Position numbers and translations under genes: made by a program
From: Ruminococcus sp.
Lineage (GTDB): Bacteria > Bacillota > Clostridia > Oscillospirales > Ruminococcaceae
DNA length: 64,000 bases
NCBI GenBank assembly: GCA_017529875.1
Contig: JAFXNC010000004.1
Span: 1 to 64,000, forward strand
Reading direction: 5' to 3'
Shown here: piece by piece, positions 1-64,000 of the stretch
How positions within the stretch are numbered: the first letter of the stretch is position 1
Layout of the letters: every line of letters begins with the position of its first letter
The notes under the pieces: generated by a model
Database searches by the model: none
What the model was told of the DNA's origin: nothing
Seen by the model: only the letters and a program-made list of their open reading frames with translations

Positions 1-11
1 CTTATCTCTAA

Positions 12-350
12 GGATATTCCAGTGGGGGCTACGACGAGGAGATCGTCCACGACGTTGAGCGCCGTCAGAGCGACCTTGAACAGAAGAAGAACAAGAACAC
101 CGTGGATGTTGACGACATAGAGCTCAACCCCGACGACGATCTTGTGAACCAGGCCATAACCATAATCGTGGAGACCGGCAACGCCTCCACCGCCTTCTTG
201 CAGCGCCGGCTGAAACTGGGCTTCCCCAGGGCGGCGCGTATCATGGACGAGATCGAGCAGATGGGCATAATCGGTCCCCAGGAGGGCTCCAAGCCCCGCA
301 AGATCAACATAACCAAGGAAGAATGGTACGAGCGTCAGGGCAGGAACTGA
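12..350 (+). CDS. ftsK: DNA translocase FtsK/SpoIIIE, C-terminal end (linker and gamma winged-helix domain); partial, gene continues upstream of window. An in-frame TAA at 9-11 lies just inside the window edge
   Basis: Translation ...GGYDEEIVHDVERRQ...LVNQAITIIVETGNASTAFLQRRLKLGFPRAARIMDEIEQMGIIGPQEGSKPRKINITKEEW matches the conserved FtsK gamma domain (KOPS-binding winged helix). Confidence 0.8.
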   Translation, partial: GYSSGGYDEEIVHDVERRQSDLEQKKNKNTVDVDDIELNPDDDLVNQAITIIVETGNASTAFLQRRLKLGFPRAARIMDEIEQMGIIGPQEGSKPRKINITKEEWYERQGRN

Positions 351-353
351 GAT

Positions 354-950
354 ATGGCTGTGCTTGATTTCATTTTCATAACCGGCCCCTCGGCGGTGGG
401 CAAGACCACCCTTGCCAGGGAGCTCTACAAGCGCCTGGGCGGGGTATACATCGAGCAGAACGCCGTCCCGGAGTTCACCATACCCCCCTACGTCCTGGAC
501 GAAGGGGCATACGAGGAGCGGGTCTGCTGGGGCTGTGTGCTCAGGCAGGCGGAGTTCTTCAAGGGCCTCGGTATGCGCAATATCGTGATACTGGATTTCG
601 ACGACCTGCGCACCCGGGAGCTGCCGCTGGTCTTCAAGGGGCAGAGGTTCCTGATACTCAGGCTGTATTCCTCCGACCCCGAGCAGCTAAAGGTGCAGAT
701 GATACGCCGCGCCAAAAACGAGGGCGGGCTTTTCGACCTCACCCTCGCGGAGCGCATGAACCAAAAGATAAGCCGCAGACCGCTGCTGCCCAACGAGCTG
801 AGCATCGACGTGGCGGGCAAGACCGCAGAGCAGGTGTTGGAGGAGGCTTACGCTGCGGCTGAGAGCTTTGGACCCCTGACGGATTACGATTATCTTCCGG
901 GGAATATAAACGACTACTATTCATGGGTAAAGAGCAGAGGGCTCAACTGA
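354..950 (+). CDS. P-loop NTPase/kinase-like protein (Walker A GPSAVGKT), AAA/chloramphenicol-phosphotransferase-like fold
   Basis: 198-aa ORF, N-terminal FITGPSAVGKTTLAREL P-loop; function unknown. Confidence 0.55.
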   Translation: MAVLDFIFITGPSAVGKTTLARELYKRLGGVYIEQNAVPEFTIPPYVLDEGAYEERVCWGCVLRQAEFFKGLGMRNIVILDFDDLRTRELPLVFKGQRFLILRLYSSDPEQLKVQMIRRAKNEGGLFDLTLAERMNQKISRRPLLPNELSIDVAGKTAEQVLEEAYAAAESFGPLTDYDYLPGNINDYYSWVKSRGLN

Positions 951-972
951 GGCAGCAAAGGAGGCCTGTGAA

Positions 973-2889
973 ATGTTCATGCCGATAAGCAAGGAAGATC
1001 TGCGTACCCGGGGCATCGGGCAGCTGGACTTTGTGTATATCCTGGGTGACGCCTATGTGGATCACCCCAGCTTCGGCGCGTCCATAATCACCCGCGTCCT
1101 GGAGCATCACGGCTACACCTGCGGCATCATCGCCCAGCCCGCCTGGAACGACCCCGGCGCCTATCTGCGCCTGGGAAAGCCCCGGCTGGCCTGGCTGGTC
1201 AGCGCCGGGAACATCGACTCCATGGTGGCTCACTACACCGCCGCCAGGAAAAAGCGCTCCGACGACCTCTACTCCCCCGGAGGCAAGGCCGGCAGACGCC
1301 CCGACCGCGCAGCTACGGTCTATTCCCGTATGTGCCGGAGGGTGGCTCCGGAGATACCCATACTCTGCGGAGGCCTCGAAGTCTCTCTGAGGCGCTTTGC
1401 TCATTACGATTACTGGAACGACTGCGTCATGCCATCGGTACTGGTGGACAGCGGCGCGGATATACTTATGTTCGGCATGGGGGAGCACTCCATCGTCGAG
1501 CTTGCCGACCGGCTCAACGCCGGAGAGGCGGTCTCGGACATCAGGGATGTCCGGGGCACCTGCTACCTCTGCGACCCCAAGGATACCCCCATAGGGGCGG
1601 TGCAGTGCCCCTCCTACAAGGAGGTCTCCGAGAGCCGGGAGATGTACGCCCGCGCCTGCCGCATACAGTACGACCAGCAGGACGAGGTCTACGGCAAAAT
1701 GATAATCCAGCGCCACGGCGACAAGATGCTGGTGCAGAACCCGCCCGCCCTATCCCTGACCACAGCCGAGCTGGACGAGGTCTATTCGCTGCCCTACGAG
1801 CGCACCTATCACCCGGTCTACGAGGCCGAGGGGGGCGTGCCCTCTATCAAGGAGGTGCGTTTCTCCATAACCCATAACCGGGGCTGCTTCGGCTTTTGCA
1901 ACTTCTGCTCCATAGCCCTGCATCAGGGGCGCCGGGTCACGGTCAGGAGCGAGGAAAGCGTGCTCAAGGAGGCGGAGTATCTCACCACGCTGCCGGATTT
2001 CAAGGGCTATATCCACGATGTGGGCGGCCCTACGGCGAACTTCCGCCGCCCCTCCTGCGACAAGCAGCTCAAGGCCGGCCTCTGCAAGGGCAGGAAGTGC
2101 CTCGCACCGAAAGCCTGTCCCGCCCTGGTGGCAGACCACACCGAGTACATCCGCATACTCCGGAAGATGCGGGCGATCAAGGGCATCAAGAAGGTCTTTA
2201 TCCGCTCCGGCATCCGCTACGATTACGTCAACGAGGACAAGAACGAGGAATTTCTCACCGAGCTCATCAAGTATCACATCAGCGGACAGCTGAAGGTCGC
2301 CCCGGAGCATTGCTCTGCAGCGGTGCTGGACAAAATGGGCAAGCCCCACATCGAGGGGTATAAGAAATTCCAGAAACGCTACTACGAGATAAACCGGCGT
2401 GAGGGCATGGAGCAGTATCTTGTGCCCTACCTCATGAGCTCCCACCCCGGCTCCCGGTTACAGGACGCAGTGGAGCTGGCGCTGTTTTTAAAAGAGAACA
2501 AGATCCACCCGGAGCAGGTGCAGGACTTCTATCCCACCCCGGGGACGCTTTCCACCTGTATGTTCTACACCGAGCTTGACCCCTATACCCTTGAACCGGT
2601 ATACGTGGCCAAGAAGCCGGAGGAAAAGGCCATGCAGCGTGCTCTGCTGCAATACTTCCGTCCGGAGAACCGCCGCCGTATCATCGAGGCGCTGTGCAAG
2701 GCGGGCAGGGAAGACCTCATCGGTCACGGCGAGGGCAAGCTTGTCCCTCCCGATACCGAGTACCTCAAACGCAGGGCCGCCGAAAAGCGCACCCCCAAAC
2801 CCGGCAAGCCCGGCGCAAAACAACGTCACGGCAATAGTCAGTCCGGCGGGAACCCGCCGCGAAGCAAACCGACCCGCAGAAAGAAATGA
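973..2889 (+). CDS. ygiQ: YgiQ family radical SAM protein (UPF0313)
   Basis: 638 aa; N-terminal YgiQ domain, CxxxCxxC radical-SAM cluster (GCFGFCNFC), basic Lys/Arg-rich C-terminal tail; AGGAGG RBS 8 nt upstream of ATG. Confidence 0.85.
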   Translation: MFMPISKEDLRTRGIGQLDFVYILGDAYVDHPSFGASIITRVLEHHGYTCGIIAQPAWNDPGAYLRLGKPRLAWLVSAGNIDSMVAHYTAARKKRSDDLYSPGGKAGRRPDRAATVYSRMCRRVAPEIPILCGGLEVSLRRFAHYDYWNDCVMPSVLVDSGADILMFGMGEHSIVELADRLNAGEAVSDIRDVRGTCYLCDPKDTPIGAVQCPSYKEVSESREMYARACRIQYDQQDEVYGKMIIQRHGDKMLVQNPPALSLTTAELDEVYSLPYERTYHPVYEAEGGVPSIKEVRFSITHNRGCFGFCNFCSIALHQGRRVTVRSEESVLKEAEYLTTLPDFKGYIHDVGGPTANFRRPSCDKQLKAGLCKGRKCLAPKACPALVADHTEYIRILRKMRAIKGIKKVFIRSGIRYDYVNEDKNEEFLTELIKYHISGQLKVAPEHCSAAVLDKMGKPHIEGYKKFQKRYYEINRREGMEQYLVPYLMSSHPGSRLQDAVELALFLKENKIHPEQVQDFYPTPGTLSTCMFYTELDPYTLEPVYVAKKPEEKAMQRALLQYFRPENRRRIIEALCKAGREDLIGHGEGKLVPPDTEYLKRRAAEKRTPKPGKPGAKQRHGNSQSGGNPPRSKPTRRKK

Positions 2890-3824
2890 GTAAACGCAGA
2901 TACAAAAAACGCAGAAAAAAGCTGACCCGCCGCTGTCTCAGGGGCATAGTGCTGCTGACGGTGCTGGCGGCTGTGGGAGCAGTGTCGCTGCTGGTATGGC
3001 TGGGGGTCATCGACCCGGCAGTCTTCGGCATCACTAAGCCTCCCGCCGCTGACGGCGCATCCACCTCGGTGAGATCCATAGACGTGGGGCAGGGGGACTG
3101 CACCCTGGTCTGCTCCGGGGGCTCTGCCATGCTCATAGACTCCGGCGAAAGCGACGGCAAGGACAGGGTCATCTCATACATCAAGAGCCTTGGCATAAGC
3201 CGCCTTGACTGCGTCCTCATCACCCACCCCCACTCAGACCACATGGGGGAGATGCCGGACATACTGGAGGCCTTCGACGTGGGCAGGGTCATAATGCCCC
3301 GGCTCCCCGACGAGCTTGTTCCCACCGGCTACTCCTATGAAAAGCTGCTGAAAGTGATAAACAGCAGGGATATCAAATTGGAGGCAGCCTCGAACACCGG
3401 CTTCACCCTCGGAGATATCAGGGTAGACACTTTCATTCCCCGGGAGTACACCGAAAAGCTCAATAACTGCTCAACGGTGGTAAAGCTCACCCACGGTGAG
3501 AACAGCTTCCTGATAACCGGCGACTGCGAACGTGAGGAGGAAAAAGACCTGCTCACTCAGGGCTTCGACCTCAGCGCCGATGTGCTGAAAGTCGGGCATC
3601 ACGGCAGCGCCTCTGCCAGCTCCGAGGAGTTTCTGGCGGCAGTCAGGCCGTCCTATGCGGTGATATCCTGCTCTGCGGACAACGACTACGGCCACCCCCA
3701 CGAAAAGACGCTGATGCGCCTCAAAGCCCTCTCGGTGAAACTGTACATCACCCGCGACAGCGGCACGGTGACTTTTCTCTCCGACGGCAAGGGGCTGACC
3801 GTGGAAACAGAAAGAGGGACATGA
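2886..3824 (+). CDS. ComEC/Rec2-related MBL-fold metallo-hydrolase (membrane-anchored, beta-lactamase-like domain only)
   Basis: N-terminal TM helix; HPHSDH and GDCE/HHGS motifs typical of the ComEC C-terminal MBL domain; ATGA overlap with ygiQ stop. Confidence 0.75.
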   Translation: MSKRRYKKRRKKLTRRCLRGIVLLTVLAAVGAVSLLVWLGVIDPAVFGITKPPAADGASTSVRSIDVGQGDCTLVCSGGSAMLIDSGESDGKDRVISYIKSLGISRLDCVLITHPHSDHMGEMPDILEAFDVGRVIMPRLPDELVPTGYSYEKLLKVINSRDIKLEAASNTGFTLGDIRVDTFIPREYTEKLNNCSTVVKLTHGENSFLITGDCEREEEKDLLTQGFDLSADVLKVGHHGSASASSEEFLAAVRPSYAVISCSADNDYGHPHEKTLMRLKALSVKLYITRDSGTVTFLSDGKGLTVETERGT

Positions 3825-4042
3825 CGATGCTCTATGCCCAGCGCATAGCAGAGGGGCTCATCCTCTGCGAAGACCGGTCCGGCGGGCGGGTAAAGCTCAC
3901 CCCGGATATGTGTGACGGAGAAATAAAAGAAGGCGACGTCCTGATAAAACGCGGGGATAAATACCGCCCGAGCCGCCGCCTAACAGATAAGCGCCGCAAA
4001 GAGCTTGCCGCTTTGCAGCGGGAGCTTTTCGGCAAGAAATAA
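3821..4042 (+). CDS. DUF3006 domain protein
   Basis: 73-aa ORF; ATGA-coupled to the ComEC-MBL gene, the canonical partner of DUF3006. Confidence 0.6.
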   Translation: MTMLYAQRIAEGLILCEDRSGGRVKLTPDMCDGEIKEGDVLIKRGDKYRPSRRLTDKRRKELAALQRELFGKK

Positions 4043-4062
4043 CCGATGTCAGGAGGATAATT

Positions 4063-4941
4063 ATGGAAAAGGATCTTTTTGCGCTGATAAATGAAAGGCT
4101 GCCCAAGCTCTCAAAGGGGCATAAGCTGATCGCAAATTTTATCCTTTCGCACTATGACAAGGCCGCGTTCATGACCGCGCAGAAGCTGGGTCTCACCGTA
4201 GGGGTCAGCGAATCCACCGTGGTCAGATTCGCCACCGAGCTGGGCTATGACGGCTATCCCGCGCTGCAGCGGGCTTTGCAGGGGCTCATGCGCAACAAGC
4301 TCACCGCCGTTCAGCGCATCGAGGTGATGAACGACCGCCTCACCCGGGACGACGTTCTCGAGCGGGTGCTCTCCCTCGACATCGAAAAGATCAGGCGCAC
4401 CCTGGAGGAGACCTCGGTGGAGGACTTCAACCGCGCCGTGGACATGATCTCCTCCGCCAACACCATCTATATCCTTGCCGCCCGCTCCACCGCGCCGCTG
4501 GCAAGCTTTCTGGGGTACTACTTCACGCTGATCTTCCCCAAGGTGAAGCTGGTCCACAACTCCACCACCAGCGAGATGTTCGAGCAGATCATGCACATCG
4601 ACGAGAAGGACGTCATCATCGGCATATCCTTCCCCCGCTACTCCAAGCAGACCGTCAAGGCGCTGAGATTCGCCAAGAGCAAGGGCACTCACGTCATCGC
4701 CCTCACCGACTCTATCAGCTCACCCCTCGCCCAGTACGCAGACACTCTGCTGCTGGCTCACAGCGATATGGCATCCTTCGTGGACTCCCTCGTAGCGCCT
4801 CTGAGCCTGATAAACGCCCTTATCGTGGCGGTGTCTATCAACGACATTGACCGGGTATCGCAGAACTTCGAGCGCCTGGAACAGATCTGGGAGGAATACG
4901 ATGTGTACGAAAAATCGGACAACGAGAGCAGCAAGGACTGA
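4063..4941 (+). CDS. MurR/RpiR family transcriptional regulator (HTH + SIS domain)
   Basis: N-terminal HTH_6 (AFMTAQKLGLTVGVSESTVVRFATELGY) and C-terminal SIS sugar-phosphate-binding domain. Confidence 0.85.
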   Translation: MEKDLFALINERLPKLSKGHKLIANFILSHYDKAAFMTAQKLGLTVGVSESTVVRFATELGYDGYPALQRALQGLMRNKLTAVQRIEVMNDRLTRDDVLERVLSLDIEKIRRTLEETSVEDFNRAVDMISSANTIYILAARSTAPLASFLGYYFTLIFPKVKLVHNSTTSEMFEQIMHIDEKDVIIGISFPRYSKQTVKALRFAKSKGTHVIALTDSISSPLAQYADTLLLAHSDMASFVDSLVAPLSLINALIVAVSINDIDRVSQNFERLEQIWEEYDVYEKSDNESSKD

Positions 4942-4972
4942 ACCGCCCGCCGCTTAACGAAAGGAGAGCCCC

Positions 4973-5623
4973 ATGGCTTTTGACTTCAAAAAGGAATACA
5001 AGGAATTCTATATGCCCCCAAAGACCCCGACTGTCGTGACCCTGCCCGCCGTGAACTACATCGCGGTCAGGGGCAAGGGCGACCCCAACGCCGAGGGCGG
5101 CGAGTACAAGCAGAGCATCGAGCTGCTCTACGGCATAGCCTACACGATAAAGATGAGCAAAAAGGGCTCCCGGGCTATCGAGGGCTACTTTGACTATGTG
5201 GTGCCGCCCCTTGAGGGCTTCTGGTGGCAGGAGGGGGTCAGCGGCATCGACTACTCCCGCAAGGCCGATTTCAACTGGATCTCCGTGATACGCCTGCCGG
5301 ATTTCGTCACCAGGGCTGACTTCGACTGGGCAGTCTCAGAGGCGGCAAGGAAAAAGGGCGGCGACTTCTCCAAGGCCGAGTTCATGACCTATGACGAGGG
5401 GCTGTGCGTGCAGTGTATGCATATCGGCAGCTACGACGACGAGCCCGCCACAGTGGAGCTGATGCACAGGTTCGCGGAGAGTCAGGGCTATGCCCTCGAT
5501 ATCACCGACAAGCGCCTGCATCACGAGATATACCTCTCGGACGCCCGGAAGGTGGAGCCCGCCAAGCTCAAGACCGTCATCCGCCACCCCATAGCGCCCG
5601 CAAAGCCGGGCTCACCGCTGTGA
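4973..5623 (+). CDS. GyrI-like small-molecule-binding domain protein
   Basis: 216 aa; the two halves show the duplicated GyrI-like/effector-binding fold (FWWQEG... motif region). Confidence 0.5.
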   Translation: MAFDFKKEYKEFYMPPKTPTVVTLPAVNYIAVRGKGDPNAEGGEYKQSIELLYGIAYTIKMSKKGSRAIEGYFDYVVPPLEGFWWQEGVSGIDYSRKADFNWISVIRLPDFVTRADFDWAVSEAARKKGGDFSKAEFMTYDEGLCVQCMHIGSYDDEPATVELMHRFAESQGYALDITDKRLHHEIYLSDARKVEPAKLKTVIRHPIAPAKPGSPL

Positions 5624-6837
5624 ACTGCGGCAGGCTGATAGTCGGCGGGGGAGCCGCAGGGCTGTTCTGCGCGGTGCAGGCGGCCTGGCAGGGGGAAGAA
5701 GTCATCGTCGCCGAGCACGGCAGGAAGTGCGGTCAGAAGCTGCTCATCACCGGCAAGGGGCGCTGCAACGTCACCAACAACTGCGACGTGCAGACCGTCA
5801 TGAAGAACATCCCCCGGAACCCGAAGTTCATGTTCTCGGCGCTGTCGCGCTTCGCCCCCGAGGACACTATGGCCTTTTTCGAGAGCCTTGGAGTGCCGCT
5901 GAAAACCGAGCGGGGAAACCGGGTCTTTCCGGAGAGCGACAGGGCGGAGGATATCCGCTCGGCACTGCTGAACGCCTGCCGTGACGCAGGTGTGCGCATC
6001 GTCACCGACGAGATCACCGGGCTCATTGTCTCCGAGGGCGTATGCACCGGAGCGGTAGGCCGGACAGGCGAGTATCACGCTGACAAAGTGGTCATCGCCA
6101 CCGGCGGCAAAAGCTACCCCGTCACCGGCTCCGACGGCAGCGGCTATGAGCTTGCCCGCAGCGCAGGCCACACCGTCACCGAGATACAGCCCTCACTGGT
6201 GCCTCTGGTCTGCGAAGGCCGGGACTGCGCTGAAATGATGGGGCTCTCCCTGCGCAACTGCACCCTCTCACTTTTCGAGGAGGGCAGCCCCAAGCCCCTC
6301 TACACCGAGCTGGGGGAGATGCTGTTCACCCACTTCGGCATGAGCGGCCCTCTGGTGCTGTCGGCGTCGGCGCATATCGCGGACATACGGGAGAAGAAGT
6401 ACCGCATCGTCATCGACTTAAAGCCCGCCCTGTCGGAGCAGAAGCTTGACGAGCGCATCCTCCGGGACATCGCCGAGCAGCCCAACAAGGACTTCTCAAA
6501 CCTCCTGCGCAAGCTGCTCCCCGCCAAGATGATACCGGTGATCGTGAAGCGCAGCGGCATCGAGGGCTTTAAAAAGGGCAATCAGATCACCGCTGAGGAA
6601 CGGAGCAGGCTCATCAGGCTGCTCAAAGGCCTGGAATTTCCTGTTAAGGGTCTGCGCCCGGTGGAGGAAGCCATCATCACCCGGGGCGGCGTCAGCACCG
6701 ACGAGATCAGCCCGAAAAACATGGAGTCCAAGATCATCAAGAATTTACACTTCATCGGCGAGATCCTCGACGTAGACGCCTACACCGGAGGTTTCAACCT
6801 GCAGATAGCCTTCTCCACGGCCTATGCGTGCGTATGA
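5620..6837 (+). CDS. NAD(P)/FAD-dependent oxidoreductase, HI0933/YhiN (aminoacetone oxidase-like) family
   Basis: GGGAAGLFCA dinucleotide-binding motif; family-typical length. Start uncertain: GTG 5620 overlaps the upstream stop, and the ORF-track ORF 5404.. runs in frame through the upstream gene. Confidence 0.75.
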   Translation: MNCGRLIVGGGAAGLFCAVQAAWQGEEVIVAEHGRKCGQKLLITGKGRCNVTNNCDVQTVMKNIPRNPKFMFSALSRFAPEDTMAFFESLGVPLKTERGNRVFPESDRAEDIRSALLNACRDAGVRIVTDEITGLIVSEGVCTGAVGRTGEYHADKVVIATGGKSYPVTGSDGSGYELARSAGHTVTEIQPSLVPLVCEGRDCAEMMGLSLRNCTLSLFEEGSPKPLYTELGEMLFTHFGMSGPLVLSASAHIADIREKKYRIVIDLKPALSEQKLDERILRDIAEQPNKDFSNLLRKLLPAKMIPVIVKRSGIEGFKKGNQITAEERSRLIRLLKGLEFPVKGLRPVEEAIITRGGVSTDEISPKNMESKIIKNLHFIGEILDVDAYTGGFNLQIAFSTAYACV

Positions 6838-6850
6838 TCGACGGTAAAAC

Positions 6851-6905
6851 AAAGAGTGAACAGTATCTGCCTCTGTTCTGAAAGCAGATCACTGTTCACT
6901 CTTTT
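6851..6905. terminator. bidirectional rho-independent terminator
   Basis: Perfect 12-bp stem AGAGTGAACAGT...ACTGTTCACTCT followed by a T-run; lies between convergent genes. Confidence 0.7.
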
Positions 6906-6926
6906 CTTTTATCTGCCGGTATCCAC

Positions 6927-7436
6927 TCACTTGTGGTACTTCGTCCTACGCCCGATCTGGAACGCCCTGTATATCTGCTCTAACAGCATTATCCGGGCGA
7001 GCTGGTGGGGGAAGGTCATCCTGGACATGGACAGCCGCAGGTCGGCGCGGCGCTTTACCTCGTCGCTGATGCCGAAGGAGGAACCGATGATGAAGTTCAC
7101 CACCGGGCAGCCCCCCACCGCCAGGGAGGAAAGCTTCTCCGACAGCTCAGGGCTTGTGATCTGCCCGCCCTCGATGCACATGGCGATGTTGTAAGCCCCC
7201 TTGGCAGAGAACAGCGGCTCCATGGCCTTCGCCTCGTCGGCGAGGGCTCTTTGTATCTCCTTGTCGGAGGGAGCGTCGGGCAGACGGCTCTCCGCAAGCT
7301 CGGTGATGACCAGCTTGCAGTCCGCGGACAGCCGCTTGGAGTACTCCGCGGCAGCGTCCCGCCAGTAGGCCTCTTTCAGCTTGCCCACCGTTATCAGATT
7401 TATCCGTATCAGAAGATCACCGCCCTTGTGTAGCAC
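6927..7436 (-). CDS. rlmH: 23S rRNA (pseudouridine1915-N3)-methyltransferase RlmH
   Basis: INLITVGKLKEAYWRDAAAEY... SPOUT fold. True start probably a few codons downstream of the GTG at 7436. Confidence 0.85.
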   Translation of the reverse strand: MLHKGGDLLIRINLITVGKLKEAYWRDAAAEYSKRLSADCKLVITELAESRLPDAPSDKEIQRALADEAKAMEPLFSAKGAYNIAMCIEGGQITSPELSEKLSSLAVGGCPVVNFIIGSSFGISDEVKRRADLRLSMSRMTFPHQLARIMLLEQIYRAFQIGRRTKYHK

Positions 7437-8194
7437 TCCGGCTCCGCTATGATGAGCCTGTAATCGTAGTTTTCCTCAAACCCCGCCAGCCCTTTCAGCG
7501 CCGACTCCCGCACCAGCCGGGGCAGATTGCTGTTGCGGCTGATGTGCCCCAGTACGAAGTGCTTAGTGCCGCTTCTGATAAGCATTGAAAGGGTCTCGGA
7601 GCAGTCGTCGTTGGACAGATGCCCCACCGACGAGAGTATCCGCTCCACCACCGGATAAGGGTAGGGGCCGTTTCGCAGCATCCTCACGTCGTAGTTGGAT
7701 TCGAGCAGTATCATGTCGCAGCCTGTTATCGCTTGCCGTACCGTGTCGGTCATGACCCCCAGGTCGGTGCAGAGGGCGGAGCGTTTGCCGTCCTCGTGGT
7801 CGATGACGAAGCCGCAGCTGGCAGGGCAGTCGTGACTGGTGGCAAAATGCGTCACCGCCATTATCCCCAGGTCAGCGGTGCCGTTCTCAAGAGGGACGGC
7901 ATCTAAGCCGGGCTTGAGCTTGCCGCTGTCAAAAAGCTCCCGGAGGTTGGCCTCCTGAGCGTAGACCTTGCAGCGGTATTTCGACACAAAGGCCCCCAGC
8001 CCGCCGATGTGGTCGCTGTGGGTGTGGGTGACGAACACCGCCTTGACCGCCTCCGGCTCTATGCCGTTGTATCTCAGGGCGTCGCAGATGCGCTTGCGGC
8101 TCACTCCCGCGTCTATGAGTATGCCGCCCCGTTCGTCGCCCACGAATGAGCAGTTGCCGCTGCTGGATGAAAACAGCGGATAGAATCTTGCCAT
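7409..8194 (-). CDS. MBL-fold metallo-hydrolase, WalJ/YycJ-like
   Basis: HTHSDH motif, 261 aa. The MBL-rlmH adjacency mirrors B. subtilis yycJ ... rlmH synteny. Confidence 0.8.
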   Translation of the reverse strand: MARFYPLFSSSSGNCSFVGDERGGILIDAGVSRKRICDALRYNGIEPEAVKAVFVTHTHSDHIGGLGAFVSKYRCKVYAQEANLRELFDSGKLKPGLDAVPLENGTADLGIMAVTHFATSHDCPASCGFVIDHEDGKRSALCTDLGVMTDTVRQAITGCDMILLESNYDVRMLRNGPYPYPVVERILSSVGHLSNDDCSETLSMLIRSGTKHFVLGHISRNSNLPRLVRESALKGLAGFEENYDYRLIIAEPECYTRAVIF

Positions 8195-8203
8195 AGCTCC
8201 TCC

Positions 8204-8653
8204 TCAGTCCTCCCCGGAAAGGGTCTTTTCCATGCGTATGCAGTCGAAGGTGTCCCCGTGTATCATTGTTCTGTCGGTGACTGCGTAGCCCAGCTTTTCG
8301 TAGAAGCCCACCGCCACGTCGCGGCTCTCCACCACGGCCTTGACAAAGCCCAGGTCGCAAAGCCATTTTTCGGCTTCACGCACGACTTTTAGCCCGAGCC
8401 CCTTGCCCCGGTACTCCGGCAGCACCACCACCCGGCCTATCATGGCAGCGCCGTCCCCGAGGGGATAGAACCTGCTGGTGGCCACCGGGAAGTCTCCGTC
8501 GGTCAGCACTATGTATTTGGTGTCGGGAGTATCGTGGCTGTCAAATTCTCTGCGCAGCGTGATGCCGTGCTGCCTTGCCATGCCCTGTATCCTGACGTAG
8601 TATGCGCCTGCCTGCTGCCAGGTCTCGGAGGCGCGGATGACCCTGATGTCCAT
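8204..8653 (-). CDS. GNAT family N-acetyltransferase
   Basis: Start taken at the internal ATG (MDIRVIRASE...), which has a GGGGAGGA RBS; RGKGLG acetyl-CoA-binding motif. Confidence 0.8.
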   Translation of the reverse strand: MDIRVIRASETWQQAGAYYVRIQGMARQHGITLRREFDSHDTPDTKYIVLTDGDFPVATSRFYPLGDGAAMIGRVVVLPEYRGKGLGLKVVREAEKWLCDLGFVKAVVESRDVAVGFYEKLGYAVTDRTMIHGDTFDCIRMEKTLSGED

Positions 8654-8665
8654 ATATCCTCCCCG

Positions 8666-8700
8666 GATAAAAATACCGGGCAGACGTTTGGGGAGTCTGC
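8666..8700 (-). terminator. rho-independent terminator downstream of surface-protein gene
   Basis: CGGGCAGAC...GTCTGCCCG stem flanked by an A/T run. Confidence 0.6.
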
Positions 8701-8711
8701 CCGTATTGGTC

Positions 8712-9917
8712 TTACTTTTTCTTGACGAATCTCCGTCTGCTGATGTCGTAGGTCTTGTTGCTCTTTCTGCCCAGGATGATGAACACCGCAACGCCCGCGA
8801 TGACCACGCCTGCCACAACGCCTATGATGATGAACACCACATGGCTGCCTATGGAGGAATCTCCCTCGGAGCTTGTGGCTGCGGCAGCGGCAGCGGATGC
8901 TGCTGCGGACTCGGCAGCTGAGGTCATTTCGGAAGCCGACGATGTCTCGGCGGCGGTGGCGGTCTCGGCAGCAGAGCTGTCCTCGGACTTCGATTCTGCG
9001 GGAGGCTCCGGCTCATCTACAGCCAGGGTCTTGCAGTTCATGACGTAGATATCGGTGCAGGTCATGGTGTACTGTCCGGTGTCCCCCACATATACCGTGT
9101 AAACACAGCTGAAATCGTCGGTGCCGTAGGCGTCAACGATAGACTTGTAGTTGAAGTATGCAAAGCTGTTATTGAAGTCCATGGGAGCGACCTTCGCCCA
9201 TACGGTGCCGTTCTTGGCCTTGGGGGAGACTTTATCGTCGGTGCTCTGGAGGATGAACTCCACCGGATCCGAGTAAACGGTGTCGGTGGCATCCAGCTCG
9301 TATCTTACGATAACGTAGGAATCCGGGGTAAGGGTGCTGGTATCGAACCTGTCCACGCCCACCGAAACGCTCTGATGCCAGTCCTTGCTGGGCTTGGCGT
9401 CGGCGGTGTGTACCCAGGTGGCGTGGTATTTGTTGTTCTCAGCCATTTCATTGGCGGAGAGGACGTTGGCGGCCTCAACGCTCTTGCAGGTTATGGGCGA
9501 CGCGCCTGCGGGAACGATCTCCATTGCGAAGACCATATCCGGGGTCACTTCCCCCAGGACCTTGGTGAGATCGTCGTAGGTGTAAACGGCTGTGCCGTCC
9601 TTGTATTCCTTATAGGGGACCTCCGCCATCAGGGGCGCTCCGAAGTCAAAAGCATCGTTGCTCTTTCTGTCCCAGTAATCGAGCATGAGCCTGAAAGGAC
9701 ATTCCTCGCCTTCGCCGCCTTCGCAGGTGACGGTAAGAGTGGAATCTTCGCCGAACTGCGCGAGGGAGAGCTTGTTTGAGTTTACGGTAAAGGAAGTGCC
9801 GTCGGCAGTTTCGACTGCGGATCTTGTATCGACTGTGATATCGGCTGCTGCTGCAGAAAACGCGCTGAGAGCTATTGCAGCCGCAGCTCCAATAAGCATA
9901 GCAAAGGTTTTCTTCAT
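8712..9917 (-). CDS. secreted, cell-surface-anchored protein (signal peptide, globular domain, Ser/Ala/Thr-rich stalk, C-terminal TM anchor)
   Basis: N-terminal signal peptide MKKTFAMLIGAAAAIALSAFSAAAA; low-complexity SAAETATAAETSSASE... linker; C-terminal hydrophobic helix plus basic tail. Confidence 0.6.
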   Translation of the reverse strand: MKKTFAMLIGAAAAIALSAFSAAAADITVDTRSAVETADGTSFTVNSNKLSLAQFGEDSTLTVTCEGGEGEECPFRLMLDYWDRKSNDAFDFGAPLMAEVPYKEYKDGTAVYTYDDLTKVLGEVTPDMVFAMEIVPAGASPITCKSVEAANVLSANEMAENNKYHATWVHTADAKPSKDWHQSVSVGVDRFDTSTLTPDSYVIVRYELDATDTVYSDPVEFILQSTDDKVSPKAKNGTVWAKVAPMDFNNSFAYFNYKSIVDAYGTDDFSCVYTVYVGDTGQYTMTCTDIYVMNCKTLAVDEPEPPAESKSEDSSAAETATAAETSSASEMTSAAESAAASAAAAAATSSEGDSSIGSHVVFIIIGVVAGVVIAGVAVFIILGRKSNKTYDISRRRFVKKK

Positions 9918-10114
9918 CTTTCTTCTCCTTCTTTATATTGTTAATAACATATTACTCCGTCTTTAATAATTATATCACAGGGCACATATTACGTCAATTA
10001 AGCTAATCAGAGAATTTGTACAAATATCATGTGATAATATAGTAACATTACACAAAAGTAATATCTATCCGGCTCGCTTACACGGCAGGCGTCCTGAAAA
10101 CACCCAGGCTGATG

Positions 10115-10183
10115 TCAGACAGCGAACAGTGATACGGTCAGCGCAAGTGCGCTGAGCAGGGCGGTGATGCGGTGTTTTCTCAT
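10115..10183 (-). CDS. candidate small ORF (22 aa, MRKHRITALLSALALTVSLFAV) with strong SD
   Basis: AGGAGGT 8 nt upstream of ATG; basic N-terminus followed by a hydrophobic helix; not in the ORF track because of its size. Confidence 0.25.
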   Translation of the reverse strand: MRKHRITALLSALALTVSLFAV

Positions 10184-10387
10184 ATAGCTTATACCTCCTG
10201 CGGGGTCTGACGTTACAATCTCACAATAGTATATTAACATACTATTCTCATTGCGTCAAGTTTTTGCCGTTGTGAGAACTGTTCAAATCTTAACATTCTG
10301 TAAATCATCTATAAATAACTTGCAATTTTCATGTTTTTGTTATAAAATTAACTTAGCTATACATATATATAATAAGGAGTGAACAAA

Positions 10388-12076
10388 ATGCTTGTCTTAT
10401 CCGGAAAACCTGTTTTCGGAGGGATCGCAAGAGGAAAGCTTTTCTACTTCCAGCAGGATGAAAATGAAGTAGTCAAGCGGCTGATCAAGGATACCGACCG
10501 CGAGCTGGGCAGATACGAGACTGCCAAAAAGCACGCCCTCGAGGAGCTCGATGAGCTTTATTCAAAGGCCATCGAAAAGGTGGGCGAGAACGACGCCAGC
10601 ATCTTCATCATACACAAAATGCTCATCGAGGACAGCACCTTCGATTCCGGCGTCCGCGACAGGATCAAAAACGACCGTTTCAGCGCCGATTACGCCGTGG
10701 CGCAGACCTCCCGCGACCTTTCCGCAGCCTTCTCGAATTTAGGCTCAAACTATATCAAGGAGCGTGCCGCCGACCTTAAAGACGTCTGCGACAGGCTGAT
10801 CCGCCATATCCAGAATAAGGACGAAAAGCGCATCGAGCTCAATGAAAAGGTCATCCTCTGCGCCGACGACCTCATGCCCTCCGAGACCATGCAGATCGAC
10901 CTTTCAAATGTGCTTGCCATAATCACCCGTTACGGCTCATCCAATTCCCATACCGCTATCCTCGCCCGCACCATGAACATCCCCGCCATTATCGGCATCG
11001 GTGCGGACAGGCTCAGTATGCTCAGAGATATGGAGGCTATCGTTGACGGTTACAGCGGCTCTGTATATATAGAGCCCGACGAGGCCGCACTGCGCAGGAT
11101 CGAACAGCTGGAGGAAAACGAGGCCAAGAAGCGCGAGATGCTCAAACGCTTCAAAGGCAGAAAGAACGTCACCCTCGACGGCACCGAGATCGAGGTCTTC
11201 GCCAACATCGCCGGACTCAACGACCTCAACTACGCTCTGGAAAACGACGCCGGCGGCATAGGGCTGTTCAGAAGCGAGTTCCTCTATCTTGGGCGCATCC
11301 ATATGCCCGACGAGGACGAGCAGTACTTCAACTACCGCCAGGTGCTTGAACGCATGGGCGGCCGCAAGGTCATAATCAGAACAATGGACGCCGGCGCCGA
11401 CAAGAACATCAAGTCCTTCGGCCTGGCCAAGGAAGAAAACCCCGCTCTCGGAGTGCGCTCCATAAGGCTCTGCCTGCTGCGCCCCGAGATGTTCAAGACC
11501 CAGCTCAGGGCGCTGTTCAGGGCATCCATGTACGGCGACCTGTCCATCATGCTGCCCCTCGTCACCGCCACCGAGGAGATACACCGTGCCAAAGTCCTCA
11601 TCGAGGAGGCCAAGGATCAGCTCCGCGCCAAGGGCGTGCCCTTCAAGGAGAACGTGCCCATCGGCATCATGGTGGAGACCCCTGCGGCTGTGCTCATGAG
11701 CGAGGATTTCGCCCGGGAGGTGGACTTCTTCTCCATAGGCACCAACGACTTGGAGCAGTATATCATGGCTCTTGACCGCCAGAACCTGACCCTCGAGACC
11801 TACTACGAGCATAAGGACCACGAGCCCCTGCTCCGCGCCATGAGAATGGTCTGCGACAACGCCCACCGCCACGGCATACCCGTAGGCATCTGCGGAGAGC
11901 TGGGCGCCGACCTGGAGCTGACCGAGGAATTCCTGAAAATGGGCATCGACGAGATCTCCGTGACCCCGTCACAGGTGCTGCCGCTGCGTCAGCGCATCAG
12001 GACTATCAAGCTCGACGAGCGCAAGCAGCTTTTCGACCCTGCCGCCGTCAAGACTATCAACAGCGATACCTGGTAA
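10388..12076 (+). CDS. ptsI: phosphoenolpyruvate--protein phosphotransferase (PTS Enzyme I)
   Basis: PEP-utilizing-enzyme N-terminal, mobile and TIM-barrel domains, conserved His region (GSSNSHTAILARTMNIPAI); AAGGAG RBS before ATG 10388. Confidence 0.9.
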   Translation: MLVLSGKPVFGGIARGKLFYFQQDENEVVKRLIKDTDRELGRYETAKKHALEELDELYSKAIEKVGENDASIFIIHKMLIEDSTFDSGVRDRIKNDRFSADYAVAQTSRDLSAAFSNLGSNYIKERAADLKDVCDRLIRHIQNKDEKRIELNEKVILCADDLMPSETMQIDLSNVLAIITRYGSSNSHTAILARTMNIPAIIGIGADRLSMLRDMEAIVDGYSGSVYIEPDEAALRRIEQLEENEAKKREMLKRFKGRKNVTLDGTEIEVFANIAGLNDLNYALENDAGGIGLFRSEFLYLGRIHMPDEDEQYFNYRQVLERMGGRKVIIRTMDAGADKNIKSFGLAKEENPALGVRSIRLCLLRPEMFKTQLRALFRASMYGDLSIMLPLVTATEEIHRAKVLIEEAKDQLRAKGVPFKENVPIGIMVETPAAVLMSEDFAREVDFFSIGTNDLEQYIMALDRQNLTLETYYEHKDHEPLLRAMRMVCDNAHRHGIPVGICGELGADLELTEEFLKMGIDEISVTPSQVLPLRQRIRTIKLDERKQLFDPAAVKTINSDTW

Positions 12077-12083
12077 AAAAAGC

Positions 12084-12118
12084 AAATAACCGCCCGGCTG
12101 AGCCTCAGCCGGGCGGTC
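12084..12118. terminator. bidirectional rho-independent terminator (ptsI / flotillin convergent)
   Basis: 13-bp perfect stem CCGCCCGGCTGAG-cc-TCAGCCGGGCGG with A-run before and T-run after. Confidence 0.8.
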
Positions 12119-12132
12119 TTGTTATGTCTTGC

Positions 12133-13590
12133 TTACTTCTTGTCGATGATCTCGGCGGAGCCGTCTACGCTCTCAACGTTCTCCTCAGCGGCACGCTTGA
12201 TAGCCTCCTCGCGGGACTTTTCAAGTGCGTCGGTGATGTCCTTGCCGAGGAAATCCGGCAGCTCCATACCGGCCTGCTTGAACAGGTCGCCCAGCGGAGG
12301 AACGCTCTTCATCAGACCGCTTAGAAAGTTGGCGGTAGAGCCTGAGCCGTTGCCGCTGGCACCGGAATCCCAAACGGTGATCTTGTCGATCTTGATGTTC
12401 TTGATAGCCTCAACCTGGATAGCTACCAGCTGCTCCAGCTTGTCAGCCACGATCAGCTTAACAGCTGCATCTGCATCGCCGCCGGCAGCCTGCACCAGTC
12501 TGCGCATACCTTCGGCCTGCTTGGTGAGTATCTCCTGATTACCTTTAGCCTCTGCCTCCATCTTGGCAAAGATAGCGTCCGCTTCGCCTCGTGCCTTGCG
12601 CCTTGCCACCTCGGCCTCCGCCTCTGCGGCGATCTCGGCCTGCTGCTTGGCGACCTGAGCCTTAACGATGATATCAGCCTGCTGAGTAGCTCTTTCCAGT
12701 TCGGCACGGGTACGCTCTGCTTCCTGCTGAGCAACGTAGGCTTCCTGCTTTGCCTTTGCAGCCTGAACGGCCTCGGCAGCGGTAGCCTGACGCAGAGCCT
12801 CGGCCTCTGCCTCACGGCGCTTGGCCTCGGACTGAGCGACCTCGATCTTGGCGGCGTTTTCACCGTCGATAGCGAATGCGTTGGCGGATGCTACCTGGAT
12901 ACGCTGATCCTTCTGAGCGTTGGCCTGACCGATCTCACCGTCGCGGTGTTTTTCGGCAACAGACTTCTTCGCGTCGTTGATAGCCTTGGCGGCAGCCTCT
13001 TTACCGAGAGATTCCAGATATCCGGACTCATCGGTGATATCCGTTACGTTTACGTTGATAAGTCTCAGACCGATCTTTTTCAGCTCGATCTCCACGTTGT
13101 TCGATACCGCGATCAGGAACTTGTCACGGTCGGAGTTGATCTCCTCGATGTCCATCGTTGCGATGATAAGACGGAGCTGACCGAAGATGATATCCTTTGC
13201 AAGCTCCTGCACCTCGAGCATTTTCAGTCCGAGAAGACGCTCAGCCGCGTTCTGCATAACGCCGGGCTCGGTGGAGATGCCCACCGTGAATCTCGAAGGC
13301 ACGTTGATACGGATGTTCTGCTTCGAGAGGGCGTTTTTCAGATCGACGTTGATGGAGATCGGCGTCAGATCCATGTACTGGTAGCTTTGCAGCACCGGCA
13401 CGATGAAGGCCGCGCCGCCGTGGATGCACTTGGCGCTCTTGGTCTGACCGTTCTTGTCGGTGCCGACCTTACCGTAGATGACCAGCACCTTGTCGGACGG
13501 GCACTTGCGGTACCTTGACAGTATCGCCGCGATAGCCGCGAACAATACTACTGCCACCACGCAGATGATGATGATTGTTTCAACTGGCAT
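12133..13590 (-). CDS. flotillin family protein (SPFH/band-7, YqiK/FloA-like)
   Basis: N-terminal TM; SPFH domain; long Ala/Glu/Gln-rich coiled-coil flotillin repeats. Confidence 0.9.
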   Translation of the reverse strand: MPVETIIIICVVAVVLFAAIAAILSRYRKCPSDKVLVIYGKVGTDKNGQTKSAKCIHGGAAFIVPVLQSYQYMDLTPISINVDLKNALSKQNIRINVPSRFTVGISTEPGVMQNAAERLLGLKMLEVQELAKDIIFGQLRLIIATMDIEEINSDRDKFLIAVSNNVEIELKKIGLRLINVNVTDITDESGYLESLGKEAAAKAINDAKKSVAEKHRDGEIGQANAQKDQRIQVASANAFAIDGENAAKIEVAQSEAKRREAEAEALRQATAAEAVQAAKAKQEAYVAQQEAERTRAELERATQQADIIVKAQVAKQQAEIAAEAEAEVARRKARGEADAIFAKMEAEAKGNQEILTKQAEGMRRLVQAAGGDADAAVKLIVADKLEQLVAIQVEAIKNIKIDKITVWDSGASGNGSGSTANFLSGLMKSVPPLGDLFKQAGMELPDFLGKDITDALEKSREEAIKRAAEENVESVDGSAEIIDKK

Positions 13591-13633
13591 ATTGTTTTCC
13601 TCCTTCTGTTTAAAAACAAAATTGCTCTACATT

Positions 13634-13662
13634 ATTATACAATACAAGTTACCGTATTGCAA
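13634..13662 (-). promoter_or_regulatory. sigma-70 promoter for flotillin gene (TTGCAA-17-TGTATAAT, extended -10)
   Basis: Reverse-strand reading ttgcaatacggtaacttgtattgtataat. Confidence 0.5.
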
Positions 13663-13781
13663 TATTTTTTTACGAAGATATTAACTATTGTTTGATTTGC
13701 ACAAAACCTACCGTTGAAATCTATGCACTATTTTGCGGGATTTTGTCTTGCCGTTTTATCCGGGCGGTATCGGCTGCCGGC

Positions 13782-14345
13782 TTACCTTACTATCTTATTC
13801 AGATATCTGTACGCCGCATGATCGCCCACTATCACAAAAGCATCCGGTGCCTTGGGGTCTATACATATTCTCACGGTCTGTCCCTCCCGGAGCCGCAGTT
13901 CCCGGTCGCTGACGAAACGGAAGTATTCAAGCTCCCGTTTTTTGCCGTCAAGCATCACCCGGACGGTGGGCTTATATGACACTCTGCTGTCCTGTAAATT
14001 GTGATAGGCCTTGCGCATAGGCTGGGGATCGCCGGATCTGCCCCGACTTTTTTTGAAAGCCCGCAATTCGAGCTTCTGAGTTTTCACCGCCTCAAGCCCC
14101 ACCACCTCCGCCGGGAGTATCATCCCCCGCCGGGATGCGGTCTCAAGGAGCCTGTCGCCCTCGCCGTGGAGTACGCCGCTGCGTTTGAGTCTGCTGACAA
14201 CGAGAACTGATGTTCCGATGACCAGTATTAGTGCCACTAAAATTATCATCCCATAGTAGACCAGCAGCAGAACGTGTCCCGAAAAGTGTCCCGTGGGATG
14301 CTCCTCGGCGGCACTCAGGTATGCGAAGGCGGTATCAATCCTCAC
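13782..14345 (-). CDS. membrane protein of unknown function in NfeD-flotillin operon (DUF3592-like)
   Basis: Central TM segment; overlaps NfeD-like gene by 11 nt. Confidence 0.45.
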   Translation of the reverse strand: MRIDTAFAYLSAAEEHPTGHFSGHVLLLVYYGMIILVALILVIGTSVLVVSRLKRSGVLHGEGDRLLETASRRGMILPAEVVGLEAVKTQKLELRAFKKSRGRSGDPQPMRKAYHNLQDSRVSYKPTVRVMLDGKKRELEYFRFVSDRELRLREGQTVRICIDPKAPDAFVIVGDHAAYRYLNKIVR

Positions 14346-15036
14346 GCTCTACCACCACGGTATCGCCCCGCAGATCGGTGACCCGCACCTGTGTGCCGGT
14401 CCTGATAGTTTCTTCGCCCGCCGTCACCGCGGAAAGCTCCCTGAGCTGTCCCTGCACAGTGACGTTGACCTTGCCCTCGCCCTGACCCTTTCCGGGTATG
14501 GGAATGTAGACCGTACCGGTCAGACCCAGGCAGTTGCGCACATCGAGGGTGCCGTTCTCGGCGAGCTTAGCGGAGAGCTGCACGATCTTGGCGATAGCGA
14601 ACATCACTATGAAGCCCAGCGCAAAGCCTATCGCGAAAGCCAGTCCCTGGGGCAGGCCGCCCTGTATCGCCACGATAGTCGTCCAGCTGAACACCGTCAA
14701 AAACGCCACGATGGTTTGCAGGGTGAACATCCTCATGGTGCCGAAATCCGAGGGGTTCCCGCCGTCCACCGAATGACCGCCCGCCATGTCGTGTCCGAGG
14801 GACATATCGTGCATGGCAGCTCCGGATATATCGGTATGTACGTCGAATCCGCCGTGCATCCCGCCGCCGTCGAAGTCTATGCCCGAGGTGTCGGACACAT
14901 CAAAGCCCGCGCCTCCCGCGTGTGCGCCGACGATTATCGCCAGCAGCGTTTGTATCAGCAGCAGCAGCGTCGAGGGCAGTGCTATGCAGTAGAGCACTTT
15001 AAGCACCGTGCTTAATCCTTCCCACCATTCATTCAT
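14335..15036 (-). CDS. NfeD family membrane protein (YqiJ-like, C-terminal OB-fold)
   Basis: Multi-TM N-terminus and C-terminal beta OB-fold; canonical partner placed upstream of flotillin. Confidence 0.75.
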   Translation of the reverse strand: MNEWWEGLSTVLKVLYCIALPSTLLLLIQTLLAIIVGAHAGGAGFDVSDTSGIDFDGGGMHGGFDVHTDISGAAMHDMSLGHDMAGGHSVDGGNPSDFGTMRMFTLQTIVAFLTVFSWTTIVAIQGGLPQGLAFAIGFALGFIVMFAIAKIVQLSAKLAENGTLDVRNCLGLTGTVYIPIPGKGQGEGKVNVTVQGQLRELSAVTAGEETIRTGTQVRVTDLRGDTVVVERED

Positions 15037-15076
15037 ATCTGTCTCTCCCTTCGGTCATATATTTTGTTTCTGCGAA

Positions 15077-15093
15077 TGTAAATCTCATTTACA
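15077..15093. promoter_or_regulatory. palindromic operator TGTAAATctcATTTACA at nfeD-flotillin promoter
   Basis: Perfect 7-bp inverted repeat immediately downstream of the -10 of the reverse-strand promoter. Confidence 0.55.
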
Positions 15094-15096
15094 TAG

Positions 15097-15125
15097 ATTA
15101 TATAACGTTTTCGCTCGTTTGTCAA
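15097..15125 (-). promoter_or_regulatory. perfect-consensus sigma-70 promoter (TTGACA-17-TATAAT) for nfeD-DUF-flotillin operon
   Basis: Reverse complement reads ttgacaaacgagcgaaaacgttatataat. Confidence 0.65.
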
Positions 15126-15220
15126 TAGCTTTTTGCTAAAATTTTTTGGTCTCGTTTTGTATAGTATTCACAAAAACGCGGTTTTGTGCAAGTTTTTTAA
15201 ACCAAAATCACTTCTGCCTA

Positions 15221-15249
15221 TTGACAAAGCATGGTTCTGTTGCTATAAT
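15221..15249 (+). promoter_or_regulatory. perfect-consensus sigma-70 promoter (TTGACA-17-TGcTATAAT) for XRE regulator gene
   Basis: ttgacaaagcatggttctgttgctataat. Confidence 0.65.
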
Positions 15250-15251
15250 AA

Positions 15252-15269
15252 ATGTAAATTAGATTTACC
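15252..15269. promoter_or_regulatory. second copy of palindromic operator TGTAAATtagATTTAC at +1 of XRE promoter
   Basis: Same half-sites as the 15077-15093 element. Confidence 0.55.
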
Positions 15270-15418
15270 TCGACAGCATCAAACGCGCAACAGGATATCC
15301 CCGAAAGGCAGATATCCTGCTGCGCACCCTCCATACCGCCCCGGCGGGGAGGCATAGGTTATATAGAAACTTGTCAGTCTGCCACAGACTGCTCATCCGA
15401 AGGAAAGGAGGAACCATT

Positions 15419-15973
15419 ATGAACAGCAACGAGCTTGGACGGCGTATCAAAGAAGCGCGGCTTGCCAAAAAGCTGACCCAGGCCGAGGTGGTGGGGGACT
15501 TCATCACAAGGAATATGCTCAGCCAGATCGAGAGCGGCGCGGCGCTGCCCTCGGTGAAGACCCTCGAGTATCTGAGCCGGGTGCTGGAGGTGCCTATGGC
15601 GCAGCTGATGCCGGAGGAGGAGCCCTCCGCCGACGGCGCCGCCGATTACATGAGCGCCAGGGCTCTGTTCAATAAAGAGGATTACGCCCGCGTAGCCGAC
15701 CTGCCGGATATCCCCGGCTTCTCCGACGAGCTCACCGCCCTGCGGGCAAGAGCCTGCCTGGAGCTGGCACGACGCGCCGACAGCAAGGACATAGGCGCCC
15801 TGCAAAAGGCCGCCGAGCTTGCACGGCAGGCAGTACAGCTCTCGGACAAGGGGCTGTTCGCCAACGCCTCTGTCAGGTCTGAGGCGCTGCTGCTGCTCAA
15901 CACCCTTGCAGGACAGCTCTCGGATTACTACAAGAGCATGATAGATTCCGAGCTGGACAGCGTCAAACTCTGA
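15419..15973 (+). CDS. XRE-family helix-turn-helix transcriptional regulator with C-terminal helical domain
   Basis: Start at internal ATG 15419 (AAAGGAGG RBS); HTH_3 motif LTQAEVVGDFITRNMLSQIESG. Confidence 0.8.
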   Translation: MNSNELGRRIKEARLAKKLTQAEVVGDFITRNMLSQIESGAALPSVKTLEYLSRVLEVPMAQLMPEEEPSADGAADYMSARALFNKEDYARVADLPDIPGFSDELTALRARACLELARRADSKDIGALQKAAELARQAVQLSDKGLFANASVRSEALLLLNTLAGQLSDYYKSMIDSELDSVKL

Positions 15974-16043
15974 ACGCCCCAAAACTCACACAAAAACCCT
16001 CCCGGGCATAGAATAAAACATCAAATCACTGGGAGGTATTTCA

Positions 16044-17117
16044 ATGTCAGAGACCTATTTTCTCGGTGCGGTCAGCGGCGGGAGCTTCAGAACCGAGTTC
16101 GGCAGCATCATCGCCGACAGCTCGTACTTTACCTACATTTTGAAGGGCGGCGCAGGTACGGGCAAGTCTTCCATGATGAAGCGCATCGCGGAGCATTTCG
16201 AGAACCGCTTCCACATAGTCCGCTACTGCTGCTCCTCCGACCCCGGCTCCCTTGACGCCGTGGTGATACCGGAGCTTAAGACCGCAGTATGCGACGGCAC
16301 CGCGCCCCATGTTTTCGAGCCGGTCTACCCCGGCATATGCCAGCAGTATATCGACCTGGGCCAGTACTGGGACAGCGCCAGATTATCCGAAAACCGGGCC
16401 GGCATCATCGACGCCGCCGACCGCAACCGCTCCCTGCTCTCGCGGGCAAAGCGCTTCACCTCGGCAGCCGCCGATATCTGCTCGGATACGTTCCAGATCG
16501 GCGCAGACTGCCTGCTGGCGGAAAAGCTGGAGGGCTTCGTGGGCAGGACTGCCAAAAAGCTGCTGGGCAGAAAAAGCGGCGGGGAGGGGAGCCGCCGGCT
16601 GCTGCGCCTCACCGCCCTCACCGAGTACGGGATAATGACCCACCACGAAACGCTGGAGAGCTGCTTTGACGTATTCACGCTGCGCGACGAGCTTTACGCC
16701 GCCACGGACTACCTGCTGTCGCGGCTGGCTGACGAGGCCTGTCTGCGGGGCTTTGACGTGATACTCTCGCCGGATCAGATGCTCTCCGACGCCGCCTATC
16801 AGCATCTTGTGATACCGGAGCTGGGCATCGCCTTCATCAGCGGCACCGCAGCAGCAGAATCTCAGCACCGCGGGGCGCAGCGGCTCAATCTCATGCGCTT
16901 CTACGACAAGAGCCTGCTCACCGCCCGCCGCATACGCATCAGGATGAACCGTCAGGCCGCGGCTGACCTGACAACAGAGGCGGCGGCAGCCATACGCGAG
17001 GCCAAGGCCGTCCACGACGAGCTTGAAACCTACTACATCGCCGCTATGGATCACCCCGCCCTCGACAAGCTCACGGATAAGATCATTTCCGACACCGAAA
17101 GCAAGATACCAAAATAA
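16044..17117 (+). CDS. uncharacterized P-loop ATPase (Walker A GGAGTGKSS)
   Basis: 357 aa; GGAGTGKSS Walker A near N-terminus; no recognisable family beyond P-loop NTPase. Confidence 0.45.
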   Translation: MSETYFLGAVSGGSFRTEFGSIIADSSYFTYILKGGAGTGKSSMMKRIAEHFENRFHIVRYCCSSDPGSLDAVVIPELKTAVCDGTAPHVFEPVYPGICQQYIDLGQYWDSARLSENRAGIIDAADRNRSLLSRAKRFTSAAADICSDTFQIGADCLLAEKLEGFVGRTAKKLLGRKSGGEGSRRLLRLTALTEYGIMTHHETLESCFDVFTLRDELYAATDYLLSRLADEACLRGFDVILSPDQMLSDAAYQHLVIPELGIAFISGTAAAESQHRGAQRLNLMRFYDKSLLTARRIRIRMNRQAAADLTTEAAAAIREAKAVHDELETYYIAAMDHPALDKLTDKIISDTESKIPK

Positions 17118-17135
17118 TACAACGGAGGTACAGAT

Positions 17136-17702
17136 ATGCTGCTTTTCATCAACGCCTGTGTAAGATCCTGCTCCCGCACCAAACGCCTTGCAGACCGCCT
17201 GCTGACTGAGCTGGGGGGTGCGGACAAAGAGCTTAAACTGGGGGAGATCAAATTCCCCGTCACCGACGAGAGCTATCTCAGGATGCGCGACCGCCTTATC
17301 GCCGGCGGAGAGTTCTGCCACGAGGCCTTGAAGTACGCCCGGGAATTTGCCGCGGCAGATACCATAGTCATCGCGGCGCCCTACTGGGATCTGTCCTTCC
17401 CGGCGCAGCTCAAGGAGTATATCGAGAAGATCTGCGTCATAGGCGTGACCTTCGGCTATACCGAGGACGGGCAGCGCATCGGCCTGTGCAAGGCCAAACG
17501 CCTCTACTACGTCACCACCTCCGGCGGCAGGATCGAAAGCGAGGAGTTCGGCTTCGGGTATATCAAGTATCTGGCGCAGTCCTTCTACGGCATAGAGGAA
17601 TGTGTGCAGTTCAGAGCCGAGGGTCTCGACCTCATCGGCGCCGACGCGGAAGCAATACTGAAAAAAGCAGAGAAAGAGATAACAGAACACTTCAAGAGAT
17701 AA
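17136..17702 (+). CDS. flavodoxin-like fold NAD(P)H-dependent FMN oxidoreductase
   Basis: 188 aa; flavodoxin-like_fold family features (IVIAAPYWDLSFPAQLKEYIEK). Confidence 0.6.
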   Translation: MLLFINACVRSCSRTKRLADRLLTELGGADKELKLGEIKFPVTDESYLRMRDRLIAGGEFCHEALKYAREFAAADTIVIAAPYWDLSFPAQLKEYIEKICVIGVTFGYTEDGQRIGLCKAKRLYYVTTSGGRIESEEFGFGYIKYLAQSFYGIEECVQFRAEGLDLIGADAEAILKKAEKEITEHFKR

Positions 17703-17724
17703 CAGGCTTTTTTGAGGGAAAAAG

Positions 17725-17800
17725 CCAATAAACGAGGATCGCGGAGCGAGTCGGAGTTCGGGGAAAGCCCCGGCTCCGATACGCTCCGCGTCCGTTTTGT
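17725..17800. terminator. bidirectional terminator, long nested stem-loop
   Basis: cggagcgagtcggag...ctccgatacgctccg arms enclose an inner hairpin cggggaaagccccg; T-run follows. Confidence 0.6.
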
Positions 17801-17806
17801 GCGATG

Positions 17807-18715
17807 TTATTGTTTCAGCTCCGCGATGTACTTTATGGCCTCGGTAGCCGCCACAGCGCCGTCTGCCGCCGCCGTCACCAGCTGCCTAAGCTCCTTGGTG
17901 CGGTTGTCCCCCGCCGCGAAGATACCCGCAGCGTTGGTATGGCAGTTCTCGCCGGCTCTGATGTAGCCCCCCTCGTCCAGGTCGATGACGTCCCCGAAAT
18001 CCTTGTTCTCCGGGATGCGCCCGATAGCCGCGAAAAGCCCCTTGACCTCCAGCAGGGTCTTGCTGCCGTCGTTGTCGGTGACCTCCACCGCTTTGAGGCT
18101 GCCCTCGGCGATGAGCTTTGTAACACGGCTGTTGAGGACGAATTTCACATTCTCCCGCTCCCGCAGACGCGCCACCGTGGACTCGTCGGCGCGGAAGCCC
18201 TCACGCCTGTGGATAAGATAGACCGTATTGGCAAGATCGGCAAGATACAGCGCGTCTTCAAGGGCGGTATTGCCTCCGCCTACCACTGCAACGTCTTTCT
18301 TGCGGAAGAATGCTCCGTCGCAGGTGGCGCAGTAGCTGATGCCCCTGCCGATAAGCTCCTCCTCGCCCTCGATGCCCAGCCGGCGGTTCTCCGAGCCCAC
18401 CGCAACTATCACCGCGTGAGCCTCATAGCTGCCCCCTGAGGTGATCACAGTCTTGGTCTCGCCGTCCTTGATGGATACAGCTCTCTCGAATTTGAACTCC
18501 GCGCCCAGTGCAGTCGCCTGCTCATACATCTTCACCGCCAGGTCGAACCCCGAGATATGGGGGGCGGCAGGGTAGTTCTCGATATCCGGCGTGCTGACGA
18601 TCTGACCGCCGTAGCTGCGGGCTTCAAGCACCAGCACGCTCTTTTCTGCACGTCTTGCGTATATGGCGGCGGTCATGCCCGCAGGCCCCGCGCCAATGAT
18701 GATCATGTCGTACAT
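17807..18715 (-). CDS. trxB: thioredoxin-disulfide reductase
   Basis: Two FAD/NADPH GxGxxG motifs and CATC redox centre. Confidence 0.95.
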   Translation of the reverse strand: MYDMIIIGAGPAGMTAAIYARRAEKSVLVLEARSYGGQIVSTPDIENYPAAPHISGFDLAVKMYEQATALGAEFKFERAVSIKDGETKTVITSGGSYEAHAVIVAVGSENRRLGIEGEEELIGRGISYCATCDGAFFRKKDVAVVGGGNTALEDALYLADLANTVYLIHRREGFRADESTVARLRERENVKFVLNSRVTKLIAEGSLKAVEVTDNDGSKTLLEVKGLFAAIGRIPENKDFGDVIDLDEGGYIRAGENCHTNAAGIFAAGDNRTKELRQLVTAAADGAVAATEAIKYIAELKQ

Positions 18716-18718
18716 AAG

Positions 18719-19030
18719 TCAGCCTCCCACCAGCGCAAGTATCCTATCCTTGGGCACAAGGCCGACGCTGCGGTCTGTCTCCTGACCGCCCTTGAAGGCG
18801 ATGACGCAGGGTATGGATGAGATACCGTACTTCTCCGCCAGCTCCTCCTCGTCGTCAACGTTCACCGCCACCACCTTGACGTCGCTTCTCTCCGCGGCGA
18901 TCTGGTCGAGGGCGGGTCTCATCATGCGGCAGGGGCCGCACCAGTCTGCATAGAAATCCGCGATAACGGGCTTGTCCGAGGCAAGCACCTCCGTGTCAAA
19001 ATTCTCAAAGTTTACTTCCATAACGTTCAT
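18719..19030 (-). CDS. trxA: thioredoxin
   Basis: WCGPC active site, 103 aa. Confidence 0.95.
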   Translation of the reverse strand: MNVMEVNFENFDTEVLASDKPVIADFYADWCGPCRMMRPALDQIAAERSDVKVVAVNVDDEEELAEKYGISSIPCVIAFKGGQETDRSVGLVPKDRILALVGG

Positions 19031-19066
19031 ATCAGTATCTCCTTTCGCATTAAAGTCGAGGGCAGC

Positions 19067-19624
19067 TCAGTCCAGCTTGCCGTTCTTGATCAGTGCAACG
19101 ATGTCCTTGGAGATCGCTGCGGGCTTGTCGGTGGGGGCGTAGCGCTTGACCACGTTGCCCTCCTTGTCCACCAGGAACTTGGTGAAATTCCACCTGATGT
19201 CGCCGGGCTTCTTGGTGGTCTTGCTGATCTTGCTGATAGCCGCCATAGCCGCCTTGTTCTTGATGCCGGTGACCTCCTCGGCGGGCTGCTTTTCCTTGAG
19301 GAAGGTGAACAGCGGGGACTCGTTCTCGCCGTTTACGTCGATCTTAGCCAGCTGGTCGAACTTGGTCTTGTATTTGAGGGTGCAGAACTCGTGGATCTCA
19401 TCGTCGCTGCCGGGTGCCTGATCCGCGAACTGGTTGCAGGGGAAGTCCAGTATCTCCAGCCCCTTATCGTGGTAGAGCTCATAGAGCTTTTCCAGCCCCT
19501 CATACTGGGGAGTAAATCCGCAGCCGGTGGCAGTATTCACGATGAGCAGCACCTTGCCTTTGAGGTCGGCCAGATCCAGCTCGCCGGTCTTTCTCTTCTT
19601 TACTTTCAGATCGTAGATAGTCAT
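19067..19624 (-). CDS. gpx: glutathione peroxidase family peroxiredoxin
   Basis: GPx fold with peroxidatic Cys (TATGCGFTPQY) and FPCNQF motif; start taken at MTIYDL. Confidence 0.9.
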   Translation of the reverse strand: MTIYDLKVKKRKTGELDLADLKGKVLLIVNTATGCGFTPQYEGLEKLYELYHDKGLEILDFPCNQFADQAPGSDDEIHEFCTLKYKTKFDQLAKIDVNGENESPLFTFLKEKQPAEEVTGIKNKAAMAAISKISKTTKKPGDIRWNFTKFLVDKEGNVVKRYAPTDKPAAISKDIVALIKNGKLD

Positions 19625-19685
19625 ATGGGTATCCTCCTTATCAGATGTGGTCAAGTCTCTTATGGGAGCCTCTTGTTTAGTTCAA

Positions 19686-19716
19686 TTAAATTGTATCAAA
19701 TTTAATTTGATTTGTC
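19686..19716 (-). promoter_or_regulatory. promoter TTGACA-17-TACAAT for gpx-trxA-trxB with overlapping palindrome TTAAATT-N6-AATTTAA
   Basis: Reverse-strand ttgacaaatcaaattaaatttgatacaat; the inverted repeat ttaaattgtatcaaatttaa (19686-19705) spans the spacer and -10. Confidence 0.5.
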
Positions 19717-19876
19717 AAGGGGGCAGGAGGACAATTTACAGTTTGTTCATACTATTGGCGGCAGGTGGTCACTATGTATAGTATACCCTTGGAATAAGCG
19801 GATCATACCCGGCTCACAAGAGACTGTTCACTGTTCGCAAAAAACGCTCACCTCAGGGAGTTTCGTCTTGTGCGCC

Positions 19877-19910
19877 CAAATAACAAAGCAGAGGACACCG
19901 GCTATCGATG
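19877..19910 (-). terminator. rho-independent terminator of rsmE
   Basis: AGAGGACA-ccggctatcga-TGTCCTCT stem flanked by an A/T run. Confidence 0.55.
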
Positions 19911-19990
19911 TCCTCTGTTATACTTGCGCAGCTGTTCGCTCTTCACTGATTCAGCTCGAATTGTCTGTTACAACTGACGATTCGTTCCGC

Positions 19991-20725
19991 TCACATATTC
20001 CCCGAAAGCAACATGACCGCAGTGATCGCCGAAAGGGGCGCAGTCTCGCATCTCAGCACTCTCCTGCCCAGCGTGATCGGGGTCAGCCCGGCAGCCTTCG
20101 CAGCCTCAGCTTCGGCTTCCTCAAAGCCCCCCTCAGAGCCGATAACGATGGCAACAGTCTCCGCGCCCTCAAAGTCGGTCTTCAGAAAGCTCTCTCCGCC
20201 GCCCTCGTAGCAGAAAAACGCCCGGTCAAATGTCGCCGCCTGCTTGATCGCCTCCTCAAAGGACACGATCTCCGTCACCTCCGGGATAGCCCCTCTGCCG
20301 CACTGCCTTGCAGCGGCAAGCGCTACCTTGTTCCAGCGGTCAGACTTGCGGGCGATGCCCCTGCTGTCAGGCCGGGCAACGCACCTCGATGAGATGAACG
20401 GCACGATCCTGCAAACTCCCAGCTCCACCGACTTCTGCACGATAATGCTCATCTTGCCGGACTTGGGCAGCGCCTGGAACAGCGTGATCTTGACGGTGGG
20501 CTCCCCCTCGGAGGGCTTTTCGTCCACCACGCGGCACCTGACCTCGGAGGGGCTTACGGATATGATCTCGCACTCGAAGTCAACGCCCCGGGAGCAAAGT
20601 GTTATCTTCTCGCCCACGCGCACTCTAAGGCTCAGGGCAAGGTGTCTGGCGTCCTCACCGGTAAGGACGGTCTCCCCCTCGGGGCGGGATTCCTTGAAAA
20701 ATCTCGGAAGGTTGAATTTTGGCAT
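19991..20725 (-). CDS. rsmE: 16S rRNA (uracil1498-N3)-methyltransferase RsmE
   Basis: PUA-like N-domain plus SPOUT C-domain; 244 aa. Confidence 0.9.
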   Translation of the reverse strand: MPKFNLPRFFKESRPEGETVLTGEDARHLALSLRVRVGEKITLCSRGVDFECEIISVSPSEVRCRVVDEKPSEGEPTVKITLFQALPKSGKMSIIVQKSVELGVCRIVPFISSRCVARPDSRGIARKSDRWNKVALAAARQCGRGAIPEVTEIVSFEEAIKQAATFDRAFFCYEGGGESFLKTDFEGAETVAIVIGSEGGFEEAEAEAAKAAGLTPITLGRRVLRCETAPLSAITAVMLLSGNM

Positions 20726-21023
20726 ATTACTTCTCCTCTGTATGTAAAATGTGATGTGTTCCGACCTGTTATGATGAAAACAGACTTCATGTAAAATATC
20801 TTATCATATTTGAACAAAAAGTTCAATAATGTTAATAATTATTTTGAGAAGTTTTCATTTAGCTATCACAAACACAGGTTAGAATTATATCAATCGAAAC
20901 GGTATGACGGCTATTACCCCAAGCCTTCATATACATTGGCAGGAAACTGCCAACTTCTCCCCTATAATTTTTTATCTGGCTCCCGCCCTTGTTTGGTGGG
21001 AGTTCTTTTCTTTTATCTGAGTT

Positions 21024-21602
21024 TTATTCGTCCTCGAAGTACCGGCTGTCGGGAGGGCAGTCGGCGGTATGCTCCGAGCGCAGCGCCCGGATCAGCAGTA
21101 TCGTACCCGCTGCGGCGCACAGCCCCGCCGAGACCACCGGCAGCGTATGGTAGAGCCTTGCCAGCGCCTGGTCAAAGAGTATCAGATACCGGTCTGTGCC
21201 GGTGTACTGTTCGAGAATCAGCGTCTGCTCGAAGGCTCCCTCCGCTGATACGCTCAGGATCTTGCAGATGCCGGTGAGCAGCATTATCCCGGAGATCAGC
21301 GTTACCGCAGCGCCGAGATCGGCGCCGATACGCTTGTACCGGAAGGACTTCACGCACAGCACCAGCAGCAGCACACTGAGCCCGAACAGCACTATGATGC
21401 TCTCATAAGCCGCAATGTAGCCGTAAAGCCCGCCCCTGCTGAACACGCCGGTCTCAATGCCCCATTCGCTTTTGTGACCGTAATAGCCCACCGGCTCGAT
21501 GAGCAGGCCGATCAAGGATATGATCACGGATATAAGCGCCAGAACCAAGGGCGCCGTCCCTGCGCCGGTGAGGCGCTTGGACTTGGATGCTATGCTCACA
21601 GG
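21024..21602 (-). CDS. polytopic membrane protein of unknown function (last gene of yfhO operon)
   Basis: Start assigned to GTG 21602, preceded by a GGAGG RBS and lying 14 nt after the yfhO stop; 4-5 predicted TM helices. Confidence 0.45.
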   Translation of the reverse strand, partial: PVSIASKSKRLTGAGTAPLVLALISVIISLIGLLIEPVGYYGHKSEWGIETGVFSRGGLYGYIAAYESIIVLFGLSVLLLVLCVKSFRYKRIGADLGAAVTLISGIMLLTGICKILSVSAEGAFEQTLILEQYTGTDRYLILFDQALARLYHTLPVVSAGLCAAAGTILLIRALRSEHTADCPPDSRYFEDE

Positions 21603-21615
21603 CCGCACCTCCGGT

Positions 21616-24483
21616 TCATTCGCTGTCGTCCCCGTCATGGTCGGGGATGATCGCACGGGGAGCCTTGGGCTCCGGTTTTTCTCTGAACTCCGCCTTGACA
21701 AACAGCCTGTGGAGCAGCTTGCCGTTCTTGTATTCAACGAATCCTATGAGCAGCAGTATCAGCAGACCCACTATGGATACGATGATGCCCAGCTTGAAGT
21801 AGTTGGGCGAGAACTCCATCTCCACGGTGTTCTCCCCCTCCTCGAGGGGTATCATGATCAGCGAATCCAGGGACTTTTCGGGCTTGACGTCCTTGCCGTT
21901 GACGGTTATGAGCCACCCCTCCTCATAGGGGATGGTGGTGAACAGATACTCGTTAGCGCCGGCAGTGCAGGTGCCGGAAAGGAAGGTATCCTCAAATTCT
22001 GTGAGCTGCCAGCCCCTTGCCTGGAGCTGAGCCGCTGCTTCTGCGAAGGCCTCTGTGTCCACGGTGTAGAACAGCTCGTCCAGCCATACGCCTTCCTTTT
22101 CGTCGTTGGCGATGGTTATGCGTATCCTGACTTCGTCCCCCTCGTGGAAACGTCCGATGTTCATGACAGAGTAGTTGTCTCCCACGAAGAACTGCCCCGC
22201 AAAGGACATATTGTTTGCTCCGTCCACATACTCCCGCTCCAGCTGATACCAGACGTTGCAGGAGTGCTCATGCAGGGTGGGCAGGTGCATATAGAGGTCG
22301 GAGTCCTTGTCCATGCGCACCAGATAGTCTATGTGGCACTCCGGATAGGATTCGTTCTTGTAGTAGTACTTGGTGCAGCCGTCGGTAAGACCCACCCGCG
22401 CCAGGTTCTCGCTGTCGGTCTTGTAGGGGGTTATGCGGGTGAAGAACTCCGTCTCGCTCTCCGGCGAGAGCAGGGCATTGTAGACGAGGTTCTGATTCTC
22501 AAAGGGGTTGTGCTCTCCGAGAGTCACGTTCAGCAGCTTGTCCGATGTGACTGTGCCCAGGCTCAGGTCGTAGGGGTTGCGGTAGAACAGATACTTGGCC
22601 TCAGTCTCCTGTATGTGGGTGGCAAGCTTGTACTCCGCGGGGATAACAGCGCGGTTGTCCTTGTTGTGGTTGCCGCCCTTGTTGTCCTGCTTGTCCATGA
22701 TATAGCGTATGCCAAAGAGAGAGTCGGTGAGTATGGTCTCGCCGTCGTACTTGACATAGTGGCCGCCGTAGGCGTAGCCCAGCTTTTTCAGCATGGTCAG
22801 CACAGTGGCATTCATGGTCGAGCTCGAATGGGATATCCCCTTGTAGTTGGTGCCTATGGGGTCGTTGACCGTCCTGTGGAAGGTGGCCTCCACCCGGTAG
22901 AATTCGTCCTTGTCGAAACGGTAGAGATTCTCCACGGCGTCCCTGGTGTCGCTCATGTAGGGCTCGTAGGAGGTGTATTTGCTGTATACCACGTCAACGT
23001 CTATCTTGTGCAGGGTATCCATAGCGTTGACCAGCAGCTCAAGAGGCACCGCGACGCACATGATCACCGCCAGTATGCGCTTGGCGCGGTATTTCTTCCA
23101 GAGGTAGATGAGCAGGAAATAAATGCCTATGGCGATGCCCGAGAACCACACGCCCTGCATAACGCCGTGGGTCACGCCCTGAGTGGTGCGCCCCTCGAAG
23201 ATAGTGAAGTGAGCGTACTGCTCCCGCTCGCACCAGATCAGGAAGACGAACAGCCCGAAGAAGACCCCTCCCAGCTCCTTTACCGTAAAGCCGTCGCAGT
23301 TCTCAAAGGCGCGGTAGGCCATGAGCAGCAGCACGAAGGACAGGCAGAAGGAGTACCGGAAGTTGAGCCAGTTAGGCACCTGAAAGCCGTGCCATACGGT
23401 GTCTATGGGCTTGATATACATACAGATGATGAGGGTGAAGGCCAGCAGTCCCTTGCTGACTTTCTCCTTGATGCCTATTTTGGAGTTGAGGAAGAACAGG
23501 GGTATGAGCATCAGCGAGATGCAGCCCACATAGATCATGGGCATACCCTCGACGTTGACGGTGTCGTAGCTCATGGGAAAGAGCTTTGTGAACAGCGTCA
23601 GGAAATCGAACTGTGTCGCCAGCTCCCAGTTGGGAGTGGAGAATTCCAGCTTACCCAGTTTAAGGGAGTTGTACACCGGTATCAGCACCACTGCCGCACA
23701 CATTATGGCGATCACCGTGCCGGCTATGGCTTGCAGGGTGCGCAGCAGGAAATGTTTCGGCAGGATCCTGCCCTCCTTGGAGAGGCAGATATAGATGAAG
23801 TAGATAAAGGTGAAGAACCCCACCATATACCCGATATAGAAGTGTGCTATGAACATCAGCGCCAGCGGCACGATGTAGGGGGCCATTTTGCCTTCCTCGA
23901 TGAGCCGGTGAGCCCCGTGGCAGATCAGCGGCAGGTAGATCAGACCGTCCAGCCACATGGGATCCATGAGCTGCACTATCATGTAGCTCATAAGGCCGTA
24001 ACAGCTGCCGAATATCACCTGCGCCGTCCGGGAGGGCTTGTAGTGCTTTCTCAGGAAGAACACGAAGGTGACGGCGGCGGTGCCCATTTTGAGCAGCTGC
24101 ATGGTCTCGATAGCGCCGCACATGGCATTTCGCGGGAACAGGCAGATAACGAGCATGAAGGGGCTGGCCAGATAGTAGCCGAAGATGCCGAACATCTCCC
24201 CTGAGAGGTTCCTTGACCAGTCGTAGATGAAGCTGCCCTCGCCCCAGAAGGCGTCGCGCATATTCTCGTAGTAGTAGACGTACTGCCCGTTGAGGTCAAG
24301 CACCAGCGCCGAGCCCTTGCCGAAGGGGTGTACCCCGAACAGGGCATAGGCCGCATACATGACCAGCACAGGCACAAGGAAGACCAGCAGATAAATGCTC
24401 TTGTCCCGGCGCCCGAAGCGGATAACAGATCGTCTGAGGCGCGTCAGCGCCGGTTCTTTTGCGGTGGTGGCGGTTTGCTTCAC
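21616..24483 (-). CDS. yfhO: YfhO family membrane protein (GT-C-like glycosyltransferase for teichoic-acid/glycolipid glycosylation)
   Basis: 955 aa; many N-terminal TM helices plus large extracytoplasmic C-domain and terminal TM; paired with a CsbB-like GT2 as in the B. subtilis csbB-yfhO pair. Confidence 0.85.
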   Translation of the reverse strand: MKQTATTAKEPALTRLRRSVIRFGRRDKSIYLLVFLVPVLVMYAAYALFGVHPFGKGSALVLDLNGQYVYYYENMRDAFWGEGSFIYDWSRNLSGEMFGIFGYYLASPFMLVICLFPRNAMCGAIETMQLLKMGTAAVTFVFFLRKHYKPSRTAQVIFGSCYGLMSYMIVQLMDPMWLDGLIYLPLICHGAHRLIEEGKMAPYIVPLALMFIAHFYIGYMVGFFTFIYFIYICLSKEGRILPKHFLLRTLQAIAGTVIAIMCAAVVLIPVYNSLKLGKLEFSTPNWELATQFDFLTLFTKLFPMSYDTVNVEGMPMIYVGCISLMLIPLFFLNSKIGIKEKVSKGLLAFTLIICMYIKPIDTVWHGFQVPNWLNFRYSFCLSFVLLLMAYRAFENCDGFTVKELGGVFFGLFVFLIWCEREQYAHFTIFEGRTTQGVTHGVMQGVWFSGIAIGIYFLLIYLWKKYRAKRILAVIMCVAVPLELLVNAMDTLHKIDVDVVYSKYTSYEPYMSDTRDAVENLYRFDKDEFYRVEATFHRTVNDPIGTNYKGISHSSSTMNATVLTMLKKLGYAYGGHYVKYDGETILTDSLFGIRYIMDKQDNKGGNHNKDNRAVIPAEYKLATHIQETEAKYLFYRNPYDLSLGTVTSDKLLNVTLGEHNPFENQNLVYNALLSPESETEFFTRITPYKTDSENLARVGLTDGCTKYYYKNESYPECHIDYLVRMDKDSDLYMHLPTLHEHSCNVWYQLEREYVDGANNMSFAGQFFVGDNYSVMNIGRFHEGDEVRIRITIANDEKEGVWLDELFYTVDTEAFAEAAAQLQARGWQLTEFEDTFLSGTCTAGANEYLFTTIPYEEGWLITVNGKDVKPEKSLDSLIMIPLEEGENTVEMEFSPNYFKLGIIVSIVGLLILLLIGFVEYKNGKLLHRLFVKAEFREKPEPKAPRAIIPDHDGDDSE

Positions 24484-25419
24484 TTAAAGCTCTCCTCTGT
24501 CGTTTTTCCGGACTACATCCCGGATGATATATCTCGGTCGGTTTTTGATCTCCTCATATATTTTGGAGATATAGTAGCCGATTATTCCGAGGCTGAACAT
24601 AATAATGCTCGAAGTCAGCAGCTGCAGTATGATAACGGTAGGGAAGCCCGCGTCGGACTCGCCCAGTATCTTCTGCACTATGGTGGATATGCCCAGTATG
24701 ACCGACACGATAAAGGTCAGCACTCCGAAGACGGTAACTATCTGCATGGGCGCGGAGGTGAATGAGGTGATGTTGTTGATGGCGAACTTTATCAGCTGTC
24801 TCGTCGTCCACTTGGACTCGCCCACCTCCCGCTCTGCCACCTCGAAGTAGACCTTCTCGGTCTTGAAGCCCACCCATGAGCTCATAGCCCGGAAAAAGGT
24901 GAGGCGCTCGGGCATCCTCAGCAGGGCGTCAACGGCTCTGCGGTCAAGCAGCTTGAAGTCGGAGGCCGCGTCCATATCCAGCCCGGAGGTCTTCTTTATC
25001 AGCTTGTAGAACAGCAGCGACATCCCCCGGTAGGCCTTGTTCTCCTTGCCCCGGTCGGACTTTCTGCCCTCTACCACGTCGATATCGTTGTTCTTCCAGA
25101 TCTTGTACATCTCCACTATGGTCTCCGGAGGATGCTGCAGGTCGCAGTCCATGAGCACCACAGCGTCGCCCCTTGCAGTTTCGAGACCCGCGAAGATCGC
25201 CGCCTCCTTGCCGAAGTTGCGGCTGAAATTGACGGCGACGATACGCTCGTCCTTCAGAGCCATAGCCTCCAGCCTGCCCCAGGTGCCGTCGGAGGAGCCG
25301 TCGTTGACGAAGACCAGCTCGAAGGGGATGTTATTCTTTTCCATTATCCTGATGACTACCTCAGCCGTATGAGAGACGTTGCCTTCCTCATTGTAGCTCG
25401 GTATAACTATGGAGATCAT
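24484..25419 (-). CDS. GT2 family undecaprenyl-phosphate glycosyltransferase (CsbB/GtrB-like)
   Basis: IVIPSYNEE...VNDGSSDGT...DCDLQHPP DXD/GT-A motifs and C-terminal 2-TM GtrA-like tail; start at internal ATG MISIVIP. Confidence 0.85.
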   Translation of the reverse strand: MISIVIPSYNEEGNVSHTAEVVIRIMEKNNIPFELVFVNDGSSDGTWGRLEAMALKDERIVAVNFSRNFGKEAAIFAGLETARGDAVVLMDCDLQHPPETIVEMYKIWKNNDIDVVEGRKSDRGKENKAYRGMSLLFYKLIKKTSGLDMDAASDFKLLDRRAVDALLRMPERLTFFRAMSSWVGFKTEKVYFEVAEREVGESKWTTRQLIKFAINNITSFTSAPMQIVTVFGVLTFIVSVILGISTIVQKILGESDAGFPTVIILQLLTSSIIMFSLGIIGYYISKIYEEIKNRPRYIIRDVVRKNDRGEL

Positions 25420-25491
25420 ACTTTCCACCCTTGTCATATAACGCCGCAAAGCCCGCAGGCATTTTCAGCCTGCGGGTTTTCGCGTGATGTA

Positions 25492-26313
25492 TTATTTCTT
25501 TGTAAAGCCGACGATAGTCAGCACAAGGCCGAGCACCGCGCAGATGATGCCCACAACTGTGGAGGTGGTCTGAGAGCTCTGAGTCTCCTTGAGCATCTGC
25601 TCCTCGGACTTGGTGGTCACGATGAAGGGCTGTTTCTTGTCCTTCGGGGGGCCGATATAGATGCGGTTGGCTACCATGTAAGCCTCACCCAGCACATAGA
25701 GGGGGCCGTTGAGGGGGAAGGTCTTCTCGATGCGCTTGTAGCCCAGGATCCTGTGGCCTGTGCCGTAGCTGGGAGGATTGAACTTGCGGTAGATGCGGAA
25801 GGGGTCGTTGAGATATGCCGGATTCTGATTGTTCTGAGTTTCCAGCATATCATGGGTCTTCACAAGGTCGAGCTTGGAAGCGATGCCCCTGGTCTCGATG
25901 ACGATCTCGTTGCCCGCGTTGTCCTTAAGGATCAGCTCCGCGCTGGATTCCTCCTCGCTGAGCTTATCCTCGTGCTTGGTGGTCCTCATCCTGCGGTTGC
26001 CGTCGGAGTCTCTGTACTCCTCGGTGGTCTCGCTGACCTGAACGGTCTCAGCGGTGTAGAAGGCCACCTGACGGTTGGTGTAGGGCGTCTTAACTGCCTC
26101 GCTCGAAGCGGCATAGCCCTTTACCTCAACGAGCTCTCTGTAAGCGGGGTTGTACTCCTGCATGGCCTCCAGCGCCTCCTTGACCTCCTCGAAGGTCTTG
26201 GTGGGCTGAACCTGCATCTCCAGAGCGACATTGGCGCTCTTGGCTCTCTGGAACACCGCGAGATAAACTCCGAGTGCCACCAGAAGTATCCCTATAATTA
26301 TTAGTCCTATCAT
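25492..26313 (-). CDS. bitopic membrane protein (TM at both ends, central soluble domain; possibly GIDE-like)
   Basis: N-terminal and C-terminal hydrophobic helices; family assignment is tentative. Confidence 0.4.
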   Translation of the reverse strand: MIGLIIIGILLVALGVYLAVFQRAKSANVALEMQVQPTKTFEEVKEALEAMQEYNPAYRELVEVKGYAASSEAVKTPYTNRQVAFYTAETVQVSETTEEYRDSDGNRRMRTTKHEDKLSEEESSAELILKDNAGNEIVIETRGIASKLDLVKTHDMLETQNNQNPAYLNDPFRIYRKFNPPSYGTGHRILGYKRIEKTFPLNGPLYVLGEAYMVANRIYIGPPKDKKQPFIVTTKSEEQMLKETQSSQTTSTVVGIICAVLGLVLTIVGFTKK

Positions 26314-26336
26314 AATGCTTTATCCGTTCTGAAAAA

Positions 26337-27011
26337 TTACTGCTGACCGGTCTGACCCAGCTCTGCCATAAGTCTTGCCATCTCGGCGTCAACAGCAGAA
26401 TCCTGCTCCAGCTGAGCGAAGGGATCGGGCTCGGAGGTAGTGCCTGCCAGGTCGGAGAACGCCTCTGCCTGAGCCTCCTTGGCCTCGATCTTCTCCTCCA
26501 TCTTGTCCAGCTTGCTGAATGCGGAGGAAGAATCCATGTTGCCCAGGGTCTTTGCCAGGTTCTTCTGAGCGTCTGCCATCTTGGAGCGGGCGATGAGCAT
26601 GCTCTGCTTGCTCCTTGCCTCGTCCAGCTTCATTTTCAGCTGATCGACCTGAGCCTTGATGGTGTTCACCTGAGCGGTAGCGGTGTCATACATGGTCTGA
26701 TACTGCTCTACCTGCTTGTCGGCGTTTACCTTTCTCTGGAGAGCTACCTTAGCAAGATCCTGGTTGCCTGCCTGGAGAGCAGCCTTAGCCTTAGCTTCCC
26801 AGGAAGCGGATTCAGTCTTGGCCTTGTCGAGCTGCTTGCCCAGCTGTCTCTGGGAGCCCATAGCCTGACCGAGAGCATTTGTGCACTTCTCCTGCTCCTT
26901 CTCCATATCGATGATGATCTGCTTGACCATCTTCTCAGGGTCTTCGCACTTGTCCAGCAGGTCGTTGATGTTAGCCTTAAGGATATCTCCTATTCTCTGA
27001 AAAATTGCCAT
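26337..27011 (-). CDS. pspA: PspA/IM30 family protein (LiaH-like phage-shock protein)
   Basis: Full-length coiled-coil PspA_IM30 architecture, 224 aa. Confidence 0.9.
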   Translation of the reverse strand: MAIFQRIGDILKANINDLLDKCEDPEKMVKQIIIDMEKEQEKCTNALGQAMGSQRQLGKQLDKAKTESASWEAKAKAALQAGNQDLAKVALQRKVNADKQVEQYQTMYDTATAQVNTIKAQVDQLKMKLDEARSKQSMLIARSKMADAQKNLAKTLGNMDSSSAFSKLDKMEEKIEAKEAQAEAFSDLAGTTSEPDPFAQLEQDSAVDAEMARLMAELGQTGQQ

Positions 27012-27081
27012 TGTGATTTCCTCCTAAAAGATATTATATTTCACCGGCGCTCTGTCCGGCAGGTCACGAAGCTTATGCGTC

Positions 27082-27654
27082 CTATTCCGGCGCATGGACT
27101 GAATTGTAGCTTACCCTCAGCTTGTTGACGCTAAGGGTGCAGCTGATAAGGAACGCCAGAACTATGAGCTTTGTAAAGAAAGCTATAAGTCCGGTGGCGT
27201 CGGCGGCCTCGGTGCCGCCTGTGAAGCGGTTCACGCCGTCGGCTATGAGAGCCACGGCAGTGAAGGCCAGCATCCGCTCATATCTCACGGCGAGCCTTTC
27301 CGTCTCGGGGGCGTTGCCGGCGATGAAGGGCTTTTCTTTGAGCAGTGCGAAGAGCTTGCGGAAAAACAGGCAGGCCAAAAACGTTGTCACGGCGCCGCAG
27401 ACGATGCCCAGCACTTTCGTCAGGTCGTTCTTTTCTCCGGCCAGGGCGAACATCGCCGCCGCAGAGCCTGCGCAGGCGGGTATCATCAGCAGCACAAGGG
27501 GCTTGTATTTGGCCGCACCGTCATCAACGGCGTTCATCTCAGCGATACCGCCCAGCATGAACAGCCCTCCGGCAAGCTTTATCACATATCCTATGCCCCA
27601 GCCCAGATCCAGCTGCAGGCAGGCGAGAACGAATCCCGCGGTAAAGAAGTTCAT
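27082..27654 (-). CDS. polytopic membrane protein, LiaI/LiaF-like region upstream of pspA
   Basis: 4-5 TM helices; ATGA overlap with upstream membrane gene. Confidence 0.45.
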   Translation of the reverse strand: MNFFTAGFVLACLQLDLGWGIGYVIKLAGGLFMLGGIAEMNAVDDGAAKYKPLVLLMIPACAGSAAAMFALAGEKNDLTKVLGIVCGAVTTFLACLFFRKLFALLKEKPFIAGNAPETERLAVRYERMLAFTAVALIADGVNRFTGGTEAADATGLIAFFTKLIVLAFLISCTLSVNKLRVSYNSVHAPE

Positions 27655-28094
27655 AGCTTGAACTGATCGTCGCTGTTATCCTTGGAGCGGGGCTTCTTCT
27701 GGAACAGCACCTTGGCAACAAGGCCTGCGCCTGCGAAGATCATGCCGAACATCAGCACATATACCCACAGGGAAGCGCTCCTTGCATGGAAGCTCACCGA
27801 GTTTATCATAGCGATGATTATAATAAGTACGCCCAGCGCGGTTATCGCTCCGCCGATAGCCTTCTTTTCCAGCAAAAACATCAGGAATATGCCTACCAGC
27901 AGCGGCACCAGCATAACGCCTGCGGTCATGTTCCAGCTGCCTATGCGCCAGCCCCAGTTCCAGCTCACCTCGAACATATTCATAGCCCAGTAGATACCTC
28001 CGCCGAGCATCATAAATCCGAGGAAGAACTGCAAAAGCTCATGATCCGATTCGCCCCGTACATTTACGGGCATTCTGTTCATTATCTTTTTCAC
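27651..28094 (-). CDS. small membrane protein (3-4 TM), first gene of pspA operon
   Basis: Hydrophobic, 147 aa, first gene after the perfect-consensus promoter. Confidence 0.45.
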   Translation of the reverse strand: MKKIMNRMPVNVRGESDHELLQFFLGFMMLGGGIYWAMNMFEVSWNWGWRIGSWNMTAGVMLVPLLVGIFLMFLLEKKAIGGAITALGVLIIIIAMINSVSFHARSASLWVYVLMFGMIFAGAGLVAKVLFQKKPRSKDNSDDQFKL

Positions 28095-28156
28095 AGTCAG
28101 CTCCCCTTTCCTTACTTCTTACTTTCACAAGGCAGGTCTTTGCCCGCCCAAACAAT

Positions 28157-28185
28157 ATTATATTATATTTTCTTATGTATGTCAA
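28157..28185 (-). promoter_or_regulatory. perfect-consensus sigma-70 promoter (TTGACA-17-TATAAT) for membrane-pspA-GT2-yfhO operon
   Basis: Reverse strand ttgacatacataagaaaatataatataat; upstream inverted repeat TTTTGACC...GGTCAAAA at about 28190-28240. Confidence 0.6.
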
Positions 28186-28355
28186 TATTTTTGACCTATT
28201 TTTCGCCAATCCGTAACCAATTTTGGTCAAAAGTATAGTCGGGGGGGCTGCGCCGGGGAAAAGTTGCGCAATTAAGCGAACACAACTGCAAGTGAACTGA
28301 ACCTTTAAAGGCTGAGCTTTTGCCTTTACAGGTTCATCTGACCCGCGAATAATAT

Positions 28356-28384
28356 TTGACTATGCGCCTGTATTGTGGTATAAT
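28356..28384 (+). promoter_or_regulatory. sigma-70 promoter TTGACT-17-TGgTATAAT for response-regulator/kinase operon
   Basis: ttgactatgcgcctgtattgtggtataat. Confidence 0.6.
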
Positions 28385-28416
28385 AGTCCCAGCATGAACT
28401 GACAGGAGGGAGCAGC

Positions 28417-29106
28417 GTGAGAAACAACATCCTTATCGTAGACGACGATGAAGACCTGACCTTTGTGATAACCGATATGCTGGAGAGCTACGGCTACTGC
28501 GTCACCTCTGCGGCCAGTGCCGAGGAGGCCTTCGCCATACTTGGGGACAGAGTATTCGACCTGATACTGCTGGATATCAACCTGCCCGACTCCACCGGCT
28601 TTGAGATCTGCCGGGAGCTGAGGCGGGTCTCCGACGTGCCGGTGATATTCGCCAGCGCCCGCACCGGCGAGACCGACAGGATAGCGGGCTTCGATATCGG
28701 CGGCGACGACTGCCTGCCGAAGCCCTACTCAATGGCTGAGCTCATCTCCCGGGTCAAGGCGCTGATGCGCCGCGCCTACGGCAGAGAGACCGCCTCCGGC
28801 AGGACAGTCACCTTCGGGGACGTGAGCGTGGATATCGCGGCGCGTTCCGTCACCAGGAAGGGCGCCCCCGTGACCCTCTCACTGAAAGAATTCGACCTGC
28901 TGGCCTGCCTCTGCGAGCACGCAGGCACAGCCCTCCCGAAGGAAAAACTTCTATCGGAGGTGTGGGGAGCCTTCTCGGAGGTGGAGCCCTCCACCCTGAC
29001 GGTGCATATCCGCTGGCTGCGTGAAAAGCTGGAGGACGACCCCGCATCCCCAAAGTACATCAAGACCGTATACAAAGTAGGCTACATACTGGAGGCGGAG
29101 AAATGA
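28417..29106 (+). CDS. OmpR-family response regulator (BceR/VirR-like)
   Basis: REC domain with phospho-Asp (LILLDINLPD) and winged-helix trans_reg_C. Confidence 0.9.
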   Translation: MRNNILIVDDDEDLTFVITDMLESYGYCVTSAASAEEAFAILGDRVFDLILLDINLPDSTGFEICRELRRVSDVPVIFASARTGETDRIAGFDIGGDDCLPKPYSMAELISRVKALMRRAYGRETASGRTVTFGDVSVDIAARSVTRKGAPVTLSLKEFDLLACLCEHAGTALPKEKLLSEVWGAFSEVEPSTLTVHIRWLREKLEDDPASPKYIKTVYKVGYILEAEK

Positions 29107-30248
29107 AAGGCAGACTGGCAGGGATGACCCTGTGCTTTATGGCAGCGTTCATAGTCCTGACGGTGGTGCTGACCCGTATCGGCAGCACCTCCGACCCCGA
29201 TTCCGGAGGACTGAAAGCCGTTGCCCTCAGCGAGATAGAACAGCTGGTGAAACAGGGCGACACCGAGGCCGCCCTCCGGGAGGCGGATAAGCTGCGAGAG
29301 CAGCTCATGCAGGAGGAGGCTCCCGCTGCCAACAACACGGCGGCTGTGCCCCTCTGCGCCGCGGGATGCGTCTTTGCAGCGGCGGTGTTCTGCTACGTCT
29401 ATTTCTCTGTGCTCAGACCCTTTGACAAGCTGAGATTCTTCGCTGCCCGCATAGCCCGGGGGGAGCTGGACGTACCTTTGGAGTACGAGCGTTCAAACTG
29501 GTTCGGGAGCTTTACATGGGCCTTCGACAGTATGCGCCGGGAGATAACCGCCGCCCGCGCCTGCGAGCGTGAGGCCATTGACAACAACAAGACGGTCATA
29601 GCAACTCTCTCCCACGATATCAAGACCCCGGTGTCCTCCATAAGAGCCTACGCAGAGGGGCTCGACGCCAACCTCGATACCTCCCCGGAGCGCCGCCGCA
29701 AGTACCTCTCTGTGATAATGCGCAAGTGCGACGAGGTCTCCCGCCTCACCAACGACCTGTTTTTGCACTCCCTGTCCGATCTGGACAGGCTGGCTGTCCA
29801 CCCGGAGCGGTTCGAGCTCATGTCCTTCATGGAGGGGGCGGTGGAGGAACTCTCCGCAGGGCAGGGGGATGTTGCTTTTATCCGAAACGACCCGGAGGCC
29901 TACATCTCCGCCGACAAAAACCGCCTGATGCAGATGACCGAAAACCTGATAAACAACGCCCGCAAGTACGCCCGCACCGATGTTACCGTCACCGCCTCAA
30001 AAGAAGACGGCTGCGCAGTCCTGCGTTTCACCGACAAAGGAAACGGCATACCCGACGGGGATATGCCGTTCATCTTCGGTAAGTTCTACCGGGGTCACAA
30101 CTGCGGCTCCGAGCCCGGTTCGGGACTGGGTCTGTACATCGTCAGGTACCTGACCGAGGCCCAGGGCGGAGAGGTGAAGCTCCGCAATATCGCCCCCCAC
30201 GGCCTTGAAGTCACAGTCAGCCTGCCCCTTACCAGCCCAGATCCATAA
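29103..30248 (+). CDS. sensor histidine kinase (intramembrane-sensing, BceS-like)
   Basis: 2 TM helices with short loop; H-box HDIKTPVSSIRAY; HATPase_c G-boxes. Confidence 0.85.
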   Translation: MKGRLAGMTLCFMAAFIVLTVVLTRIGSTSDPDSGGLKAVALSEIEQLVKQGDTEAALREADKLREQLMQEEAPAANNTAAVPLCAAGCVFAAAVFCYVYFSVLRPFDKLRFFAARIARGELDVPLEYERSNWFGSFTWAFDSMRREITAARACEREAIDNNKTVIATLSHDIKTPVSSIRAYAEGLDANLDTSPERRRKYLSVIMRKCDEVSRLTNDLFLHSLSDLDRLAVHPERFELMSFMEGAVEELSAGQGDVAFIRNDPEAYISADKNRLMQMTENLINNARKYARTDVTVTASKEDGCAVLRFTDKGNGIPDGDMPFIFGKFYRGHNCGSEPGSGLGLYIVRYLTEAQGGEVKLRNIAPHGLEVTVSLPLTSPDP

Positions 30249-30996
30249 GCCAGTTATTGAGGCTCCTTTCTCTGTCACGCATGGAGGAGGGGCCTTTGTA
30301 TTTGCCCAGGGTGTGCTCGGCCTTGATGTTGCCGTCCACGATGTAGAGTACTCTGTCGCACTTGGCGGCAACGTGGCTGTCATGGGTGACAAGCAGGATC
30401 GTGGTGCCCTCGGCGTTGAGGCGTACCAGCTCGTCGGTGACTTCCTCGGAGGAGGTGCGGTTCAGAGCGCCGGTGGGCTCGTCGGCGAAGATCATAGTCG
30501 GGGAGTTTATCATGCTCCGGGCTATGCAGGCTCTTTGCAGCTGTCCGCCGGAGACCTCGTTGATGTCGTTGTCGGCGATGTCGGAGATGCCCAGCTTCTT
30601 CATCAGCTCCTCGCCCCGGCGCTTCTTGTCGGCGCGGGAGGCGTGATCCTTTTCCGATCTCATAGCCGGCAGGATGATGTTATCCAGCAGCGAGAGGTTC
30701 TTGAGCATATACATCTGCTGAAAGATAAATCCCATTTCATCAAGGCGCAGCTCCGAGAGCTCGTCCTTTTTCAGCTTGGAGATATCTCTGCCCTTGAAGC
30801 TGACGCTGCCGGAGGTCATGCCGTCCATGCCGGAGGCGGTGTAGAGCAGGGTGGACTTGCCTGAACCCGAGGGTCCCATTACCGCGATCATCTCCCCGGC
30901 GGCCACCGAGAAGCTCACGTTTTTGAGCACGTTGTTCTGTCTTTTGTTTATGATATAGGTCTTGCAGAGATCCTTTACTTCGAGAATGGTTTCCAT
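30229..30996 (-). CDS. ABC transporter ATP-binding protein (MacB/BceA-like)
   Basis: Walker A GPSGSGKST, signature SGGQLQR, Walker B IFADEPTGALN. Confidence 0.9.
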   Translation of the reverse strand: METILEVKDLCKTYIINKRQNNVLKNVSFSVAAGEMIAVMGPSGSGKSTLLYTASGMDGMTSGSVSFKGRDISKLKKDELSELRLDEMGFIFQQMYMLKNLSLLDNIILPAMRSEKDHASRADKKRRGEELMKKLGISDIADNDINEVSGGQLQRACIARSMINSPTMIFADEPTGALNRTSSEEVTDELVRLNAEGTTILLVTHDSHVAAKCDRVLYIVDGNIKAEHTLGKYKGPSSMRDRERSLNNWLMDLGW

Positions 30997-31031
30997 AATG
31001 CTTTCCTCCGTTTATCTGTTTTAGGGGACTG

Positions 31032-33398
31032 TTATTCTATGTTAGCCGCGTCGGACGCCTTGACCGACCTGGTGTAGAGAGCCGTGAAAAATGCTCCCGC
31101 GATGACTGCCGCCAGTATTATTGCAGGGTAGACGCCGAATATCTCGGGGACGTTCAGCTCATAGCCTATGCCCTCGGAGGCGCCCATCATCCCGAAGATC
31201 GGGTCAGCTACCAGCTTGGTCAGCGGCAGGCAGAGGGCTGCGGAGAGTATCCCCGAGACCGCCGCCACCACCACGAACCGGAAGGTGTGCTGCTTGACGA
31301 TCAGCTTATCCTTGATGCCGAGAGCCTTCATCAGCGCGATCTCGGATTTCTCTTTTGCTATGAAGGAGCGCTCCATGAGCACCACGATCATTATGATTAT
31401 CAGCACCGAGATGATGAGCACCAGGTTCTTGACAGCCGCGATAGCGTCGGCGGAGTTGGTGGATTCCTTGACGAACTCGTTTGCGTTCTGAACCTTGTCG
31501 GTGCCCCAGTGCTTTTTGAGCTGCTCCTTGCGCTCTTCAATGGTCTTGGCGTCGGGGTGATCGTCAAAATCTATCTGCGCCGGGAATGTGGTGCCGGGGG
31601 TCACGTCACCGAGAGGCACATCCTGATGCAGCCTGATGACCTGTCCCAGCTGGTTCATGCTCTGGAACACCGCCGTCAGCTGGTACTCTTTGGTCTCGCC
31701 GTTTACGGTGATCTTGACCTTGTCGCCGATGTCGAAGCCGAACTTCTCGCAGATCAGGGTGGTGGCGGCAAACTCGGTCTCGCACTGAGGCGCCGTGCCC
31801 CGCTCGTATACATACTCGGAGCAGTCGGTCTCGGCGCTCCAGAGAGCCGTGATGTTCTGCCTGGTATCACCGAACTCCACCGGCACCTTGTACTGTGCCT
31901 CGATATGCACCTTTGCAGGCATACCCAGGCCGGCAAGCTCCTGCTCGATGCCGGAGCAGTGCTCCTTTATCGTAGTTACGCCGCCCAAAAGATCCATAGC
32001 GTCCTTGGCAGTGTAGTAGAGGTCGCTCTTGGTGTTGCCCAGCAGGAACAGCATCTTGTCGCTGCCGCCGAGGGTATTTGCGATGTTTGCGAACACCATC
32101 ACCAGCAGCAGGCAGAGGGCGAATACCACCGTCATTATGCTGTACTGCTTGGGGGCGGACACCACGTCGTTGACCGCAAGAAAGCCTGTTGCCGGGAGCC
32201 TGGTCTTGCCCAGGTTCATGAAGCTGCGTTTCTTGAACCGCTCGCCGGTCTGACCGTTCCTTACTGCGTCTATGGGGGAGAGTTTCTTGATCCTGCGGGT
32301 GCAGCCCCAGCAGAAGAGCATTATTATGCCCACAACCGCGATGCTGCTGAGAGCGCCGATGAGCACGGTGCTGTCGTTGCCCAGGTACATGGACTTGGAG
32401 GCGGATTCAAGCAGCAGCGCCCCGAAGGGTATGCTCGCGAAGTAGCCTATCACCGCACCGATCACCGCTATGCCAAGATACTTGGCAAGGTAGAGGCTCC
32501 TGATATGCCTGTTCTTGATGCCTATGGCCTTCATAACGCCGATCTCGCGGAATTCCTCGGCGATCGTAAAGCCTATGGTGAACCGCAGCATCACGAACGA
32601 GATAAGGATCAGCGCTATGGACACGATGAGCAGGCTGCCTGCCGTGATGATCTCTAAAACGTAGGTCATCTTTATCACGCTGTGAGCGCCGTCAAAGGCT
32701 ATGTTTGTGTCTTCCGTTACCGCTTCTTCAACGGCCTTGGTGTCGTCGGTGTCCACATAGAACACGCTGCCGCGATAGCCTGCTGCCGAGGGGTCGCCGA
32801 AGAACCTGGCGTAGTCGTTTGCGTTGAGCAGTACTCTGCCGCTGCCCATGAAGTCGGAGCCCAGCAGAGCGTCCTTGATCCTGCCCTTGTATTCAAGGGA
32901 GAGGGTGGTGCCGCCCAGGGTGAAATCCAGCTTGTCGCCCACCTTGATGCCGGAGTTTTCGGGAGCGGAGCCCGACATATAGAACCCGCCCTCGGGCACC
33001 TCGGTCAGGGGATCGTTGTCCTTGTCGAAGTAGTTTATCTTTGCTTCGTCCACCGACAGGAGCAGGATAGAGGAGTTGGAGAACTCCAAGGCCTTTTTGC
33101 CGTCCCGCGTGATCTTCTCGGCGTTGGTGTAGAGCACGCTCTCACGCCTGAACCTGTTTACTGCGGGCTCGGCTTCCAGCTTTGCGGAGAGGGTGTCGCC
33201 GTTCTTGCCGTCGATGGTGATGAAGTAGTAATCCGCCATGCCTGCCTGCTCGAAGAAGTAATCGGTGCCGCCGACTATGGTGATTATGTTGTTGACGCTG
33301 GAGGACGCGAACATCGCCGACAGTATCACGAACAGCAGCAGGATGATGTTCATGGTCTTCTTGCGCCTGATATCCTTTTTGAGTATCCGTAAAAACAT
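31032..33398 (-). CDS. ABC transporter permease with two FtsX domains (BceB-like)
   Basis: 788 aa; two 4-TM FtsX bundles, each preceded by a large extracytoplasmic domain. Confidence 0.85.
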   Translation of the reverse strand: MFLRILKKDIRRKKTMNIILLLFVILSAMFASSSVNNIITIVGGTDYFFEQAGMADYYFITIDGKNGDTLSAKLEAEPAVNRFRRESVLYTNAEKITRDGKKALEFSNSSILLLSVDEAKINYFDKDNDPLTEVPEGGFYMSGSAPENSGIKVGDKLDFTLGGTTLSLEYKGRIKDALLGSDFMGSGRVLLNANDYARFFGDPSAAGYRGSVFYVDTDDTKAVEEAVTEDTNIAFDGAHSVIKMTYVLEIITAGSLLIVSIALILISFVMLRFTIGFTIAEEFREIGVMKAIGIKNRHIRSLYLAKYLGIAVIGAVIGYFASIPFGALLLESASKSMYLGNDSTVLIGALSSIAVVGIIMLFCWGCTRRIKKLSPIDAVRNGQTGERFKKRSFMNLGKTRLPATGFLAVNDVVSAPKQYSIMTVVFALCLLLVMVFANIANTLGGSDKMLFLLGNTKSDLYYTAKDAMDLLGGVTTIKEHCSGIEQELAGLGMPAKVHIEAQYKVPVEFGDTRQNITALWSAETDCSEYVYERGTAPQCETEFAATTLICEKFGFDIGDKVKITVNGETKEYQLTAVFQSMNQLGQVIRLHQDVPLGDVTPGTTFPAQIDFDDHPDAKTIEERKEQLKKHWGTDKVQNANEFVKESTNSADAIAAVKNLVLIISVLIIIMIVVLMERSFIAKEKSEIALMKALGIKDKLIVKQHTFRFVVVAAVSGILSAALCLPLTKLVADPIFGMMGASEGIGYELNVPEIFGVYPAIILAAVIAGAFFTALYTRSVKASDAANIE

Positions 33399-33410
33399 TT
33401 TTGCTTCTCC

Positions 33411-33707
33411 TTACTTTTTCAGCTTTGCCCTTACCGTCAGTATTACAAGTACCGCTGCGCTGACTTTGAGGATCACCTTCGACTGCCTCTTTATCTCGTC
33501 GGAGATCAGCTTCATCATGGCTTTCCTGATCTTCTCGCCCTCAGCGGCGCCGCAGCCGGCTGTCTCAGCGATATCCCCGGCGATGAGGGCCTGTTCCTTC
33601 TTCGAGAAGATGTTCCTCTCGTCGATGCATCCCAGCACCTTCATGGCTGTCTCTCTGTCAAGTCCTGTCTGTTCTGAAAGTCTCTTAGCGAATGTGTTCT
33701 TTGTCAT
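33411..33707 (-). CDS. small protein with HTH-like N-terminus and C-terminal TM helix, first gene of the permease operon
   Basis: Start at internal ATG MTKNTFAKRLSEQTGLDRETAMKVL...; C-terminal KVILKVSAAVLVILTV hydrophobic helix; ends 12 nt before the permease start. Confidence 0.4.
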   Translation of the reverse strand: MTKNTFAKRLSEQTGLDRETAMKVLGCIDERNIFSKKEQALIAGDIAETAGCGAAEGEKIRKAMMKLISDEIKRQSKVILKVSAAVLVILTVRAKLKK

Positions 33708-33846
33708 GGCTGTTGTCTCCTTTCTTTTGTCCTGCGGGTCGTTTCCTTTACTGTGGTTTAAGTATAACACGGGAATTATTAAATAATCCTTAAATGCCGC
33801 AAACCCCTGAACAGCGCGGTTTGGACGGCTCATCTATTGACAGGCA

Positions 33847-33875
33847 GGGAGGAAAATGTTATAATTATTACGATG
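33847..33875 (+). promoter_or_regulatory. perfect-consensus sigma-70 promoter TTGACA-17-TATAAT reading into the repeat region
   Basis: ttgacaggcagggaggaaaatgttataat. Confidence 0.6.
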
Positions 33876-33888
33876 CACTATCACGTTT

Positions 33889-33951
33889 GTGCGCGGTAAC
33901 GCGCCTATACTCAATTATTTATTATTCTCTTTTTATATAAGATGTAGAGGC
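33889..33951. repeat. leader-like block A1 (GC hairpin GCGCGGTAACGCGC + TATACT + AT-rich + TTATAAGATGTAGAGGC)
   Basis: About 75% identical to block A2 at 34059-34131. Confidence 0.7.
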
Positions 33952-34058
33952 TTGTCATTTTGCCAAGGTAAGGTTGTCATTTTGCCAAGGTAAGGTTGTC
34001 ATTTTGCCAAGGTAAGCTTGTCATTTTGCCAAGGTAAGGTTGTCATTTTGACAAGGTC
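33952..34058. repeat. tandem array 1: 4.8 spacer-less copies of 22-bp unit TTGTCATTTTGCCAAGGTAAGG
   Basis: Units at 33952, 33974, 33996 (one substitution), 34018 and 34040 (degenerate). Confidence 0.95.
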
Positions 34059-34131
34059 GTGCGCGGTCACGCGCCTATACTCATAGATAGTTTCTTATAT
34101 TCTTTCTTATAAGATGTAGGCAGTCCATTTT
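34059..34131. repeat. leader-like block A2 (GCGCGGTCACGCGC hairpin ... TTATAAGATGTAGGC)
   Basis: Paralogous to A1. Confidence 0.7.
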
Positions 34132-34133
34132 TT

Positions 34134-34232
34134 GGATAGGGGTAGTCTAAAAACTGGATAGGGTAGTCTATTATTTGGATAGGGTAGTCTATTATTTGGA
34201 TAGGGCAGTCTATTATTTGGATAGGGCAGTCC
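34134..34232. repeat. tandem array 2: about 4.6 spacer-less copies of 21-22-bp unit GGATAGGGTAGTCTATTATTT
   Basis: Units at 34134, 34156, 34177, 34198 (G>C variant) and 34219 (partial). Confidence 0.95.
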
Positions 34233-34415
34233 GAATAACAGACAGGGTACGCGGTACTATTCACTGACGCCTCTCACTTATATCCGGAAAAGGGCAAAAA
34301 GTTGCACGCGAACGTGCAACCGACAAGTCAGATGACCGGGCTGTAACAGCTCAACAGGGTAAAAAATTACTCACTTAGCCTGAATATACAATAATTGTGC
34401 ATTGAAAAAGGAGGA

Positions 34416-35060
34416 ATGACCGTGACCAGGAAAGAAAAAGCCCTCGCAGTCTGCGACAGGCTGGAGGAAAAATACCCCGACGCCATATGCTCCCTTACAT
34501 ATGATAAGCCCCATGAGCTGATGATCGCCGGAAGGCTCTCGGCGCAGTGCACCGACGAGCGGGTCAATATCGTCACCAAAGAGCTTTTTGCCAAGTACCG
34601 CTCCATCGACGACTTCGCCGCCGCCGACGTCAGGGATATCGAGGAGATAATACGTCCCTGCGGCCTCTACAAGACCAAGGCTCAGTCCCTGGTGGGGATG
34701 TGCAAGGCCATAAACGAGCGCTTCGGCGGGCAGATACCCGATACCATAGAAGAGCTCACCACCCTCCCGGGCATAGGCCGCAAGACCGCCAACCTCATCA
34801 TCGGGGACGTCTTCGGCAAGCCCGCCGTCGTCACCGACACCCACTGCATACGCATCACGGGAAGGCTGGGTCTGACATCCAACACCGACCCCGTGAAAGT
34901 TGAGACAGATCTGCGAAAGATACTCCCCCCGGAGCGTTCCGGCGACCTGTGCCACAGGCTGGTGCTTTTCGGCAGGGAGGTCTGCAAAGCCCGGGGCGAG
35001 CGGTGCGATGCCTGCCCCCTTCAAGACCTGTGTTCTGCCTATAAAAAGAAGAAGTCCTGA
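34416..35060 (+). CDS. nth: endonuclease III (DNA-(apurinic or apyrimidinic site) lyase)
   Basis: HhH-GPD motif LPGIGRKTANLI and 4Fe-4S C-x6-C-x2-C-x5-C cluster; start ATG 34416 or GTG 34422. Confidence 0.9.
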   Translation: MTVTRKEKALAVCDRLEEKYPDAICSLTYDKPHELMIAGRLSAQCTDERVNIVTKELFAKYRSIDDFAAADVRDIEEIIRPCGLYKTKAQSLVGMCKAINERFGGQIPDTIEELTTLPGIGRKTANLIIGDVFGKPAVVTDTHCIRITGRLGLTSNTDPVKVETDLRKILPPERSGDLCHRLVLFGREVCKARGERCDACPLQDLCSAYKKKKS

Positions 35061-35155
35061 CAGGGAAAAATTGTCATTTCGTATTGACACTTCGGACATA
35101 ATCTGCTAAAATATAATTGAGAAATTATAGACTTGCATCTGCTGAGGTGAAGTGT

Positions 35156-38100
35156 ATGAAAAACAAGCATAACTATCTCATGGCGGTGTTCATCGCCGTA
35201 TGCATAATGATAAACTACGGCGGCAGGGTGTTCGCCGGACACTTTGAGCTGCCCCTGTGGCTGGACACCATAGGCACGGCGGTGACTTCCTTTGCCTTCG
35301 GCCCTGTCTGCGGCGCTATTGTGGGCGTCACCAGCAATATCATCTTCGGCATCGTGGATGCAGGCGCTTATGAGTACTGCATTGTGAGCATCGTGCTGGG
35401 CATCGTCATAGGTATGTCCGCCAAGCGGGGATCCTTCAAGACCGTTTTCGGCACCATGACCGCCAGCGTCCTTGCCACCGTGGCGGCTATCGTGGTGTGC
35501 GTGCCCATAAACCTCATCTTCCACAACGGCATGACCAGCAACATCTGGGGCGACGGCGTCATAAAGATGCTGGAGGAAAAGGACGTCCCCTTCTGGCTCT
35601 GCGTGGTGGCGGGAGAGTTCTATGTGGAGTTCCTCGACAAGATCATAACGCTCTTTGCGCTGTATCTGGTGGCGAGGTTCCATGAGCGCAATACCGCCCG
35701 GCAAGGGGCTGAGACCCCCTCCGACAGCGATACCGGCGATACTGACGACAGCTCCGGCGATGATACAGCCGACGCCCCGGATGATACAGGCTCCGGCTCG
35801 GGTCCGGGAAAGGCTGCAAAGCTTGCCGCCATGCTCATCTGCGGCATGACAGCGGCTGTGACCGCCGGCGGTCTCAGGGCTGACGCCGCCGACAAGTACT
35901 ACGATTACAGCGACTACGTCCATACCGTTTTCAGCAGCGACAACGGCCTGCCCTGCGGCGAGGCCAACGACGTGGCTCAGACCAATGACGGCGTGCTGTG
36001 GATAGGCACCTATGCGGGTCTGTACCGCTACAACGGCAGCGAGTTCAGGTGGATGAACGAGTATTCCTCGGTGCGAAACGTCAACTGCCTCTATGTTGAC
36101 GCCGAAGGCCGCCTGTGGATAGGCACCAACGACAACGGTCTCACCATAAGCATCAACGAGACCGTCTCAAACGTGGTGGACAAGGACACCGGGCTGCCCT
36201 CCGATTCTATCAAGTGCGTGACCCAGAGCTCTGAGGGCGACTACTACATCGGCACCACCGAGAGCATGGCTATCATAACCCTGGACAGCGGCCTTAAAGT
36301 CCTCAACGAGATACCCATACACTATGCCGTCACCGCCACCGCCGACGAGGACGGTCATGCCGCCGTGGTCAACTCCGAGGGAAAGCTTTTCCTGCTGGGC
36401 GACCGGGAGATCAGAGACACCTTGGAGCCCTCCGGCGACAGCGAGGTCTTCAACTGCGCCACCTTCTCCGATGACGGTCTGCTCTACGCCGGCACCACCG
36501 GCAGCAGGGTCTTCGTCTATGAGATCAAGGATGGCAAGCTCTCCCAGCTGAGGGAGCTCAGCTTTGATTCCCTGGTGAGCATACAGTCCATAACCTTCTC
36601 CGAGGATGGGCTGTGCTTCATCTGCGCCGACAACGGCGTGGGCTTCATCGGCCCCGACGGAGTATACCACGACATCAACACCGGGGACTTCAACAACTCC
36701 ATAGACAACATGACCATAGACTATCAGGGCAACCTGTGGTTCACCTCGTCGAGACTGGGACTGCTCAGGCTCAGCGAGACCCCCTTTGCCGATGTGTACC
36801 GCATCTGCGGGCTTGAAAACAAGGTAGTCAACACCGTGGAGGAATGGAACGGCAAGCTCTATTTCGGCACGGACGCCGGCCTGGATATCGCCGACAAGAA
36901 CACCAGAAAGCCTGTGACAAACGACCTCACCAAAAAGCTTGAGGGCTCCCGCATACGCTGCATCAGGAAGGACTCCCGGGGCAACCTGTGGATCTGCACC
37001 TACGGCATGGGTCTGGTGAAGGTCAAGCCCGACGGCTCCACCGAGGATTTCGGCACCGCCGAGGGCACCTTCGGCAACCGGGCAAGAGTGGTCATCGAGC
37101 TCTCAGACGGCAGGATAGCCGCCGCAGGCGATACCGGCATGAGCTTCATCACCGAGAGCGGCATCGAAAAGACCCTGACCTACGGCAGCGGGCTTTCAAA
37201 CACCATGATACTGAGCCTGCTTGAACACTCCGACGGCGCTCTGCTGGCAGGCACCGACGGCGACGGCATCGCGGTCATCAGGGACGGCTCGGTGGTCAGG
37301 ATGCTGACCCGCTACGACGGCCTTTCCTCGGGAGTTATCCTGCGAATGGTGGCCTGCTCCGACGGCGAGCATATCCTTATCGTCACCAGCAACGGCCTGT
37401 GCTGCATGGACAGCTCCTACAACATCAGGACCCTCGACGAGTTCCCCTACTCCAACAACTACGACGCCTGGACCGGCCCCTCCGGAAAGCTCTTCGTCAT
37501 GAGCAGCGCCGGCATCTATGTGGCTGACGAGAAGGACGTCATAAACGACACCCCGGATATGTACTACGAGCTGCTGGACTCCAAAAGGGGCATGACAGCC
37601 TCACTGACTGCCAATTCCTGGAACTACTGCGACGAGGACAATATGCTTTACCTCTCCTGCGACAGCGGCGTGTACAGCATGGATATGGACACCTACGCCT
37701 CCAAGAAGCACACCTACCGTCTGCTGGTGTCCTCCGCCAAGATAGACGGCGTGGTATACCCGGTGGAGCGGGGCGTTGAGCTGAGCATCCCCCGTGGCAC
37801 CGGCAGGATAGAGATATTCCCGGAGGTCATCAACTACACCACCGAGAACCCCTACGTAAGCTACTACCTGGAGGGCTTCGACACCGCTCCCACAGTCATC
37901 AATCAGAGCGAGCTGTCCTCCATAGTGTATACCAACCTCCCCAAGGGCAGCTATGTGTTCCGCCTCTCTGTGCTGGACAACAGCAAGGAGGGCGTGCTGG
38001 AGGAAAGCTCCTACACCATCACCAAGGAGCGGGAGATCTACGACAACGGCTGGTTCACCGCCTATATGCTCATCGTTGCCATGCTGGCGATCATCTGGTT

Positions 38101-38791
38101 CACCTGGTTCCTGGCAAGGACCCGCATACAGCGCACCCTGACTATCCAGCGCCAACAGCTGGAGCTTGCAGAAAAGCAGGTACGCATGGGCAACGAGACG
38201 ATCCTCGCCATAGCCCGTACCGTGGACGCCAAGGACGAGAACACCAGCCAGCACTCGCAGCGTGTCTCCGAGTACTCCGTGATGATAGCTCAGGAGCTGG
38301 GCTTCAGCAAGGAGGAGCAGGAAAAGCTGAGAAACGCCGCATTGCTTCATGACATAGGCAAGATCGGCATACCCGACCGCATACTCAACAAGCCCGCCCG
38401 CCTCACCGACGAGGAGTACGCCATAATGAAGACCCACGTTACCAGAGGCGCCAAGATACTCAAAGACTTCACCCTCATAGAGAACGTGGTGGACGGCGCT
38501 CTCTATCACCATGAGCGCTACGACGGCAAGGGCTACGTCCACGGCCTCAAGGGCGAGGACATACCTCTCTACGGCAGGATCATCGGCGTAGCGGACGCCT
38601 TCGACGCCATGACCGCCAACCGTGTTTACAGAAAGAAACTGGATTTCAACTTCGTCATCGAGGAGCTGGAGCGGTGCAAGGGCAGCCAGTTCGACCCGAA
38701 GATCGCCGACATCATGCTCAAACTGATTCACGAGGGCAAGATAGACTTTGAACGCCTGTACGGAAGCGAGGTGCCGAAGAATGACGAGTGA
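35156..38791 (+). CDS. multidomain membrane sensor: ECF-S-component-like polytopic N-domain + beta-propeller (Reg_prop repeats) + Y_Y_Y domain + TM + HD-GYP c-di-GMP phosphodiesterase domain
   Basis: 1212 aa from ATG 35156 (GAGGTGA RBS). N-terminal 170 aa hydrophobic with ELPLWLDTIGTAV motif; Asp/Ser/Gly-rich linker; repeated GxLWIGTxxGL propeller blades; Y_Y_Y; TM WFTAYMLIVAMLAIIWFTWFLA; HD...HDIGKIGIPD...HHERYDGKGY (HD-GYP). Confidence 0.8.
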   Translation: MKNKHNYLMAVFIAVCIMINYGGRVFAGHFELPLWLDTIGTAVTSFAFGPVCGAIVGVTSNIIFGIVDAGAYEYCIVSIVLGIVIGMSAKRGSFKTVFGTMTASVLATVAAIVVCVPINLIFHNGMTSNIWGDGVIKMLEEKDVPFWLCVVAGEFYVEFLDKIITLFALYLVARFHERNTARQGAETPSDSDTGDTDDSSGDDTADAPDDTGSGSGPGKAAKLAAMLICGMTAAVTAGGLRADAADKYYDYSDYVHTVFSSDNGLPCGEANDVAQTNDGVLWIGTYAGLYRYNGSEFRWMNEYSSVRNVNCLYVDAEGRLWIGTNDNGLTISINETVSNVVDKDTGLPSDSIKCVTQSSEGDYYIGTTESMAIITLDSGLKVLNEIPIHYAVTATADEDGHAAVVNSEGKLFLLGDREIRDTLEPSGDSEVFNCATFSDDGLLYAGTTGSRVFVYEIKDGKLSQLRELSFDSLVSIQSITFSEDGLCFICADNGVGFIGPDGVYHDINTGDFNNSIDNMTIDYQGNLWFTSSRLGLLRLSETPFADVYRICGLENKVVNTVEEWNGKLYFGTDAGLDIADKNTRKPVTNDLTKKLEGSRIRCIRKDSRGNLWICTYGMGLVKVKPDGSTEDFGTAEGTFGNRARVVIELSDGRIAAAGDTGMSFITESGIEKTLTYGSGLSNTMILSLLEHSDGALLAGTDGDGIAVIRDGSVVRMLTRYDGLSSGVILRMVACSDGEHILIVTSNGLCCMDSSYNIRTLDEFPYSNNYDAWTGPSGKLFVMSSAGIYVADEKDVINDTPDMYYELLDSKRGMTASLTANSWNYCDEDNMLYLSCDSGVYSMDMDTYASKKHTYRLLVSSAKIDGVVYPVERGVELSIPRGTGRIEIFPEVINYTTENPYVSYYLEGFDTAPTVINQSELSSIVYTNLPKGSYVFRLSVLDNSKEGVLEESSYTITKEREIYDNGWFTAYMLIVAMLAIIWFTWFLARTRIQRTLTIQRQQLELAEKQVRMGNETILAIARTVDAKDENTSQHSQRVSEYSVMIAQELGFSKEEQEKLRNAALLHDIGKIGIPDRILNKPARLTDEEYAIMKTHVTRGAKILKDFTLIENVVDGALYHHERYDGKGYVHGLKGEDIPLYGRIIGVADAFDAMTANRVYRKKLDFNFVIEELERCKGSQFDPKIADIMLKLIHEGKIDFERLYGSEVPKNDE

Positions 38792-40010
38792 GGCTAAAAG
38801 AGATCTGATCGTGACAGCGGTCGCCTCGCTGATCGTTATCATGATGTTTTCCATATTCCATCTGGTGAAGCTGATAAACGATTCCTCCAAGGAGCAGATC
38901 AAGGTGGGCTTCGTTTACGACAGCGACGAGAGCACCCCCTACACCGCCAATTTCATCAAGGCGCAGAAGGCTCTTGAACGTCAGCTGGGCAGCAAGGTGG
39001 TAACGGTGGTCAAGTCCAACATCTACGACAGGGACGGCGGCAAAAAGGCCGTCAGCGAGCTGGTCAACGAGGGCTGCGACCTCATCTTCACCACCAGTAT
39101 AGGTTACAGCAAGGCCGCCAAGGAATATGCCGAGCAGTACCCGGACATACAGTTCTGCCAGGCCACCGGCGACAATGCCGGCACCGAGCCGGTGCTGGAC
39201 AATTATCATACCTTCATGGGCGAGATCTATCAGGGCAGATACATCTCAGGCGCCATAGCCGGCATGAAGCTGCGAGAGCTCATCGACAGCGGCAGGATCT
39301 CCCCTGACAAGGCCAGGATCGGCTATGTGGCAGCCTACGAGACGGCTGAGGTCATCTCGGGATATACGGCCTTCCTGCTTGGCGTCAGGTCTGAGGCGCC
39401 CGAGGCGGTCATGGAGGTCATGTACACCAACACCTGGTCGAGCTACGCCGTGGAGAAGAAGTGCGCCAAGCAGCTCATCGCCGACGGCTGCGTCGTGATC
39501 TCACAGCACTCCGATACCACAGGCCCTGCGGTGGCCTGCGAGGAAGCCCAGAACGTCTACCATGTGGGCTACAACCAGAGCATGATCGACGTGGCGCCCA
39601 CCACCTCCATAATAAGCTCCTGCATCAACTGGACCCCCTACATAGTCAGCGCCAGCGAGGCAGTCCTTGCGGGAAAGCGCATCGAGGACTATGTACAGGG
39701 CGACGAGAACGGCAACGACCTGGGAGCGGGCTTTGACCTGGACTGGGTACAGATGCTGGAGCTCAACTCTCTCATAGCCGCCGAGGGCAGCGCCGACAAG
39801 ATCACGGAGCTCACCGACAAGTTCAAGGACGGCTGGAACGAGGTCTTCAAGGGCAGCTACACCGGTGTTGACCCCACCGATCCCAACAAGACCATAGACC
39901 TGAGCGGAGGCTACACCGAGAACGAGCACTCATCCGCGCCGACCTTCTGCTACGTCCTGAATGACGTCATCACCATAGTCGAACAAGAAACGGATGCGCG
40001 GATTCGCTAA
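38781..40010 (+). CDS. BMP/PnrA/Med family ABC-type substrate-binding protein homologue, membrane-anchored
   Basis: Start ATG 38781 overlaps the HD-GYP gene stop by 11 nt; N-terminal TM; BMP-family periplasmic-binding fold. Confidence 0.75.
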   Translation: MTSEAKRDLIVTAVASLIVIMMFSIFHLVKLINDSSKEQIKVGFVYDSDESTPYTANFIKAQKALERQLGSKVVTVVKSNIYDRDGGKKAVSELVNEGCDLIFTTSIGYSKAAKEYAEQYPDIQFCQATGDNAGTEPVLDNYHTFMGEIYQGRYISGAIAGMKLRELIDSGRISPDKARIGYVAAYETAEVISGYTAFLLGVRSEAPEAVMEVMYTNTWSSYAVEKKCAKQLIADGCVVISQHSDTTGPAVACEEAQNVYHVGYNQSMIDVAPTTSIISSCINWTPYIVSASEAVLAGKRIEDYVQGDENGNDLGAGFDLDWVQMLELNSLIAAEGSADKITELTDKFKDGWNEVFKGSYTGVDPTDPNKTIDLSGGYTENEHSSAPTFCYVLNDVITIVEQETDARIR

Positions 40011-40047
40011 AAGAAGAAAGAATAAAGAAAAAAGAATAAAGAATAAT

Positions 40048-40110
40048 TAAGGAGTCCGCTTTGCGGACGATTTTAAAAATCATCGCCGAAGGCGATACCT
40101 TAATTATTCT
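40048..40110. terminator. bidirectional terminators (GTCCGCtttGCGGAC and ATCGCCgaaGGCGAT) embedded in an approximately 35-bp AT-rich inverted repeat
   Basis: Arms gaaagaataaagaa...aataattaagg / ccttaattattctttattctt around two short GC hairpins. Confidence 0.65.
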
Positions 40111-40137
40111 TTATTCTTTATTATTCTTCTTTATTCT

Positions 40138-40620
40138 TTACAGCGTCAGCGGCATAAGAAGGCATACTGCCGTGGCGGAAATGCCGAGGCGCTCTCCCGT
40201 GAAGCCAAGGCCTTCCTCTGTGGTGGCCTTCACCGAGATCCGGGAGATATCTGTACCGCAGGCTCTGGCGATGTTCTCCCGCATCTGCATGATGTGGGGG
40301 GCGAGCTTCGGTGCCTGAGCACAGACTGTTGAGTCGATGTTGCCGATCTCATAGCCGGCCTCTCTGACCCTGCGCACCACCTCGGTCATGAGCAGGAGGC
40401 TGTCAGCGCCCCTGTAACGCTCGTCGCTGTCGGGGAACAGCTTTCCGATATCCCCCATAGCCGCCGCACCGAGGAGCGAATCCATAATTGCGTGGGCGAG
40501 AACGTCCGCGTCGGAGTGACCCAGCAGCCCCAGGGTGTGAGGTATATCCACGCCCCCAAGGATCAGCTTTCTGCCCTCTGCAAGCCTGTGTACGTCGTAG
40601 CCGTGACCTATCCGAAACAT
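40138..40620 (-). CDS. ispF: 2-C-methyl-D-erythritol 2,4-cyclodiphosphate synthase
   Basis: GHGYDVHRL...GHSDADV... conserved IspF motifs, 160 aa. Confidence 0.95.
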
Positions 40621-40635
40621 GAGCTCAGCCCCCGT

Positions 40636-41646
40636 TCAGAGCCCGTTGGGGTTCTTCTGGGCGAAGTTCCAGCCGTCGCGGCACATATCGTCGAGATCGT
40701 ACTGCGCCTCCCAGCCGAAGAGTTCCCTGGCCTTCTTTGGGTCGGAGTAGCACCAGGCGATGTCTCCGGCACGGCGGGGCATGATCTTGTAGGGCAGCTC
40801 ACGTCCGCAGGCCTTCTCAAAGGCATGGAGCACGTCCAGCACGCTGGAGCCCTTGCCGGTGCCCAGGTTCACAGCCTCGACGCCCTTGTGCTCCAAGACG
40901 TATTTCAGGGCGCAGATGTGACCCTTCGCCAGATCCACTACATGGATGTAGTCTCTTACGCCGGTGCCGTCGGGGGTGTCGTAGTCGTTGCCGAACACGC
41001 CCAGATACTCACGCTTGCCCACAGCCACCTGCTGGATGTAGGGGAAAAGGTTGTTGGGTATGCCGTTGGGGTCCTCGCCGATAAGGCCGCTGCTGTGAGC
41101 GCCTATGGGGTTGAAGTACCGCAGCAGGGCGATAGACCAGTCCTTATCAGCAACAGCCACGTCCTTGAGTATCTGCTCGATCATGACCTTGGTGTAGCCG
41201 TAGGGGTTGGTGGAGGTATGGGTGGGCATGGTCTCCACATAGGGGACAGGGTTGTCCATGCCGTATACAGTCGCCGAAGAAGAAAATACGATCTTCTTGC
41301 AGCCGTGAGAGCGCATGGCCTCAATGAGCATCAGCGTTCCGGTGATGTTGTTGTGGTAGTACTCCACGGGCTTTTCAACGCTCTCGCCCACGGCCTTGAG
41401 CCCCGCGAAGTGTATAACAGCCTCGATGCTGTTCTCGTCGAAGATCCTGTTGAGGGCGGCAAGGTCAAGGATATCCGCCTCATAGAATTTCAGGTCCTTC
41501 CCGGTGATCTGCTTTACTCTTTTGAGAGCCTCCGGCTTGGAGTTGGAGTAGTTGTCCACTACCACCAGCTCATAGCCTGCCTCCAGCAGCTCAACGCAGG
41601 TGTGGCTTCCGATAAATCCGGCACCGCCGGTAACAAGTACTGACAT
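40636..41646 (-). CDS. galE: UDP-glucose 4-epimerase
   Basis: TGGAGFIGSH Rossmann motif, YxxxK catalytic dyad, 336 aa. Confidence 0.95.
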   Translation of the reverse strand: MSVLVTGGAGFIGSHTCVELLEAGYELVVVDNYSNSKPEALKRVKQITGKDLKFYEADILDLAALNRIFDENSIEAVIHFAGLKAVGESVEKPVEYYHNNITGTLMLIEAMRSHGCKKIVFSSSATVYGMDNPVPYVETMPTHTSTNPYGYTKVMIEQILKDVAVADKDWSIALLRYFNPIGAHSSGLIGEDPNGIPNNLFPYIQQVAVGKREYLGVFGNDYDTPDGTGVRDYIHVVDLAKGHICALKYVLEHKGVEAVNLGTGKGSSVLDVLHAFEKACGRELPYKIMPRRAGDIAWCYSDPKKARELFGWEAQYDLDDMCRDGWNFAQKNPNGL

Positions 41647-41807
41647 AGTAATACCTTCCTTATTATTGAATTGGGACTTGCCTATATGATTATAACATAA
41701 ATCTTCTCGTTTTGCAAGTCGATTTGAAACATTTTGCGATTGACATTTAGACGCAGATAGGCTATAATGTAAGGTGGACTATTCTGATACAAGGAGAGAA
41801 CAAGCAA

Positions 41808-43046
41808 GTGAGATATACAAAACTCGTCAGCCTGCTGCTGGCGGCCGGGATGCTCGCCTCCTGCGGCAGCACCGATACAGTACTCAGCGCACTGGACTCC
41901 GGCACAGACGACAGTACCGCAGTCACCACCGTGACCACGGCTGCCACCTCTGTCACTACCACCAAGAAGACCCTCGCTACCCGCAAGCCCATTGACGACA
42001 GCGAGGTGGAAAAGGAAGAATCTCCCTATTACGATATAAAGCCCATACTCAATGCTTACCGCGACGGCACCCGCAATGAGCTTACCTATGAGCAGAAGGA
42101 AGTCCTGGACAGCGCAAAGCACTTTTTGGAGGACTATCTGACCGACGACATGACCCAGTACCAGAAGGAGCTGACTATCCACGACAAGATAGCCGAGCTG
42201 GTGGACTACGACGCGGCCGAGCTTGATGCTCTCGATGCCGACGAGTATCAGCACGACCCGGATTCCGAGACCCCCTACGGCGCTCTGGTGAACAACAAGG
42301 CTATCTGCACCGGGTATGCCCTGACCTTCAACCTGCTGGCGGAAATGGCGGGCATCAAGTGCGTCACCGTGGTGGGCACCAACAAGGAGGGCGAGGAGCA
42401 TCTCTGGAACAAGGTCAAGCTGGACGACGGCAAGTGGTACGGCGTTGACATGACCTGGGACGATATGCACTCCGATACCGGAGACCTGTATCTCAAACAC
42501 AGGTTCTTCAACGGCACCGATGACTTCTTTGCAGAGCATGACCATGTATGGGACGACAAGGATTACTCCGACGCCATAGGCACCCAGTACTCCTACATGA
42601 ACATGGAGGCGGTCTACATCGCCGACCTGGAACAGCTGGAGGAGCTTGTGCAGTCCAATGCTGCCAAGGGCATCGGCGAGGCGGTGTTCATCCCCGACAG
42701 CGAGGTGCTGGAGCTCTGGTACGGCAACTTCGAGGCCAGCGATAAGTTCACCGAGATACGCCGCCTGCTTTACCGCAACGGCTATACCTTCTATCAGGAG
42801 TGTACCTGCGATACCGACAACGGCACCGCCATAATGATATGCTTCAAGACCTTCGAGGAAGGCGACCCCACCTACGAGGAGGACAGCAGCAGCGAGACCG
42901 ACAGCGAAAGCTCCTCTGAAAACGCCGATAAGGACAGCCAGTCCTCGTCGGAGAACGAGAGCTCGTCTTCTCAGGCGCAGACCGACAACGGCGGCGAGAC
43001 AGCCGATCAGACCGGTGACACCGACCATACTACGGAGGGAACATGA
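41808..43046 (+). CDS. lipoprotein with transglutaminase-like (papain-fold) domain and acidic Ser-rich C-terminal tail
   Basis: Lipobox LAAGMLASC; Cys in NKAICTGYALTF with downstream His/Asp; low-complexity C-terminus. Confidence 0.6.
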   Translation: MRYTKLVSLLLAAGMLASCGSTDTVLSALDSGTDDSTAVTTVTTAATSVTTTKKTLATRKPIDDSEVEKEESPYYDIKPILNAYRDGTRNELTYEQKEVLDSAKHFLEDYLTDDMTQYQKELTIHDKIAELVDYDAAELDALDADEYQHDPDSETPYGALVNNKAICTGYALTFNLLAEMAGIKCVTVVGTNKEGEEHLWNKVKLDDGKWYGVDMTWDDMHSDTGDLYLKHRFFNGTDDFFAEHDHVWDDKDYSDAIGTQYSYMNMEAVYIADLEQLEELVQSNAAKGIGEAVFIPDSEVLELWYGNFEASDKFTEIRRLLYRNGYTFYQECTCDTDNGTAIMICFKTFEEGDPTYEEDSSSETDSESSSENADKDSQSSSENESSSSQAQTDNGGETADQTGDTDHTTEGT

Positions 43047-43828
43047 GATTTCGACCCTGTATAGACATCCACGGCGGCAGCGTAAAGCAGATCGTGGGCG
43101 GGACGCTGCGTGACGGCGGCTTCGCTGAGGAGAATTTCGTCTCCAGGATGTGCGGCGGCTACTACGGCGAGCTGTACAAGAGCTACGGCCTTACCGGAGG
43201 GCATATCATACTGCTTGACCCCGCCAATACCCCCGAATACGAGGCCGACTGCCAGCAGGCAAAGCTTGCCCTGCAGTCCTGGCCCGGCGGCTTTCAGATA
43301 GGCGGAGGCGTGACGGCTGAAAATGCCGCCCAGTTCCTTGATATGGGGGCTTCACACGTCATCGTCACCAGCTATGTTTTCAAAAACGGCGAGGTCAACG
43401 AGGAAAACCTCAAACGCCTTGTCTCGGCGGTGGGCAGAGAGCGACTGGTGCTTGACCTGAGCTGCCGCTGCAAGGCCGACGAGGGCAGATACTACGTGGT
43501 CACAGACCGCTGGCAGAGGTTCACTTCAATTGAGTTTGGCGCCGATGCGCTCAGCTACTTCTCGGAGTTCTGCGCGGAGCTGCTTGTCCACGCGGTGGAT
43601 GTGGAGGGGGCAAAGTGCGGCATTGACAGGCACGTTGCTCAGACGTTGGGAGAGTATATCTTCCCCGCCACCTACGCGGGAGGGATATCCTCCTTTGACG
43701 ACCTTGACAGGCTCTATGAATACGGGCGCGGGCGTGTGGATTTCACTGTGGGCTCTGCGCTGGATATCTTCGGAGGGGATATGCCCTTTGAGAAGGTAGT
43801 GCGCTACGCGGAGGAAAAAAATGGCTGA
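43043..43828 (+). CDS. eukaryotic-type HisA (His6-family, TIGR02129-like) phosphoribosylformimino-AICAR-ribotide isomerase homologue
   Basis: MRFRPCIDIHGGSVKQIVGG N-terminus and (beta/alpha)8 HisA/HisF fold; ATGA-coupled to the lipoprotein gene; no other his genes nearby. Confidence 0.6.
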   Translation: MRFRPCIDIHGGSVKQIVGGTLRDGGFAEENFVSRMCGGYYGELYKSYGLTGGHIILLDPANTPEYEADCQQAKLALQSWPGGFQIGGGVTAENAAQFLDMGASHVIVTSYVFKNGEVNEENLKRLVSAVGRERLVLDLSCRCKADEGRYYVVTDRWQRFTSIEFGADALSYFSEFCAELLVHAVDVEGAKCGIDRHVAQTLGEYIFPATYAGGISSFDDLDRLYEYGRGRVDFTVGSALDIFGGDMPFEKVVRYAEEKNG

Positions 43829-44525
43829 GACAGTTACCGCGCTGAAAAGCGGCTACGTCCGGGTCAACTGCTATGCAGGGTGGCTGGCAAAGACCATGCC
43901 CGACGGCTTCTCCTACGGAGGAAATCAGGGCTGGTTCGGCAGGGAGGACGGGTATATACCGCCCTTGGGCTGCGGGCTCATCTCCTGCGCCGACGTGCTG
44001 CTATACAAGTCCGGGCGCACCAAGCTCGACCGGGACGAGTATATGACTTTCGTGCGGGAGCTGGGGGCTAAGCGCCTCAAAGTCCGCAGAAAGCTGGGTC
44101 TCAACGGTCTGAGCATGGCGCGGGGCATAAGAAAGCTCTTAAAGGAGCGGGGCATGAGGTCAAAGGTGTGCTGGTGCTTTTCCAAGCGCAAGATGCTCCC
44201 CCGCATCAAGGAGATGCTGAATAACGACACCCCGGTGACTATCGCGGCGGGGCCTCAGCTGCTGTTCAAAAAGAAACGCCCCTCGGGGGTGAGCTTCTAT
44301 GTCAGCGACGGCAAGGGGGGCTATGTGCTGCCCGGGTGGCGGTCGGGACTGGTGAAGGATCACTACGTCACGGTGACGGCGGTCTGTGAGTACGGCGACC
44401 GTACTATGCTGGAAATATCCTCCTGGGGCGAGCGCTACTACATCGACTGGGCGGAGTACACCGCGTATATAAACCTGTTCGGGACGTTTTTCAGCAATAT
44501 ACTTTACATCAAAAGCAAGCAATAA
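43821..44525 (+). CDS. hypothetical protein, possible papain-like (C39/BtrH-like) cysteine peptidase fold
   Basis: GCGLISCADVL Cys motif and downstream DHYVTV His; overlaps the HisA-like gene by 8 nt. Confidence 0.35.
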   Translation: MAETVTALKSGYVRVNCYAGWLAKTMPDGFSYGGNQGWFGREDGYIPPLGCGLISCADVLLYKSGRTKLDRDEYMTFVRELGAKRLKVRRKLGLNGLSMARGIRKLLKERGMRSKVCWCFSKRKMLPRIKEMLNNDTPVTIAAGPQLLFKKKRPSGVSFYVSDGKGGYVLPGWRSGLVKDHYVTVTAVCEYGDRTMLEISSWGERYYIDWAEYTAYINLFGTFFSNILYIKSKQ

Positions 44526-44583
44526 TCTTTACATCAAGATCATATGATATATTATACAATTACACGAAGGGCGATGTATTACT

Positions 44584-45666
44584 ATGGCAAGGCTAAAAGT
44601 CGCCGTGCTGTTCGGCGGCAGATCAAACGAACATGACATTTCAAGGATCTCGGCGGTACACGTTATCGAGAGCATCCCCAAGGACAAATACGACGTTGTG
44701 ACGGTGGGCATCACCAAGAAGGGTCACTGGTTCCGCTTCAACGGCGATACCGGGCTCATCGCCTCCGGCGAGTGGGAAAAGCACCCCGACAACGTTCCCT
44801 GCATACTCAGCCCCGACCCCATACACAAGGGCTTTATCGTCTTCGAGCGGGACGGCGAGGCAGTGAGCCTCAAGGTGGACTGCGTGTTCCCGGTGCTCCA
44901 CGGCAGGAACGGCGAGGACGGCACCGTGCAGGGGCTTTTGGAGCTGGCGGGTATGCCCTATGTGGGCTGCGACCTGATCTCGTCGGCTATGTGCATGGAT
45001 AAGGATACCACCCACACCATACTTGAAGCCAACGGCATCAGCACCGCCAAGTGGGTGCGCATACTCCGCTCGGAGCTGGATGATAAGCTCTCGGAGAAGT
45101 GCGACATCATGGAGCGGGAGCTGACATACCCCATGTTCGTCAAGCCCTGCAACTGCGGCTCGTCGGTGGGTATATCCAAGGTCACCGACCGCGATGAGCT
45201 GGAAGCCGGCATCAAGCAGGCCTTCGTCTATGACAAGAAGGTCATCGTTGAGGAGGGCATAGCAGGCCGGGAGATGGAGTGCGCCGTCATGGGCAATTTG
45301 GAGCCCTTTGCCTCGGATATCGGCGAGATACTGCCCGCCAACGACTTCTATGATTACGACGCCAAGTACAACGACGCCGGTTCAATGACCGTCATCCCCG
45401 CCAAGATCAGCGACGCCGACAGGGAGGCTATCCGCACCGTGGCAGTCAAGGCCTACAAGGCTCTGGGCTGCGGCGGACTGTCAAGAGTGGACTTCTTCCT
45501 CAAGGAGGACGGCACCGTCATCCTCAACGAGATCAACACCATGCCCGGACACACCGGCATCAGTATGTACCCCATGCTCATGGAGAACATCGGCATCTCC
45601 TGCGAGGAGCAGGAGGACAGACTTATCAAGCTTGCCCTTGACAGAGCGGGGGTAGACTATGAGTGA
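44584..45666 (+). CDS. ddl: D-alanine--D-alanine ligase
   Basis: ATP-grasp fold with Ddl N- and C-terminal domains, 360 aa. Confidence 0.95.
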   Translation: MARLKVAVLFGGRSNEHDISRISAVHVIESIPKDKYDVVTVGITKKGHWFRFNGDTGLIASGEWEKHPDNVPCILSPDPIHKGFIVFERDGEAVSLKVDCVFPVLHGRNGEDGTVQGLLELAGMPYVGCDLISSAMCMDKDTTHTILEANGISTAKWVRILRSELDDKLSEKCDIMERELTYPMFVKPCNCGSSVGISKVTDRDELEAGIKQAFVYDKKVIVEEGIAGREMECAVMGNLEPFASDIGEILPANDFYDYDAKYNDAGSMTVIPAKISDADREAIRTVAVKAYKALGCGGLSRVDFFLKEDGTVILNEINTMPGHTGISMYPMLMENIGISCEEQEDRLIKLALDRAGVDYE

Positions 45667-46474
45667 GCTTGCTATCGGGGTCTTCGATTCGGGAGTAGGC
45701 GGCCTCACCTGCGTCAAGGAGCTGACAAAGCTCATGCCCCACGAGGACATAATCTACCTCGGAGACACCGCCCGCGTCCCCTACGGCACCAAGAGCGTTG
45801 ATACCATAGCCAAGTACGCCAGGGAGGATATAGCCTTTCTGGAACGTTTCAACGTCAAGATGATACTCATAGCCTGCGGCACCGTATCATCGGTACTGAT
45901 GTCAAGGCCGCTGTTCGAGGACAGCTCGGTAGGGGTATACAGCGGAGTTATCTACCCCACTGTCACCGCCGCCTGCGCCGCTACGAGAAACAACCGCATC
46001 GGCGTTATCGGTACGCCTGCCACGGTACGCTCAGGCTGCTACGGCAAGGCTATCCGGGAGATCAGGAGCGATATCAGGGTCTTCTCCAAGGCCTGCCCCA
46101 TGTTCGTGCCGCTGGTGGAGAACGGCTATACCGACGTTGACAACAAAGTCGCACGCCTCATCGCCGAGGAGTATCTGGAGGGCTTGAAGCGGGAGCAGGT
46201 CGATACGCTGATACTGGGATGCACCCATTATCCCCATTTGGAGGGGGTAATAAGCGCGGTCATGGGGGAGGGCGTGAAACTCATATCCTCCGGCGCAGAG
46301 ATCGCCAAGTATGCCGAACGTACACTGATATCCGGGGGCATGGCAGCCCAGCGCACAGAGCGGGGCAAGCTCACCCTCTACTGCACCGACAGCGAGGAGC
46401 TGTTCTCCGAGAACGTGGAGACCTTCCTCGGCAGCAGGGAGAACATAACCGTGTCCACCTGCTCGGTGAAATAA
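45659..46474 (+). CDS. murI: glutamate racemase
   Basis: VFDSGVGGLT and GCTHYP catalytic Cys motifs. Confidence 0.95.
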   Translation: MSELAIGVFDSGVGGLTCVKELTKLMPHEDIIYLGDTARVPYGTKSVDTIAKYAREDIAFLERFNVKMILIACGTVSSVLMSRPLFEDSSVGVYSGVIYPTVTAACAATRNNRIGVIGTPATVRSGCYGKAIREIRSDIRVFSKACPMFVPLVENGYTDVDNKVARLIAEEYLEGLKREQVDTLILGCTHYPHLEGVISAVMGEGVKLISSGAEIAKYAERTLISGGMAAQRTERGKLTLYCTDSEELFSENVETFLGSRENITVSTCSVK

Positions 46475-46523
46475 GCACAGATCAAAGACAGCATAACATA
46501 CAGGTAAAACGAAACCAAGGAGA

Positions 46524-46955
46524 ATGAAATTGAAAAAGAACGTAAACATATCCCTCATCAGCAAGCAGTCCGACGGGGAGAACACCGAGCAGATCGAGCT
46601 GCTCACCGAGGGTCTGCTGCGCTACTGCAAGGACGGCTACGAGCTCTCCTACGAGGAGACCGATGCCACCGGCTTTGAAGGCGCAGTCACCAAGCTCTCT
46701 GTCACCGAGCACAGCAAGGTGGTCATGTCCCGGACAGGGGCGTCGGGCACAGATCTTGTGATCGAGCTGGGCAAAAAGCATCACTGCCACTACGGCACGC
46801 CCTACGGCGAGTTCATGGTGGGAGTCACCGCCAAGACTATCCGCTCGGATATGACCGAGAACGGCGGCAGGCTGGATTTCAGCTATGTGATAGACGTAAA
46901 TTCCGGCTATGTGGGCGACTTCGAGATAAACATCGGGGTCAAGCCCGTAAGCTGA
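46524..46955 (+). CDS. DUF1934 domain protein (YwiB-like, conserved partner of argS)
   Basis: 143 aa beta-rich protein immediately upstream of argS, as in Bacillus ywiB-argS. Confidence 0.65.
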   Translation: MKLKKNVNISLISKQSDGENTEQIELLTEGLLRYCKDGYELSYEETDATGFEGAVTKLSVTEHSKVVMSRTGASGTDLVIELGKKHHCHYGTPYGEFMVGVTAKTIRSDMTENGGRLDFSYVIDVNSGYVGDFEINIGVKPVS

Positions 46956-46983
46956 CAAATAAATACAACGGAGGTAAAACAAA

Positions 46984-48672
46984 ATGTCCGATATGATAAA
47001 GAAGGCTCAGGATCAGGTAAGAGAGCTGATAATGAAAGCGCTGGGCGAGTGCGTGGCTCAGGGGATATTCCCCGCGGAGCCCATACCCGGCTTCAACGTT
47101 GAGATACCCGCCGACCCCAAGAACGGCGATATGTCCGCCAACACCGCCATGGTCTGCGCCAGGGCATTCAGACAGGCTCCCCGGAAGATCGGCGAGGCCA
47201 TAGTCGAGCACATCTATCTCGAGGGCTCCTACTATGAGAAGTGCGAGGTAGCGGGTGCTGGGTTCATCAACTTCTTCTTCTCCAAGGACTGGTTCTCCGA
47301 GGTAGTGGAGGACGTGCTCTCCGAGAAGGAGGACTACGGCAAGACCCACATGGGCACCGGCAAGAGCGTGCTGCTTGAATACGTTTCCGCCAACCCCACC
47401 GGCCCCATGCACATCGGCAACGCCAGAGGCGGCGCTATCGGCGACTGTCTGGCCTCCGTCATGGAGCACGCGGGCTATCACGTTGCAAGGGAGTTCTATG
47501 TCAACGACGCCGGCAATCAGATAGAGAAGTTCAAGACCTCCCTGGAGACCCGGTATCTCCAGCTCTACAAGGAGGGCATAGAGATGCCCGAGGACGCATA
47601 CCTGGGGGAGGACATCACCCAGCACGCAAAGAACTTCGCCGAGATAAACGGCGACAAGTACGTTGACGCCGACCCCACCGAGCGCCGTCAGGCTCTCTGC
47701 GACTATGCGCTGCCCCTGAACATCGAGGGGCTGGAGCGCGACCTGAAAAAGTACCGCATCGTATACGACAAGTGGTTCCGCGAGAGCGAGCTGCACAAAA
47801 ACGGCGCCGTAGCCGAGATAATCGAGATGCTCAAGGATAGCGGCTACACCTACGAGCAGGACGGCGCTCTGTGGTTCAAGTCCAGCGACTTAGGGGACGA
47901 GAAGGACAGGGTACTGGTGCGTGACAACGGCATACCCACCTACTTCGTTCCGGATATCGCCTACCACTACAACAAGCTCGTTACCCGCGGTTTTGACATC
48001 GCTATCGACATCCTCGGTGCAGACCACCACGGCTACATCCCCCGCATGAAGGCCGCCATGCAGGCTTTGGGCGTTGACCCCAAGAGGCTTGAAATGGTCA
48101 TCATGCAGATGGTGAACCTTGTGCGCGGCGGCGAGAAGTACAAGCTCTCCAAGCGCTCCGGCAAGGCTATCACCCTCTCCACTCTGCTGGACGAGATACC
48201 CATAGACGCGGCCAGGTTCTTCTTCAACCTGCGTGAGCCCAACTCCCAGTTCGACTTTGACTTAGAGCTGGCTATCTCCCAGACCTCGGACAACCCGGTG
48301 TACTACGTTCAGTACGCTCATGCCCGCATCTGCTCGGTACTGCGCAAGCTTGCCGAGGAGGGCGTGGAGCTTAAGCCCGCGGACAAGAATATCCTGGCAT
48401 CCCTGGGCGAGCCCGACGAGGCTGAGCTCATCAAGTACATCGCAACGCTGCCCAACGTGATAAACGAGAGTGCAAAGAACTTTGACCCTGCCCGCATCAC
48501 CCGCTATGTATGGGAGCTTGCCACCAAGTATCACCGCTTCTACACCAACTGCCGCATCATGACCGACGACGGGAACACCACTCAGGCGAGAGCGTCGCTG
48601 TGCCTTGCGGTAAAGCAGGTCATCGCCAACATACTGGGTATGCTCAAGATCGACTGCCCCGAGAAAATGTAA
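46984..48672 (+). CDS. argS: arginine--tRNA ligase
   Basis: HIGN(A) class-I motif (PTGPMHIGNARG), KMSKS-like region and DALR anticodon-binding domain. Confidence 0.95.
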   Translation: MSDMIKKAQDQVRELIMKALGECVAQGIFPAEPIPGFNVEIPADPKNGDMSANTAMVCARAFRQAPRKIGEAIVEHIYLEGSYYEKCEVAGAGFINFFFSKDWFSEVVEDVLSEKEDYGKTHMGTGKSVLLEYVSANPTGPMHIGNARGGAIGDCLASVMEHAGYHVAREFYVNDAGNQIEKFKTSLETRYLQLYKEGIEMPEDAYLGEDITQHAKNFAEINGDKYVDADPTERRQALCDYALPLNIEGLERDLKKYRIVYDKWFRESELHKNGAVAEIIEMLKDSGYTYEQDGALWFKSSDLGDEKDRVLVRDNGIPTYFVPDIAYHYNKLVTRGFDIAIDILGADHHGYIPRMKAAMQALGVDPKRLEMVIMQMVNLVRGGEKYKLSKRSGKAITLSTLLDEIPIDAARFFFNLREPNSQFDFDLELAISQTSDNPVYYVQYAHARICSVLRKLAEEGVELKPADKNILASLGEPDEAELIKYIATLPNVINESAKNFDPARITRYVWELATKYHRFYTNCRIMTDDGNTTQARASLCLAVKQVIANILGMLKIDCPEKM

Positions 48673-48681
48673 GGCGGCACC

Positions 48682-49239
48682 ATGGATAATACGATCAACA
48701 AAAAGCGCCTGCTGCTCATAGGGGGGCTGGTCAAGGGCTATCTGATGACCGAGCTGCTGGGTATATTCGTGTTCCTGTTCTTCTGGGCGGTATCGAAAGC
48801 CTTCGGGCTGGCGGGGAACATCCTCTTCGGCTTTGTGGGACTGGCGACGGTCTTCGCCGTAAACGCGGACTACGGCCTCAAACAGGGCGAGAAGTGCTAC
48901 AACAAGGTAAAGCTCCACGGTGAAAAGCCCTGCCGCAATTTCGGTGCGGCGATAGGGGCTGCGGCTGCTGCGCCCTGCTATCTGTCGCTGCTGCTGCTGG
49001 TGCTGTCCAAAGCGGGGATACTGTTCAACTTCCTGCCGGCCTACAAGATCATCAACGCATTCTTCTTCCCCGTTATCGACATTGTCTCCCACACGGCGGA
49101 CATAAACGAGATGAACCCGGCCTGCTTCATACTCTACGCGGTGCTGCCCCTGAGCTTTATCATAACTTCCTGGCTCAGCTTCCGCTGGGGCTACGATCAG
49201 GTGGACATCAAGGCCAAGCTGATGTACAAGAACAAGTGA
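48682..49239 (+). CDS. polytopic membrane protein of unknown function
   Basis: 185 aa with 4-5 TM helices. Confidence 0.45.
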   Translation: MDNTINKKRLLLIGGLVKGYLMTELLGIFVFLFFWAVSKAFGLAGNILFGFVGLATVFAVNADYGLKQGEKCYNKVKLHGEKPCRNFGAAIGAAAAAPCYLSLLLLVLSKAGILFNFLPAYKIINAFFFPVIDIVSHTADINEMNPACFILYAVLPLSFIITSWLSFRWGYDQVDIKAKLMYKNK

Positions 49240-49246
49240 AGCTATA

Positions 49247-49280
49247 ACAAAAGACCTGACTGCTTGTGCGAGTCAGGTCT
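49247..49280. terminator. bidirectional rho-independent terminator
   Basis: GACCTGACTgcttgtgcgAGTCAGGTC followed by TTTTTT. Confidence 0.8.
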
Positions 49281-49293
49281 TTTTTGCGTTATG

Positions 49294-49704
49294 TCAGCTG
49301 CCGGTCTTGAACCCCACCGTCTTCACCGCTGCCACGGGAGTTCCCAGGCTGTCGGTGACCTTTACGTTGTAGGTGCAGACCTTCCGGCCGTCTTTGATAA
49401 GCTCGGTCTCGGCGATGAGAGTGTCGCTCTTTGGCACGCCGATAAACGAGATATCGCTGGTCAGCGAGACCGTTCCCGGCTCGTCAACGTTGGTGGCTAC
49501 CGCAAAAGCGAAATCGGCAATGGTGAAATACACCCCGCCCATGACCCCGCCAACGGCGTTCTTGTGGCGGCTGCCTATTTTCAGGCTGATCTTCGCGTAG
49601 TGCTTGCCCACCGCCTCGATGACTGCGCCGTTCTCGGTGGCGAAGCGGTCGTTTTTGAAAAACTCTCTCGCCTTTTCAAGGCGCTCAGTGCTGTAAAGCT
49701 CCAT
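49294..49704 (-). CDS. PaaI-family hotdog-fold thioesterase
   Basis: 136 aa; 4HBT/PaaI hotdog motifs (GGVMGGVYFTIAD). Confidence 0.8.
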   Translation of the reverse strand: MELYSTERLEKAREFFKNDRFATENGAVIEAVGKHYAKISLKIGSRHKNAVGGVMGGVYFTIADFAFAVATNVDEPGTVSLTSDISFIGVPKSDTLIAETELIKDGRKVCTYNVKVTDSLGTPVAAVKTVGFKTGS

Positions 49705-52252
49705 TTTCTTTCCTCCGTTTGTTGAGTATATCCAGTATTATCAGCAGGATGAACAGCAGCGCTCCCGCCGCCGACATCAGCTTGCCCTCCTTGAGAAGGG
49801 GGGCTTTGTATTCCACCCGGATCTTATGCTCGCCGGCTTTGAGGGGCAGACCTATGAAGGCCTTGTCAACGCACTCATACAGGTATCCCCGCCCGTCCAC
49901 GGTGATGGTAAAGCCCTTGTCGTAGGGGACTGCCAGCTCGAAGTATGTATCTTCCTCGCAGTAGACAGTGCCCTCCATGACGTCACCCTTGGTGGCGGCC
50001 TTGTCGATGATGAGGGCGTCCCCGGTGTACTGCGGGGCGTCCACCAGCCAGGCTTTCAGCTCCGTCAGTGCGAAGTCTCCCGCCGTGAAGATGAATTCAA
50101 GGCTCTCGCAGGGGGTCAGCACATAGGTGAAAAGGGTGTTGTTGTTGTAGTACTTCCAGTCGGGGGCGGTGAGGGCGTTGCGTATGCCGTTGATAGTCAC
50201 CCGGGCGTCTATGCGCTCGCCCACGGTGTTGTCGCAGACCGTTTCCAGCACCAGCAGCTTGCCCTCCGGCACTTCAAAGGGCAGGGCAGCGCTTGCGGTG
50301 AACTTCTCGCCTGACGTGATGCGCCAGCCGGAGCCCTCGCGCCTGATGCGGCTGTCCTCCGGCAGATCTACTGTGCCCGCTTCGGTGACGGTGCCTTCAA
50401 AGCTGCCGCCTGTGCCGGTGACGATGTACTTTGTCAGCGCCTCCATTTTCTCGGCGGAGTTGAGGCTGTCGAAAACGTCCTCGCCGAGGGTCTCGCCGGT
50501 GCGGCCTATGGGGAAGGCCGAGGGGTTCTCATAGAGGAACAGATCCTCGCTCTGAGCCTCATGAACATAGCCGTAAGGCGCAGTCCCGGAGCGGGAGATC
50601 AGGTACCTCTCTCCCATGAAGGCCGTGAAAAACGGGTTCTGCGAGCGCGTGGTGAGGGCTGAGTTGCGATACTCGTTCTCGTTGTTCATGACTTTGAAGT
50701 AGAAGTCGTTGTAGCCCTTGTGGTGGAGGCTCGAATAAATGTATGAGCTGTAATAGGTCGTGTCGTAGACCATGTTCACCGTGTCGTCGCGGTTGTCTGC
50801 GGCAGCGCATCTCCACAGGCTGTCGGAGCGGGTGTATGCCTCACGGCTCAGAGCGGTGTAGGCCGGGGAGGTCCACTTGTCAAGGTTCTCCGCAGTGACC
50901 AGCGCATCCCGCTGGTTCACCGGGACCAGCAGTATCACCGGCAGCAGCAGCATGGAGAAGTAAAAGGGCACCCTGTACCCTTTGGCGTAGTGCAGTATCA
51001 GCACCACAGCCAGTATGCCCGCGTCTATGACGATGCCAAGCTTGGCTATGCGCTGATAGTCGGGGGTCATGTGCATCTGCGCAAAGGCCGTGCTCAGGCC
51101 GATGACTATTGCACACAGCCCCGCCGAGGGTATTGGCAGCCGCCGCTTGTCAAGGTCGTCAAACAGGTCTCCGCAGAGGATAAGGGCAAGGGGTATAAAG
51201 GGTATGAACACCTTAGCCTCCAAGTACATGGTGCCGTTGAGGGCGTACATGAACACCGGAAAGCAGCTTATCACCGCGAATACCCCGCCTAAGAAGCGCC
51301 GCGCCTTGTCGCCTTTGGCGGATACGGCGCAGATCACCGCCAGTACCGCGAATACTCCGAGACCCATAGAATAGGGGGAGTAGCCCATGACCTCGGTGCT
51401 GACCTGGGGTATCAGGTCGGTGAGGGTTATGCCGGAATTGCTCTTGTCCCGCCCGGACATAAGCACGTTCACCGTAGGCAGCAGCAGTACCCCGGAGAGC
51501 ATAACGGCGTTTATGATGCGCAGCGCGAAGCTGCCGGCGGCCTTGAAGAAGTCCCCGGCTCTGAACTGCCCGCACAGCGAGAGATAGCGGTAAATGCCGT
51601 AGACGGTTATCGCAGCGACCGCAGATACGGCAAAGAACCAGTTGCACATGATGACAAAAAACGTCCACAGCACCAGCTGCCATTTGCCCCTGCCCTCGAA
51701 GAATTTGTCCACAGCCTCGAAAGCCAGTATCACGAAGGGCATCATGCTCACGAACATGATATGCCGGTGAGCATGAAAGAATATGGGCGTGGCGGTCAGA
51801 TATGCCAATGCCAGCAGTGCCGAGCGCAGACGGCTGTGCCGCTTGCGCATGAACCGGTACAAAAGCGCCGTACTGAGCCAGCAGAGCACCGCGGAGCTTA
51901 CCTGTATATACACCGCCATGCTCACAAAGGGCATCAGGTAAGACAGCAGGATAACAGGGGAGCAGAGCCCGTAGTAGGACAGGTAGTAGATGTTCTCGCC
52001 GCCGCCCAGATTTGGGGCAAAGCTTGGGAACAGCTCCCCGGTCTCGTAGTAGAGCTTGCGGAAGTAGTCGGGTATGGCAAAGTGCTGGTCTGACCAGTCA
52101 AGGGTCGCCCCGAAAAGATATTTAAAGCGTGTCAGCAGCAGCACAAGCACTGCTGTCAAAGCGCCGAAGCCGAGCATTATCAGCCAGTCCCGGCGGTCAA
52201 GGCGTTTACTTCTTGTCTGCATAGTATTCATCGAAGGTCTGCCACATTTCAT
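49685..52252 (-). CDS. second YfhO family membrane protein (paralogue)
   Basis: 855 aa; same polytopic N-terminus plus large C-domain plan as the 21616-24483 gene; exact start uncertain among the first three ATG codons. Confidence 0.8.
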   Translation of the reverse strand: MKCGRPSMNTMQTRSKRLDRRDWLIMLGFGALTAVLVLLLTRFKYLFGATLDWSDQHFAIPDYFRKLYYETGELFPSFAPNLGGGENIYYLSYYGLCSPVILLSYLMPFVSMAVYIQVSSAVLCWLSTALLYRFMRKRHSRLRSALLALAYLTATPIFFHAHRHIMFVSMMPFVILAFEAVDKFFEGRGKWQLVLWTFFVIMCNWFFAVSAVAAITVYGIYRYLSLCGQFRAGDFFKAAGSFALRIINAVMLSGVLLLPTVNVLMSGRDKSNSGITLTDLIPQVSTEVMGYSPYSMGLGVFAVLAVICAVSAKGDKARRFLGGVFAVISCFPVFMYALNGTMYLEAKVFIPFIPLALILCGDLFDDLDKRRLPIPSAGLCAIVIGLSTAFAQMHMTPDYQRIAKLGIVIDAGILAVVLILHYAKGYRVPFYFSMLLLPVILLVPVNQRDALVTAENLDKWTSPAYTALSREAYTRSDSLWRCAAADNRDDTVNMVYDTTYYSSYIYSSLHHKGYNDFYFKVMNNENEYRNSALTTRSQNPFFTAFMGERYLISRSGTAPYGYVHEAQSEDLFLYENPSAFPIGRTGETLGEDVFDSLNSAEKMEALTKYIVTGTGGSFEGTVTEAGTVDLPEDSRIRREGSGWRITSGEKFTASAALPFEVPEGKLLVLETVCDNTVGERIDARVTINGIRNALTAPDWKYYNNNTLFTYVLTPCESLEFIFTAGDFALTELKAWLVDAPQYTGDALIIDKAATKGDVMEGTVYCEEDTYFELAVPYDKGFTITVDGRGYLYECVDKAFIGLPLKAGEHKIRVEYKAPLLKEGKLMSAAGALLFILLIILDILNKRRKENGALQH

Positions 52253-52982
52253 AGGGGTTCATGTGCCCCAGTTTTTCAATAGTGCTTTTCTGTGATTCGT
52301 AGAATTTCAGCAGGTACTCTTTGAACTGTAACTGCTCGTCGGAAATGGGGGTGAGGGTGTCCTGCACCTTGGCGAGCTTGGCCTTGCTGTAATATTTTCC
52401 CATGTAGCTGAGCCTGCCCGTGAGACCCAAAGTCTGACAGGCCTCCGTCACCAGCTGAGAGGTCATTTTGTGATGCTCGTGACCGTACTCGCCGTCGGGG
52501 TTGTGGGTGGCGATGGTGTCCCAGTTCTTGTAGCTCAGCAGCAGGTTCAGGTCTTTTTTCAGACCCTCCTTGACGGCGCTCCAGTCATCCCGGGAGCCGT
52601 TGACCTTGTCGGGGTATTCAAGTATCATATGGGCGCAGCCTGCGGCGTTCATGGCGCGGTTGAACTCGTTGCGGCGGGTGTCGTTGCGGCCGTTGGTGAT
52701 GCAGACCACCAGCCAGTTCCCCTCAGCAAGATGTCCCCCTGCCCACAGAGCGTCATCGTCCGGGTGGGCGAGGATCAGCAGCTTGTCGGCGTTGACGAAG
52801 TTTGCGTTTCTCACCTGCTCCACCGTGAGATTGTCCACAGTATGGGCTGCGGTGATGTTGTGCTCCCAGATGAACTTGAAGGTGCCGAATCCCGCTAAGA
52901 ATATCACCGCCGCCAGCAGTGAACCCAGCAGCTTCAGCTTGTCTTTCCGGCTCATCCGGAAGGTCTTTCTCTTTCGTGACAT
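52206..52982 (-). CDS. PIG-L/LmbE family N-acetylglucosaminyl deacetylase, membrane-anchored
   Basis: N-terminal TM; AHPDDD and HxxH zinc-binding motifs; overlaps the yfhO-2 start. Confidence 0.8.
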   Translation of the reverse strand: MSRKRKTFRMSRKDKLKLLGSLLAAVIFLAGFGTFKFIWEHNITAAHTVDNLTVEQVRNANFVNADKLLILAHPDDDALWAGGHLAEGNWLVVCITNGRNDTRRNEFNRAMNAAGCAHMILEYPDKVNGSRDDWSAVKEGLKKDLNLLLSYKNWDTIATHNPDGEYGHEHHKMTSQLVTEACQTLGLTGRLSYMGKYYSKAKLAKVQDTLTPISDEQLQFKEYLLKFYESQKSTIEKLGHMNPYEMWQTFDEYYADKK

Positions 52983-53019
52983 ATGTATGCCGTCTCCGTT
53001 CCTTTATGAGTATGAGATA

Positions 53020-54555
53020 TCAGAGGTTTGCGTTCACGTACTCCGCAAAGCGCATGAATCCGGCCTTTCCGGCCTCGTCGCGCTTGTATACGCCTGCGTG
53101 TTCAAGCACCTTTGCAAAGACCGTGCCTATCTCGTTGCGGATGATCTCATGGATGTTATCCGCGGTCACGGTATTGCGTGAGAGGAAGTCCTCAGCCCAG
53201 TCGGCGTGCTTGGCAAGGGTCTCGTCTGCGCGGAGGTCTTTGCCCGCAAGTATGGCCTCAGCCAGCTGTGACATCTCGCCTTTCAGCCTCGAAGGCAGCA
53301 CCGCAAGTCCCATTACCTCGATAAGGCCGATGTTCTCCTTCTTGATGTGATGCAGCTCGGCATGAGGGTGATACACTCCCAAAGGATGCTCGGGGGTGGT
53401 GATGTTGTTGCGCAGCACTAAGTCAAGCTCATACTCGCCGTCGCGCATACGGGCTATGGGGGTGACGGTGTTGTGGGGCTCGCCGTCGGTCTCGGCGAAG
53501 ATGAACAGGCTCTCGTCGGTGTAGCCTCTCCACTGCCGCTGTATCCTGTCGGCAAGCTCGGTGAGGGTGAACCTGTCTGCGCTGCGCAGTCTGATGACCG
53601 ACATAGGCCACTTGACGATGCCCGCCTTGACCTGCTCAAAGGCCGTGAACGTCAGCTCCTGCTCCACAGGGGCCTTAGCCATGGCAAATTCGTAATTGCC
53701 TCCCTGGAAGTGCTCGTGGGAGAGGATGGATCCGCCCACGATGGGCAGGTCGGCATTGGAGCCGATGGTGTAGTGAGGGAACCGGTCTATAAAGTCAAAG
53801 AGCTTTACAAACACCGATCTGTCTATCACCATGGGGGTATGCCTGCGGTTGAAGACGATGCAGTGCTCGTTGTAGTACACATAGGGGGAGTACTGGAAAC
53901 CCCATTCCTCGTTGTTTATGGACAGGGGGATGACCCTGTGGTTCTGCCTTGCAGGGGAGTCGGCTCTGCCGGCGTAGCCCACGTTCTCATAGCACAGCAG
54001 GCACTTGGGATAGCCCGACTGCACCGCTTTCCTGGCGGCGGCGATAGCTTTTGGATCTTTTTCCGGCTTGGAGAGGTTGATCGTAATGTCAATATCCCCG
54101 TACTCTGTGGGGGCCAGCCAGCGCATATCCTTCTTGATGCGGTAGCGCCGGATGTAATCCGAGTCCTGCGACCACTTGTAGAACATATCGGTAGCCATGC
54201 GGGGGGTGGTGTCCTCATAGATCCTGTAAAAGTCCCGGATCATTACCGAAGGCCGCGGCGTGAGCAGTCCCATGAGCTTAGTGTCGAAGAGATCGCGGCT
54301 GGTGACGTTGTCCTCGCAGAGCCCCTGAGCGCAGGCAAAGTCCAGCAGCTCCTTGAGCACCTGCTCCAGAAAGTCCCCCTGCTCCGCCTCGGACATGAGC
54401 TCCAGCTCCTGAGTAAAGCACTCCTCCGGCTCCTCATAGGCTGAGAGCCCAAGGGTCTCCAGGACGCGGTTAGTCGCCCAGACAATATCCTCCTCCCCGA
54501 TGAGCCCGGTAACGAAGGCATAGCTTACGAGTTTCTTGATGCTTGTGTTTATCAT
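53020..54555 (-). CDS. galT: UDP-glucose--hexose-1-phosphate uridylyltransferase (type 2, Firmicutes GalT)
   Basis: 511 aa; GalT type-2 family. Confidence 0.85.
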   Translation of the reverse strand: MINTSIKKLVSYAFVTGLIGEEDIVWATNRVLETLGLSAYEEPEECFTQELELMSEAEQGDFLEQVLKELLDFACAQGLCEDNVTSRDLFDTKLMGLLTPRPSVMIRDFYRIYEDTTPRMATDMFYKWSQDSDYIRRYRIKKDMRWLAPTEYGDIDITINLSKPEKDPKAIAAARKAVQSGYPKCLLCYENVGYAGRADSPARQNHRVIPLSINNEEWGFQYSPYVYYNEHCIVFNRRHTPMVIDRSVFVKLFDFIDRFPHYTIGSNADLPIVGGSILSHEHFQGGNYEFAMAKAPVEQELTFTAFEQVKAGIVKWPMSVIRLRSADRFTLTELADRIQRQWRGYTDESLFIFAETDGEPHNTVTPIARMRDGEYELDLVLRNNITTPEHPLGVYHPHAELHHIKKENIGLIEVMGLAVLPSRLKGEMSQLAEAILAGKDLRADETLAKHADWAEDFLSRNTVTADNIHEIIRNEIGTVFAKVLEHAGVYKRDEAGKAGFMRFAEYVNANL

Positions 54556-54827
54556 ACCTATTCTCCTTTCTTAATGGGGGGATACCCCCGGTTTGGGGCG
54601 GCGTTCACATGGCTGTGACATAATATATCATTCTAATTATAATACAAAAGCGGTGGAATGTCAAGGATCGGATAAGCGTAATTATTCTCCCTGCCGTCCG
54701 GAAAGCGTCGGATTTTTTCGGAAAAGATGCACATTTGCGTGCAACTTTTCGGATTTTTCCCGCTATAAGTGAAAGAGGTCGTGATGCTGTGAACAAAACA
54801 GGGTCGTACAAGCAGCCAATGCAGCAT

Positions 54828-54905
54828 TGTACATACGTACAAGGCAGGGTTGGCCGTACATACAAGGCAGGGTTGGTCATACGTACAAGGCAGGGTCGTA
54901 CAAAC
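54828..54905. repeat. tandem array 3: about 3.5 copies of a 22-23-bp unit (CGTACATACAAGGCAGGGTTGG), preceded by a block homologous to 34240-34370
   Basis: Units cattgtacatacgtacaaggcagggttgg, ccgtacatacaaggcagggttgg, tcatacgtacaaggcagggtcg and partial tacaaacatcc; upstream 'ccggaaaag...tgcac...gcgtgcaac' and 'gctgtgaacaaaacagggt' match locus 1. Confidence 0.85.
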
Positions 54906-55229
54906 ATCCATCTCCACATATTAATAAAAAGATAACAAAAAAGATAACAGAAAAGAAGACAGTAAGCGCTTTGCGCCGCACACATCCGAAGAAGTCAGGG
55001 CATATTGCAAAGAACGCAGCGGCAGGGTGTTTGGCTGTCCGGGCTGACAATGCTCATGCATTGACATTTGTAGAATACCCAAATAGAAACTTAGGCAATT
55101 AGCAGTATCAATCCGACAAGAAAATGCTACCAATATGAACATAGTCTCTTAACATAGGGCTATGTTCATTTCTTTTTCAGCTGATTGACTTTTCAATCCA
55201 CAGGTGAACTTGCAAACTTACAAAGTTAT

Positions 55230-55258
55230 TTGCATATATGATAAAGATGTGCTATAAT
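55230..55258 (+). promoter_or_regulatory. sigma-70 promoter TTGCAT-17-TATAAT for first sigma-fusion gene
   Basis: ttgcatatatgataaagatgtgctataat. Confidence 0.55.
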
Positions 55259-55343
55259 TTATTTTACACAGACTGAACCTTTTACCCAAATTCTCCGACT
55301 ATATAAATGAAAGCGCTTTCAATTACAAATCAGAGGTGAGGAT

Positions 55344-56600
55344 ATGAGCGAATTTGAAATGCTGGTTAGTGAACACCGTGGTGCGGTCGAGCGGTATGTG
55401 CGGTTCAATATTCCGACTAAGGCTGACAGCGATGACGTTTTGCAGGAGGTATGGCTGGCGGCATACAGACAGTTTGACAAACTGCTGAACAAAAGCAGCT
55501 TTAAGGCTTGGGTCATAGGGATAGCCCGTCACAAGGTCAAGGACTATTTCCGCAGCAGGCGTGATACGCTCGGCATTGATGAACTGCCCGAGAGCGAGCT
55601 TGTTCAAAGCCGTTACGGACTTGTGGAGTATTTGCCTGTTCACGAGACTATAGAGTGTCTGAACGAAAATGATAAGCAGATACTCAGGCTTTACTACTTT
55701 GAGAATATGCCGCAGAACGAGATAGCGGACAGGCTCGGCATACCGCTCGGAACGGTCAAAAGCCGCTTGAACACCGCAAGACGCAATTTCAAAAACGCAT
55801 ACCCATATCCGCCGAAAGGAGAAGATACTATGTTTAAGCTACCGAAAACTATGCCCGAATACAAGATCATTCCCAGCGACAAAGAGCCATTTGCGGTCAA
55901 GTGGGAGGAGCTTATGGGCTGGTTTATCGTCCCGAAGATAGGTGAAAAGCTGACTTGGGCTATCTACGACCAGCCGTCCCGCAAGGGTGATTATTTCTAC
56001 GAAATGGAGGTCATCGGCAAGGCAGAGATACACGGCGTAGAGGGCGTTGAAATAATCGCTAAAGAGGGCAATTTTGATAAGACACAGCCCTGCACCGAAC
56101 GCAGATTTGTGGCACAGCTTACCGATACACATTGCCGTTATCTTGCCGAAAGCCATGTTGTGAACGGCGTAAGGAAGCTGTACACCTTCCTTGACGGTGA
56201 CGCATTCCTGCCTAACTGGGGCTACGGCGAGGACAACTGCGGAAATGAAATAATTATTTCGCCAAAGGGGATAATCGTTAAAAAGGGCAACGAAATAACT
56301 GTAAATAGTGAGAAAGCTCCGCTTGACATAGTCGGCAGATACACAGTTGAGATAAATGGCAAGACCTATGATGCCGTTTGTGTTATTGATGTCGGGACAT
56401 ATAATGAAGGTGTCCTCAGCGAGCAGTTTCTTGACAAGAACGGCAGAACGATCTTATGGCGCAGGTTCAACCGCAACGATTGGGAGTTTGACCGCTACGG
56501 CAAGCTGTGGACAGAGGCTCTGCCCGACAATGAGAGACTTTCAGTCAACGGTGAGACGTATGTGCATTGGTATGATTGTGTGAGTGATTATATTTTTTAA
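55344..56600 (+). CDS. ECF-type sigma-70 family factor (regions 2 and 4) fused to an approximately 250-aa beta-rich C-terminal domain
   Basis: Sigma-70 r2 (VLQEVWLAAYRQFDK) and r4 (MPQNEIADRLGIPLGTVKSRL); no TM segment; no separate anti-sigma gene. Confidence 0.7.
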   Translation: MSEFEMLVSEHRGAVERYVRFNIPTKADSDDVLQEVWLAAYRQFDKLLNKSSFKAWVIGIARHKVKDYFRSRRDTLGIDELPESELVQSRYGLVEYLPVHETIECLNENDKQILRLYYFENMPQNEIADRLGIPLGTVKSRLNTARRNFKNAYPYPPKGEDTMFKLPKTMPEYKIIPSDKEPFAVKWEELMGWFIVPKIGEKLTWAIYDQPSRKGDYFYEMEVIGKAEIHGVEGVEIIAKEGNFDKTQPCTERRFVAQLTDTHCRYLAESHVVNGVRKLYTFLDGDAFLPNWGYGEDNCGNEIIISPKGIIVKKGNEITVNSEKAPLDIVGRYTVEINGKTYDAVCVIDVGTYNEGVLSEQFLDKNGRTILWRRFNRNDWEFDRYGKLWTEALPDNERLSVNGETYVHWYDCVSDYIF

Positions 56601-56606
56601 AAGTAA

Positions 56607-56645
56607 GCGGCATACCTGCCTTGTGCGGGTATGCCTTTTTCTTGC
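56607..56645 (+). terminator. rho-independent terminator after sigma-fusion 1
   Basis: GCGGCATACCtgccttgtgcGGGTATGCC + TTTTT; near-identical hairpin repeated at 58371-58405. Confidence 0.7.
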
Positions 56646-56670
56646 ATAAAAAAATAAATTATGGTATAAT
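56642..56670 (+). promoter_or_regulatory. sigma-70 promoter TTGCAT-17-TATAAT for second sigma-fusion gene
   Basis: ttgcataaaaaaataaattatggtataat. Confidence 0.55.
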
Positions 56671-56736
56671 AAAACCCACCAAACCTTCCGCTCATTTCTG
56701 CGACTAATAAGTGAAGCTTCAAAAAGAGGTGCGCCT

Positions 56737-58362
56737 ATGAATAAGAATGAATTAACAGAATATGCCGATCTGCTTCTGCAAGCGGCTGTGCGAAAATGTG
56801 ATAACCTCGCTGATGCACAGGATCTGGTTCAGGAAACTCTGCTTATTGCATTGATAGCTATCGAGAACGGTAAGGAAATAGCCGAGCCTAAAAACTGGCT
56901 GATGACGGTTCTGAACCGCAAGTATTACGATATGCTGAGGGAGAAATACCGCAAGCCTACCGTCTGCATTGACGTTGTCGGGGAAATAGCCGATGAGAGC
57001 AGCATTGATGATAATTCGGACGATGCGGAAAATATCCGCCGCTGCCTTGCAAATCTTACCAAAATTTACCGTGAGGTAATGGTGCAGCACTATATGAACG
57101 GCAGGAGCGTTGCCGAGATAGCGCAGAGCCTTGGTATACCCGAAAACACCGTCAAGAATCGTTTGTTTACAGGCAGAAAGCATATTCGGAAGGAGTTTGC
57201 TATGGAGAATTATACTAAGCAGAGCTATGAACCTGATGATCTTTGGATAGCCAGTACGGGTCAGACAGGTATTGATGATGAGCCGTGGAAGCTGGTCGGT
57301 CAAGATCGTATCGCTATGAATCTGCTGATACTCGCCTACGAGCAGCCCGTCACACTGACTGAGCTTTCAAAGGCGATAGGCATTTCGACTACATATATTG
57401 AGCCGATAGTAGAACGGCTTGTGGATGGTGAACTGATGAAAAAGGTATCAGATAAGGTTTATACTGATTTCATCATTCACACCGAGGATGAAAGACTTGC
57501 TTCGCTTGATCTGCAATTAAGTCTTGCAAAAGAGCTATGCTCCGAGATATGGGAGATTGTTGACGAAGGGCTTGCCGAGCTGTTCCAGCGTGATTATTAC
57601 AAGTCTAAAACCAAAGAACAGGCTATCAAACTGGAGAGCTTTTTAGTGTTCAGGACACTTCTTCACGCTGTCAATGGAGTGCGTGATGAAGTCAGCGGCG
57701 GAAGAGAACCCTTTGAGAGCTATCCCGACAGACCAAACGGCGGCAAGTGGTATGCTATGGGTTCACTGTATCCTCACGGATATGATTACGATCATTGCCC
57801 CTACAGCCGCTATCAGTTTAGCGGTGAAAGTGTCAACAATATGAAAAATGTGATCGGAGCAAAAGCTCTGTCCCTGTGTCTGTATGACACAGATGCTTCT
57901 GTTCTCGGCACTACCTATAAAGAATATTTTTATATTGACTCGTTCTCGAAGCTGATATATTCAATATATCTCGGTCAGACCGATATGCTTGAAATGCTTG
58001 ACAAAAAGCTGCTTGAAAATATAGGCACGATGATAGAACAGAATACTCTGCTCCGTGATGATGAGGGTAAATTGCAGGTCAATATCCCAGTTATCTCCAT
58101 GCAGGACAGATGGGATATTTACGAGCTGAGCGAGAAGTACGACAATATAATTTCCGAGAGGTTTCATGACAGATTTATGGAACTTATGAAAAATCCCGTA
58201 AAGCTGCCGAAGCATTTGAAATCCGTTCCTGATTGGCTGCGTTATATGGACTGCTGCAGCTATTTCCCCTCGGCTGTTATACTTGAAGCAAGGGAGAAAG
58301 GGCTGTTTTTGAAAGGCTATGACAGACCTGCGCCTGCTGTTATGCTTTGTGTGGAAAAGTGA
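56737..58362 (+). CDS. ECF-type sigma-70 family factor fused to an approximately 370-aa C-terminal extension containing a second HTH-like segment
   Basis: Sigma r2/r4 (RSVAEIAQSLGIPENTVKNRL) followed by a winged-helix-like VTLTELSKAIGISTTYIEPIVERL and a large alpha/beta region. Confidence 0.7.
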   Translation: MNKNELTEYADLLLQAAVRKCDNLADAQDLVQETLLIALIAIENGKEIAEPKNWLMTVLNRKYYDMLREKYRKPTVCIDVVGEIADESSIDDNSDDAENIRRCLANLTKIYREVMVQHYMNGRSVAEIAQSLGIPENTVKNRLFTGRKHIRKEFAMENYTKQSYEPDDLWIASTGQTGIDDEPWKLVGQDRIAMNLLILAYEQPVTLTELSKAIGISTTYIEPIVERLVDGELMKKVSDKVYTDFIIHTEDERLASLDLQLSLAKELCSEIWEIVDEGLAELFQRDYYKSKTKEQAIKLESFLVFRTLLHAVNGVRDEVSGGREPFESYPDRPNGGKWYAMGSLYPHGYDYDHCPYSRYQFSGESVNNMKNVIGAKALSLCLYDTDASVLGTTYKEYFYIDSFSKLIYSIYLGQTDMLEMLDKKLLENIGTMIEQNTLLRDDEGKLQVNIPVISMQDRWDIYELSEKYDNIISERFHDRFMELMKNPVKLPKHLKSVPDWLRYMDCCSYFPSAVILEAREKGLFLKGYDRPAPAVMLCVEK

Positions 58363-58370
58363 ATACTGAT

Positions 58371-58405
58371 TTGCGGCATACCTGCATTGGTGGGTATGCC
58401 GCATT
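58371..58405 (+). terminator. rho-independent terminator after sigma-fusion 2
   Basis: GCGGCATACCtgcattggtgGGTATGCCGC. Confidence 0.6.
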
Positions 58406-58561
58406 ACTATCATCAAGTCCTTGGAGCGAGTCTGAGGGCTTTTTCTTATCAGCGGATAGATTCCCCCATAATCTTCATGAACGGCTCTGAGGGGCTTTCC
58501 CGTTCGCCGCAAGGCATAGCAAAAGCGAGCTACCATTTTCGATAACTCTCTCCGCTGATAA

Positions 58562-58768
58562 TTATTCGTCTGAACACTCGTCAAGCCCGTGTATGAGCTG
58601 AATATAAATGCACTCTGCTCGTTCACGTTCCTCGTCCTCGGCGGTCATCATCATTTCAAGGAAATATGCCTTTGCCTGTTCGTAGTCAGTCCAGACCTCA
58701 TGCCTGCCGTTGCAGACGGTAGTGACCTTGCGTGTTCTCGGCATTGCCAATTCAGGTGTTTTCAACAT
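58562..58768 (-). CDS. small hypothetical protein (about 68 aa) of the island
   Basis: Start at internal ATG MLKTPELAM...; acidic C-terminus; no recognisable family. Confidence 0.35.
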   Translation of the reverse strand: MLKTPELAMPRTRKVTTVCNGRHEVWTDYEQAKAYFLEMMMTAEDEERERAECIYIQLIHGLDECSDE

Positions 58769-58903
58769 AGCTGTGTACCTCCAAATCATTATTATAGATA
58801 CATTATATACTGCAATCACGCAGGAGTCCAGCGTTGGTGAGAAACTGTAATAATCTTTGTGCAGGGCGCAGCAATAAAAGCATTTCCTCGGTGCATTTTT
58901 CTC

Positions 58904-59311
58904 CTATTTCTTTACGTCCTCGTGAGCCTTATCAACTATCGCTCTGAACGTCTGCGGTGTCACGGCAAAGCGTCCCAACTTTGCCTGATACTCTGCAAGT
59001 CTTGCGGATATTTCCTCAACTCCCTGACGTATTTCCTGCAAATCTTCGGGATAAATATTTCCTGTCTGATTGACCTGAATTGCTATGGAATTTATGCGGT
59101 CAGCAATCTCTTTGAATCTTGCCTTTTCGGGTGCAAGCTCCTCGTCCGTCAACTCAATTATGGGAGTGGCGATAATAGAGTTAAAAATATATTCCGACAT
59201 CGAGCGCAGACCGCTTTCCTCCGTGTACTGTTTCAGCTTGGCAAACTCCTTGTCATTCAAGCGGACTTTCAGCACCTTTGACTTCCGTTCCTCGTCCGAT
59301 TTTACATTCAT
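58904..59311 (-). CDS. MobC-like plasmid mobilisation relaxosome accessory protein
   Basis: KVLKVRLNDKEFAKLKQYTEESGLRSMSEYIFNSII matches the MobC ribbon-helix-helix-like N-terminal signature. Confidence 0.5.
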   Translation of the reverse strand: MNVKSDEERKSKVLKVRLNDKEFAKLKQYTEESGLRSMSEYIFNSIIATPIIELTDEELAPEKARFKEIADRINSIAIQVNQTGNIYPEDLQEIRQGVEEISARLAEYQAKLGRFAVTPQTFRAIVDKAHEDVKK

Positions 59312-59469
59312 AAACAAACCTCCAAAATCTTAGTATTCGCCCATTTTTATTATCTATTATATCACTTTTTCTTTCATAAATCAAGCGGGGTCTTAGGGGT
59401 GCAAAACCCTCTAACAAGCTCCTGTATTCAGGGTGGTCATTTTTCAAAATGTACCCCATGAATACCGTG

Positions 59470-59540
59470 CTTGCTGGGTTTGAAAGCCAGCGCATATTGT
59501 GAACTTGTGTACACAATATGCAGAGCTTGCTGGGTTTGAT
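59470..59540. repeat. oriT/att-like element: direct repeats GCTTGCTGGGTTTGA flank a 10-bp perfect inverted repeat GCATATTGTG-N11-CACAATATGC that contains the palindrome TGTGTACACA
   Basis: Read directly from the sequence upstream of the MobC-like gene. Confidence 0.6.
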
Positions 59541-59819
59541 TTTGATATTCTTCCGACCGTTCAGGTCGGATTGGTTTATTTTCCTCGTTTGCGTGAAAAT
59601 ATTTCTGAGCGAACTTTAATAGTCGCTCAGGCGCTCCTCAGAGCGTTTAGAGTTATGCAACTTCGTGATAGAATCAAATTCCCCATAACAATTTGTCGAA
59701 CGCAAAACTCATCTGACACACCAAAGTTCATGCGCACTGCCAATAGACAAAGTGAAGCGTTGCGCGCTATAATATTATCATCGGGTATGATTCCGAAATC
59801 TGAAACGAACGGTGGTGAT

Positions 59820-60140
59820 GATATGGCTGACATCGCAAAGAAGATCTCTAAGCTCGATGAGAAGATCGTCAAGCTGAAAGAGCGTATCAAGACCGACACG
59901 GCTGAATGTGAAAAGCTAAGTGAGCAGAAAGCTCTGCTGATCTATCAATCGCTGTGCAAGCAGTATAGCTGTGAGGGGCAGGCTCTTGCCGATATGATCG
60001 CAAGAGAACACGAGCAGGCAGCTACGTCCGATGCTGATGATAAATCTGTGTCGGATAACAGCTCTGCCGATGATGCTGACGAGGAAGAAATGCTCGGTCA
60101 GACTTCTTTCTTTGAGAAGAAAAATCCTTACTCGGATTAA
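59820..60140 (+). CDS. small coiled-coil protein (DUF4315-like) common on clostridial conjugative/mobilisable elements
   Basis: Start at internal ATG MADIAKKISKLDEKIVKLKERIK...; acidic tail. Confidence 0.4.
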   Translation, partial: DMADIAKKISKLDEKIVKLKERIKTDTAECEKLSEQKALLIYQSLCKQYSCEGQALADMIAREHEQAATSDADDKSVSDNSSADDADEEEMLGQTSFFEKKNPYSD

Positions 60141-60240
60141 CATATATCCGACAGCAAAACGTTCTGTGCAGGAGTAACGACCCTGCAACAAAAAGCCATT
60201 GCGTGTAGAGAAAAAGATATCGCAGGCGGAAAGGAGCAAT

Positions 60241-60462
60241 TTGAAAGAGACAACAACTGCCGTAGATAGAGAGAAGGCAGTATTCAAAACTGTGCAGACA
60301 CTTGAGGAGCAGTTTAAGGGCTGCCCCGAACGTGTCAGCGTCTATGAGATAGGCGGCTGCAAGTATACCGTCCATAGTCATTTTGTCGGTGACAAAGACC
60401 TTGATGAAGTTATGGAACAGCTTGCGTATGATGCCGCTATGAAAGAAACTGTTACGGCGTAA
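60241..60462 (+). CDS. TnpW-like small transposon protein (YxVxSxF motif)
   Basis: ...GGCKYTVHSHFVGDKDLDEVMEQLAYDAA; TTG start after AAAGGAG; sits immediately upstream of the serine recombinase as in Tn4451-family elements. Confidence 0.45.
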   Translation: MKETTTAVDREKAVFKTVQTLEEQFKGCPERVSVYEIGGCKYTVHSHFVGDKDLDEVMEQLAYDAAMKETVTA

Positions 60463-60555
60463 AAATATTGGAAAAAGCACTTGTCAAATCCGATATATTG
60501 CGCTATAATGGATATGTCGGATTTGGTACTGCTTTGATTTGAAAGGAGTTGCTAA

Positions 60556-62172
60556 ATGGCAAAGCAGACCGAATACAATGTGGGTATCTACCTCCGCCTT
60601 AGTCAAGAGGATTTGCGTGAGGGAGATTCCCTTTCAATAGAAAACCAAAAACTGATACTGACAAAATATGTCGAGGACAAGGGGTGGAAGCTCGTTTCGG
60701 AATATGTGGACGATGGTTACACAGGAACTGATTTTGAACGACCGGGGGTACAGAAACTCCTTGCCGATGCCCAGTCCGGAAAAATCAATATCATCGTAGT
60801 AAAAGACCTTTCTCGCTTTGGTCGAAATTATATTGAGGTAGGCCGCTACATTGACTATATTTTTCCGATGAACAACATTCGCTTTATTGCGATCAATGAC
60901 AATGTTGATACGGCAGAACGCAACAGTGCCGCACTTGAAATGATGCCTATTGTCAATCTCTTTAACGAGTGGCACAGCAGTTCCACGAGCAAAAAAATCA
61001 GAGCTGTCTATGAAGCAAATGCAAAGGCAGGCAACTATATGGGCGCACTCGCTCCCTTCGGTTATGTCAGGAGCGACACACCGAATCATACGCTTGTTAT
61101 CGATCCCGAAGCCGCTCCGTATGTTAGAAAGGTCTTTGAATTACGGGCATCAGGGCTGTCATATCGCAAGGTTGCAAGAGAAATGAATCTTGCCAAAATA
61201 CCTACTCCGTCACAGTATCGTTATGATAAACTCGGCAGACCCAATCCGAGAACAACAAGCGGAGTGTGGAGTGAAGAAGTGATCAAGTCTATTGTTCATA
61301 ATCAATCATATATCGGCATACTTGTACAGCTTCGCACCACTACTGTATCACACAAAAATCATAAGGTGATCGGCAGGGACGAGTCCGAATGGGCGGTAGT
61401 CGAAAACGCTCACGAACCTCTTATTTCACAGGAGCTTTGGGACAGATGTGTTGAGATCGACAATTCGTGCAGCAGAGGTAAATGCACAAAGGAAGGTGTC
61501 ACTCTCCCTCTTTCGGGATTCTGTTATTGTGCTGACTGCGGACACAAAATGCGTCAGAGCGGTGAGCCGTCAGCATATATCTGCGGAAGATACTCAAAGT
61601 CTGGCAGAACAGTTTGCAGTACGCATTATATCAGAGTGAATATGCTTGAACAGGTTATCCTTGCTGACATTCGCTCTATGCTGAAACTGACCGTTGATGA
61701 AGATAAGGCAAGAGCGTATTTTCTGAAACGCAAGTCGGGTACCAGAGCTATTCAGACCGCAGAGAACACCAAAAAGATAAAGCAGGCTGAAAAACGTCTT
61801 GCGGAGCTTGATAAACTGATCCGTTCTGTGTATGAGGACAAGGTTATGGGCAGAGTGGCAGAGGATATGGCTCTCTCGCTTCTTAATGACTATCAGCAGG
61901 AGAAAGAAAAGCTGTCCTTGGAACTTGACGAGCTGAAAAGCAGGCTCGAAGCGCAAAAGCAGGACAGCGATGACGTTGATGAATTTATCCGCCGTTTGAA
62001 GATGTTTGCAGGAGCAGAGGTCTTTACCCGTGAAATGGCTTTACAGCTTATCGAGTATGTGACAATTGACAAAAACCCCAGAAGCAGATCACGCATGAAC
62101 GAGCGTGAGATCCATATCTATTACAAGCTGATTGACAAGGGATTAAATGATCCGCTGAACGCCCTTGAATAA
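60556..62172 (+). CDS. large serine recombinase (resolvase catalytic domain + recombinase domain + zinc ribbon + coiled-coil)
   Basis: Catalytic Ser in VGIYLRLSQEDL; recombinase domain; Cys-rich CYCADCGHKM...CGRYSKSGRTVC zinc ribbon; C-terminal coiled coil. Confidence 0.9.
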   Translation: MAKQTEYNVGIYLRLSQEDLREGDSLSIENQKLILTKYVEDKGWKLVSEYVDDGYTGTDFERPGVQKLLADAQSGKINIIVVKDLSRFGRNYIEVGRYIDYIFPMNNIRFIAINDNVDTAERNSAALEMMPIVNLFNEWHSSSTSKKIRAVYEANAKAGNYMGALAPFGYVRSDTPNHTLVIDPEAAPYVRKVFELRASGLSYRKVAREMNLAKIPTPSQYRYDKLGRPNPRTTSGVWSEEVIKSIVHNQSYIGILVQLRTTTVSHKNHKVIGRDESEWAVVENAHEPLISQELWDRCVEIDNSCSRGKCTKEGVTLPLSGFCYCADCGHKMRQSGEPSAYICGRYSKSGRTVCSTHYIRVNMLEQVILADIRSMLKLTVDEDKARAYFLKRKSGTRAIQTAENTKKIKQAEKRLAELDKLIRSVYEDKVMGRVAEDMALSLLNDYQQEKEKLSLELDELKSRLEAQKQDSDDVDEFIRRLKMFAGAEVFTREMALQLIEYVTIDKNPRSRSRMNEREIHIYYKLIDKGLNDPLNALE

Positions 62173-62287
62173 TCGGTTAGTTAAATTTTAGGTTAATTTC
62201 CTTATGGGTAATGTACATTTGTAAAAAACTGTGCTATAATCAAACTGAGAAAATGTATTTTTTTGTACACTTCCGGAGGTGTGTGCT

Positions 62288-62944
62288 TTGAATAAAGACA
62301 AGCAAAGGCGCGGGGGACTGTTCTCCTCTCCAAATGCCGTGAATATCATCACTCTGCTGGCGGCTACGCTGGCAGTGGTGCTGCTGGTGCTGTTTTTAGC
62401 GAAAAAACTGGTTGCCAGCAACAACAGCGACGTTCCCGCAGGACTGAATACTGCCACTCTGGCTGTCTCCGGGCAGACCACTGTGACCACAGTCACCACT
62501 GCTGTCACCACGGCGCAGAGCAGCAGCGTTTCTCAGAGCGGCGCAGGGAGCGTTTCGGACACTTCCGCAGGCACCACCGCCACCCAGTACGAGCAGGCCG
62601 ACGATATCGCCTATGTGGTGACATATGTGCAGCTTAAAGCTCAGCCGGATCCGGATTCGGCGAACGTCATCTGTATGTCCCCCAACGTCAAGGTCAAGGT
62701 ACTGGAGCGCCGCACCGACGGCTATATACAGCTGACGTTCTTGAACGGCGACGGCACCAACATCACCGGCTACGTCAAGACAGAGTACCTGTCCCCGGCA
62801 CCGGTGGAGAGGACCACTGCCGCTCAGACCGAGGCTCCCGAGGAGACCCTGGCACAGGCTCCCGCTGACACAACAGCCGCCACCACCAAGGAGCAGCCTG
62901 CTCCGCTGATAGAGACCCAGGCCACCACAGCTGCGGGGGAATGA
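62288..62944 (+). CDS. membrane-anchored SH3-domain protein with Thr/Ala-rich low-complexity regions
   Basis: N-terminal TM; bacterial SH3_3 domain (YVQLKAQPDPDSANVICMSPNVKVKVLERRTDGYIQL); host-like GC. Confidence 0.6.
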   Translation: MNKDKQRRGGLFSSPNAVNIITLLAATLAVVLLVLFLAKKLVASNNSDVPAGLNTATLAVSGQTTVTTVTTAVTTAQSSSVSQSGAGSVSDTSAGTTATQYEQADDIAYVVTYVQLKAQPDPDSANVICMSPNVKVKVLERRTDGYIQLTFLNGDGTNITGYVKTEYLSPAPVERTTAAQTEAPEETLAQAPADTTAATTKEQPAPLIETQATTAAGE

Positions 62945-63654
62945 CCATGATCACTGAGAAAAGAGAGATCGTGTTCCCCGACGGCACGACGCTTGAGTAT
63001 ATTCTTGACAGGGGCGACCGCAAGAACGTCTATATCGTGGTGAAGAACGGCACCGTTATCCTGAAGCTGCCCTCCTATGCCGATATCCGCCACGGCGAGA
63101 GATGCCTGCGCAGAAAGCAGGCGTGGCTCCTGGAAAAGCTTACCGAGAGACCCCAGTGTTTTATACATCCGGAGCATTTCACCGACCAGACCCTGTTCAC
63201 CTTGGTGGGCAAGGAGTTCACGGTCAGATGCATCCGCAGCGACGAGTACGAAAAGCCCACCCTCATAAACGGCAGCCTGCTGATCTCAGCGCCCCTGAGG
63301 GACGGGCGCTCCGCGAAGGATCTCAGCGCCTACATCGACACCCAGGCACGCCGGGGGATAATCACCTTTGCCGTGCAGTACATCAAGCAGCGTGCCGAGG
63401 AGCTGACGGAGCTCACCGGCCTGCATCCCGCGAAGATCACGGTCAAGAAGCTCACCGCCTCCTGGGGACGGTGCAACTCTGCGGGGAATATCTCCCTGAA
63501 TGTTGACATGATCTACTACCCGCCGGAGTGTATCGACTATGTTATCATACATGAGCTGTGCCATTTGAGGTATATGGATCACAGCAGGGAATTCTGGGCT
63601 CTCGTGGCGCAGTACTGCCCCGACTGGAAGGAAATACGCGGGAAGATGAGGTAG
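62941..63654 (+). CDS. M48-family/YgjP-like (DUF45, SprT-like) metal-dependent hydrolase
   Basis: WGRCNSAGNISLN and HELCHLRYMDHS zinc motif. Confidence 0.85.
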   Translation: MTMITEKREIVFPDGTTLEYILDRGDRKNVYIVVKNGTVILKLPSYADIRHGERCLRRKQAWLLEKLTERPQCFIHPEHFTDQTLFTLVGKEFTVRCIRSDEYEKPTLINGSLLISAPLRDGRSAKDLSAYIDTQARRGIITFAVQYIKQRAEELTELTGLHPAKITVKKLTASWGRCNSAGNISLNVDMIYYPPECIDYVIIHELCHLRYMDHSREFWALVAQYCPDWKEIRGKMR

Positions 63655-63657
63655 ACC

Positions 63658-64000
63658 TATGGACAGACTTGTGATAAAAGTTAAGCTCCGGGGCTGCGTT
63701 GAGGTCAGAGCCGGAGAACGTGCCGTGAATACGGTGCTTTTTGAGGGGCACTGCGAGGGCGGGCTTTTTGAAGGGGAGATACTTCCCGCAGCCTGCGACG
63801 TGCAGAAGCTCAACGGTGCCGGGGGCACTCTCAGCGCCCGGTATATCCTGGAAGGCGTTGACTGCGCAGGGGAGTGCTGCCGGATATTCGTGGAGAACAA
63901 CGGCACTGTGGGGCAGGTGTTCACCGAGCCTGCGGTGCTGACAGATTCAAGGGCGCTGTCCTGGCTCAACACAGAGCGCCTTGCCGGCAGGCTCACCGAG
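63658..64000 (+). CDS. DUF3237 (UPF0311) family protein, partial (continues beyond window)
   Basis: FEGHCEGGLFEGEILPAACDVQ...LSARYILEGVDCAGE pattern matches the UPF0311 beta-barrel family. Confidence 0.45.

Follow-up and report, generated by a model that had tools for sequence, protein, structure and literature searches.

Repeat cassettes resembling orphan phage-type replication origins in the chromosome of a rumen Ruminococcus-like bacterium

The replication origin of phage lambda combines iterons with an AT-rich tract (PMC7466680). Lambdoid phages are excluded when a plasmid carries the ori-lambda iterons and transcription takes place nearby, and the lambda "inhibition phenotype" requires the iterons as well as transcription of a neighbouring small RNA (PMC3349717). 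Lactococcal Per is likewise an origin-based form of phage interference (PMC3445015). In the Per and ori-lambda systems, replication of a phage is affected in trans by copies of its origin that are carried without the rest of the phage, and these copies are multicopy or plasmid-borne. Rep_3-type theta origins (pCI305 family) consist of an AT-rich stretch and 3.5 copies of a 22-bp iteron. The ParR-type centromere parC of pSK41 contains four contiguous 20-bp repeats that are coated cooperatively by a small DNA-binding protein, and pneumococcal BOX elements (boxA-(boxB)n-boxC) carry a tandem middle module between conserved ends.

We analyzed a DNA stretch of 64,000 nt, termed the window in the following, from Ruminococcus sp. 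(GCA_017529875.1, contig JAFXNC010000004.1, positions 1-64,000), in which three non-coding cassettes are located amid ordinary genes on the chromosome of a Ruminococcus-like bacterium from the rumen. The cassettes have a common anatomy, with a unit of 21-23 bp directly repeated three to six times, a tract of 40-56 bp with 75-85% AT and a short GC palindrome; judged by sequence, this anatomy matches an iteron-type origin without its initiator gene. As in lambdoid and SPP1-type origins, three to six direct repeats of approximately 19-24 bp, near two helical turns and with internal dyad symmetry, are combined with an adjacent AT-rich tract and with predicted transcription entering from a nearby promoter, and phage arrays with the same cores and period occur in O-like/DnaD-like genes. 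Unlike those origins, the cassettes are non-coding, chromosomal, devoid of an initiator gene and known here from sequence alone, and two of them stand in tandem with different units. With a probability of roughly 0.4, we read them as orphan phage-type origin cassettes whose phased repeats would be bound, as DNA, by an initiator coming from elsewhere and acting in trans. The region at 34 kb may, with the same tentative confidence, be a lineage-specific non-coding insertion built from parts of phage replication modules.

The other systems differ from the cassettes in several respects. With the Per and ori-lambda copies they would share the presence of a phage-type origin without the phage; in contrast to these, they would be a natural, single-copy and chromosomal version with a merely proposed interference. 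Rep_3-type origins have the 22-bp unit, the 3.5-5 contiguous copies and the neighbouring AT-rich stretch in common with them; the cassettes, however, are chromosomal, have no rep gene downstream and adjoin a phage-type promoter module. Contiguous repeats of about 20 bp are also found in ParR-type centromeres, but no parM/parR or other partition operon is present beside the arrays. Like BOX, the cassettes are modular intergenic elements with a repeated middle and conserved ends at more than one locus; copies of BOX share boxB, whereas each array here has its own unit and two loci are known in the approximately 84 kb examined.

Cassettes 1 and 2 occupy a 714-nt intergenic region between a divergent Bce-like transporter operon and nth, which encodes endonuclease III. 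A perfect sigma-70 promoter (TTGACA-17-TATAAT, 12/12 matches, with a TG extension) on the plus strand faces the cassettes and nth and falls within the lineage-specific segment. The original prediction recognized this promoter and let it start at 33847; its true site is 33837-33865, 10 nt further to the left. GC palindrome 1 (GCGCGGTAACGCGC, 33891-33904) is followed by AT-rich tract 1 (33905-33951), which has 85% AT over positions 33906-33945 compared to 45% in the window, and whose 3' end TATAAGATGTAGAGGC is a degenerate edge copy of the repeat unit (68% copy). Array 1 (33952-34057, plus strand) is made up of the 22-bp unit TTGTCATTTTGCCAAGGTAAGG, a near-palindrome of the form TTGTCA-N3-TGcCAA, and TRF agrees with the predicted 4.8 copies (33952-34057, period 22, 96% match, score 198).

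Cassette 2 starts with GC palindrome 2 (GCGCGGTCACGCGC, 34061-34074) and AT-rich tract 2 (34075-34118, 79% AT, 3' end TATAAGATGTAGG), which lead into array 2 (34119-34246, plus strand). A tandem array of 21-22-bp units had been predicted and is indeed present, but its copy number was given as 4.6; TRF reports 5.2 copies with a period of 21 (34122-34231, score 155), and about six units of 21-22 bp are counted when the degenerate edge copies are included. The core GGATAGG-G(C/T)AGTC(C/T) is kept in these units, whereas a 7-nt AT-rich spacer varies. Behind array 2, a degenerate third copy of the palindrome block (GTACGCGGTAC, 34247-34257) and the expected perfect 20-bp hairpin GTTGCACGcgaaCGTGCAAC (34301-34320) were found. 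The blocks flanking arrays 1 and 2 are approximately three-quarters identical (~75%), as described before, and share GTGCGCGGTnACGCGCCTATACTCA (two matches versus zero expected) and TATAAGATGTAG. Their former description as leaders is better replaced by a GC palindrome plus a tract of 75-85% AT, the two elements that accompany the repeats in an iteron-type origin.

The spacer-less arrangement with a period of two helical turns and the homogenisation of the units within each array were both borne out. When 30 dinucleotide shuffles of the window were scored with TRF for periods of at least 15, the maximum score was 68, in comparison to 105-198 for the three real arrays. CRISPR, which had been rejected from the beginning, was ruled out, since the units lie head-to-tail without spacers and Cas domains were absent from the scanned window proteins.

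The third cassette is located at 54.73-54.98 kb. A relation between this locus and the 34 kb region had been proposed and is real: a related palindrome (54726-54745) and a homologous tail of about 55 nt are present at both, and the 54.7 kb locus in addition contains a repeat array and a leader-like block on the minus strand. Array 3 (54800-54910 with its degenerate flanking copies, plus strand) comprises three copies of the 23-bp unit TTGGTCATACGTACAAGGCAGGG (54827-54896), in which the core TACAAGGCAGGGTTG is kept. It is followed by the A/T- and purine-rich tract 3 (54911-54965, 75% AT), including 2.6 copies of the 12-nt repeat AAAAAGATAACA (54926-54956), and by GC palindrome 3 (GCGCTTTGCGC, 54966-54976). 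Since unit 1 resembles unit 3 (16 of 22 positions alike on the plus strand, p ~0.003), the earlier description of the units as completely different does not hold; unit 2 has only a short (A/G)GG-T-(T/A)-GTC core in common with units 1 and 3, a similarity that is not significant. The end modules are common to both loci, and the units differ in each array. Cassette 3 is flanked by galT on one side and on the other by a 7-kb mobile island carrying a serine recombinase, the insertion point of which is approximately 100-180 bp away. The island is missing in one strain; cassette 3 is intact at this empty site and is therefore not part of the island. No further cassette was detected in 20 kb of added flank.

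Both loci carry a module that we named P(pal), defined by the pattern GTTGCACG-N4-CGTGCAAC-TTTT-N14-TATwwr-TGrrAGG with fixed spacing and a 20-bp palindrome. The copy at 34 kb (34320-34270, minus strand) consists of the palindrome at 34301-34320, an 18-nt spacer opening with a T run, TATAAG (34282-34277) and TGAGAGG (34276-34270), and it points into array 2. The end block with the hairpin, previously regarded as a trailer, is instead a P(pal) copy reading toward the arrays on the opposite strand. The second copy (54726-54778, plus strand; GATGCACATTTGCGTGCAAC, 18 nt, TATAAG, TGAAAGAGG) points into array 3. Entry into the arrays is thus predicted from P(pal) on one side and, at 34 kb, from the sigma-70 promoter on the other; the orientation of the units relative to P(pal) is opposite in cassettes 2 and 3. 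Both window copies fit the pattern, which retrieved 98 metagenome stretches, and over 15 viral loci carry P(pal) as well. The left-half GTT, although not demanded by the search pattern, was kept in at least 80% of the 47 distinct sequences. P(pal) is a real family and constitutes a widespread, conserved putative promoter/operator module of phage operons.

In uncultured gut phages, P(pal) lies directly 5' of terS (PHROG_51; L011, 7e-7; L017, 2e-5). It was likewise detected directly upstream of a primase/helicase gene, of a holin-like ORF with an endolysin next to it, of an SSB-like gene (product read by eye, not by profile scan) and of a Phage_rep_org_N gene (1e-19). Within the latter gene, 21-nt iterons precede purine-rich repeats of 12 nt, an arrangement that is also seen in cassette 3. 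The P(pal) phage loci L024 and L011 gave no cultured-phage match. A cos or pac site was ruled out for the palindrome because primase, SSB, lysis and replication genes have P(pal) in front of them as well. A plain intrinsic terminator (8-bp stem and T run) is a possible overlay and is insufficient, since it leaves the sequence conservation of both arms and the fixed TAT 18 nt downstream unexplained. Non-coding regions with P(pal), repeats and AT-rich sequence also adjoin host-like genes in other gut bacteria (L100 and the L031 group). At L100, P(pal) is followed by repeats forming a long hairpin that ends in a T run, resembling a small-RNA gene, and short repeats, both direct and inverted, lie beside a strain-variable region at the L031-type locus.

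Exact 18-mers of units 1 and 2 were absent from viral contigs; since no phage with exactly these units was found, no cognate initiator is named. Phage arrays were defined by two copies of the core AAGGTTGTCA or AGGGTAGTC 10-16 nt apart, and eleven such arrays were inspected with PHROGs. Five are located within O-like/DnaD-like initiator genes (L151, 1e-24; L161, 2e-25; L147, 2e-16; L152; L140), and two adjoin an initiator or DnaB-like helicase gene (L150, L153). One further locus, L157, is non-coding, contains several arrays with related cores, heads a sigma/helicase/primase module and shares AGGGTAGTCTAT with the cassette arrays. The recurrence of the cores in phage iterons shows the class of the arrays and not a specific kinship, because most tandem repeats of 20-24 bp in phage genomes belong to origins. 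The AT-rich tract of the cassettes sits on the other side of the iterons than in L151 and L156. In 0.95 Mb of fetched loci, phased core chains were found in the same species only, and a comparison of blocks and arrays with all fetched loci yielded matches for the tail alone.

Iteron origins are characterized by a directly repeated unit of 17-24 bp, present at least three times and phased at about two helical turns, an adjacent AT-rich tract and a cognate initiator gene in or beside the iterons. All three arrays have such repeats and adjoin a tract of 40-56 bp with 85%, 79% and 75% AT, respectively; a cognate initiator gene was found in or beside the iterons of neither locus. Pfam searches of the flanking genes and most window ORFs revealed no initiator, helicase-loader or other mobile-element gene near either locus, and no transposase or tyrosine integrase near the cassettes. 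Eight phage replication-gene products, seven of them with initiator/replisome-organiser matches, were compared with the window by tblastn and found nothing (E > 0.6). By BLASTN, the region matched none of the INPHARED phages or PLSDB plasmids. The block motif GCGCGGTNACGCGCCTATAC was absent from viral contigs and had a single, probably chance match in a scan of GTDB genomes, in an Acidobacteriota MAG. DnaA boxes with up to one mismatch were not present near the arrays.

In the preferred reading, the arrays would bind an O-like/DnaD-like initiator (replisome organiser) that is provided in trans by a phage or prophage, and binding would build an O-some-like complex beside the easily melted tract. 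Transcription through the site would help, and the initiator would then either be titrated, resulting in phage interference, or drive local replication on behalf of the phage. Protein binding, a cognate initiator acting in trans, transcription and a consequence for phage or host are the steps that we infer. A kept core next to a variable spacer in arrays 2 and 3 fits binding sites; where the units vary, changes are not compensated in a way that would keep a hairpin intact. Several points speak against this reading: the missing initiator gene, the unit orientation that differs relative to P(pal) between cassettes 2 and 3, the AT-rich tract on the other side than in L151 and L156, the better-than-shuffled folding of the plus-strand RNA, and the poor titration of a protein to be expected from one copy on the chromosome. 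Three roles had originally been offered, of which iteron-like protein-binding arrays are favoured by the comparative evidence, and a repeat RNA or recombination scars are possible and less supported.

Five other independent metagenome assemblies contain the whole 714-nt region with 100% identity and unchanged copy numbers, which excludes the assembly artefact that had been considered. Variation in copy number between strains, suggested as a comparison at the outset, was not seen in these assemblies. Cassette 3 is identical in three assemblies. The matching assemblies are very close kin from the same strain lineage, and since all available strains are identical, they provide no evolutionary test of constraint. 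At the orthologous loci of the closest available relatives (87% and 79%), the 34 kb element is absent; in these relatives, the transporter operon is present together with its own promoter region (window positions 33735-33805), and the arrays are missing. Synteny via nth homologues was not conserved. The element sits on an inversion junction, and nth, which lost its operon promoter after the inversion, is now faced by the inserted consensus promoter.

Absence from relatives, the position at the inversion junction and the promoter facing nth are also compatible with an inert relic or selfish mosaic repeat, in which decayed prophage replication fragments were brought in by rearrangement, repeats were expanded by slippage or unequal crossing-over, and the function would be at most that of a promoter for nth. 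Identical inner copies and degenerate edges are as predicted for unequal exchange, and no partner gene was found. However, three cassettes at two loci have the same full three-part anatomy together with P(pal) and no coding debris, and the pattern of core versus spacer in arrays 2 and 3 suggests constraint. Moreover, six assemblies agree in sequence and in copy numbers, in spite of the instability that is usual for perfect tandem repeats, and analogous non-coding loci exist in other species. We consider a relic possible though unlikely; it is the alternative that survives best.

It is rather improbable that the arrays specify a repeat-bearing non-coding RNA transcribed from the 33837 promoter and/or P(pal), which could, for example, hold an RNA-binding protein as a sponge or scaffold or form a long structured leader of nth. 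The perfect plus-strand promoter upstream and the P(pal) modules pointing into arrays 2 and 3 would fit such an RNA, as would the hairpin repeats behind P(pal) at L100, and the plus-strand RNA folds with -142 kcal/mol compared to -116 for shuffles (z = -4.3). In contrast, RNA read from either P(pal) copy is no more structured than expected (z = -1.6, -1.0), differences between copies do not keep a hairpin, and the unit orientation flips relative to P(pal) between cassettes. A search of the whole window with Rfam 15 at the gathering threshold gave no match, no intrinsic terminator was found to bound the arrays, the window contains no complementary targets of the units, and phage arrays of this kind sit within coding genes and act as DNA. 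The window also contains no tRNA or tmRNA.

Other candidates were tried and rejected. In type III toxin-antitoxin systems (ToxIN/CptIN/TenpIN), tandem RNA repeats of approximately 34-46 nt are followed by a terminator and a toxin gene; here, the units have 21-23 nt, a terminator is missing and the downstream gene encodes endonuclease III. A 65-aa ORF (34067-34264, minus strand) preceded by an SD-like GAGAGG runs in frame through array 2 with a 7-codon period; coding is not the common function, given a period of 22 in array 1 and of 23 in array 3. Resemblances to parS, LexA boxes, CsrA (GGA) sites and anti-SD sequences did not fit in spacing or motif.

Control of the divergent transporter operon and nth by an OmpR-type Bce-like response regulator or a LytTR-type factor, with the arrays as host regulatory sites, is very improbable. 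The arrays lie between divergent operons, the adjoining Bce-like module includes an OmpR-type response regulator and a histidine kinase, and direct repeats spaced 21-22 bp are typical of LytTR and OmpR-family sites. Such sites would be conserved with the regulated operon, but the relatives keep operon and promoter region without arrays; moreover, cassette 3 lies beside unrelated genes (galT and the mobile island), and five to six near-identical 22-bp copies far exceed the usual number for such regulators. Least probable of all are arm-type or accessory sites of a recombinase or transposase at rearrangement junctions (att remnants or Tn7/Mu-like ends), since the inversion junction at 34 kb, the nearby island insertion point at cassette 3 and the strain-variable region at the L031-type locus are set against a cassette 3 that is intact in the empty-site strain, the lack of a transposase or tyrosine integrase nearby, serine recombinases that are not known to use arm-type arrays, and an other inversion breakpoint (HK/ABC, 30229-30248) without such sequence.

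Within the preferred reading of orphan origin cassettes, it is a long shot that they are natural chromosomal decoys of phage origins, which would sequester or misdirect an incoming initiator or let the phage amplify a host locus. Each array would then imitate the iterons bound by the replisome organiser of another phage, and the phage's own promoter/operator module would switch on or open the cassettes. This would amount to a heritable, protein-free and sequence-specific interference that evolves by replacement of repeat units.

P(pal) is a usable result even if the arrays are inert: it heads most operons in one uncultured gut Oscillospiraceae phage group and is found in host chromosomes, too. 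The orphan origin-like cassettes likewise provide a recognisable signature that is usable even if they are inert, as short-read assemblies break at them and confusion with CRISPR-like or RNA repeats is easy. Should a phage initiator be bound by the arrays in trans, they would represent a protein-free chromosomal element interfering with or exploiting phage replication, an interference so far known only from engineered or plasmid-borne origin copies.

The region 33600-34700 was read directly and analyzed with TRF, which showed two adjoining arrays without spacers, as the original prediction had described. Array 1 (33952-34057) contains 4.8 copies of the 22-bp unit TTGTCATTTTGCCAAGGTAAGG (unit 1; 96% match, score 198) and array 2 (34122-34231) 5.2 copies of a 21-bp unit (unit 2; score 155); with degenerate edge copies, array 2 covers 34119-34246, about six units. 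In 30 dinucleotide shuffles of the window, all repeats with a period of at least 15 scored 68 or less. The blocks preceding the two arrays, predicted to be about 75% alike, have about three-quarters identity and share GTGCGCGGTnACGCGCCTATACTCA, a motif with two matches against zero expected, and TATAAGATGTAG. The "leader" before each array is better parsed as an AT-rich tract plus a GC palindrome. The perfect TTGACA-17-TATAAT promoter exists, with a TG extension, but is located at 33837-33865, 10 nt further left than predicted; the terminal perfect hairpin GTTGCACGcgaaCGTGCAAC was found at 34301-34320. The region is no assembly artefact: five further metagenome assemblies, all independent, have the whole 714-nt intergenic stretch at 100% identity and with equal array copy numbers. 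One short-read contig ends within array 2.

The proposed relation to 54.7 kb was borne out as well, since cassette parts recur at 54.73-54.98 kb (cassette 3). A palindrome related to the 34-kb hairpin lies at 54726-54745, the cassette tail is homologous to 34262-34320, array 3 (54827-54896) consists of three copies of a 23-bp unit (unit 3), and a leader-like block on the minus strand comprises a GC palindrome (54966-54976), a T-rich tract and ATATGTGGAGATGG. The unit is inverted relative to its flanking blocks. Units 1 and 3 (plus strand) are alike at 16/22 positions, which is significant (p ~0.003, cyclic shuffles); unit 2 has only a short (A/G)GG-T-(T/A)-GTC core in common with both. Three further assemblies have an identical cassette 3, and from one of these the adjacent low-GC island is missing. 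No further cassettes were found in twenty additional kb beyond the window. About 4 kb past its right end (locus L167, 14469-14537; L-numbers denote fetched loci), a 26-nt x2.7 repeat represents partial duplications of an intrinsic terminator 5' arm between convergent aconitase-C and aminotransferase genes and is unrelated to the cassettes. Short arrays of AAAGAAT (x5.3) and TTATTCT (x5.4), inverted to each other, lie at 40010-40140 between convergent Bmp-like and ispF (YgbB) genes and together would make a long AT-rich hairpin; AAAGAAT recurs in L167.

The cassettes are adjoined by a palindrome and promoter-like module, termed P(pal) here. Viral contigs were scanned with the palindrome, yielding 7 and 10 loci. 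Aligned in proper orientation, the viral matches and both window copies have a common layout: GTTGCACG-N4-CGTGCAAC, TTTT, 14 nt, TAT(A/T)(A/T)(G/A) and TG(A/G)(A/G)AGG. A metagenome scan with this layout, requiring the left arm only as GCAC, returned 98 stretches; the left-arm GTT was conserved in at least 80% (47 distinct sequences) although the search did not demand it, and the dyad is therefore real. The window copies read into array 2 (34320 to 34270, minus strand) and array 3 (54726-54778, plus strand). The genes immediately behind P(pal) include small terminase genes (PHROG_51; L011, 7e-7; L017, 2e-5), further ones having weaker PHROG_51 scores and being homologous to one another. It also directly precedes a primase/helicase gene (3e-141), a gene with an SSB-like product (judged by eye), a holin-like ORF followed by an endolysin, and a Phage_rep_org_N replisome-organiser gene (1e-19). 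Across the window copies and loci L007-L120, P(pal) is a conserved module, which in uncultured gut phages stands at the start of operons for terS, lysis, replisome organiser, primase and SSB. None of these loci has a match among cultured phages, a literature search on the motif gave nothing relevant, and no Rfam family was found. A packaging site was ruled out, because P(pal) heads several different operons. Past the dyad, TAT follows at a fixed 18 nt, then a Shine-Dalgarno-like run and a start codon, which fits a promoter with a dimer-binding operator, centred near -41.5, that would lie over its -35 region.

P(pal) also occurs beside host genes. In other gut bacteria, non-coding P(pal) with element-specific short repeats and an AT-rich TATAGAGAGG-like tract lies beside host-like genes, as in the L031 group and in L100, where a Fic gene is on one side and a rarA-like gene on the other. 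In L092 (245-790), a 118-nt GC-rich block with internal 18-nt repeats is present on both sides of one copy, upstream of an ORF resembling a small terminase (by eye), and in L077 (3150-3480) two tandem copies face the hsp20 gene 3' end. The window holds two perfect 12/12 sigma-70 consensus promoters, each near a cassette: 33837-33865 (plus) and 54636-54664 (minus), the latter driving galT about 60 nt from the palindrome. The same pairing with P(pal) was seen in L011 and L007.

Read from P(pal), each cassette runs from the iteron-like array through an AT-rich tract (40-55 bp, 75-85% AT versus 45% in the window) to a short GC palindrome (GCGCGGTAACGCGC, GCGCGGTCACGCGC or GCGCTTTGCGC). In the L024 phage group, the P(pal)-driven replisome-organiser gene carries 21-nt iterons (x2.3) directly followed by 12-nt purine-rich repeats, the same order as in cassette 3, whose AT-rich tract contains 12-nt purine-rich repeats. 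Both the cassettes and this gene match the classical lambdoid origin, where an AT-rich tract borders the iterons (PMC7466680). Viral scans for two copies of the core AAGGTTGTCA or AGGGTAGTC, 10-16 nt apart, gave 15 and 16 loci; nearly all AGGGTAGTC matches are true tandem arrays (20-24 bp), as are about half of the AAGGTTGTCA matches, the remainder reading as repeats inside coding sequence. Eleven arrays, picked by eye as clear tandem arrays, were examined with PHROGs. Initiator genes of the O-like or DnaD-like kind contain five of them: L151 (1e-24, with a DnaB-like helicase downstream, 7e-119), L161 (2e-25), L147 (2e-16, with a primase/helicase downstream), L152 and L140. Another two lie next to a gene for an initiator-like protein or a DnaB-like helicase (L150, L153), and for three the neighbours are uninformative. 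The remaining one, L157, is non-coding and has AGGGTAGTCTAT in common with unit 2; its several arrays, whose units are related yet distinct (21 nt x7.5, 31 nt x3.6, 23 nt x5.9), precede a sigma/helicase/primase module, making L157 the closest analogue of a locus with many arrays and related cores. In its non-coding region (12300-14909) there are at least five different arrays, perfect or nearly so (21-, 31-, 23-, 16- and 32-nt units), and (TTAC)x19, and a TAGTCTA core recurs in several units. Since initiator genes make up a few per cent of a phage genome, this is a strong enrichment for the array class, while a specific kinship of the cores is no more than possible. Exact 18-mers of units 1 and 2 were sought in viral contigs, and no cognate phage was found.

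We tentatively propose, as the best-supported reading and with a probability of about 0.4, that the cassettes are orphan phage-type origins, offering phased DNA sites to an O-like or DnaD-like initiator acting in trans. It is somewhat unlikely that they are instead an inert relic or a selfish mosaic repeat, a reading favoured by the lacking partner gene (no initiator gene or fragment was detectable in the window) and by lineage specificity. The organism belongs to a Ruminococcus/Oscillospiraceae lineage from ruminant gut samples, and the flanking genes are nearly all ordinary chromosomal ones (Bce-like permease, ATPase, response regulator, kinase; endonuclease III; HD-GYP protein; galT; cell-envelope enzymes). 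Of the relatives available, the two closest (permease identity 87% and 79%) have small gene-permease-ATPase-RR-HK-nth on one strand; arrays, palindrome and the 33837 promoter are absent from both, and only 33735-33805, the operon's own promoter region, is conserved. Because the arrays are absent and the gene order differs there, the element (~33.81-34.33 kb) is lineage-specific and located at an inversion junction; the inserted consensus promoter now faces nth. All assemblies of the species are identical, because exact-protein look-ups find only near-clonal strains.

Relative to the closest relatives (L132, L135), the segment with small gene, FtsX permease and ABC ATPase (30229-33707) is inverted, and a tail-to-tail overlap of 20 nt (30229-30248) now exists between the HK and ATPase ORFs. 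The small gene (33411-33707, minus strand), preceding the Bce-like permease, encodes a 98-aa protein with a hydrophobic C-terminus and a weak N-terminal HU/IHF-like match (Pfam E 3.6e-4, below cut-off); it is probably unrelated to the arrays, since the array-less 87% relative has a small gene at the same position (103 aa, L132).

A repeat RNA is improbable: the plus strand folds with z = -4.3, but the strands read from P(pal) give only -1.6 and -1.0, no Rfam match was obtained, no terminator bounds the arrays, and no variation preserves structure. Changes between copies of arrays 2 and 3 are not compensatory and do not preserve a hairpin; a 14-15 nt core is kept and the AT-rich spacer varies, as would be expected of phased protein-binding sites. 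A 65-aa ORF (34067-34264, minus strand) begins with GTG 5 nt past the GAGAGG (SD-like) of P(pal) and stays in frame across array 2, giving DCPIQII/DYPIQII heptad repeats. Given the periods of 22 and 23 in the other arrays, this ORF is probably spurious.

Sites for a host regulator are very unlikely, as they are missing from relatives which retain the operon. Recombination sites, suggested by the inversion junction and the nearby island, are the least probable, since cassette 3 is intact at the empty island site. The island genes (55.08-62.2 kb, ~100-180 bp past cassette 3) are the only mobile-element genes in the window; its absence from one otherwise identical strain (L123, L168) indicates a recently mobile element. 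Low in GC (about 45%) and ~7 kb long (~55080-62250), the island carries two sigma-70-like paralogs, each with a long extension at the C-terminus (55344-56600, 56737-58362), a MobC/NikA-like gene and the gene of a large serine recombinase (60556-62172).

As orphan origins, the arrays would act at the DNA level, an O-like or DnaD-like initiator supplied in trans binding beside an easily melted tract that would be fed by transcription. The outcome may be titration of the initiator, local firing or no effect. Titration of a phage initiator is not without precedent, as lambdoid phages are excluded by plasmid-borne origin copies acting in trans, provided that the iterons come with a neighbouring transcript (PMC3349717).

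Follow-up and report, generated by a model that had tools for sequence, protein, structure and literature searches.

A conserved gene pair in Ruminococcus sp. encoding an HD-GYP membrane sensor and a membrane-anchored BMP-family protein, a candidate binding-protein-dependent c-di-GMP phosphodiesterase

Organization of the locus

The window analyzed here is a 64,000-nucleotide stretch of DNA from a gut Ruminococcus sp. Inspection of its sequence placed two open reading frames, gene A and gene B, at the positions given in an earlier note on this DNA, together with the following features.

35156 to 38791, plus strand: gene A, a 1211-aa membrane sensor with a predicted HD-GYP phosphodiesterase domain (open reading frame; Pfam and NCBIfam matches)
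38781 to 40010, plus strand: gene B, a 409-aa TM-anchored BMP-family binding protein (Pfam Bmp and PDB matches)
38781 to 38791, plus strand: overlap of the gene A stop and the gene B start, 11 nt, ATGACGAGTGA, with GAGGTG 7 nt 5' of the gene B ATG
35084 to 35112, plus strand: promoter-like site, TTGACA-17-TAAAAT with a TG extension, 44 nt 5' of the gene A start codon
40081 to 40097, no strand assigned (pattern match, called on the minus strand): GC-rich hairpin in the interval that separates gene B from the convergent ispF

Gene A starts with ATG at 35156, is preceded by GAGGTG 6 nt 5' of this codon, and ends with TGA at 38791. The 11-nt overlap with gene B described in the earlier note was confirmed in the sequence, and an overlap or short gap between the two genes is kept in relatives. 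The promoter-like site matches the consensus at 11 of 12 positions, the best score in the scanned region, and is recognized by this consensus match only. The hairpin downstream of gene B is a possible bidirectional terminator.

No BMP-type ABC genes and no EcfA or EcfT genes were found within ∼10 kb of the pair, in agreement with the earlier claim that gene B lacks an adjacent ABC permease or ATPase. The sole ABC system within this distance, a MacB/FtsX module, is accompanied by a two-component system of its own. Both exact proteins are already public with a Ruminococcus sp. metagenome-assembled genome as their source (database protein P0001 is 100% identical to the gene A product), where they carry only the names "HD domain-containing protein" (gene A) and "BMP family ABC transporter substrate-binding protein" (gene B). 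A search of the literature found no description of the combination of an S-module, a propeller, an HD-GYP domain, and a Bmp protein.

Gene A joins an HTCS-type propeller sensor to an HD-GYP output

Pfam and NCBIfam scans bore out the layout proposed for the gene A product, which consists, in order, of a six-helix ECF S-component-like module, a linker, TM7, an HTCS-type propeller region with Y_Y_Y, TM8, and HD-GYP.

35156 to 35710, plus strand: S-component-like six-helix membrane module, residues 1-185
35681 to 35809, plus strand: acidic low-complexity cytoplasmic linker, residues 176-218, of variable length in the family (H6 to propeller, 32-72 aa in relatives)
35810 to 35887, plus strand: TM7, residues 219-244, signal-peptide-like with an AxA-type end (…GGLRADA/ADKYYDY)
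35903 to 38020, plus strand: extracytoplasmic Reg_prop propeller region (residues ∼250-890) and Y_Y_Y (residues 894-955)
38051 to 38116, plus strand: TM8, residues 966-987 (hydropathy peak 964-991), joining the extracytoplasmic domain to HD-GYP
38216 to 38704, plus strand: HD-GYP domain, residues 1021-1183 (Pfam HD_5, E 1.1e-40)

Both extracytoplasmic families were detected above their Pfam thresholds (Reg_prop, E 2e-24, 83 bits versus a cut-off of 20.4; Y_Y_Y, E 3.8e-07, 30.3 bits versus a gathering score of 26.6), and the propeller region matched the solved sensor domains of hybrid two-component systems (HTCS) 3V9F (E 1.6e-25), 4A2L (E 8.6e-19), and 3OTT (E 4.4e-08). In gene A, as in HTCS-type sensors, this region is flanked by two transmembrane segments, TM7 and TM8, and its Reg_prop and Y_Y_Y domains are homologous to those that lie between two TMs in the Bacteroides proteins (BT4663, PDB 4A2L/4A2M; 3V9F; 3OTT). 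The Bacteroides HTCS carry kinase, receiver, and AraC domains in one chain, and their known ligands are glycan fragments. Unlike them, gene A comes from a Gram-positive host and has an added S-fold module, a Bmp partner, and an HD-GYP domain in place of the hybrid kinase-receiver-AraC output; HisKA-HATPase-REC-Hpt outputs are found in sister proteins.

The HD-GYP domain retains its metal ligands

The closest solved relative of the gene A output domain is the c-di-GMP phosphodiesterase PmGH (4MCW, E 2.9e-45), and the alignment to this structure places seven of the eight PmGH metal ligands in gene A (H1033, H1065, D1066, H1094, H1118, H1119, and D1147). PA4781 (4R8Z, E 5.9e-26) is also homologous, with the HD and HHE..D..GY residues kept, whereas the GAF-like or REC inputs of PmGH and PA4781 are unrelated to those of gene A. 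All His and Asp ligands of the binuclear site are kept and are invariant in 78 relatives, so the domain is not the degenerate receptor that the earlier note had allowed for. The residue that is missing is the third-metal Glu: PmGH E185 aligns with N1029, and relatives carry N, R, Y, or S at this position, never E, which points to a predicted site of the binuclear type. The signature of gene A reads HHERYDGKGYV, versus HHExxDGxGYP, with the G and Y invariant and the final position variable in the 78 relatives (V in 28, P in 20, M in 12, A in 6, and N in 4).

Given the third-metal Asn and the variable Pro of the GYP motif, the domain may depart from model HD-GYP enzymes in its substrate and kinetics. 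A stronger form of this idea, that the substrate is not c-di-GMP but another cyclic dinucleotide such as 3'3'-cGAMP, or chiefly pGpG, would draw on these same two features, the missing Glu being shared with the binuclear PA4781 class, and on the rank of the cGAMP-specific V-cGAP3 (5Z7C, E 1.4e-42) as second among the solved relatives. We consider it quite unlikely, as the closest solved match is a c-di-GMP phosphodiesterase and sister cassettes with GGDEF outputs place the sensor family in c-di-GMP signaling.

Gene B encodes a membrane-anchored protein with a predicted purine pocket

The identification of gene B as a BMP-family protein with a TM anchor instead of a lipobox was upheld by its match to Pfam Bmp (PF02608, E 2.7e-27, 96 bits versus a cut-off of 24.1) and by its N-terminal sequence, which has a TM segment at residues 9-29, no lipobox, and a binding domain that begins at ∼residue 36. 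A TM-like N terminus is present in all 120 gene B orthologues, one of which shows a lipobox pattern.

The closest solved relatives of gene B are the adenine-bound Brucella protein 3S99 (E 1.7e-33) and AtzT (PDB 6PI5, E 3.4e-27), a guanine-binding member of the BMP family (PMC6834077). The predicted pocket (Y54, S106, R153, E190, G194, W219, H243, and D245), whose residues are 95-100% conserved in the 120 orthologues, shares with these proteins the fold, the aromatic sandwich (Y54/W219), S106, and E190, and H243 and D245 are exactly as in adenine-bound 3S99. On the basis of this likeness, the ligand of gene B is likely a purine base, as in the 3S99/AtzT subgroup, rather than a PnrA-type nucleoside, an assignment that rests on ∼35% identity to 3S99 and AtzT. 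Unlike 3S99 and AtzT, which are lipoproteins or periplasmic parts of transporters, gene B has a TM anchor, is ∼50 aa longer, lacks a nearby ABC partner, and is locked to a signaling gene.

The sensor and Bmp genes are a conserved pair

Conservation of the gene pair was assessed in dereplicated clusters of proteins that combine the S-module with HD-GYP. A Bmp gene lies directly 3' of the sensor gene in 35 of 36 assessable clusters, usually overlapping it or separated by <170 nt. These 35 clusters, which include two isolate genomes, have unrelated neighborhoods with differing flanks. One locus, L004, has a full sensor with no Bmp gene within 5 kb downstream. The combination of an S-like module, propeller, and HD-GYP, which had been called unusual, is not rare; Clostridia of the rumen and gut contain a large family of such proteins.

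The S-module and propeller together are a reusable input cassette: they occur with GGDEF and hybrid-kinase outputs as well, and at one locus (L083) they are split into two genes. The presence of Bmp follows the input clade and not the output type, since Bmp was found in 36 of 37 assessable clusters with a propeller identity of at least 43% and in none of 12 at 39% or below; the 36 positive clusters are a single clade and not independent events, with an independent output context only at L172 (n = 1). At that locus, the gene order is a REC-HD-GYP regulator, an S-propeller hybrid kinase, and a Bmp gene (53% identical) joined by an ATGA overlap. Four cassettes with kinase or GGDEF outputs (L088, L089, L170, and L171) have the S-module but no Bmp; therefore, Bmp is not an obligatory partner of the S-module.

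These data bear on whether gene B could be an ordinary binding protein of a purine or nucleoside ABC importer encoded elsewhere, co-transcribed with the sensor for co-regulation and making no contact with it. Its Pfam and NCBI family names refer to such a role, its intact predicted pocket is what a working binding protein would have, and orphan binding-protein genes exist. We nevertheless regard this explanation as unlikely because of the position of the gene directly behind the sensor, often overlapping it, in so many unrelated neighborhoods, the TM anchor in place of a lipobox in 119 of 120 orthologues, the occurrence of Bmp behind a kinase-output version of the same cassette at L172, and the lack of any conserved ABC ATPase in 32 dereplicated loci (423 kb). 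Pair conservation, the anchors, the absence of a conserved ABC partner, and the conserved pocket instead support the earlier suggestion that Bmp is a predicted co-sensor and not part of a transporter.

The N-terminal module resembles ECF S-components

The N terminus of gene A, which has an S-component fold with six helices, matches the NCBIfam family ECF_S_CD3073 (NF045596) over the full profile (E 1.3e-18, positions 2-166 of 174); the alternative of a generic sensor domain unrelated to ECF-S, named in the earlier note, is not borne out. The score of this match (67 bits versus a cut-off of 180) is below membership, as are those of the S-like modules for Pfam ECF_trnsprt (PF12822; 20.5-25.6 bits, gathering score 30.7). 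The homology to ECF S-components is significant, yet under the Pfam and NCBIfam thresholds.

In 74 S-like modules, P33, W35, D37, Y74, N129, W131, G132, D133, D161, and K162, on the extracellular face, are invariant or nearly so; six of them (W35, D37, Y74, N129, W131, and D133) map to three extracellular loops (L1, L3, and L5) or to the top of H6. The AxxxA motif of helix 1, which docks EcfT, is not conserved in either register among the same modules: in register 9/13, 54 of the 74 modules carry Ile at position 9 and position 13 is Val or Ile, and in register 10/14, position 10 is Ser, Ile, or Ala and position 14 is Ile or Ala. As a family, the modules have lost the docking motif and kept an invariant aromatic- and acid-rich extracellular face.

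An S-component fold that serves as a signaling input and has lost AxxxA is also a property of the 5TMR-LYT receptors BtsS, YpdA, and LytS (Partipilo & Slotboom 2024, PMC11109136), and PF07694 (5TMR-LYT) is matched by 9 of 23 S-like modules. The gene A module is nevertheless nearer in sequence and fold to true S-components (PF12822, NF045596). It lacks the extra N-terminal helix H0 of 5TMR-LYT, as helix 1 begins at residues 2-8 with no space before it, and it lacks their NXR motif, the loop being GHFELPLWLD (family motif LPxWxD). In 5TMR-LYT, the cytoplasmic output follows directly after H6, whereas in gene A a linker, TM7, a ∼700-aa extracytoplasmic sensor, and TM8 precede it. The treatment of 5TMR-LYT in PMC11109136 does not mention HD-GYP domains, propellers, or binding-protein partners.

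The nearness to true S-components raises the prospect that the module is a working S-component, or transceptor, that imports a micronutrient with a shared EcfAA'T while the phosphodiesterase reports flux. The protein in the window does have A10-x3-A14 in helix 1, and group II S-components are usually unlinked to the ECF module. We judge this reading very unlikely: AxxxA is unconserved at the family level, no Ecf genes were found in the scanned region of the window or at any locus examined, and toppling is improbable for a module tethered to a ∼1000-aa partner by a linker that can be as short as ∼6 residues, as in L085.

It is somewhat less improbable, although still doubtful, that the module has no ligand of its own and serves as a scaffold, dimerization, or assembly module, with sensing left to the propeller and Bmp. 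The invariant residues sit in L1, L3, L5, and the top of H6, where S-components bind substrates (PMC11109136), which argues against a purely structural role, although a docking surface would look alike.

A model for the gene pair

Considering these results together, gene A and gene B probably encode a c-di-GMP phosphodiesterase that depends on a binding protein and has a composite input, of the same kind as the NspS-MbaA polyamine sensor of Vibrio cholerae. The two genes would form one operon. The gene A product spans the membrane with eight helices, and its intact catalytic residues suggest that the cytoplasmic HD-GYP domain hydrolyzes c-di-GMP. One predicted input is the extracytoplasmic double-propeller/Y_Y_Y domain of the Bacteroides HTCS type, coupled to the enzyme via TM8, and the other is the N-terminal six-helix module, which may be a Bmp-independent second input or a regulatory partner of the propeller sensor. 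Gene B, tethered to the membrane with an adenine/guanine-type pocket and no transporter partner, would bind an extracellular purine-like ligand, and the loaded protein would dock on the extracytoplasmic or membrane input of the sensor and switch phosphodiesterase activity, as NspS does for MbaA.

NspS is homologous to transporter-type binding proteins but has no role in transport; it docks on the membrane c-di-GMP enzyme MbaA, whose activity is set by the ligand occupancy of NspS, and the two genes overlap (PMC8967002). A binder gene tied to that of a membrane c-di-GMP enzyme, with no transporter, is likewise what was found in the 35 paired clusters. The two systems differ in that NspS, encoded upstream, binds polyamines as a soluble periplasmic protein of the PotD type, whereas gene B is TM-anchored, of the BMP/purine type, and encoded downstream; and in that MbaA is a GGDEF-EAL protein with a small periplasmic domain, whereas gene A has HD-GYP, a double propeller, and an S-fold module.

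Membrane-attached, transporter-independent binders that are needed by or complexed with a sensor kinase also occur in Med-KinD of Bacillus subtilis and XylFII-LytS of Clostridium beijerinckii, the latter complex being PDB 5XSD. Med is a BMP-family lipoprotein of unknown ligand and XylFII is a sugar binder. Their outputs are histidine kinases, and neither sensor has a propeller or S-fold module, unlike gene A.

A more elaborate arrangement, in which the S-like module is the membrane receptor for ligand-loaded Bmp, by ligand handover or docking, and the sensor combines a glycan signal read by the propeller with a purine signal read by Bmp and the S-module, is speculative, and we think it improbable. 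If it were true, two separate substrate-capture strategies of ABC importers would have been combined and repurposed for signaling.

To our knowledge, few of the signals that control HD-GYP phosphodiesterases have been identified, and work on c-di-GMP signaling in Clostridia of the gut and rumen is scarce. The gene pair supplies a concrete candidate input for an HD-GYP enzyme, a putative purine-type binding protein with a conserved pocket, and the paired sensor and Bmp sequences are a large natural set for co-evolution analysis. It also extends the 2024 transceptor idea to an S-fold module that is near real transporter subunits, is combined with a second, extracytoplasmic sensor, and is used with phosphodiesterase, cyclase, and kinase outputs. 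If purines from digested plant or microbial biomass control c-di-GMP in fiber-degrading Ruminococcus and Lachnospiraceae, decisions on adhesion or motility would be tied to nutrient status in a community of economic and medical relevance.

The assignment of TM7 is based on a hydropathy peak at residues 220-240 and on comparison within the family. In the split-gene relative L083, the propeller gene opens with a canonical signal peptide, and it is a possibility that signal peptidase cuts the gene A product after TM7 to yield two polypeptides, like those of this relative.

Gene organization and domain anatomy of the sensor and its Bmp partner

The earlier note's observation on the two genes was accurate in its open reading frames and coordinates, and the start of gene B does overlap the stop of gene A by 11 nt (ATGACGAGTGA). 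Gene A encodes a large membrane sensor, and gene B encodes a membrane-anchored binding protein of the BMP family (Bmp). The features of this region are as follows.

Features of the gene A–gene B region (window positions)
35084-35112, upstream of gene A: strong promoter-like site found by pattern match, TTGACA-17-TAAAAT with TG extension
35156 (ATG)-38791 (TGA), + strand: gene A, 1211 aa; GAGGTG 6 nt 5' of the ATG
35810-35887: TM7 of gene A, with an n-h-c signal-peptide layout and an AxA-type end (…GGLRADA/ADKYYDY) just 5' of the propeller
38781 (ATG)-40010, + strand: gene B, 409 aa; GAGGTG 7 nt 5' of the ATG
40081-40097: GC-rich hairpin preceding the convergent ispF

Because a promoter-like site precedes the two genes and a hairpin follows them, they look like a self-contained operon. 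Both proteins are already present in public databases at 100% identity (Ruminococcus sp. MAG, 266-kb contig), where they are named "HD domain-containing protein" (gene A) and "BMP family ABC transporter substrate-binding protein" (gene B).

A Pfam domain scan of gene A bore out the proposed architecture of a propeller, a Y_Y_Y domain and an HD-GYP output, with matches to Reg_prop (E 2e-24), Y_Y_Y (residues 894-955, above the gathering score) and HD_5 (residues 1021-1183, E 1.1e-40). Among solved structures, the extracytoplasmic domain is homologous to the periplasmic sensors of hybrid two-component systems from Bacteroides (3V9F, E 1.6e-25; BT4663 4A2L, E 8.6e-19). Hydropathy analysis identified eight helices, of which six fall within residues 7-173 and the other two are at 220-240 and 964-991. 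Based on the lysine-rich N-terminal residues and the positive cytoplasmic loops, the predicted topology begins with the S-like module, whose two ends are both cytoplasmic. An acidic linker then connects to TM7, which leads outward to an extracytoplasmic domain of ∼700 aa, and TM8 leads back inward to a cytoplasmic HD-GYP domain.

The signal-peptide layout of TM7 is common to relatives of gene A (e.g. …TRPAYA/AEEDEDL in locus L085). TM7 thus resembles an internal signal peptide, and we speculate that the gene A protein may be cut after it into two chains, as in the split genes of locus L083 described below; such cleavage, if true, would separate the S-like module from the remainder of the polypeptide.

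The N-terminal module of gene A has the ECF S-component fold

The earlier note had likened the N terminus of gene A to ECF S-components, and sequence alignment, modeling and Foldseek searches all identify it as a real S-component-fold domain. The match to Pfam ECF_trnsprt at residues 8-169 is sub-threshold, and the N terminus covers the whole NCBIfam profile of the CD3073 family of putative ECF S-components (E 1.3e-18). Along its full length the module can be aligned with standalone ECF-S proteins, with which it has the motifs LP..LD..GT, GP..GA..G and DK in common. Among 23 family members, matches were found to PF12822 (19/23), PF07694 (5TM-5TMR_LYT, 9/23) and PF07155 (5/23). When an AlphaFold2 model of the module (mean pLDDT 91.9) was compared with solved structures, as had been suggested, the best six Foldseek PDB matches were all S-components.

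S-components dock on EcfT through an AxxxA motif in helix 1. Across 74 S-like modules the helix-1 AxxxA motif is not conserved, and the residues that are invariant or nearly so (P33, W35, D37, Y74, N129, W131, G132, D133, D161, and K162) are placed in the extracellular loops and at the outer end of H6, the region in which S-components hold their substrates. Such an outer face would suit docking by a protein as well as a pocket for a small molecule. Cassettes (S-like module plus propeller) that lack a Bmp gene keep the same residues, so the module cannot depend on Bmp.

The HD-GYP domain keeps its binuclear-site ligands, and the Bmp pocket is conserved

Aligned to the phosphodiesterase PmGH (4MCW, E 2.9e-45), the HD-GYP domain of gene A has a complete rather than degenerate set of metal-binding His and Asp residues: the PmGH ligands are matched by H1033, H1065/D1066, H1094, H1118/H1119, and D1147, all invariant in 78 family domains. 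Also invariant in these domains are K1069, E1120, D1123, G1126, Y1127, and D1150. Where PmGH has its third-metal Glu, gene A has N1029, and Glu is found there in none of the 78 domains. The Pro position of GYP varies among V, P, M, A, and N, with GYV in the window. The domain is thus predicted to be catalytically complete for a binuclear site.

The assignment of gene B to the BMP family stands (Pfam Bmp, E 2.7e-27), and its proposed likeness to PnrA does not, as the closest solved relatives are instead Brucella 3S99 (E 1.7e-33), a structure deposited as an adenine complex, and AtzT (E 3.4e-27). For AtzT, binding has been reported at 110 nM for guanine and at 2.5 µM for adenine (PMC6834077). 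When the AtzT pocket was mapped onto 120 gene B orthologues, the aromatic sandwich of Y54 and W219 was found to be conserved together with S106 and E190; N218 and N220 of AtzT are replaced by H243 and D245, identical to 3S99. Conservation of these six gene B residues, and of R153 and G194, is 95-100% across the orthologues. A hydrophobic N-terminal segment is present in 120/120 orthologues and a lipobox-like pattern in 1/120, in agreement with a TM anchor in place of a lipobox.

The sensor–Bmp gene pair is conserved across genomes

Sensors were collected from species-representative genomes and metagenomic contigs and dereplicated at 90%, which gave 53 clusters. Conservation of the gene pair was confirmed: Bmp lies directly 3' of the S-module plus HD-GYP sensor in 35 of the 36 assessable clusters, a count that represents one clade of Bmp-positive clusters and not 35 independent events.

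Presence of Bmp directly downstream of the sensor, in clusters (Bmp present; without Bmp; not assessable)
S-module + HD-GYP: 35; 1 (L004); 2
S-module + kinase: 1; 2; 0
S-module + GGDEF: 0; 2; 0
HD-GYP paralogues without S-module: 0; 7; 1
Outside the table: L158 (frameshifted sensor, Bmp 592 nt downstream) and L010 (N terminus cut by contig end)

The same two genes occur together in L001 and L002, which were fetched from the sensor side, and in the isolate genomes L085 and L087, fetched from the Bmp side; in all four the gene ends overlap or nearly abut, and the neighborhoods are wholly different. The hosts are Clostridia of the rumen and gut, among them Ruminococcus and Lachnospiraceae, and some of the sequences come from human-gut assemblies. 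The earlier note's remark that Bmp lacks an adjacent ABC partner was also borne out, as no conserved ABC ATPase was present in 32 Bmp-positive loci (423 kb).

Identity to the window sensor is about 31-34% for the HD-GYP paralogues without an S-module. A divergent S-like gene hidden beside them was considered and rejected, because a profile search of all open reading frames in L010-L020 found none.

L004 (4992-8564) holds the only complete S-module–propeller–HD-GYP sensor for which no Bmp gene lies within 5 kb downstream; the next gene is instead an aldo/keto-reductase-like one on the opposite strand, and the Bmp gene may have been lost or relocated. In L001, an SBP_bac_3 (amino-acid-type) binding-protein gene (5053-5964) ends 37 nt upstream of the sensor, with Bmp also downstream, and its product may serve that organism as a further co-sensor.

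The module–propeller cassette is used with several outputs, and Bmp follows the input

A module profile searched against 1.84 billion representative proteins gave 193 matches at E ≤ 1e-30, in several length classes. A propeller was present in 14 of the 16 long S-module proteins examined. The outputs of these 14 were hybrid histidine kinase in six (HisKA-HATPase-REC, with or without Hpt), GGDEF in two and HD-GYP-REC in one; in the other five, which are shorter, no output domain was detected. The remaining two of the 16 were P0382, a probable mis-joined gene call, and P0289, a 374-aa protein with the S-like module only. A metagenome scan with the narrow module alignment A3 recovered close HD-GYP-type relatives only and no other outputs.

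L083 (4174-7996) contains a split sensor made up of two genes joined by a TAATG stop–start overlap. The first is a 193-aa S-like gene, and the second encodes a signal peptide, a propeller, Y_Y_Y, a TM helix and then a histidine-kinase H-box that starts at the contig end. The recurrence of the cassette with several outputs, together with this split form, shows that the S-like module is a partner of the propeller sensor whatever the output. Directly upstream of the split sensor are a PnuC-like NMN_transporter gene and an MCP gene. At L171, the S-module–propeller–GGDEF gene is followed after about 570 nt by a gene (6713-8752) for a 5TM-5TMR_LYT-HAMP-SpoIIE protein, which places two different S-fold receptors at one locus.

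Strict co-occurrence of Bmp with the S-module was rejected, as Bmp is absent behind the kinase cassettes of L088 and L170 and the GGDEF cassettes of L089 and L171. Where propeller identity to the window is ≥43%, Bmp is present in 36 of 37 assessable clusters (frameshifted L158 excluded); at ≤39% it is present in 0 of 12. Bmp therefore tracks the input-domain clade and not the output, the cross-output evidence being a single locus, L172, where a hybrid kinase is followed by a Bmp gene (53% identical, ATGA overlap) and has a propeller 44% identical to that of the window, equal to the most distant HD-GYP members. That Bmp follows the input argues that it acts on the sensing side. In both L170 (73-6328) and L172 (308-7586), the gene directly upstream of the S-module–propeller hybrid kinase encodes a REC-HD-GYP response regulator, so that the same signal-to-phosphodiesterase logic takes the form of a phosphorelay.

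Proposed mechanism and precedents

From family knowledge, we infer that the HD-GYP domain would hydrolyze c-di-GMP and that Bmp would bind a purine base or a close analogue. Gene-order conservation and precedent suggest that ligand-bound Bmp may dock on the sensor's input, whether extracytoplasmic or in the membrane, and, once docked, could switch the enzyme through TM8 in the fashion of NspS-MbaA. BT4663 is a precedent for the propeller/Y_Y_Y sensor, and Med-KinD for a BMP-family co-factor of a kinase. NspS-MbaA is a binding-protein-dependent c-di-GMP enzyme (PMC8967002). The 5TMR-LYT domains are S-fold receptor domains (PMC11109136), whose hallmarks H0, NXR and direct cytoplasmic output are all absent from the module described here; that paper mentions neither HD-GYP domains, propellers nor binding-protein partners. 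The PcrK/PcrR cytokinin system, an analogy in leading from a purine derivative to a phosphodiesterase, was rejected as a close relative, since it uses a CHASE domain and no binding protein.

Our literature search returned nothing relevant on HD-GYP domains with an ECF S-component or with a propeller/Y_Y_Y sensor, and no paper on the architecture. Each principle has a precedent, and the combination is undescribed in the papers found. The architecture is common in nature, unannotated and readily testable.

Other features of the window

The genes flanking the operon are unrelated to the pair. Downstream are ispF and a GalE-like epimerase gene. Upstream, at 28417-33398, an OmpR-type response regulator and histidine kinase (+) adjoin a MacB/FtsX-type ABC ATPase and a 787-aa permease (-). 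Modules that sense and detoxify peptide antibiotics typically have this layout, which has no relation to the Bmp gene. Two operon-adjoining open reading frames are without a Pfam match, and a low-GC island that is probably an integrated mobile element lies farther downstream.

Minor features (window positions)
34371-35099, - strand: open reading frame, 241 aa
41682-43028, - strand: open reading frame, 447 aa
54600-62200: low-GC island, GC 0.45-0.48 versus about 0.57 elsewhere
55344-56600 and 56737-58362, within the island: two long sigma-70 region2/region4 fusion proteins
60556-62172, within the island: large serine recombinase (Resolvase + Recombinase + Zn_ribbon_recom + DUF4368)

Follow-up and report, generated by a model that had tools for sequence, protein, structure and literature searches.

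The tandem array at 54.6–55.0 kb of the window (the whole stretch of 64,000 nucleotides analysed here), termed array 3, is a non-coding, chromosomal element in the galT/SH3-protein spacer of a rumen Ruminococcus sp., and the cassette that contains it is an orphan copy of a prophage operon-start module. The array played no part in the integration of the low-GC island beside it and is not an att site, because a strain without the island carries the array unchanged. The cassette is tentatively read as a lineage-specific element of mobile-element origin, in which helically phased, iteron-like protein-binding repeats would be transcribed from a phage-type promoter (rough probability 0.35). About 84 kb of the genome was read, consisting of the window and 10 kb on each side.

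Array 3 and its counterparts at 33.8–34.4 kb

The best units of array 3 were located by Tandem Repeats Finder (TRF) at positions 54827–54896 of the + strand, with a period of 23, 3.0 copies, 85% matches and a score of 105. The whole array (54793–54907, + strand) was composed of five 23-bp phases with the core ACAAGGCAGGGT(T/C)G, since a 26-nt direct repeat (54793–54818 and 54885–54910) recurred at a spacing of 92, which equals 4 × 23 bp. The second phase was decayed, and the well-kept units lay within 54827–54896. About 3.5 copies of a 22–23-bp unit had been counted here in a sequence-only reading of the window, and this array proved real, either as 23 bp × 3.0 in its best part or as five phases over its full length. 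The first unit, which bore AACAAAACAGGGT, was degenerate (54780–54806, + strand).

Several elements were arranged on both sides of the array. A near-consensus promoter of the sigma-70 type, GTGACA-17-TATAAT, was predicted by a consensus scan at 54615–54643 (+ strand); it pointed at array 3 and overlapped the divergent galT promoter (54664–54636, − strand). Further downstream, a small terminator-like hairpin with a T-run (54696–54713, + strand) was located 5′ of a dyad, GATGCACA-TTTG-CGTGCAAC (54726–54745, no strand), which was flanked by AAAAG and CTTTT and had one mismatch in its left arm (GATGCAC). The dyad was followed by a promoter-like half (54746–54779, + strand), which was delimited by alignment to P3 of the other locus and contained a T-rich 18-nt spacer, the box TATAAGTG (54764–54771) and AAAGAGGT. 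The dyad and this half together are referred to as P4. An ORF of two codons, ATG CTG TGA, with its ATG at 54783, was read from the sequence after the P4 box. On the distal side, an A-rich 12-bp repeat, AAAAAGATAACA × 2.6 (54926–54956, + strand), adjoined the array, and a small GC hairpin, GCGC-TTT-GCGC followed by CGCACAC, was read at 54964–54985 (no strand). The − strand of this hairpin appears to resemble the H1 and H2 hairpins of the other locus.

The other locus, locus 1, contained two arrays. A promoter matching the consensus at 12 of 12 positions, TTGACA-17-TATAAT with an upstream TG, was predicted at 33837–33865 (+ strand), facing arrays 1 and 2 and nth. Leader P1 (33889–33951, + strand), composed of the GC hairpin GTGCGCGGTAACGCGCC, TATACTCA, an AT-rich stretch and TATAAGATGTAGAGGC, led into array 1 (33952–34057, + strand; 22 bp × 4.8, 96% matches, unit TTGTCATTTTGCCAAGGTAAGG). 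Leader P2 (34059–34121, + strand), a paralogue of P1, led into array 2 (34122–34248, + strand; 21 bp × 5.2 and a terminal degenerate unit ending in AACAGACAGGGT). A 25-nt pattern with N at position 10 fitted both leaders exactly, with TATAAGATGTAG repeated. P3 (34260–34320, − strand), an inverted module of dyad, T-run, TATAAGTG and AGAGG, faced array 2, and a lone unit-like element, GCTGTAACAGCTCAACAGGGT, was found at 34340–34360 (+ strand). The loci were flanked by galT, the SH3 protein, nth, a 98-aa protein and FtsX. A candidate oriC, suggested by a cumulative GC-skew minimum near 41–43 kb and a DnaA-box-like CTATCCAAA in array 2, was rejected; dnaA and dnaN were absent there, and CTATCCAAA was not common to arrays 1 and 3.

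The three arrays had periods of 22, 21 and 23 bp, respectively, with about five units each. A 12-nt core, GRYARGGTWGKC, which is degenerate and was derived from the same array data, was found at 11 unit junctions over all three arrays, and its matches outside the arrays within the window were about as many as expected by chance. Period class, copy number (about 5) and common core agreed with the proposal that array 3 is the third member of one repeat family. In arrays 2 and 3, the substitutions gathered in the spacer and the core was preserved. The pre-array motif said to be common to both loci was confirmed, with exact TATAAGNNNNAGAGG at only 33936 and 54764 in the 64 kb. In addition, AACA-N0-5-ACAGGGT occurred three times (34237, 34345 and 54792), only at the two loci and always on the + strand; the chance expectation was 0.13 for this motif, which was defined after the data had been seen. 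AT-rich stretches (33906–33935, 34084–34107 and 54911–54960) and GC dyads lay beside each array, in a window whose intergenic DNA is generally AT-rich (0.28–0.45 GC). Unlike in a CRISPR array, the units abutted head to tail, with no unique spacers. The ORFs over the arrays had no family match in the analysis of coding potential.

The dyad-plus-box module of prophage operon starts

The sequence-only reading had aligned 54690–54810 with 34283–34360 on the same strand. This forward alignment was at chance level (score 18 against 14.6 ± 2.4 for shuffled sequences, z = 1.4), whereas the reverse-complement alignment of the same regions gave z = 9.9. The extended inverted match, 34260–34318 against the reverse complement of 54729–54785, was identical at 46 of 58 positions and scored 54, compared with 19.5 ± 2.0 in shuffles. 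The similarity of the two loci was thus significant, as had been proposed, but in the inverted orientation and not on the strand claimed. The apparent forward fit of the 'ccggaaaag...cgtgcaac' block seems to stem from the dyad at its core, TTGCACG-N4-CGTGCAA. Neither the inversion between the loci nor the promoter- and terminator-like character of the block had been noticed in the sequence-only reading.

The block common to both loci was composed of the dyad GTTGCAC-N6-GTGCAAC, a T-run, 14 nt and then TATAAGTG-AAAG(A)GG. P3 and P4 both had the dyad with TTTT, the dyad of P3 being perfect, and the box was TATAAGTG-AGAGG in P3 and TATAAGTG-AAAGAGG in P4. A genome scan with the right arm and the box gave 13 stretches, of which 10 belonged to Clostridia and preceded terS/terL or DnaD-like genes. 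An independent metagenome scan with the dyad only gave at least 120 loci, in which a TAT(A/T)(A/G)GTG-AAAGG box recurred at a fixed +18 from GCAAC and phased A/T tracts lay upstream. Furthermore, the dyad and T-run were present in 32 IMG/VR contigs, and the genome, metagenome and viral scans together placed the same dyad in more than 150 loci. The ORFs after the module copies encoded TerS, a replisome organizer or DnaD-like loader, an endolysin and others. The module of dyad, T-run and 'TAT..GTG-AAAGG' marks operon starts in prophages of gut Clostridia (terS, replisome organizer and lysis). It was defined here from these scans and is apparently unnamed; the dyad sequence brought up nothing but primer noise in the literature. 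Of the sigma-54, sigma-K, sigma-B/F and ECF consensus sequences compared with the module, the first three were rejected, and a candidate resemblance was kept only for the ECF type, in GCAAC-TTTT.

When compared with the phage copies, P3 and P4 were in register throughout the dyad, T-run, 14-nt spacer, TATAAGTG box and AAAG(A)GG. The phage copies were followed by a gene (terS, replisome organizer or endolysin) within about 15–70 nt, whereas P3 and P4 were followed by non-coding tandem arrays. No protein-coding gene was found within about 15–100 nt of either; only the 2-codon ORF was downstream of P4, and an unsupported 65-aa repeat ORF was downstream of P3. In other Clostridia, the module also headed non-coding chromosomal regions beside polC and PFOR, which had an AT-rich core and short motifs in repeated copies. 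In a minority of chromosomal copies (L037, L052, L059, L112 and L125), non-coding repeats likewise followed the module, but these had motifs of 11–13 bp. Inside phage replisome-organizer genes, iteron arrays of 18–24 bp were located some 600 bp downstream of the module. A likeness between the AT-rich leader P1 and the AT-rich core of L112 and L059 was borderline (z of about 4 on low-complexity sequence) and was set aside. The GCAAC dyad was absent from P1 and P2 at the module spacing, so their promoter type may differ from that of the module.

Competing accounts of the repeats

The 10-kb extensions on each side of the window contained no further arrays or modules, which leaves two loci in about 84 kb. 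The repeats had been proposed to be a species-specific mobile element; with only these two loci, the mobility was not borne out, while the restriction to one lineage apparently holds. A weak point for mobility is the position of locus 1, which occupies a rearrangement junction when compared with a related species. In the strain comparison, all retrieved contigs were identical, with no copy-number variation; the look-up needs an identical flanking protein and is biased toward clones. Arrays and module were absent near the orthologous FtsX block of related species (FtsX 87% and 79% identical), and the galT-anchored loci of relatives showed no conserved synteny and no arrays. In a comparison of about 0.8 Mb, no comparable multi-copy array of 21–23 bp was found beside the module or in the orthologous loci of relatives. 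The repeat family appears to be lineage-specific.

No match to either locus was found by blastn among INPHARED phages and PLSDB plasmids, none to the three array units by exact search in IMG/VR, and none in a metagenome scan to the locus 1 flank composed of the H1 hairpin and TATACT. Rfam gave no match in the window at gathering scores, chance-level matches only at both loci at a permissive E-value, and none in the related non-coding loci. No initiator, Rep or other dedicated DNA-binding gene adjoined either locus, and the island was without Rep. Defence-gene neighbours were not found by PADLOC, except for trivial HD and HhH matches.

In the preferred reading, the module hairpin would be terminator-like, and its 3′ arm with the T-run (GTGCAAC-TTTT) would double as an upstream promoter element, either an ECF-sigma-type −35 or a dyad operator centred near −41. 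This element and the TATAAG box would jointly set the transcription start at the array edge. At the DNA level, one sequence-specific protein would bind the arrays at reiterated sites that are helically phased (21–23 bp, about two turns). Their DNA would be iteron- or operator-like, derived from a phage or plasmid replication or regulation region and expanded by slippage. The sites may still act, through titration or local control of the divergent promoters, or they may be a young relic.

The significant inverted match of P3 and P4 supports the module part of this reading. The 21–23-bp periods with a common core and spacer-biased substitutions, the GC dyads, the module-headed repeat regions by polC and PFOR and the phage iteron arrays are consistent with iteron-like binding sites, and the AT-rich stretches may be. 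The copy numbers by TRF (4.8, 5.2 and 3.0) and the periods also agree with iteron origins, which have 3–7 direct repeats of about 17–22 bp phased at about 22 bp. The absence of the cassette near the FtsX block of relatives and the position of locus 1 at a rearrangement junction point to a young, lineage-specific origin. However, no gene for a Rep, a replisome organizer or another dedicated binding protein lies beside either locus, and the island-free strain has array 3 in its chromosome. The unit sequences differ among the three arrays, the single binder depends on the degenerate 12-mer taken from the same data, and lone core sites elsewhere in the window do not exceed about the chance number. 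The units are also absent from the phage, plasmid and viral collections, and the strand co-orientation and folding described below suit a role as RNA equally well.

A possible, though doubtful, alternative is that the arrays lie in young filler DNA as neutral minisatellites without a function. The spacers would have come from rearrangement or from a decayed mobile-element fragment, with an orphan module whose former gene start survives as a 2-codon ORF; short AGG(G)T microhomologies would have given rise to the repeats by slipped-strand duplication, and concerted evolution would have homogenised the paralogous copies. The units end in AGG(G)T, like the AGAGG just before each array, and P4 retains an SD-like AAAGAGG and an ATG, yet has a stop after two codons. 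The lack of partner genes, the absence from the FtsX and galT-anchored loci of relatives, the synteny breakpoint at locus 1 and the breaks of short-read assemblies inside array 1 are also in line with such filler. Neutral slippage accounts less well for three arrays in 84 kb that all have 21–23-bp periods and about five units beside the same motif, with none comparable in about 0.8 Mb, or for substitutions that are concentrated in the spacers and spare the core. Paralogy could partly explain both of these points.

A tandem-repeat sRNA, transcribed from the P4 box and from the TATAAGATG leaders P1 and P2 at the array edge, is unlikely. The G-rich strand would give an RNA of 110–140 nt ending at the GC hairpins, each unit forming a small hairpin with a single-stranded AAGG/AGGG tail, and this RNA would be a multivalent sponge for a Csr-like RNA-binding protein, C-rich sRNAs or anti-SD sequences. 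The arrays start 8–16 nt past TATAAG-type boxes (array 3 about 8 nt past the module), and the G-rich strand of all three is co-oriented with P1, P2, P4 and the consensus sigma-70 promoters at 33837 and 54615. The + strands of the three arrays folded better than shuffles (z = −3.5, −3.1 and −2.0), compared with z = −0.13 for the − strand of array 1. In array 2, the variation lies in the loop of a UCYA-N5-UGGA hairpin whose stem is kept, with C-to-U giving G·U, and each unit has two AGG motifs. On the other hand, transcription from P3, the one genuine copy of the module at locus 1, would read the opposite strand of array 2, and the GC hairpins have no U-tracts and are poor terminators. There is no homologue outside the species, no Rfam match even at the permissive E-value, and no obvious RNA rationale for periods of 21–23 nt.

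The units of ToxI-type antitoxins are 34–46 nt long, with a toxN-type gene after them; Csr sponges depend on GGA motifs. Like ToxI and the Csr/Rsm RNAs, the loci have a promoter-like signal and, directly after it, a tandem array that is non-coding and repeats purine-rich motifs. Unlike ToxI, the units have 21–23 nt, and no toxN/abiQ-type gene was found with Pfam and PADLOC; with regard to the Csr sponges, GGA is present in array 2 only, with AAGG/AGGG in arrays 1 and 3.

A gene-less, phage-responsive cassette, in which a phage transcription factor switches on an array that titrates a phage replication or regulatory factor as an iteron decoy or repeat RNA, is improbable. An orphan phage operon-start signal for replication, packaging or lysis would be wired to a non-coding array and be turned on at infection or prophage induction, and the same logic could extend to the module-headed repeat regions by polC and PFOR in other Clostridia. 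Such a cassette would be a natural counterpart of 'Per', an engineered origin-decoy phage resistance.

It is very improbable that the repeats are recombination or insertion sites of the serine recombinase or another integrase, as the sequence-only reading had suggested. The low-GC island (7151 bp; 55073–62223, + strand) lies outside the repeat cassette and carries genes for two sigma-70-like fusion proteins, a MobC/NikA-like protein and a large serine recombinase (60556–62172). When compared with the empty site in the island-free contig L002, the attL core was the 9-bp ACATTTGTA at 55064–55072 (no strand), and the same core was present at attR (62215–62223). The attL core overlaps the −35 hexamer TTGACA (55061–55066) in the promoter of ORF 62279, the next gene. 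The junction, 55072/55073, is about 163 bp to the right of the last array 3 unit; the array, which had been placed exactly at the GC boundary, is near it and not at it. This short distance (about 160 bp) and a gene order that differs from relatives at both loci would suit insertion sites. However, the island recombined at ACATTTGTA, with the crossover in the promoter spacer of ORF 62279, outside the array, which ends at about 54907–54910 and is intact in the empty site. The entire 517-bp spacer was 100% identical between island-bearing and island-free strains, and no recombinase was found near locus 1.

The least credible account is that array 2 encodes a small repeat protein (65-aa ORF, 34067–34264, − strand, with DCPIQII heptads) expressed from P3 and, by extension, that the cassettes would descend from coding repeats now in decay. 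Seven codons make up the 21-bp period, and the GTG start is separated by 5 nt from a GAGAGG motif that follows the P3 box. However, neither 22 nor 23 bp, the periods of arrays 1 and 3, is divisible by 3, PHROG gave no family match for the ORF even at an E-value of 1, and the would-be SD is at the transcription start position of the module.

Relation to known repeat systems and biological meaning

Lactococcal Rep_3 replicons of the pCI305 type have 22-bp × 3.5 repeats with an AT-rich region and inverted repeats, and ori-lambda has four iterons, an AT-rich region and a palindrome. The arrays resemble such theta-type plasmid and lambdoid origins in having 3–5 direct repeats with a phase of about 22 bp (two turns), in keeping a core while the spacer varies, and in the adjacent GC dyad; the adjoining AT-rich tracts, in intergenic DNA that is AT-rich in general, may correspond too. 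Here, a promoter-like signal reads into the repeats. Unlike iteron origins, they have no nearby initiator and three unit sequences, lie in the chromosome between housekeeping genes, are kept in an island-free strain and have no match in plasmid or phage collections. The BOX elements of Streptococcus pneumoniae are composed of boxA, boxB repeated n times and boxC, with units of about 45 bp, more than 100 dispersed copies and defined terminal modules. Like BOX, the arrays are apparently species-restricted, intergenic and modular, with an internal unit in tandem near promoters; unlike BOX, they were seen at two loci in 84 kb and have units of 21–23 bp and no terminal inverted modules.

If the arrays are neutral, they are of practical value, as markers of young rearranged DNA and as points at which short-read assemblies break, and they do not serve as att sites. 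If they are functional, phage-type regulatory DNA would have been adopted by the chromosome of a gut anaerobe as a stand-alone non-coding unit, with protein-titrating repeats or a repeat RNA. Apart from the arrays, the module looks like a widespread and readily recognised prophage operon-start signal of Oscillospirales-type Clostridia, which could aid the annotation of phage transcription units and lead to the cognate factor.

Array 3 and the neighbouring island

Array 3 is a chromosomal, non-coding and lineage-specific repeat, unconnected with the integration of the neighbouring island, and beside it lies an orphan operon-start module of phage type. It lies in the spacer between galT (53020–54555, − strand) and the next gene on the + strand, and was located by Tandem Repeats Finder at 54827–54896 (period 23, 3.0 copies, 85% matches). 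A 26-nt direct repeat (54793–54818 and 54885–54910) is spaced by 92 bp, or 4 × 23 bp, and array 3 therefore fills five 23-bp phases (54793–54907), the second of which is decayed. The only two exact matches of TATAAGNNNNAGAGG in the window, at 33936 and 54764, are both immediately 5' of an array. The tandem array and the motifs described in the sequence-only reading are real. No ORF across the arrays matched a PHROG family, even at an E-value of 1, and Rfam gave nothing at curated or permissive thresholds.

The low-GC island (55073–62223, 7151 bp) encodes a DUF4368-type large serine recombinase, a MobC/NikA-like protein and two sigma-70-like fusion proteins, in which sigma-70 r2/r4 is joined to long C-terminal extensions (418 and 541 aa). 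When compared with the empty site of a strain with an identical GalT (L002/L030), the island was inserted at the 9-bp core ACATTTGTA (55064–55072 and 62215–62223). This core is situated, within the ORF 62279 promoter, between the −35 (TTGACA, 55061–55066) and −10 (TATAAT, 62235–62240) elements. At its right end, the island puts TGTACA in place of TTGACA, which may partially restore the −35 element.

Array 3 had been placed at the island edge and taken as a possible recombination or insertion site. The junction lies ~163 bp beyond the end of the last unit, with the array on its left, and strains with and without the island are 100% identical over the 517 bp that separate galT from the junction. 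Since the crossover occurred at ACATTTGTA and the empty-site spacer is unchanged, the insertion-site reading fails for this island.

Relationship and distribution of the three arrays

Arrays 1 (33952–34057, 22 bp × 4.8) and 2 (34122–34248, 21 bp × 5.2 plus a degenerate unit) form locus 1. Array 3 had been proposed as a third member of their family, and the period class, unit number and common core agree with this. Each array is ~110–125 bp long, and the degenerate core GRYARGGTWGKC occurs at 11 unit junctions in arrays 1–3 together, with matches outside the arrays near chance expectation. In arrays 2 and 3, the substitutions lie in the 7–10-nt spacer and the core is spared. Arrays 1 and 2 have paralogous 5' leaders, in which a GC hairpin, GTGCGCGGTnACGCGCC, is followed by TATACTCA, an AT-rich stretch and TATAAGATGTAG. 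Consensus sigma-70 promoters at 33837 and 54615 point in the same direction as the G-rich strand of the arrays. A 65-aa ORF (34067–34264, − strand) carries DCPIQII-type heptads through array 2 and starts at a GTG 5 nt past GAGAGG, 3' of the box in P3, the module copy at locus 1; it matched no family and is probably incidental to the 21-bp period.

The similarity between locus 1 and the flank of array 3, previously read as a forward match, is significant but inverted. The forward alignment was at chance level (score 18 versus 14.6 ± 2.4, z = 1.4), whereas the reverse-complement alignment of the same intervals gave z = 9.9. After extension, 34260–34318 (+ strand) and the reverse complement of 54729–54785 were identical at 46 of 58 positions, with a score of 54 against 19.5 ± 2.0 in shuffles. 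At the core of the common block, AAAAG and CTTTT enclose the dyad TTGCACG-N4-CGTGCAA, and this dyad seemingly accounts for the apparent forward match. One forward element of the earlier reading, AACA-N0-5-ACAGGGT, was confirmed; its three copies are confined to the two loci, always on the + strand, and resemble degenerate or solitary units of the arrays.

The host is an uncultured Ruminococcus sp. of ruminant gut metagenomes, and all retrievable strains were identical at both loci in a look-up that favours clones. Neither arrays nor module were found flanking the orthologous FtsX block of a related species (L184; FtsX 87% and Nth 80% identical) or a more distant one (L187; FtsX 79% identical). 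In L184, nth begins 13 bp after a histidine-kinase gene and the FtsX block is turned the other way relative to nth. Together, these absences and this gene order mark the ~560 bp of locus 1 as lineage-specific filler at a rearrangement junction. Relatives have a different gene order 5' of galT, with no arrays at their galT-anchored loci; phage and plasmid collections held no match for either locus, and array units were not found in IMG/VR. The repeat is lineage-restricted, as had been suggested. The 10 kb added on each side of the window contained no additional arrays or modules.

Against L184, the 98-aa/FtsX/ABC block of 28417–35060 is inverted relative to nth, and its neighbouring two-component pair is different and non-orthologous (30–39% identity). 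Here nth no longer stands in an operonic context; a 12/12 consensus promoter lies ~550 bp 5' of it, and the arrays lie in the interval. Short-read contigs of this species in two Logan assemblies (L027, L028) stop at 33979, 30 bases inside array 1; assemblies break at the arrays, and copy numbers in MAGs call for caution.

Further repeats were observed in this genome. Inverted heptamer arrays, AAAGAAT × 5.3 (40010–40046) and TTATTCT × 5.4 (40104–40140), lie between convergent Bmp/PnrA-like and ispF genes and together form a long AT-only inverted repeat (GC 0.28), possibly a bidirectional terminator. A 26-bp × 2.7 array (L002:230–298 = L029:14469–14537), ~3.5 kb past the right end of the window, is the reiterated left arm of a terminator hairpin 3' of the aconitase small-subunit gene and is distinct from the 21–23-bp family. 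The cumulative GC skew of the window (1–64000) has a shallow minimum at ~41–43 kb, where no dnaA or dnaN was found; the genes there encode an epimerase, an unknown 448-aa protein and a HisA-like protein.

The dyad-plus-box module

P3 (34320–34260, − strand) and P4, the copy before array 3 (54726–54785, + strand), share one layout: the dyad GTTGCAC-N6-GTGCAAC, TTTT, 14 nt, TATAAGTG and AAAG(A)GG. Each faces an array, and the array strands are opposite. One genome per species was scanned with the right arm and box, which gave 13 stretches, 10 of them in Clostridia (rabbit-gut MAGs, Oscillibacter, Ruminococcus), located 5' of terminase small/large subunit or DnaD/Lin1244-like genes. Metagenomes were scanned with the dyad and T-run alone, so that the box was not used in selection, and at least 120 loci were obtained. 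Among the matches listed, the box TAT(A/T)(A/G)GTG-AAAGG appeared repeatedly at an unchanged offset of +18, phased A/T tracts lay upstream, and the ORFs after the module encoded terminase small subunits, replisome organizers or DnaD-like loaders, and also endolysin, holin-like and tail-fibre-like proteins. The dyad and T-run were present in 32 IMG/VR contigs, and at several loci the dyad came after the stop codon of a gene in the same orientation.

The module is probably a promoter, possibly serving as a terminator too. A terminator-like hairpin would be joined to a promoter in which GTGCAAC-TTTT, the 3' arm with the T-run, would pair with a non-canonical −10 and act either as an ECF-like −35 element or as one half of a dyad operator with its centre near −41.

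In L048:42–1170 and L098:2901–5092 (reverse-complemented coordinates), a SigK/SigE-like sigma gene shows a skin-like interruption, with a large serine recombinase gene running straight into its 3' part. The module lies directly 3' of the sigma gene and precedes a 107-aa terminase-small-subunit-like gene, which human-gut contigs carry very commonly.

Module-headed repeats and the nature of the arrays

No gene followed 13 of the 52 module copies (about a quarter) that had enough downstream sequence among the matches listed. In L059, L125, L052, L112 and L037, the module starts 400–700 bp of non-coding chromosomal DNA, which adjoins polC in L059 (near 12350–13043) and PFOR, the pyruvate:ferredoxin oxidoreductase gene, in L125 (7250–7850). 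All five regions contain 11–13-bp motifs of the GNAAC type (GCAAC/GGTTGCAG, GTAAC/GGTATCA, GGGAAC/GGGGACA) reiterated in direct and inverted runs, and L052, L059, L112 and L125 also have an AT-rich core (about ...AAAAGAGATAATATAATATATAG...). Rfam had no match in these module-headed regions, which are possibly an undescribed class of locus. Phage replisome-organizer genes contain 18–24-bp iteron arrays ~600 bp 3' of the module. Considering both cases, the arrangement of a module with reiterated sites after it is a recurring one. The repeats of those other loci are not homologous to arrays 1–3.

Arrays 1–3 may be protein-binding DNA derived from a mobile element, helically phased and iteron- or operator-like in character (probability roughly 0.35). 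The two-turn period, about five units and conserved core with a variable spacer point to this reading, as do the adjoining AT-rich tracts and dyads, by analogy with phage and plasmid origins. No defence or Rep genes were found near the arrays. Neutral paralogous minisatellites within young filler DNA are a somewhat less likely alternative. A tandem-repeat sRNA from the G-rich strand is slightly less likely again; promoter placement and folding speak for it, and the opposite polarity of P3 and the absence of terminators against it.

The by-product of this analysis, a widespread dyad-plus-box operon-start signal of gut Clostridia prophages with orphan chromosomal copies before non-coding repeats, may outrank the arrays themselves in usefulness.
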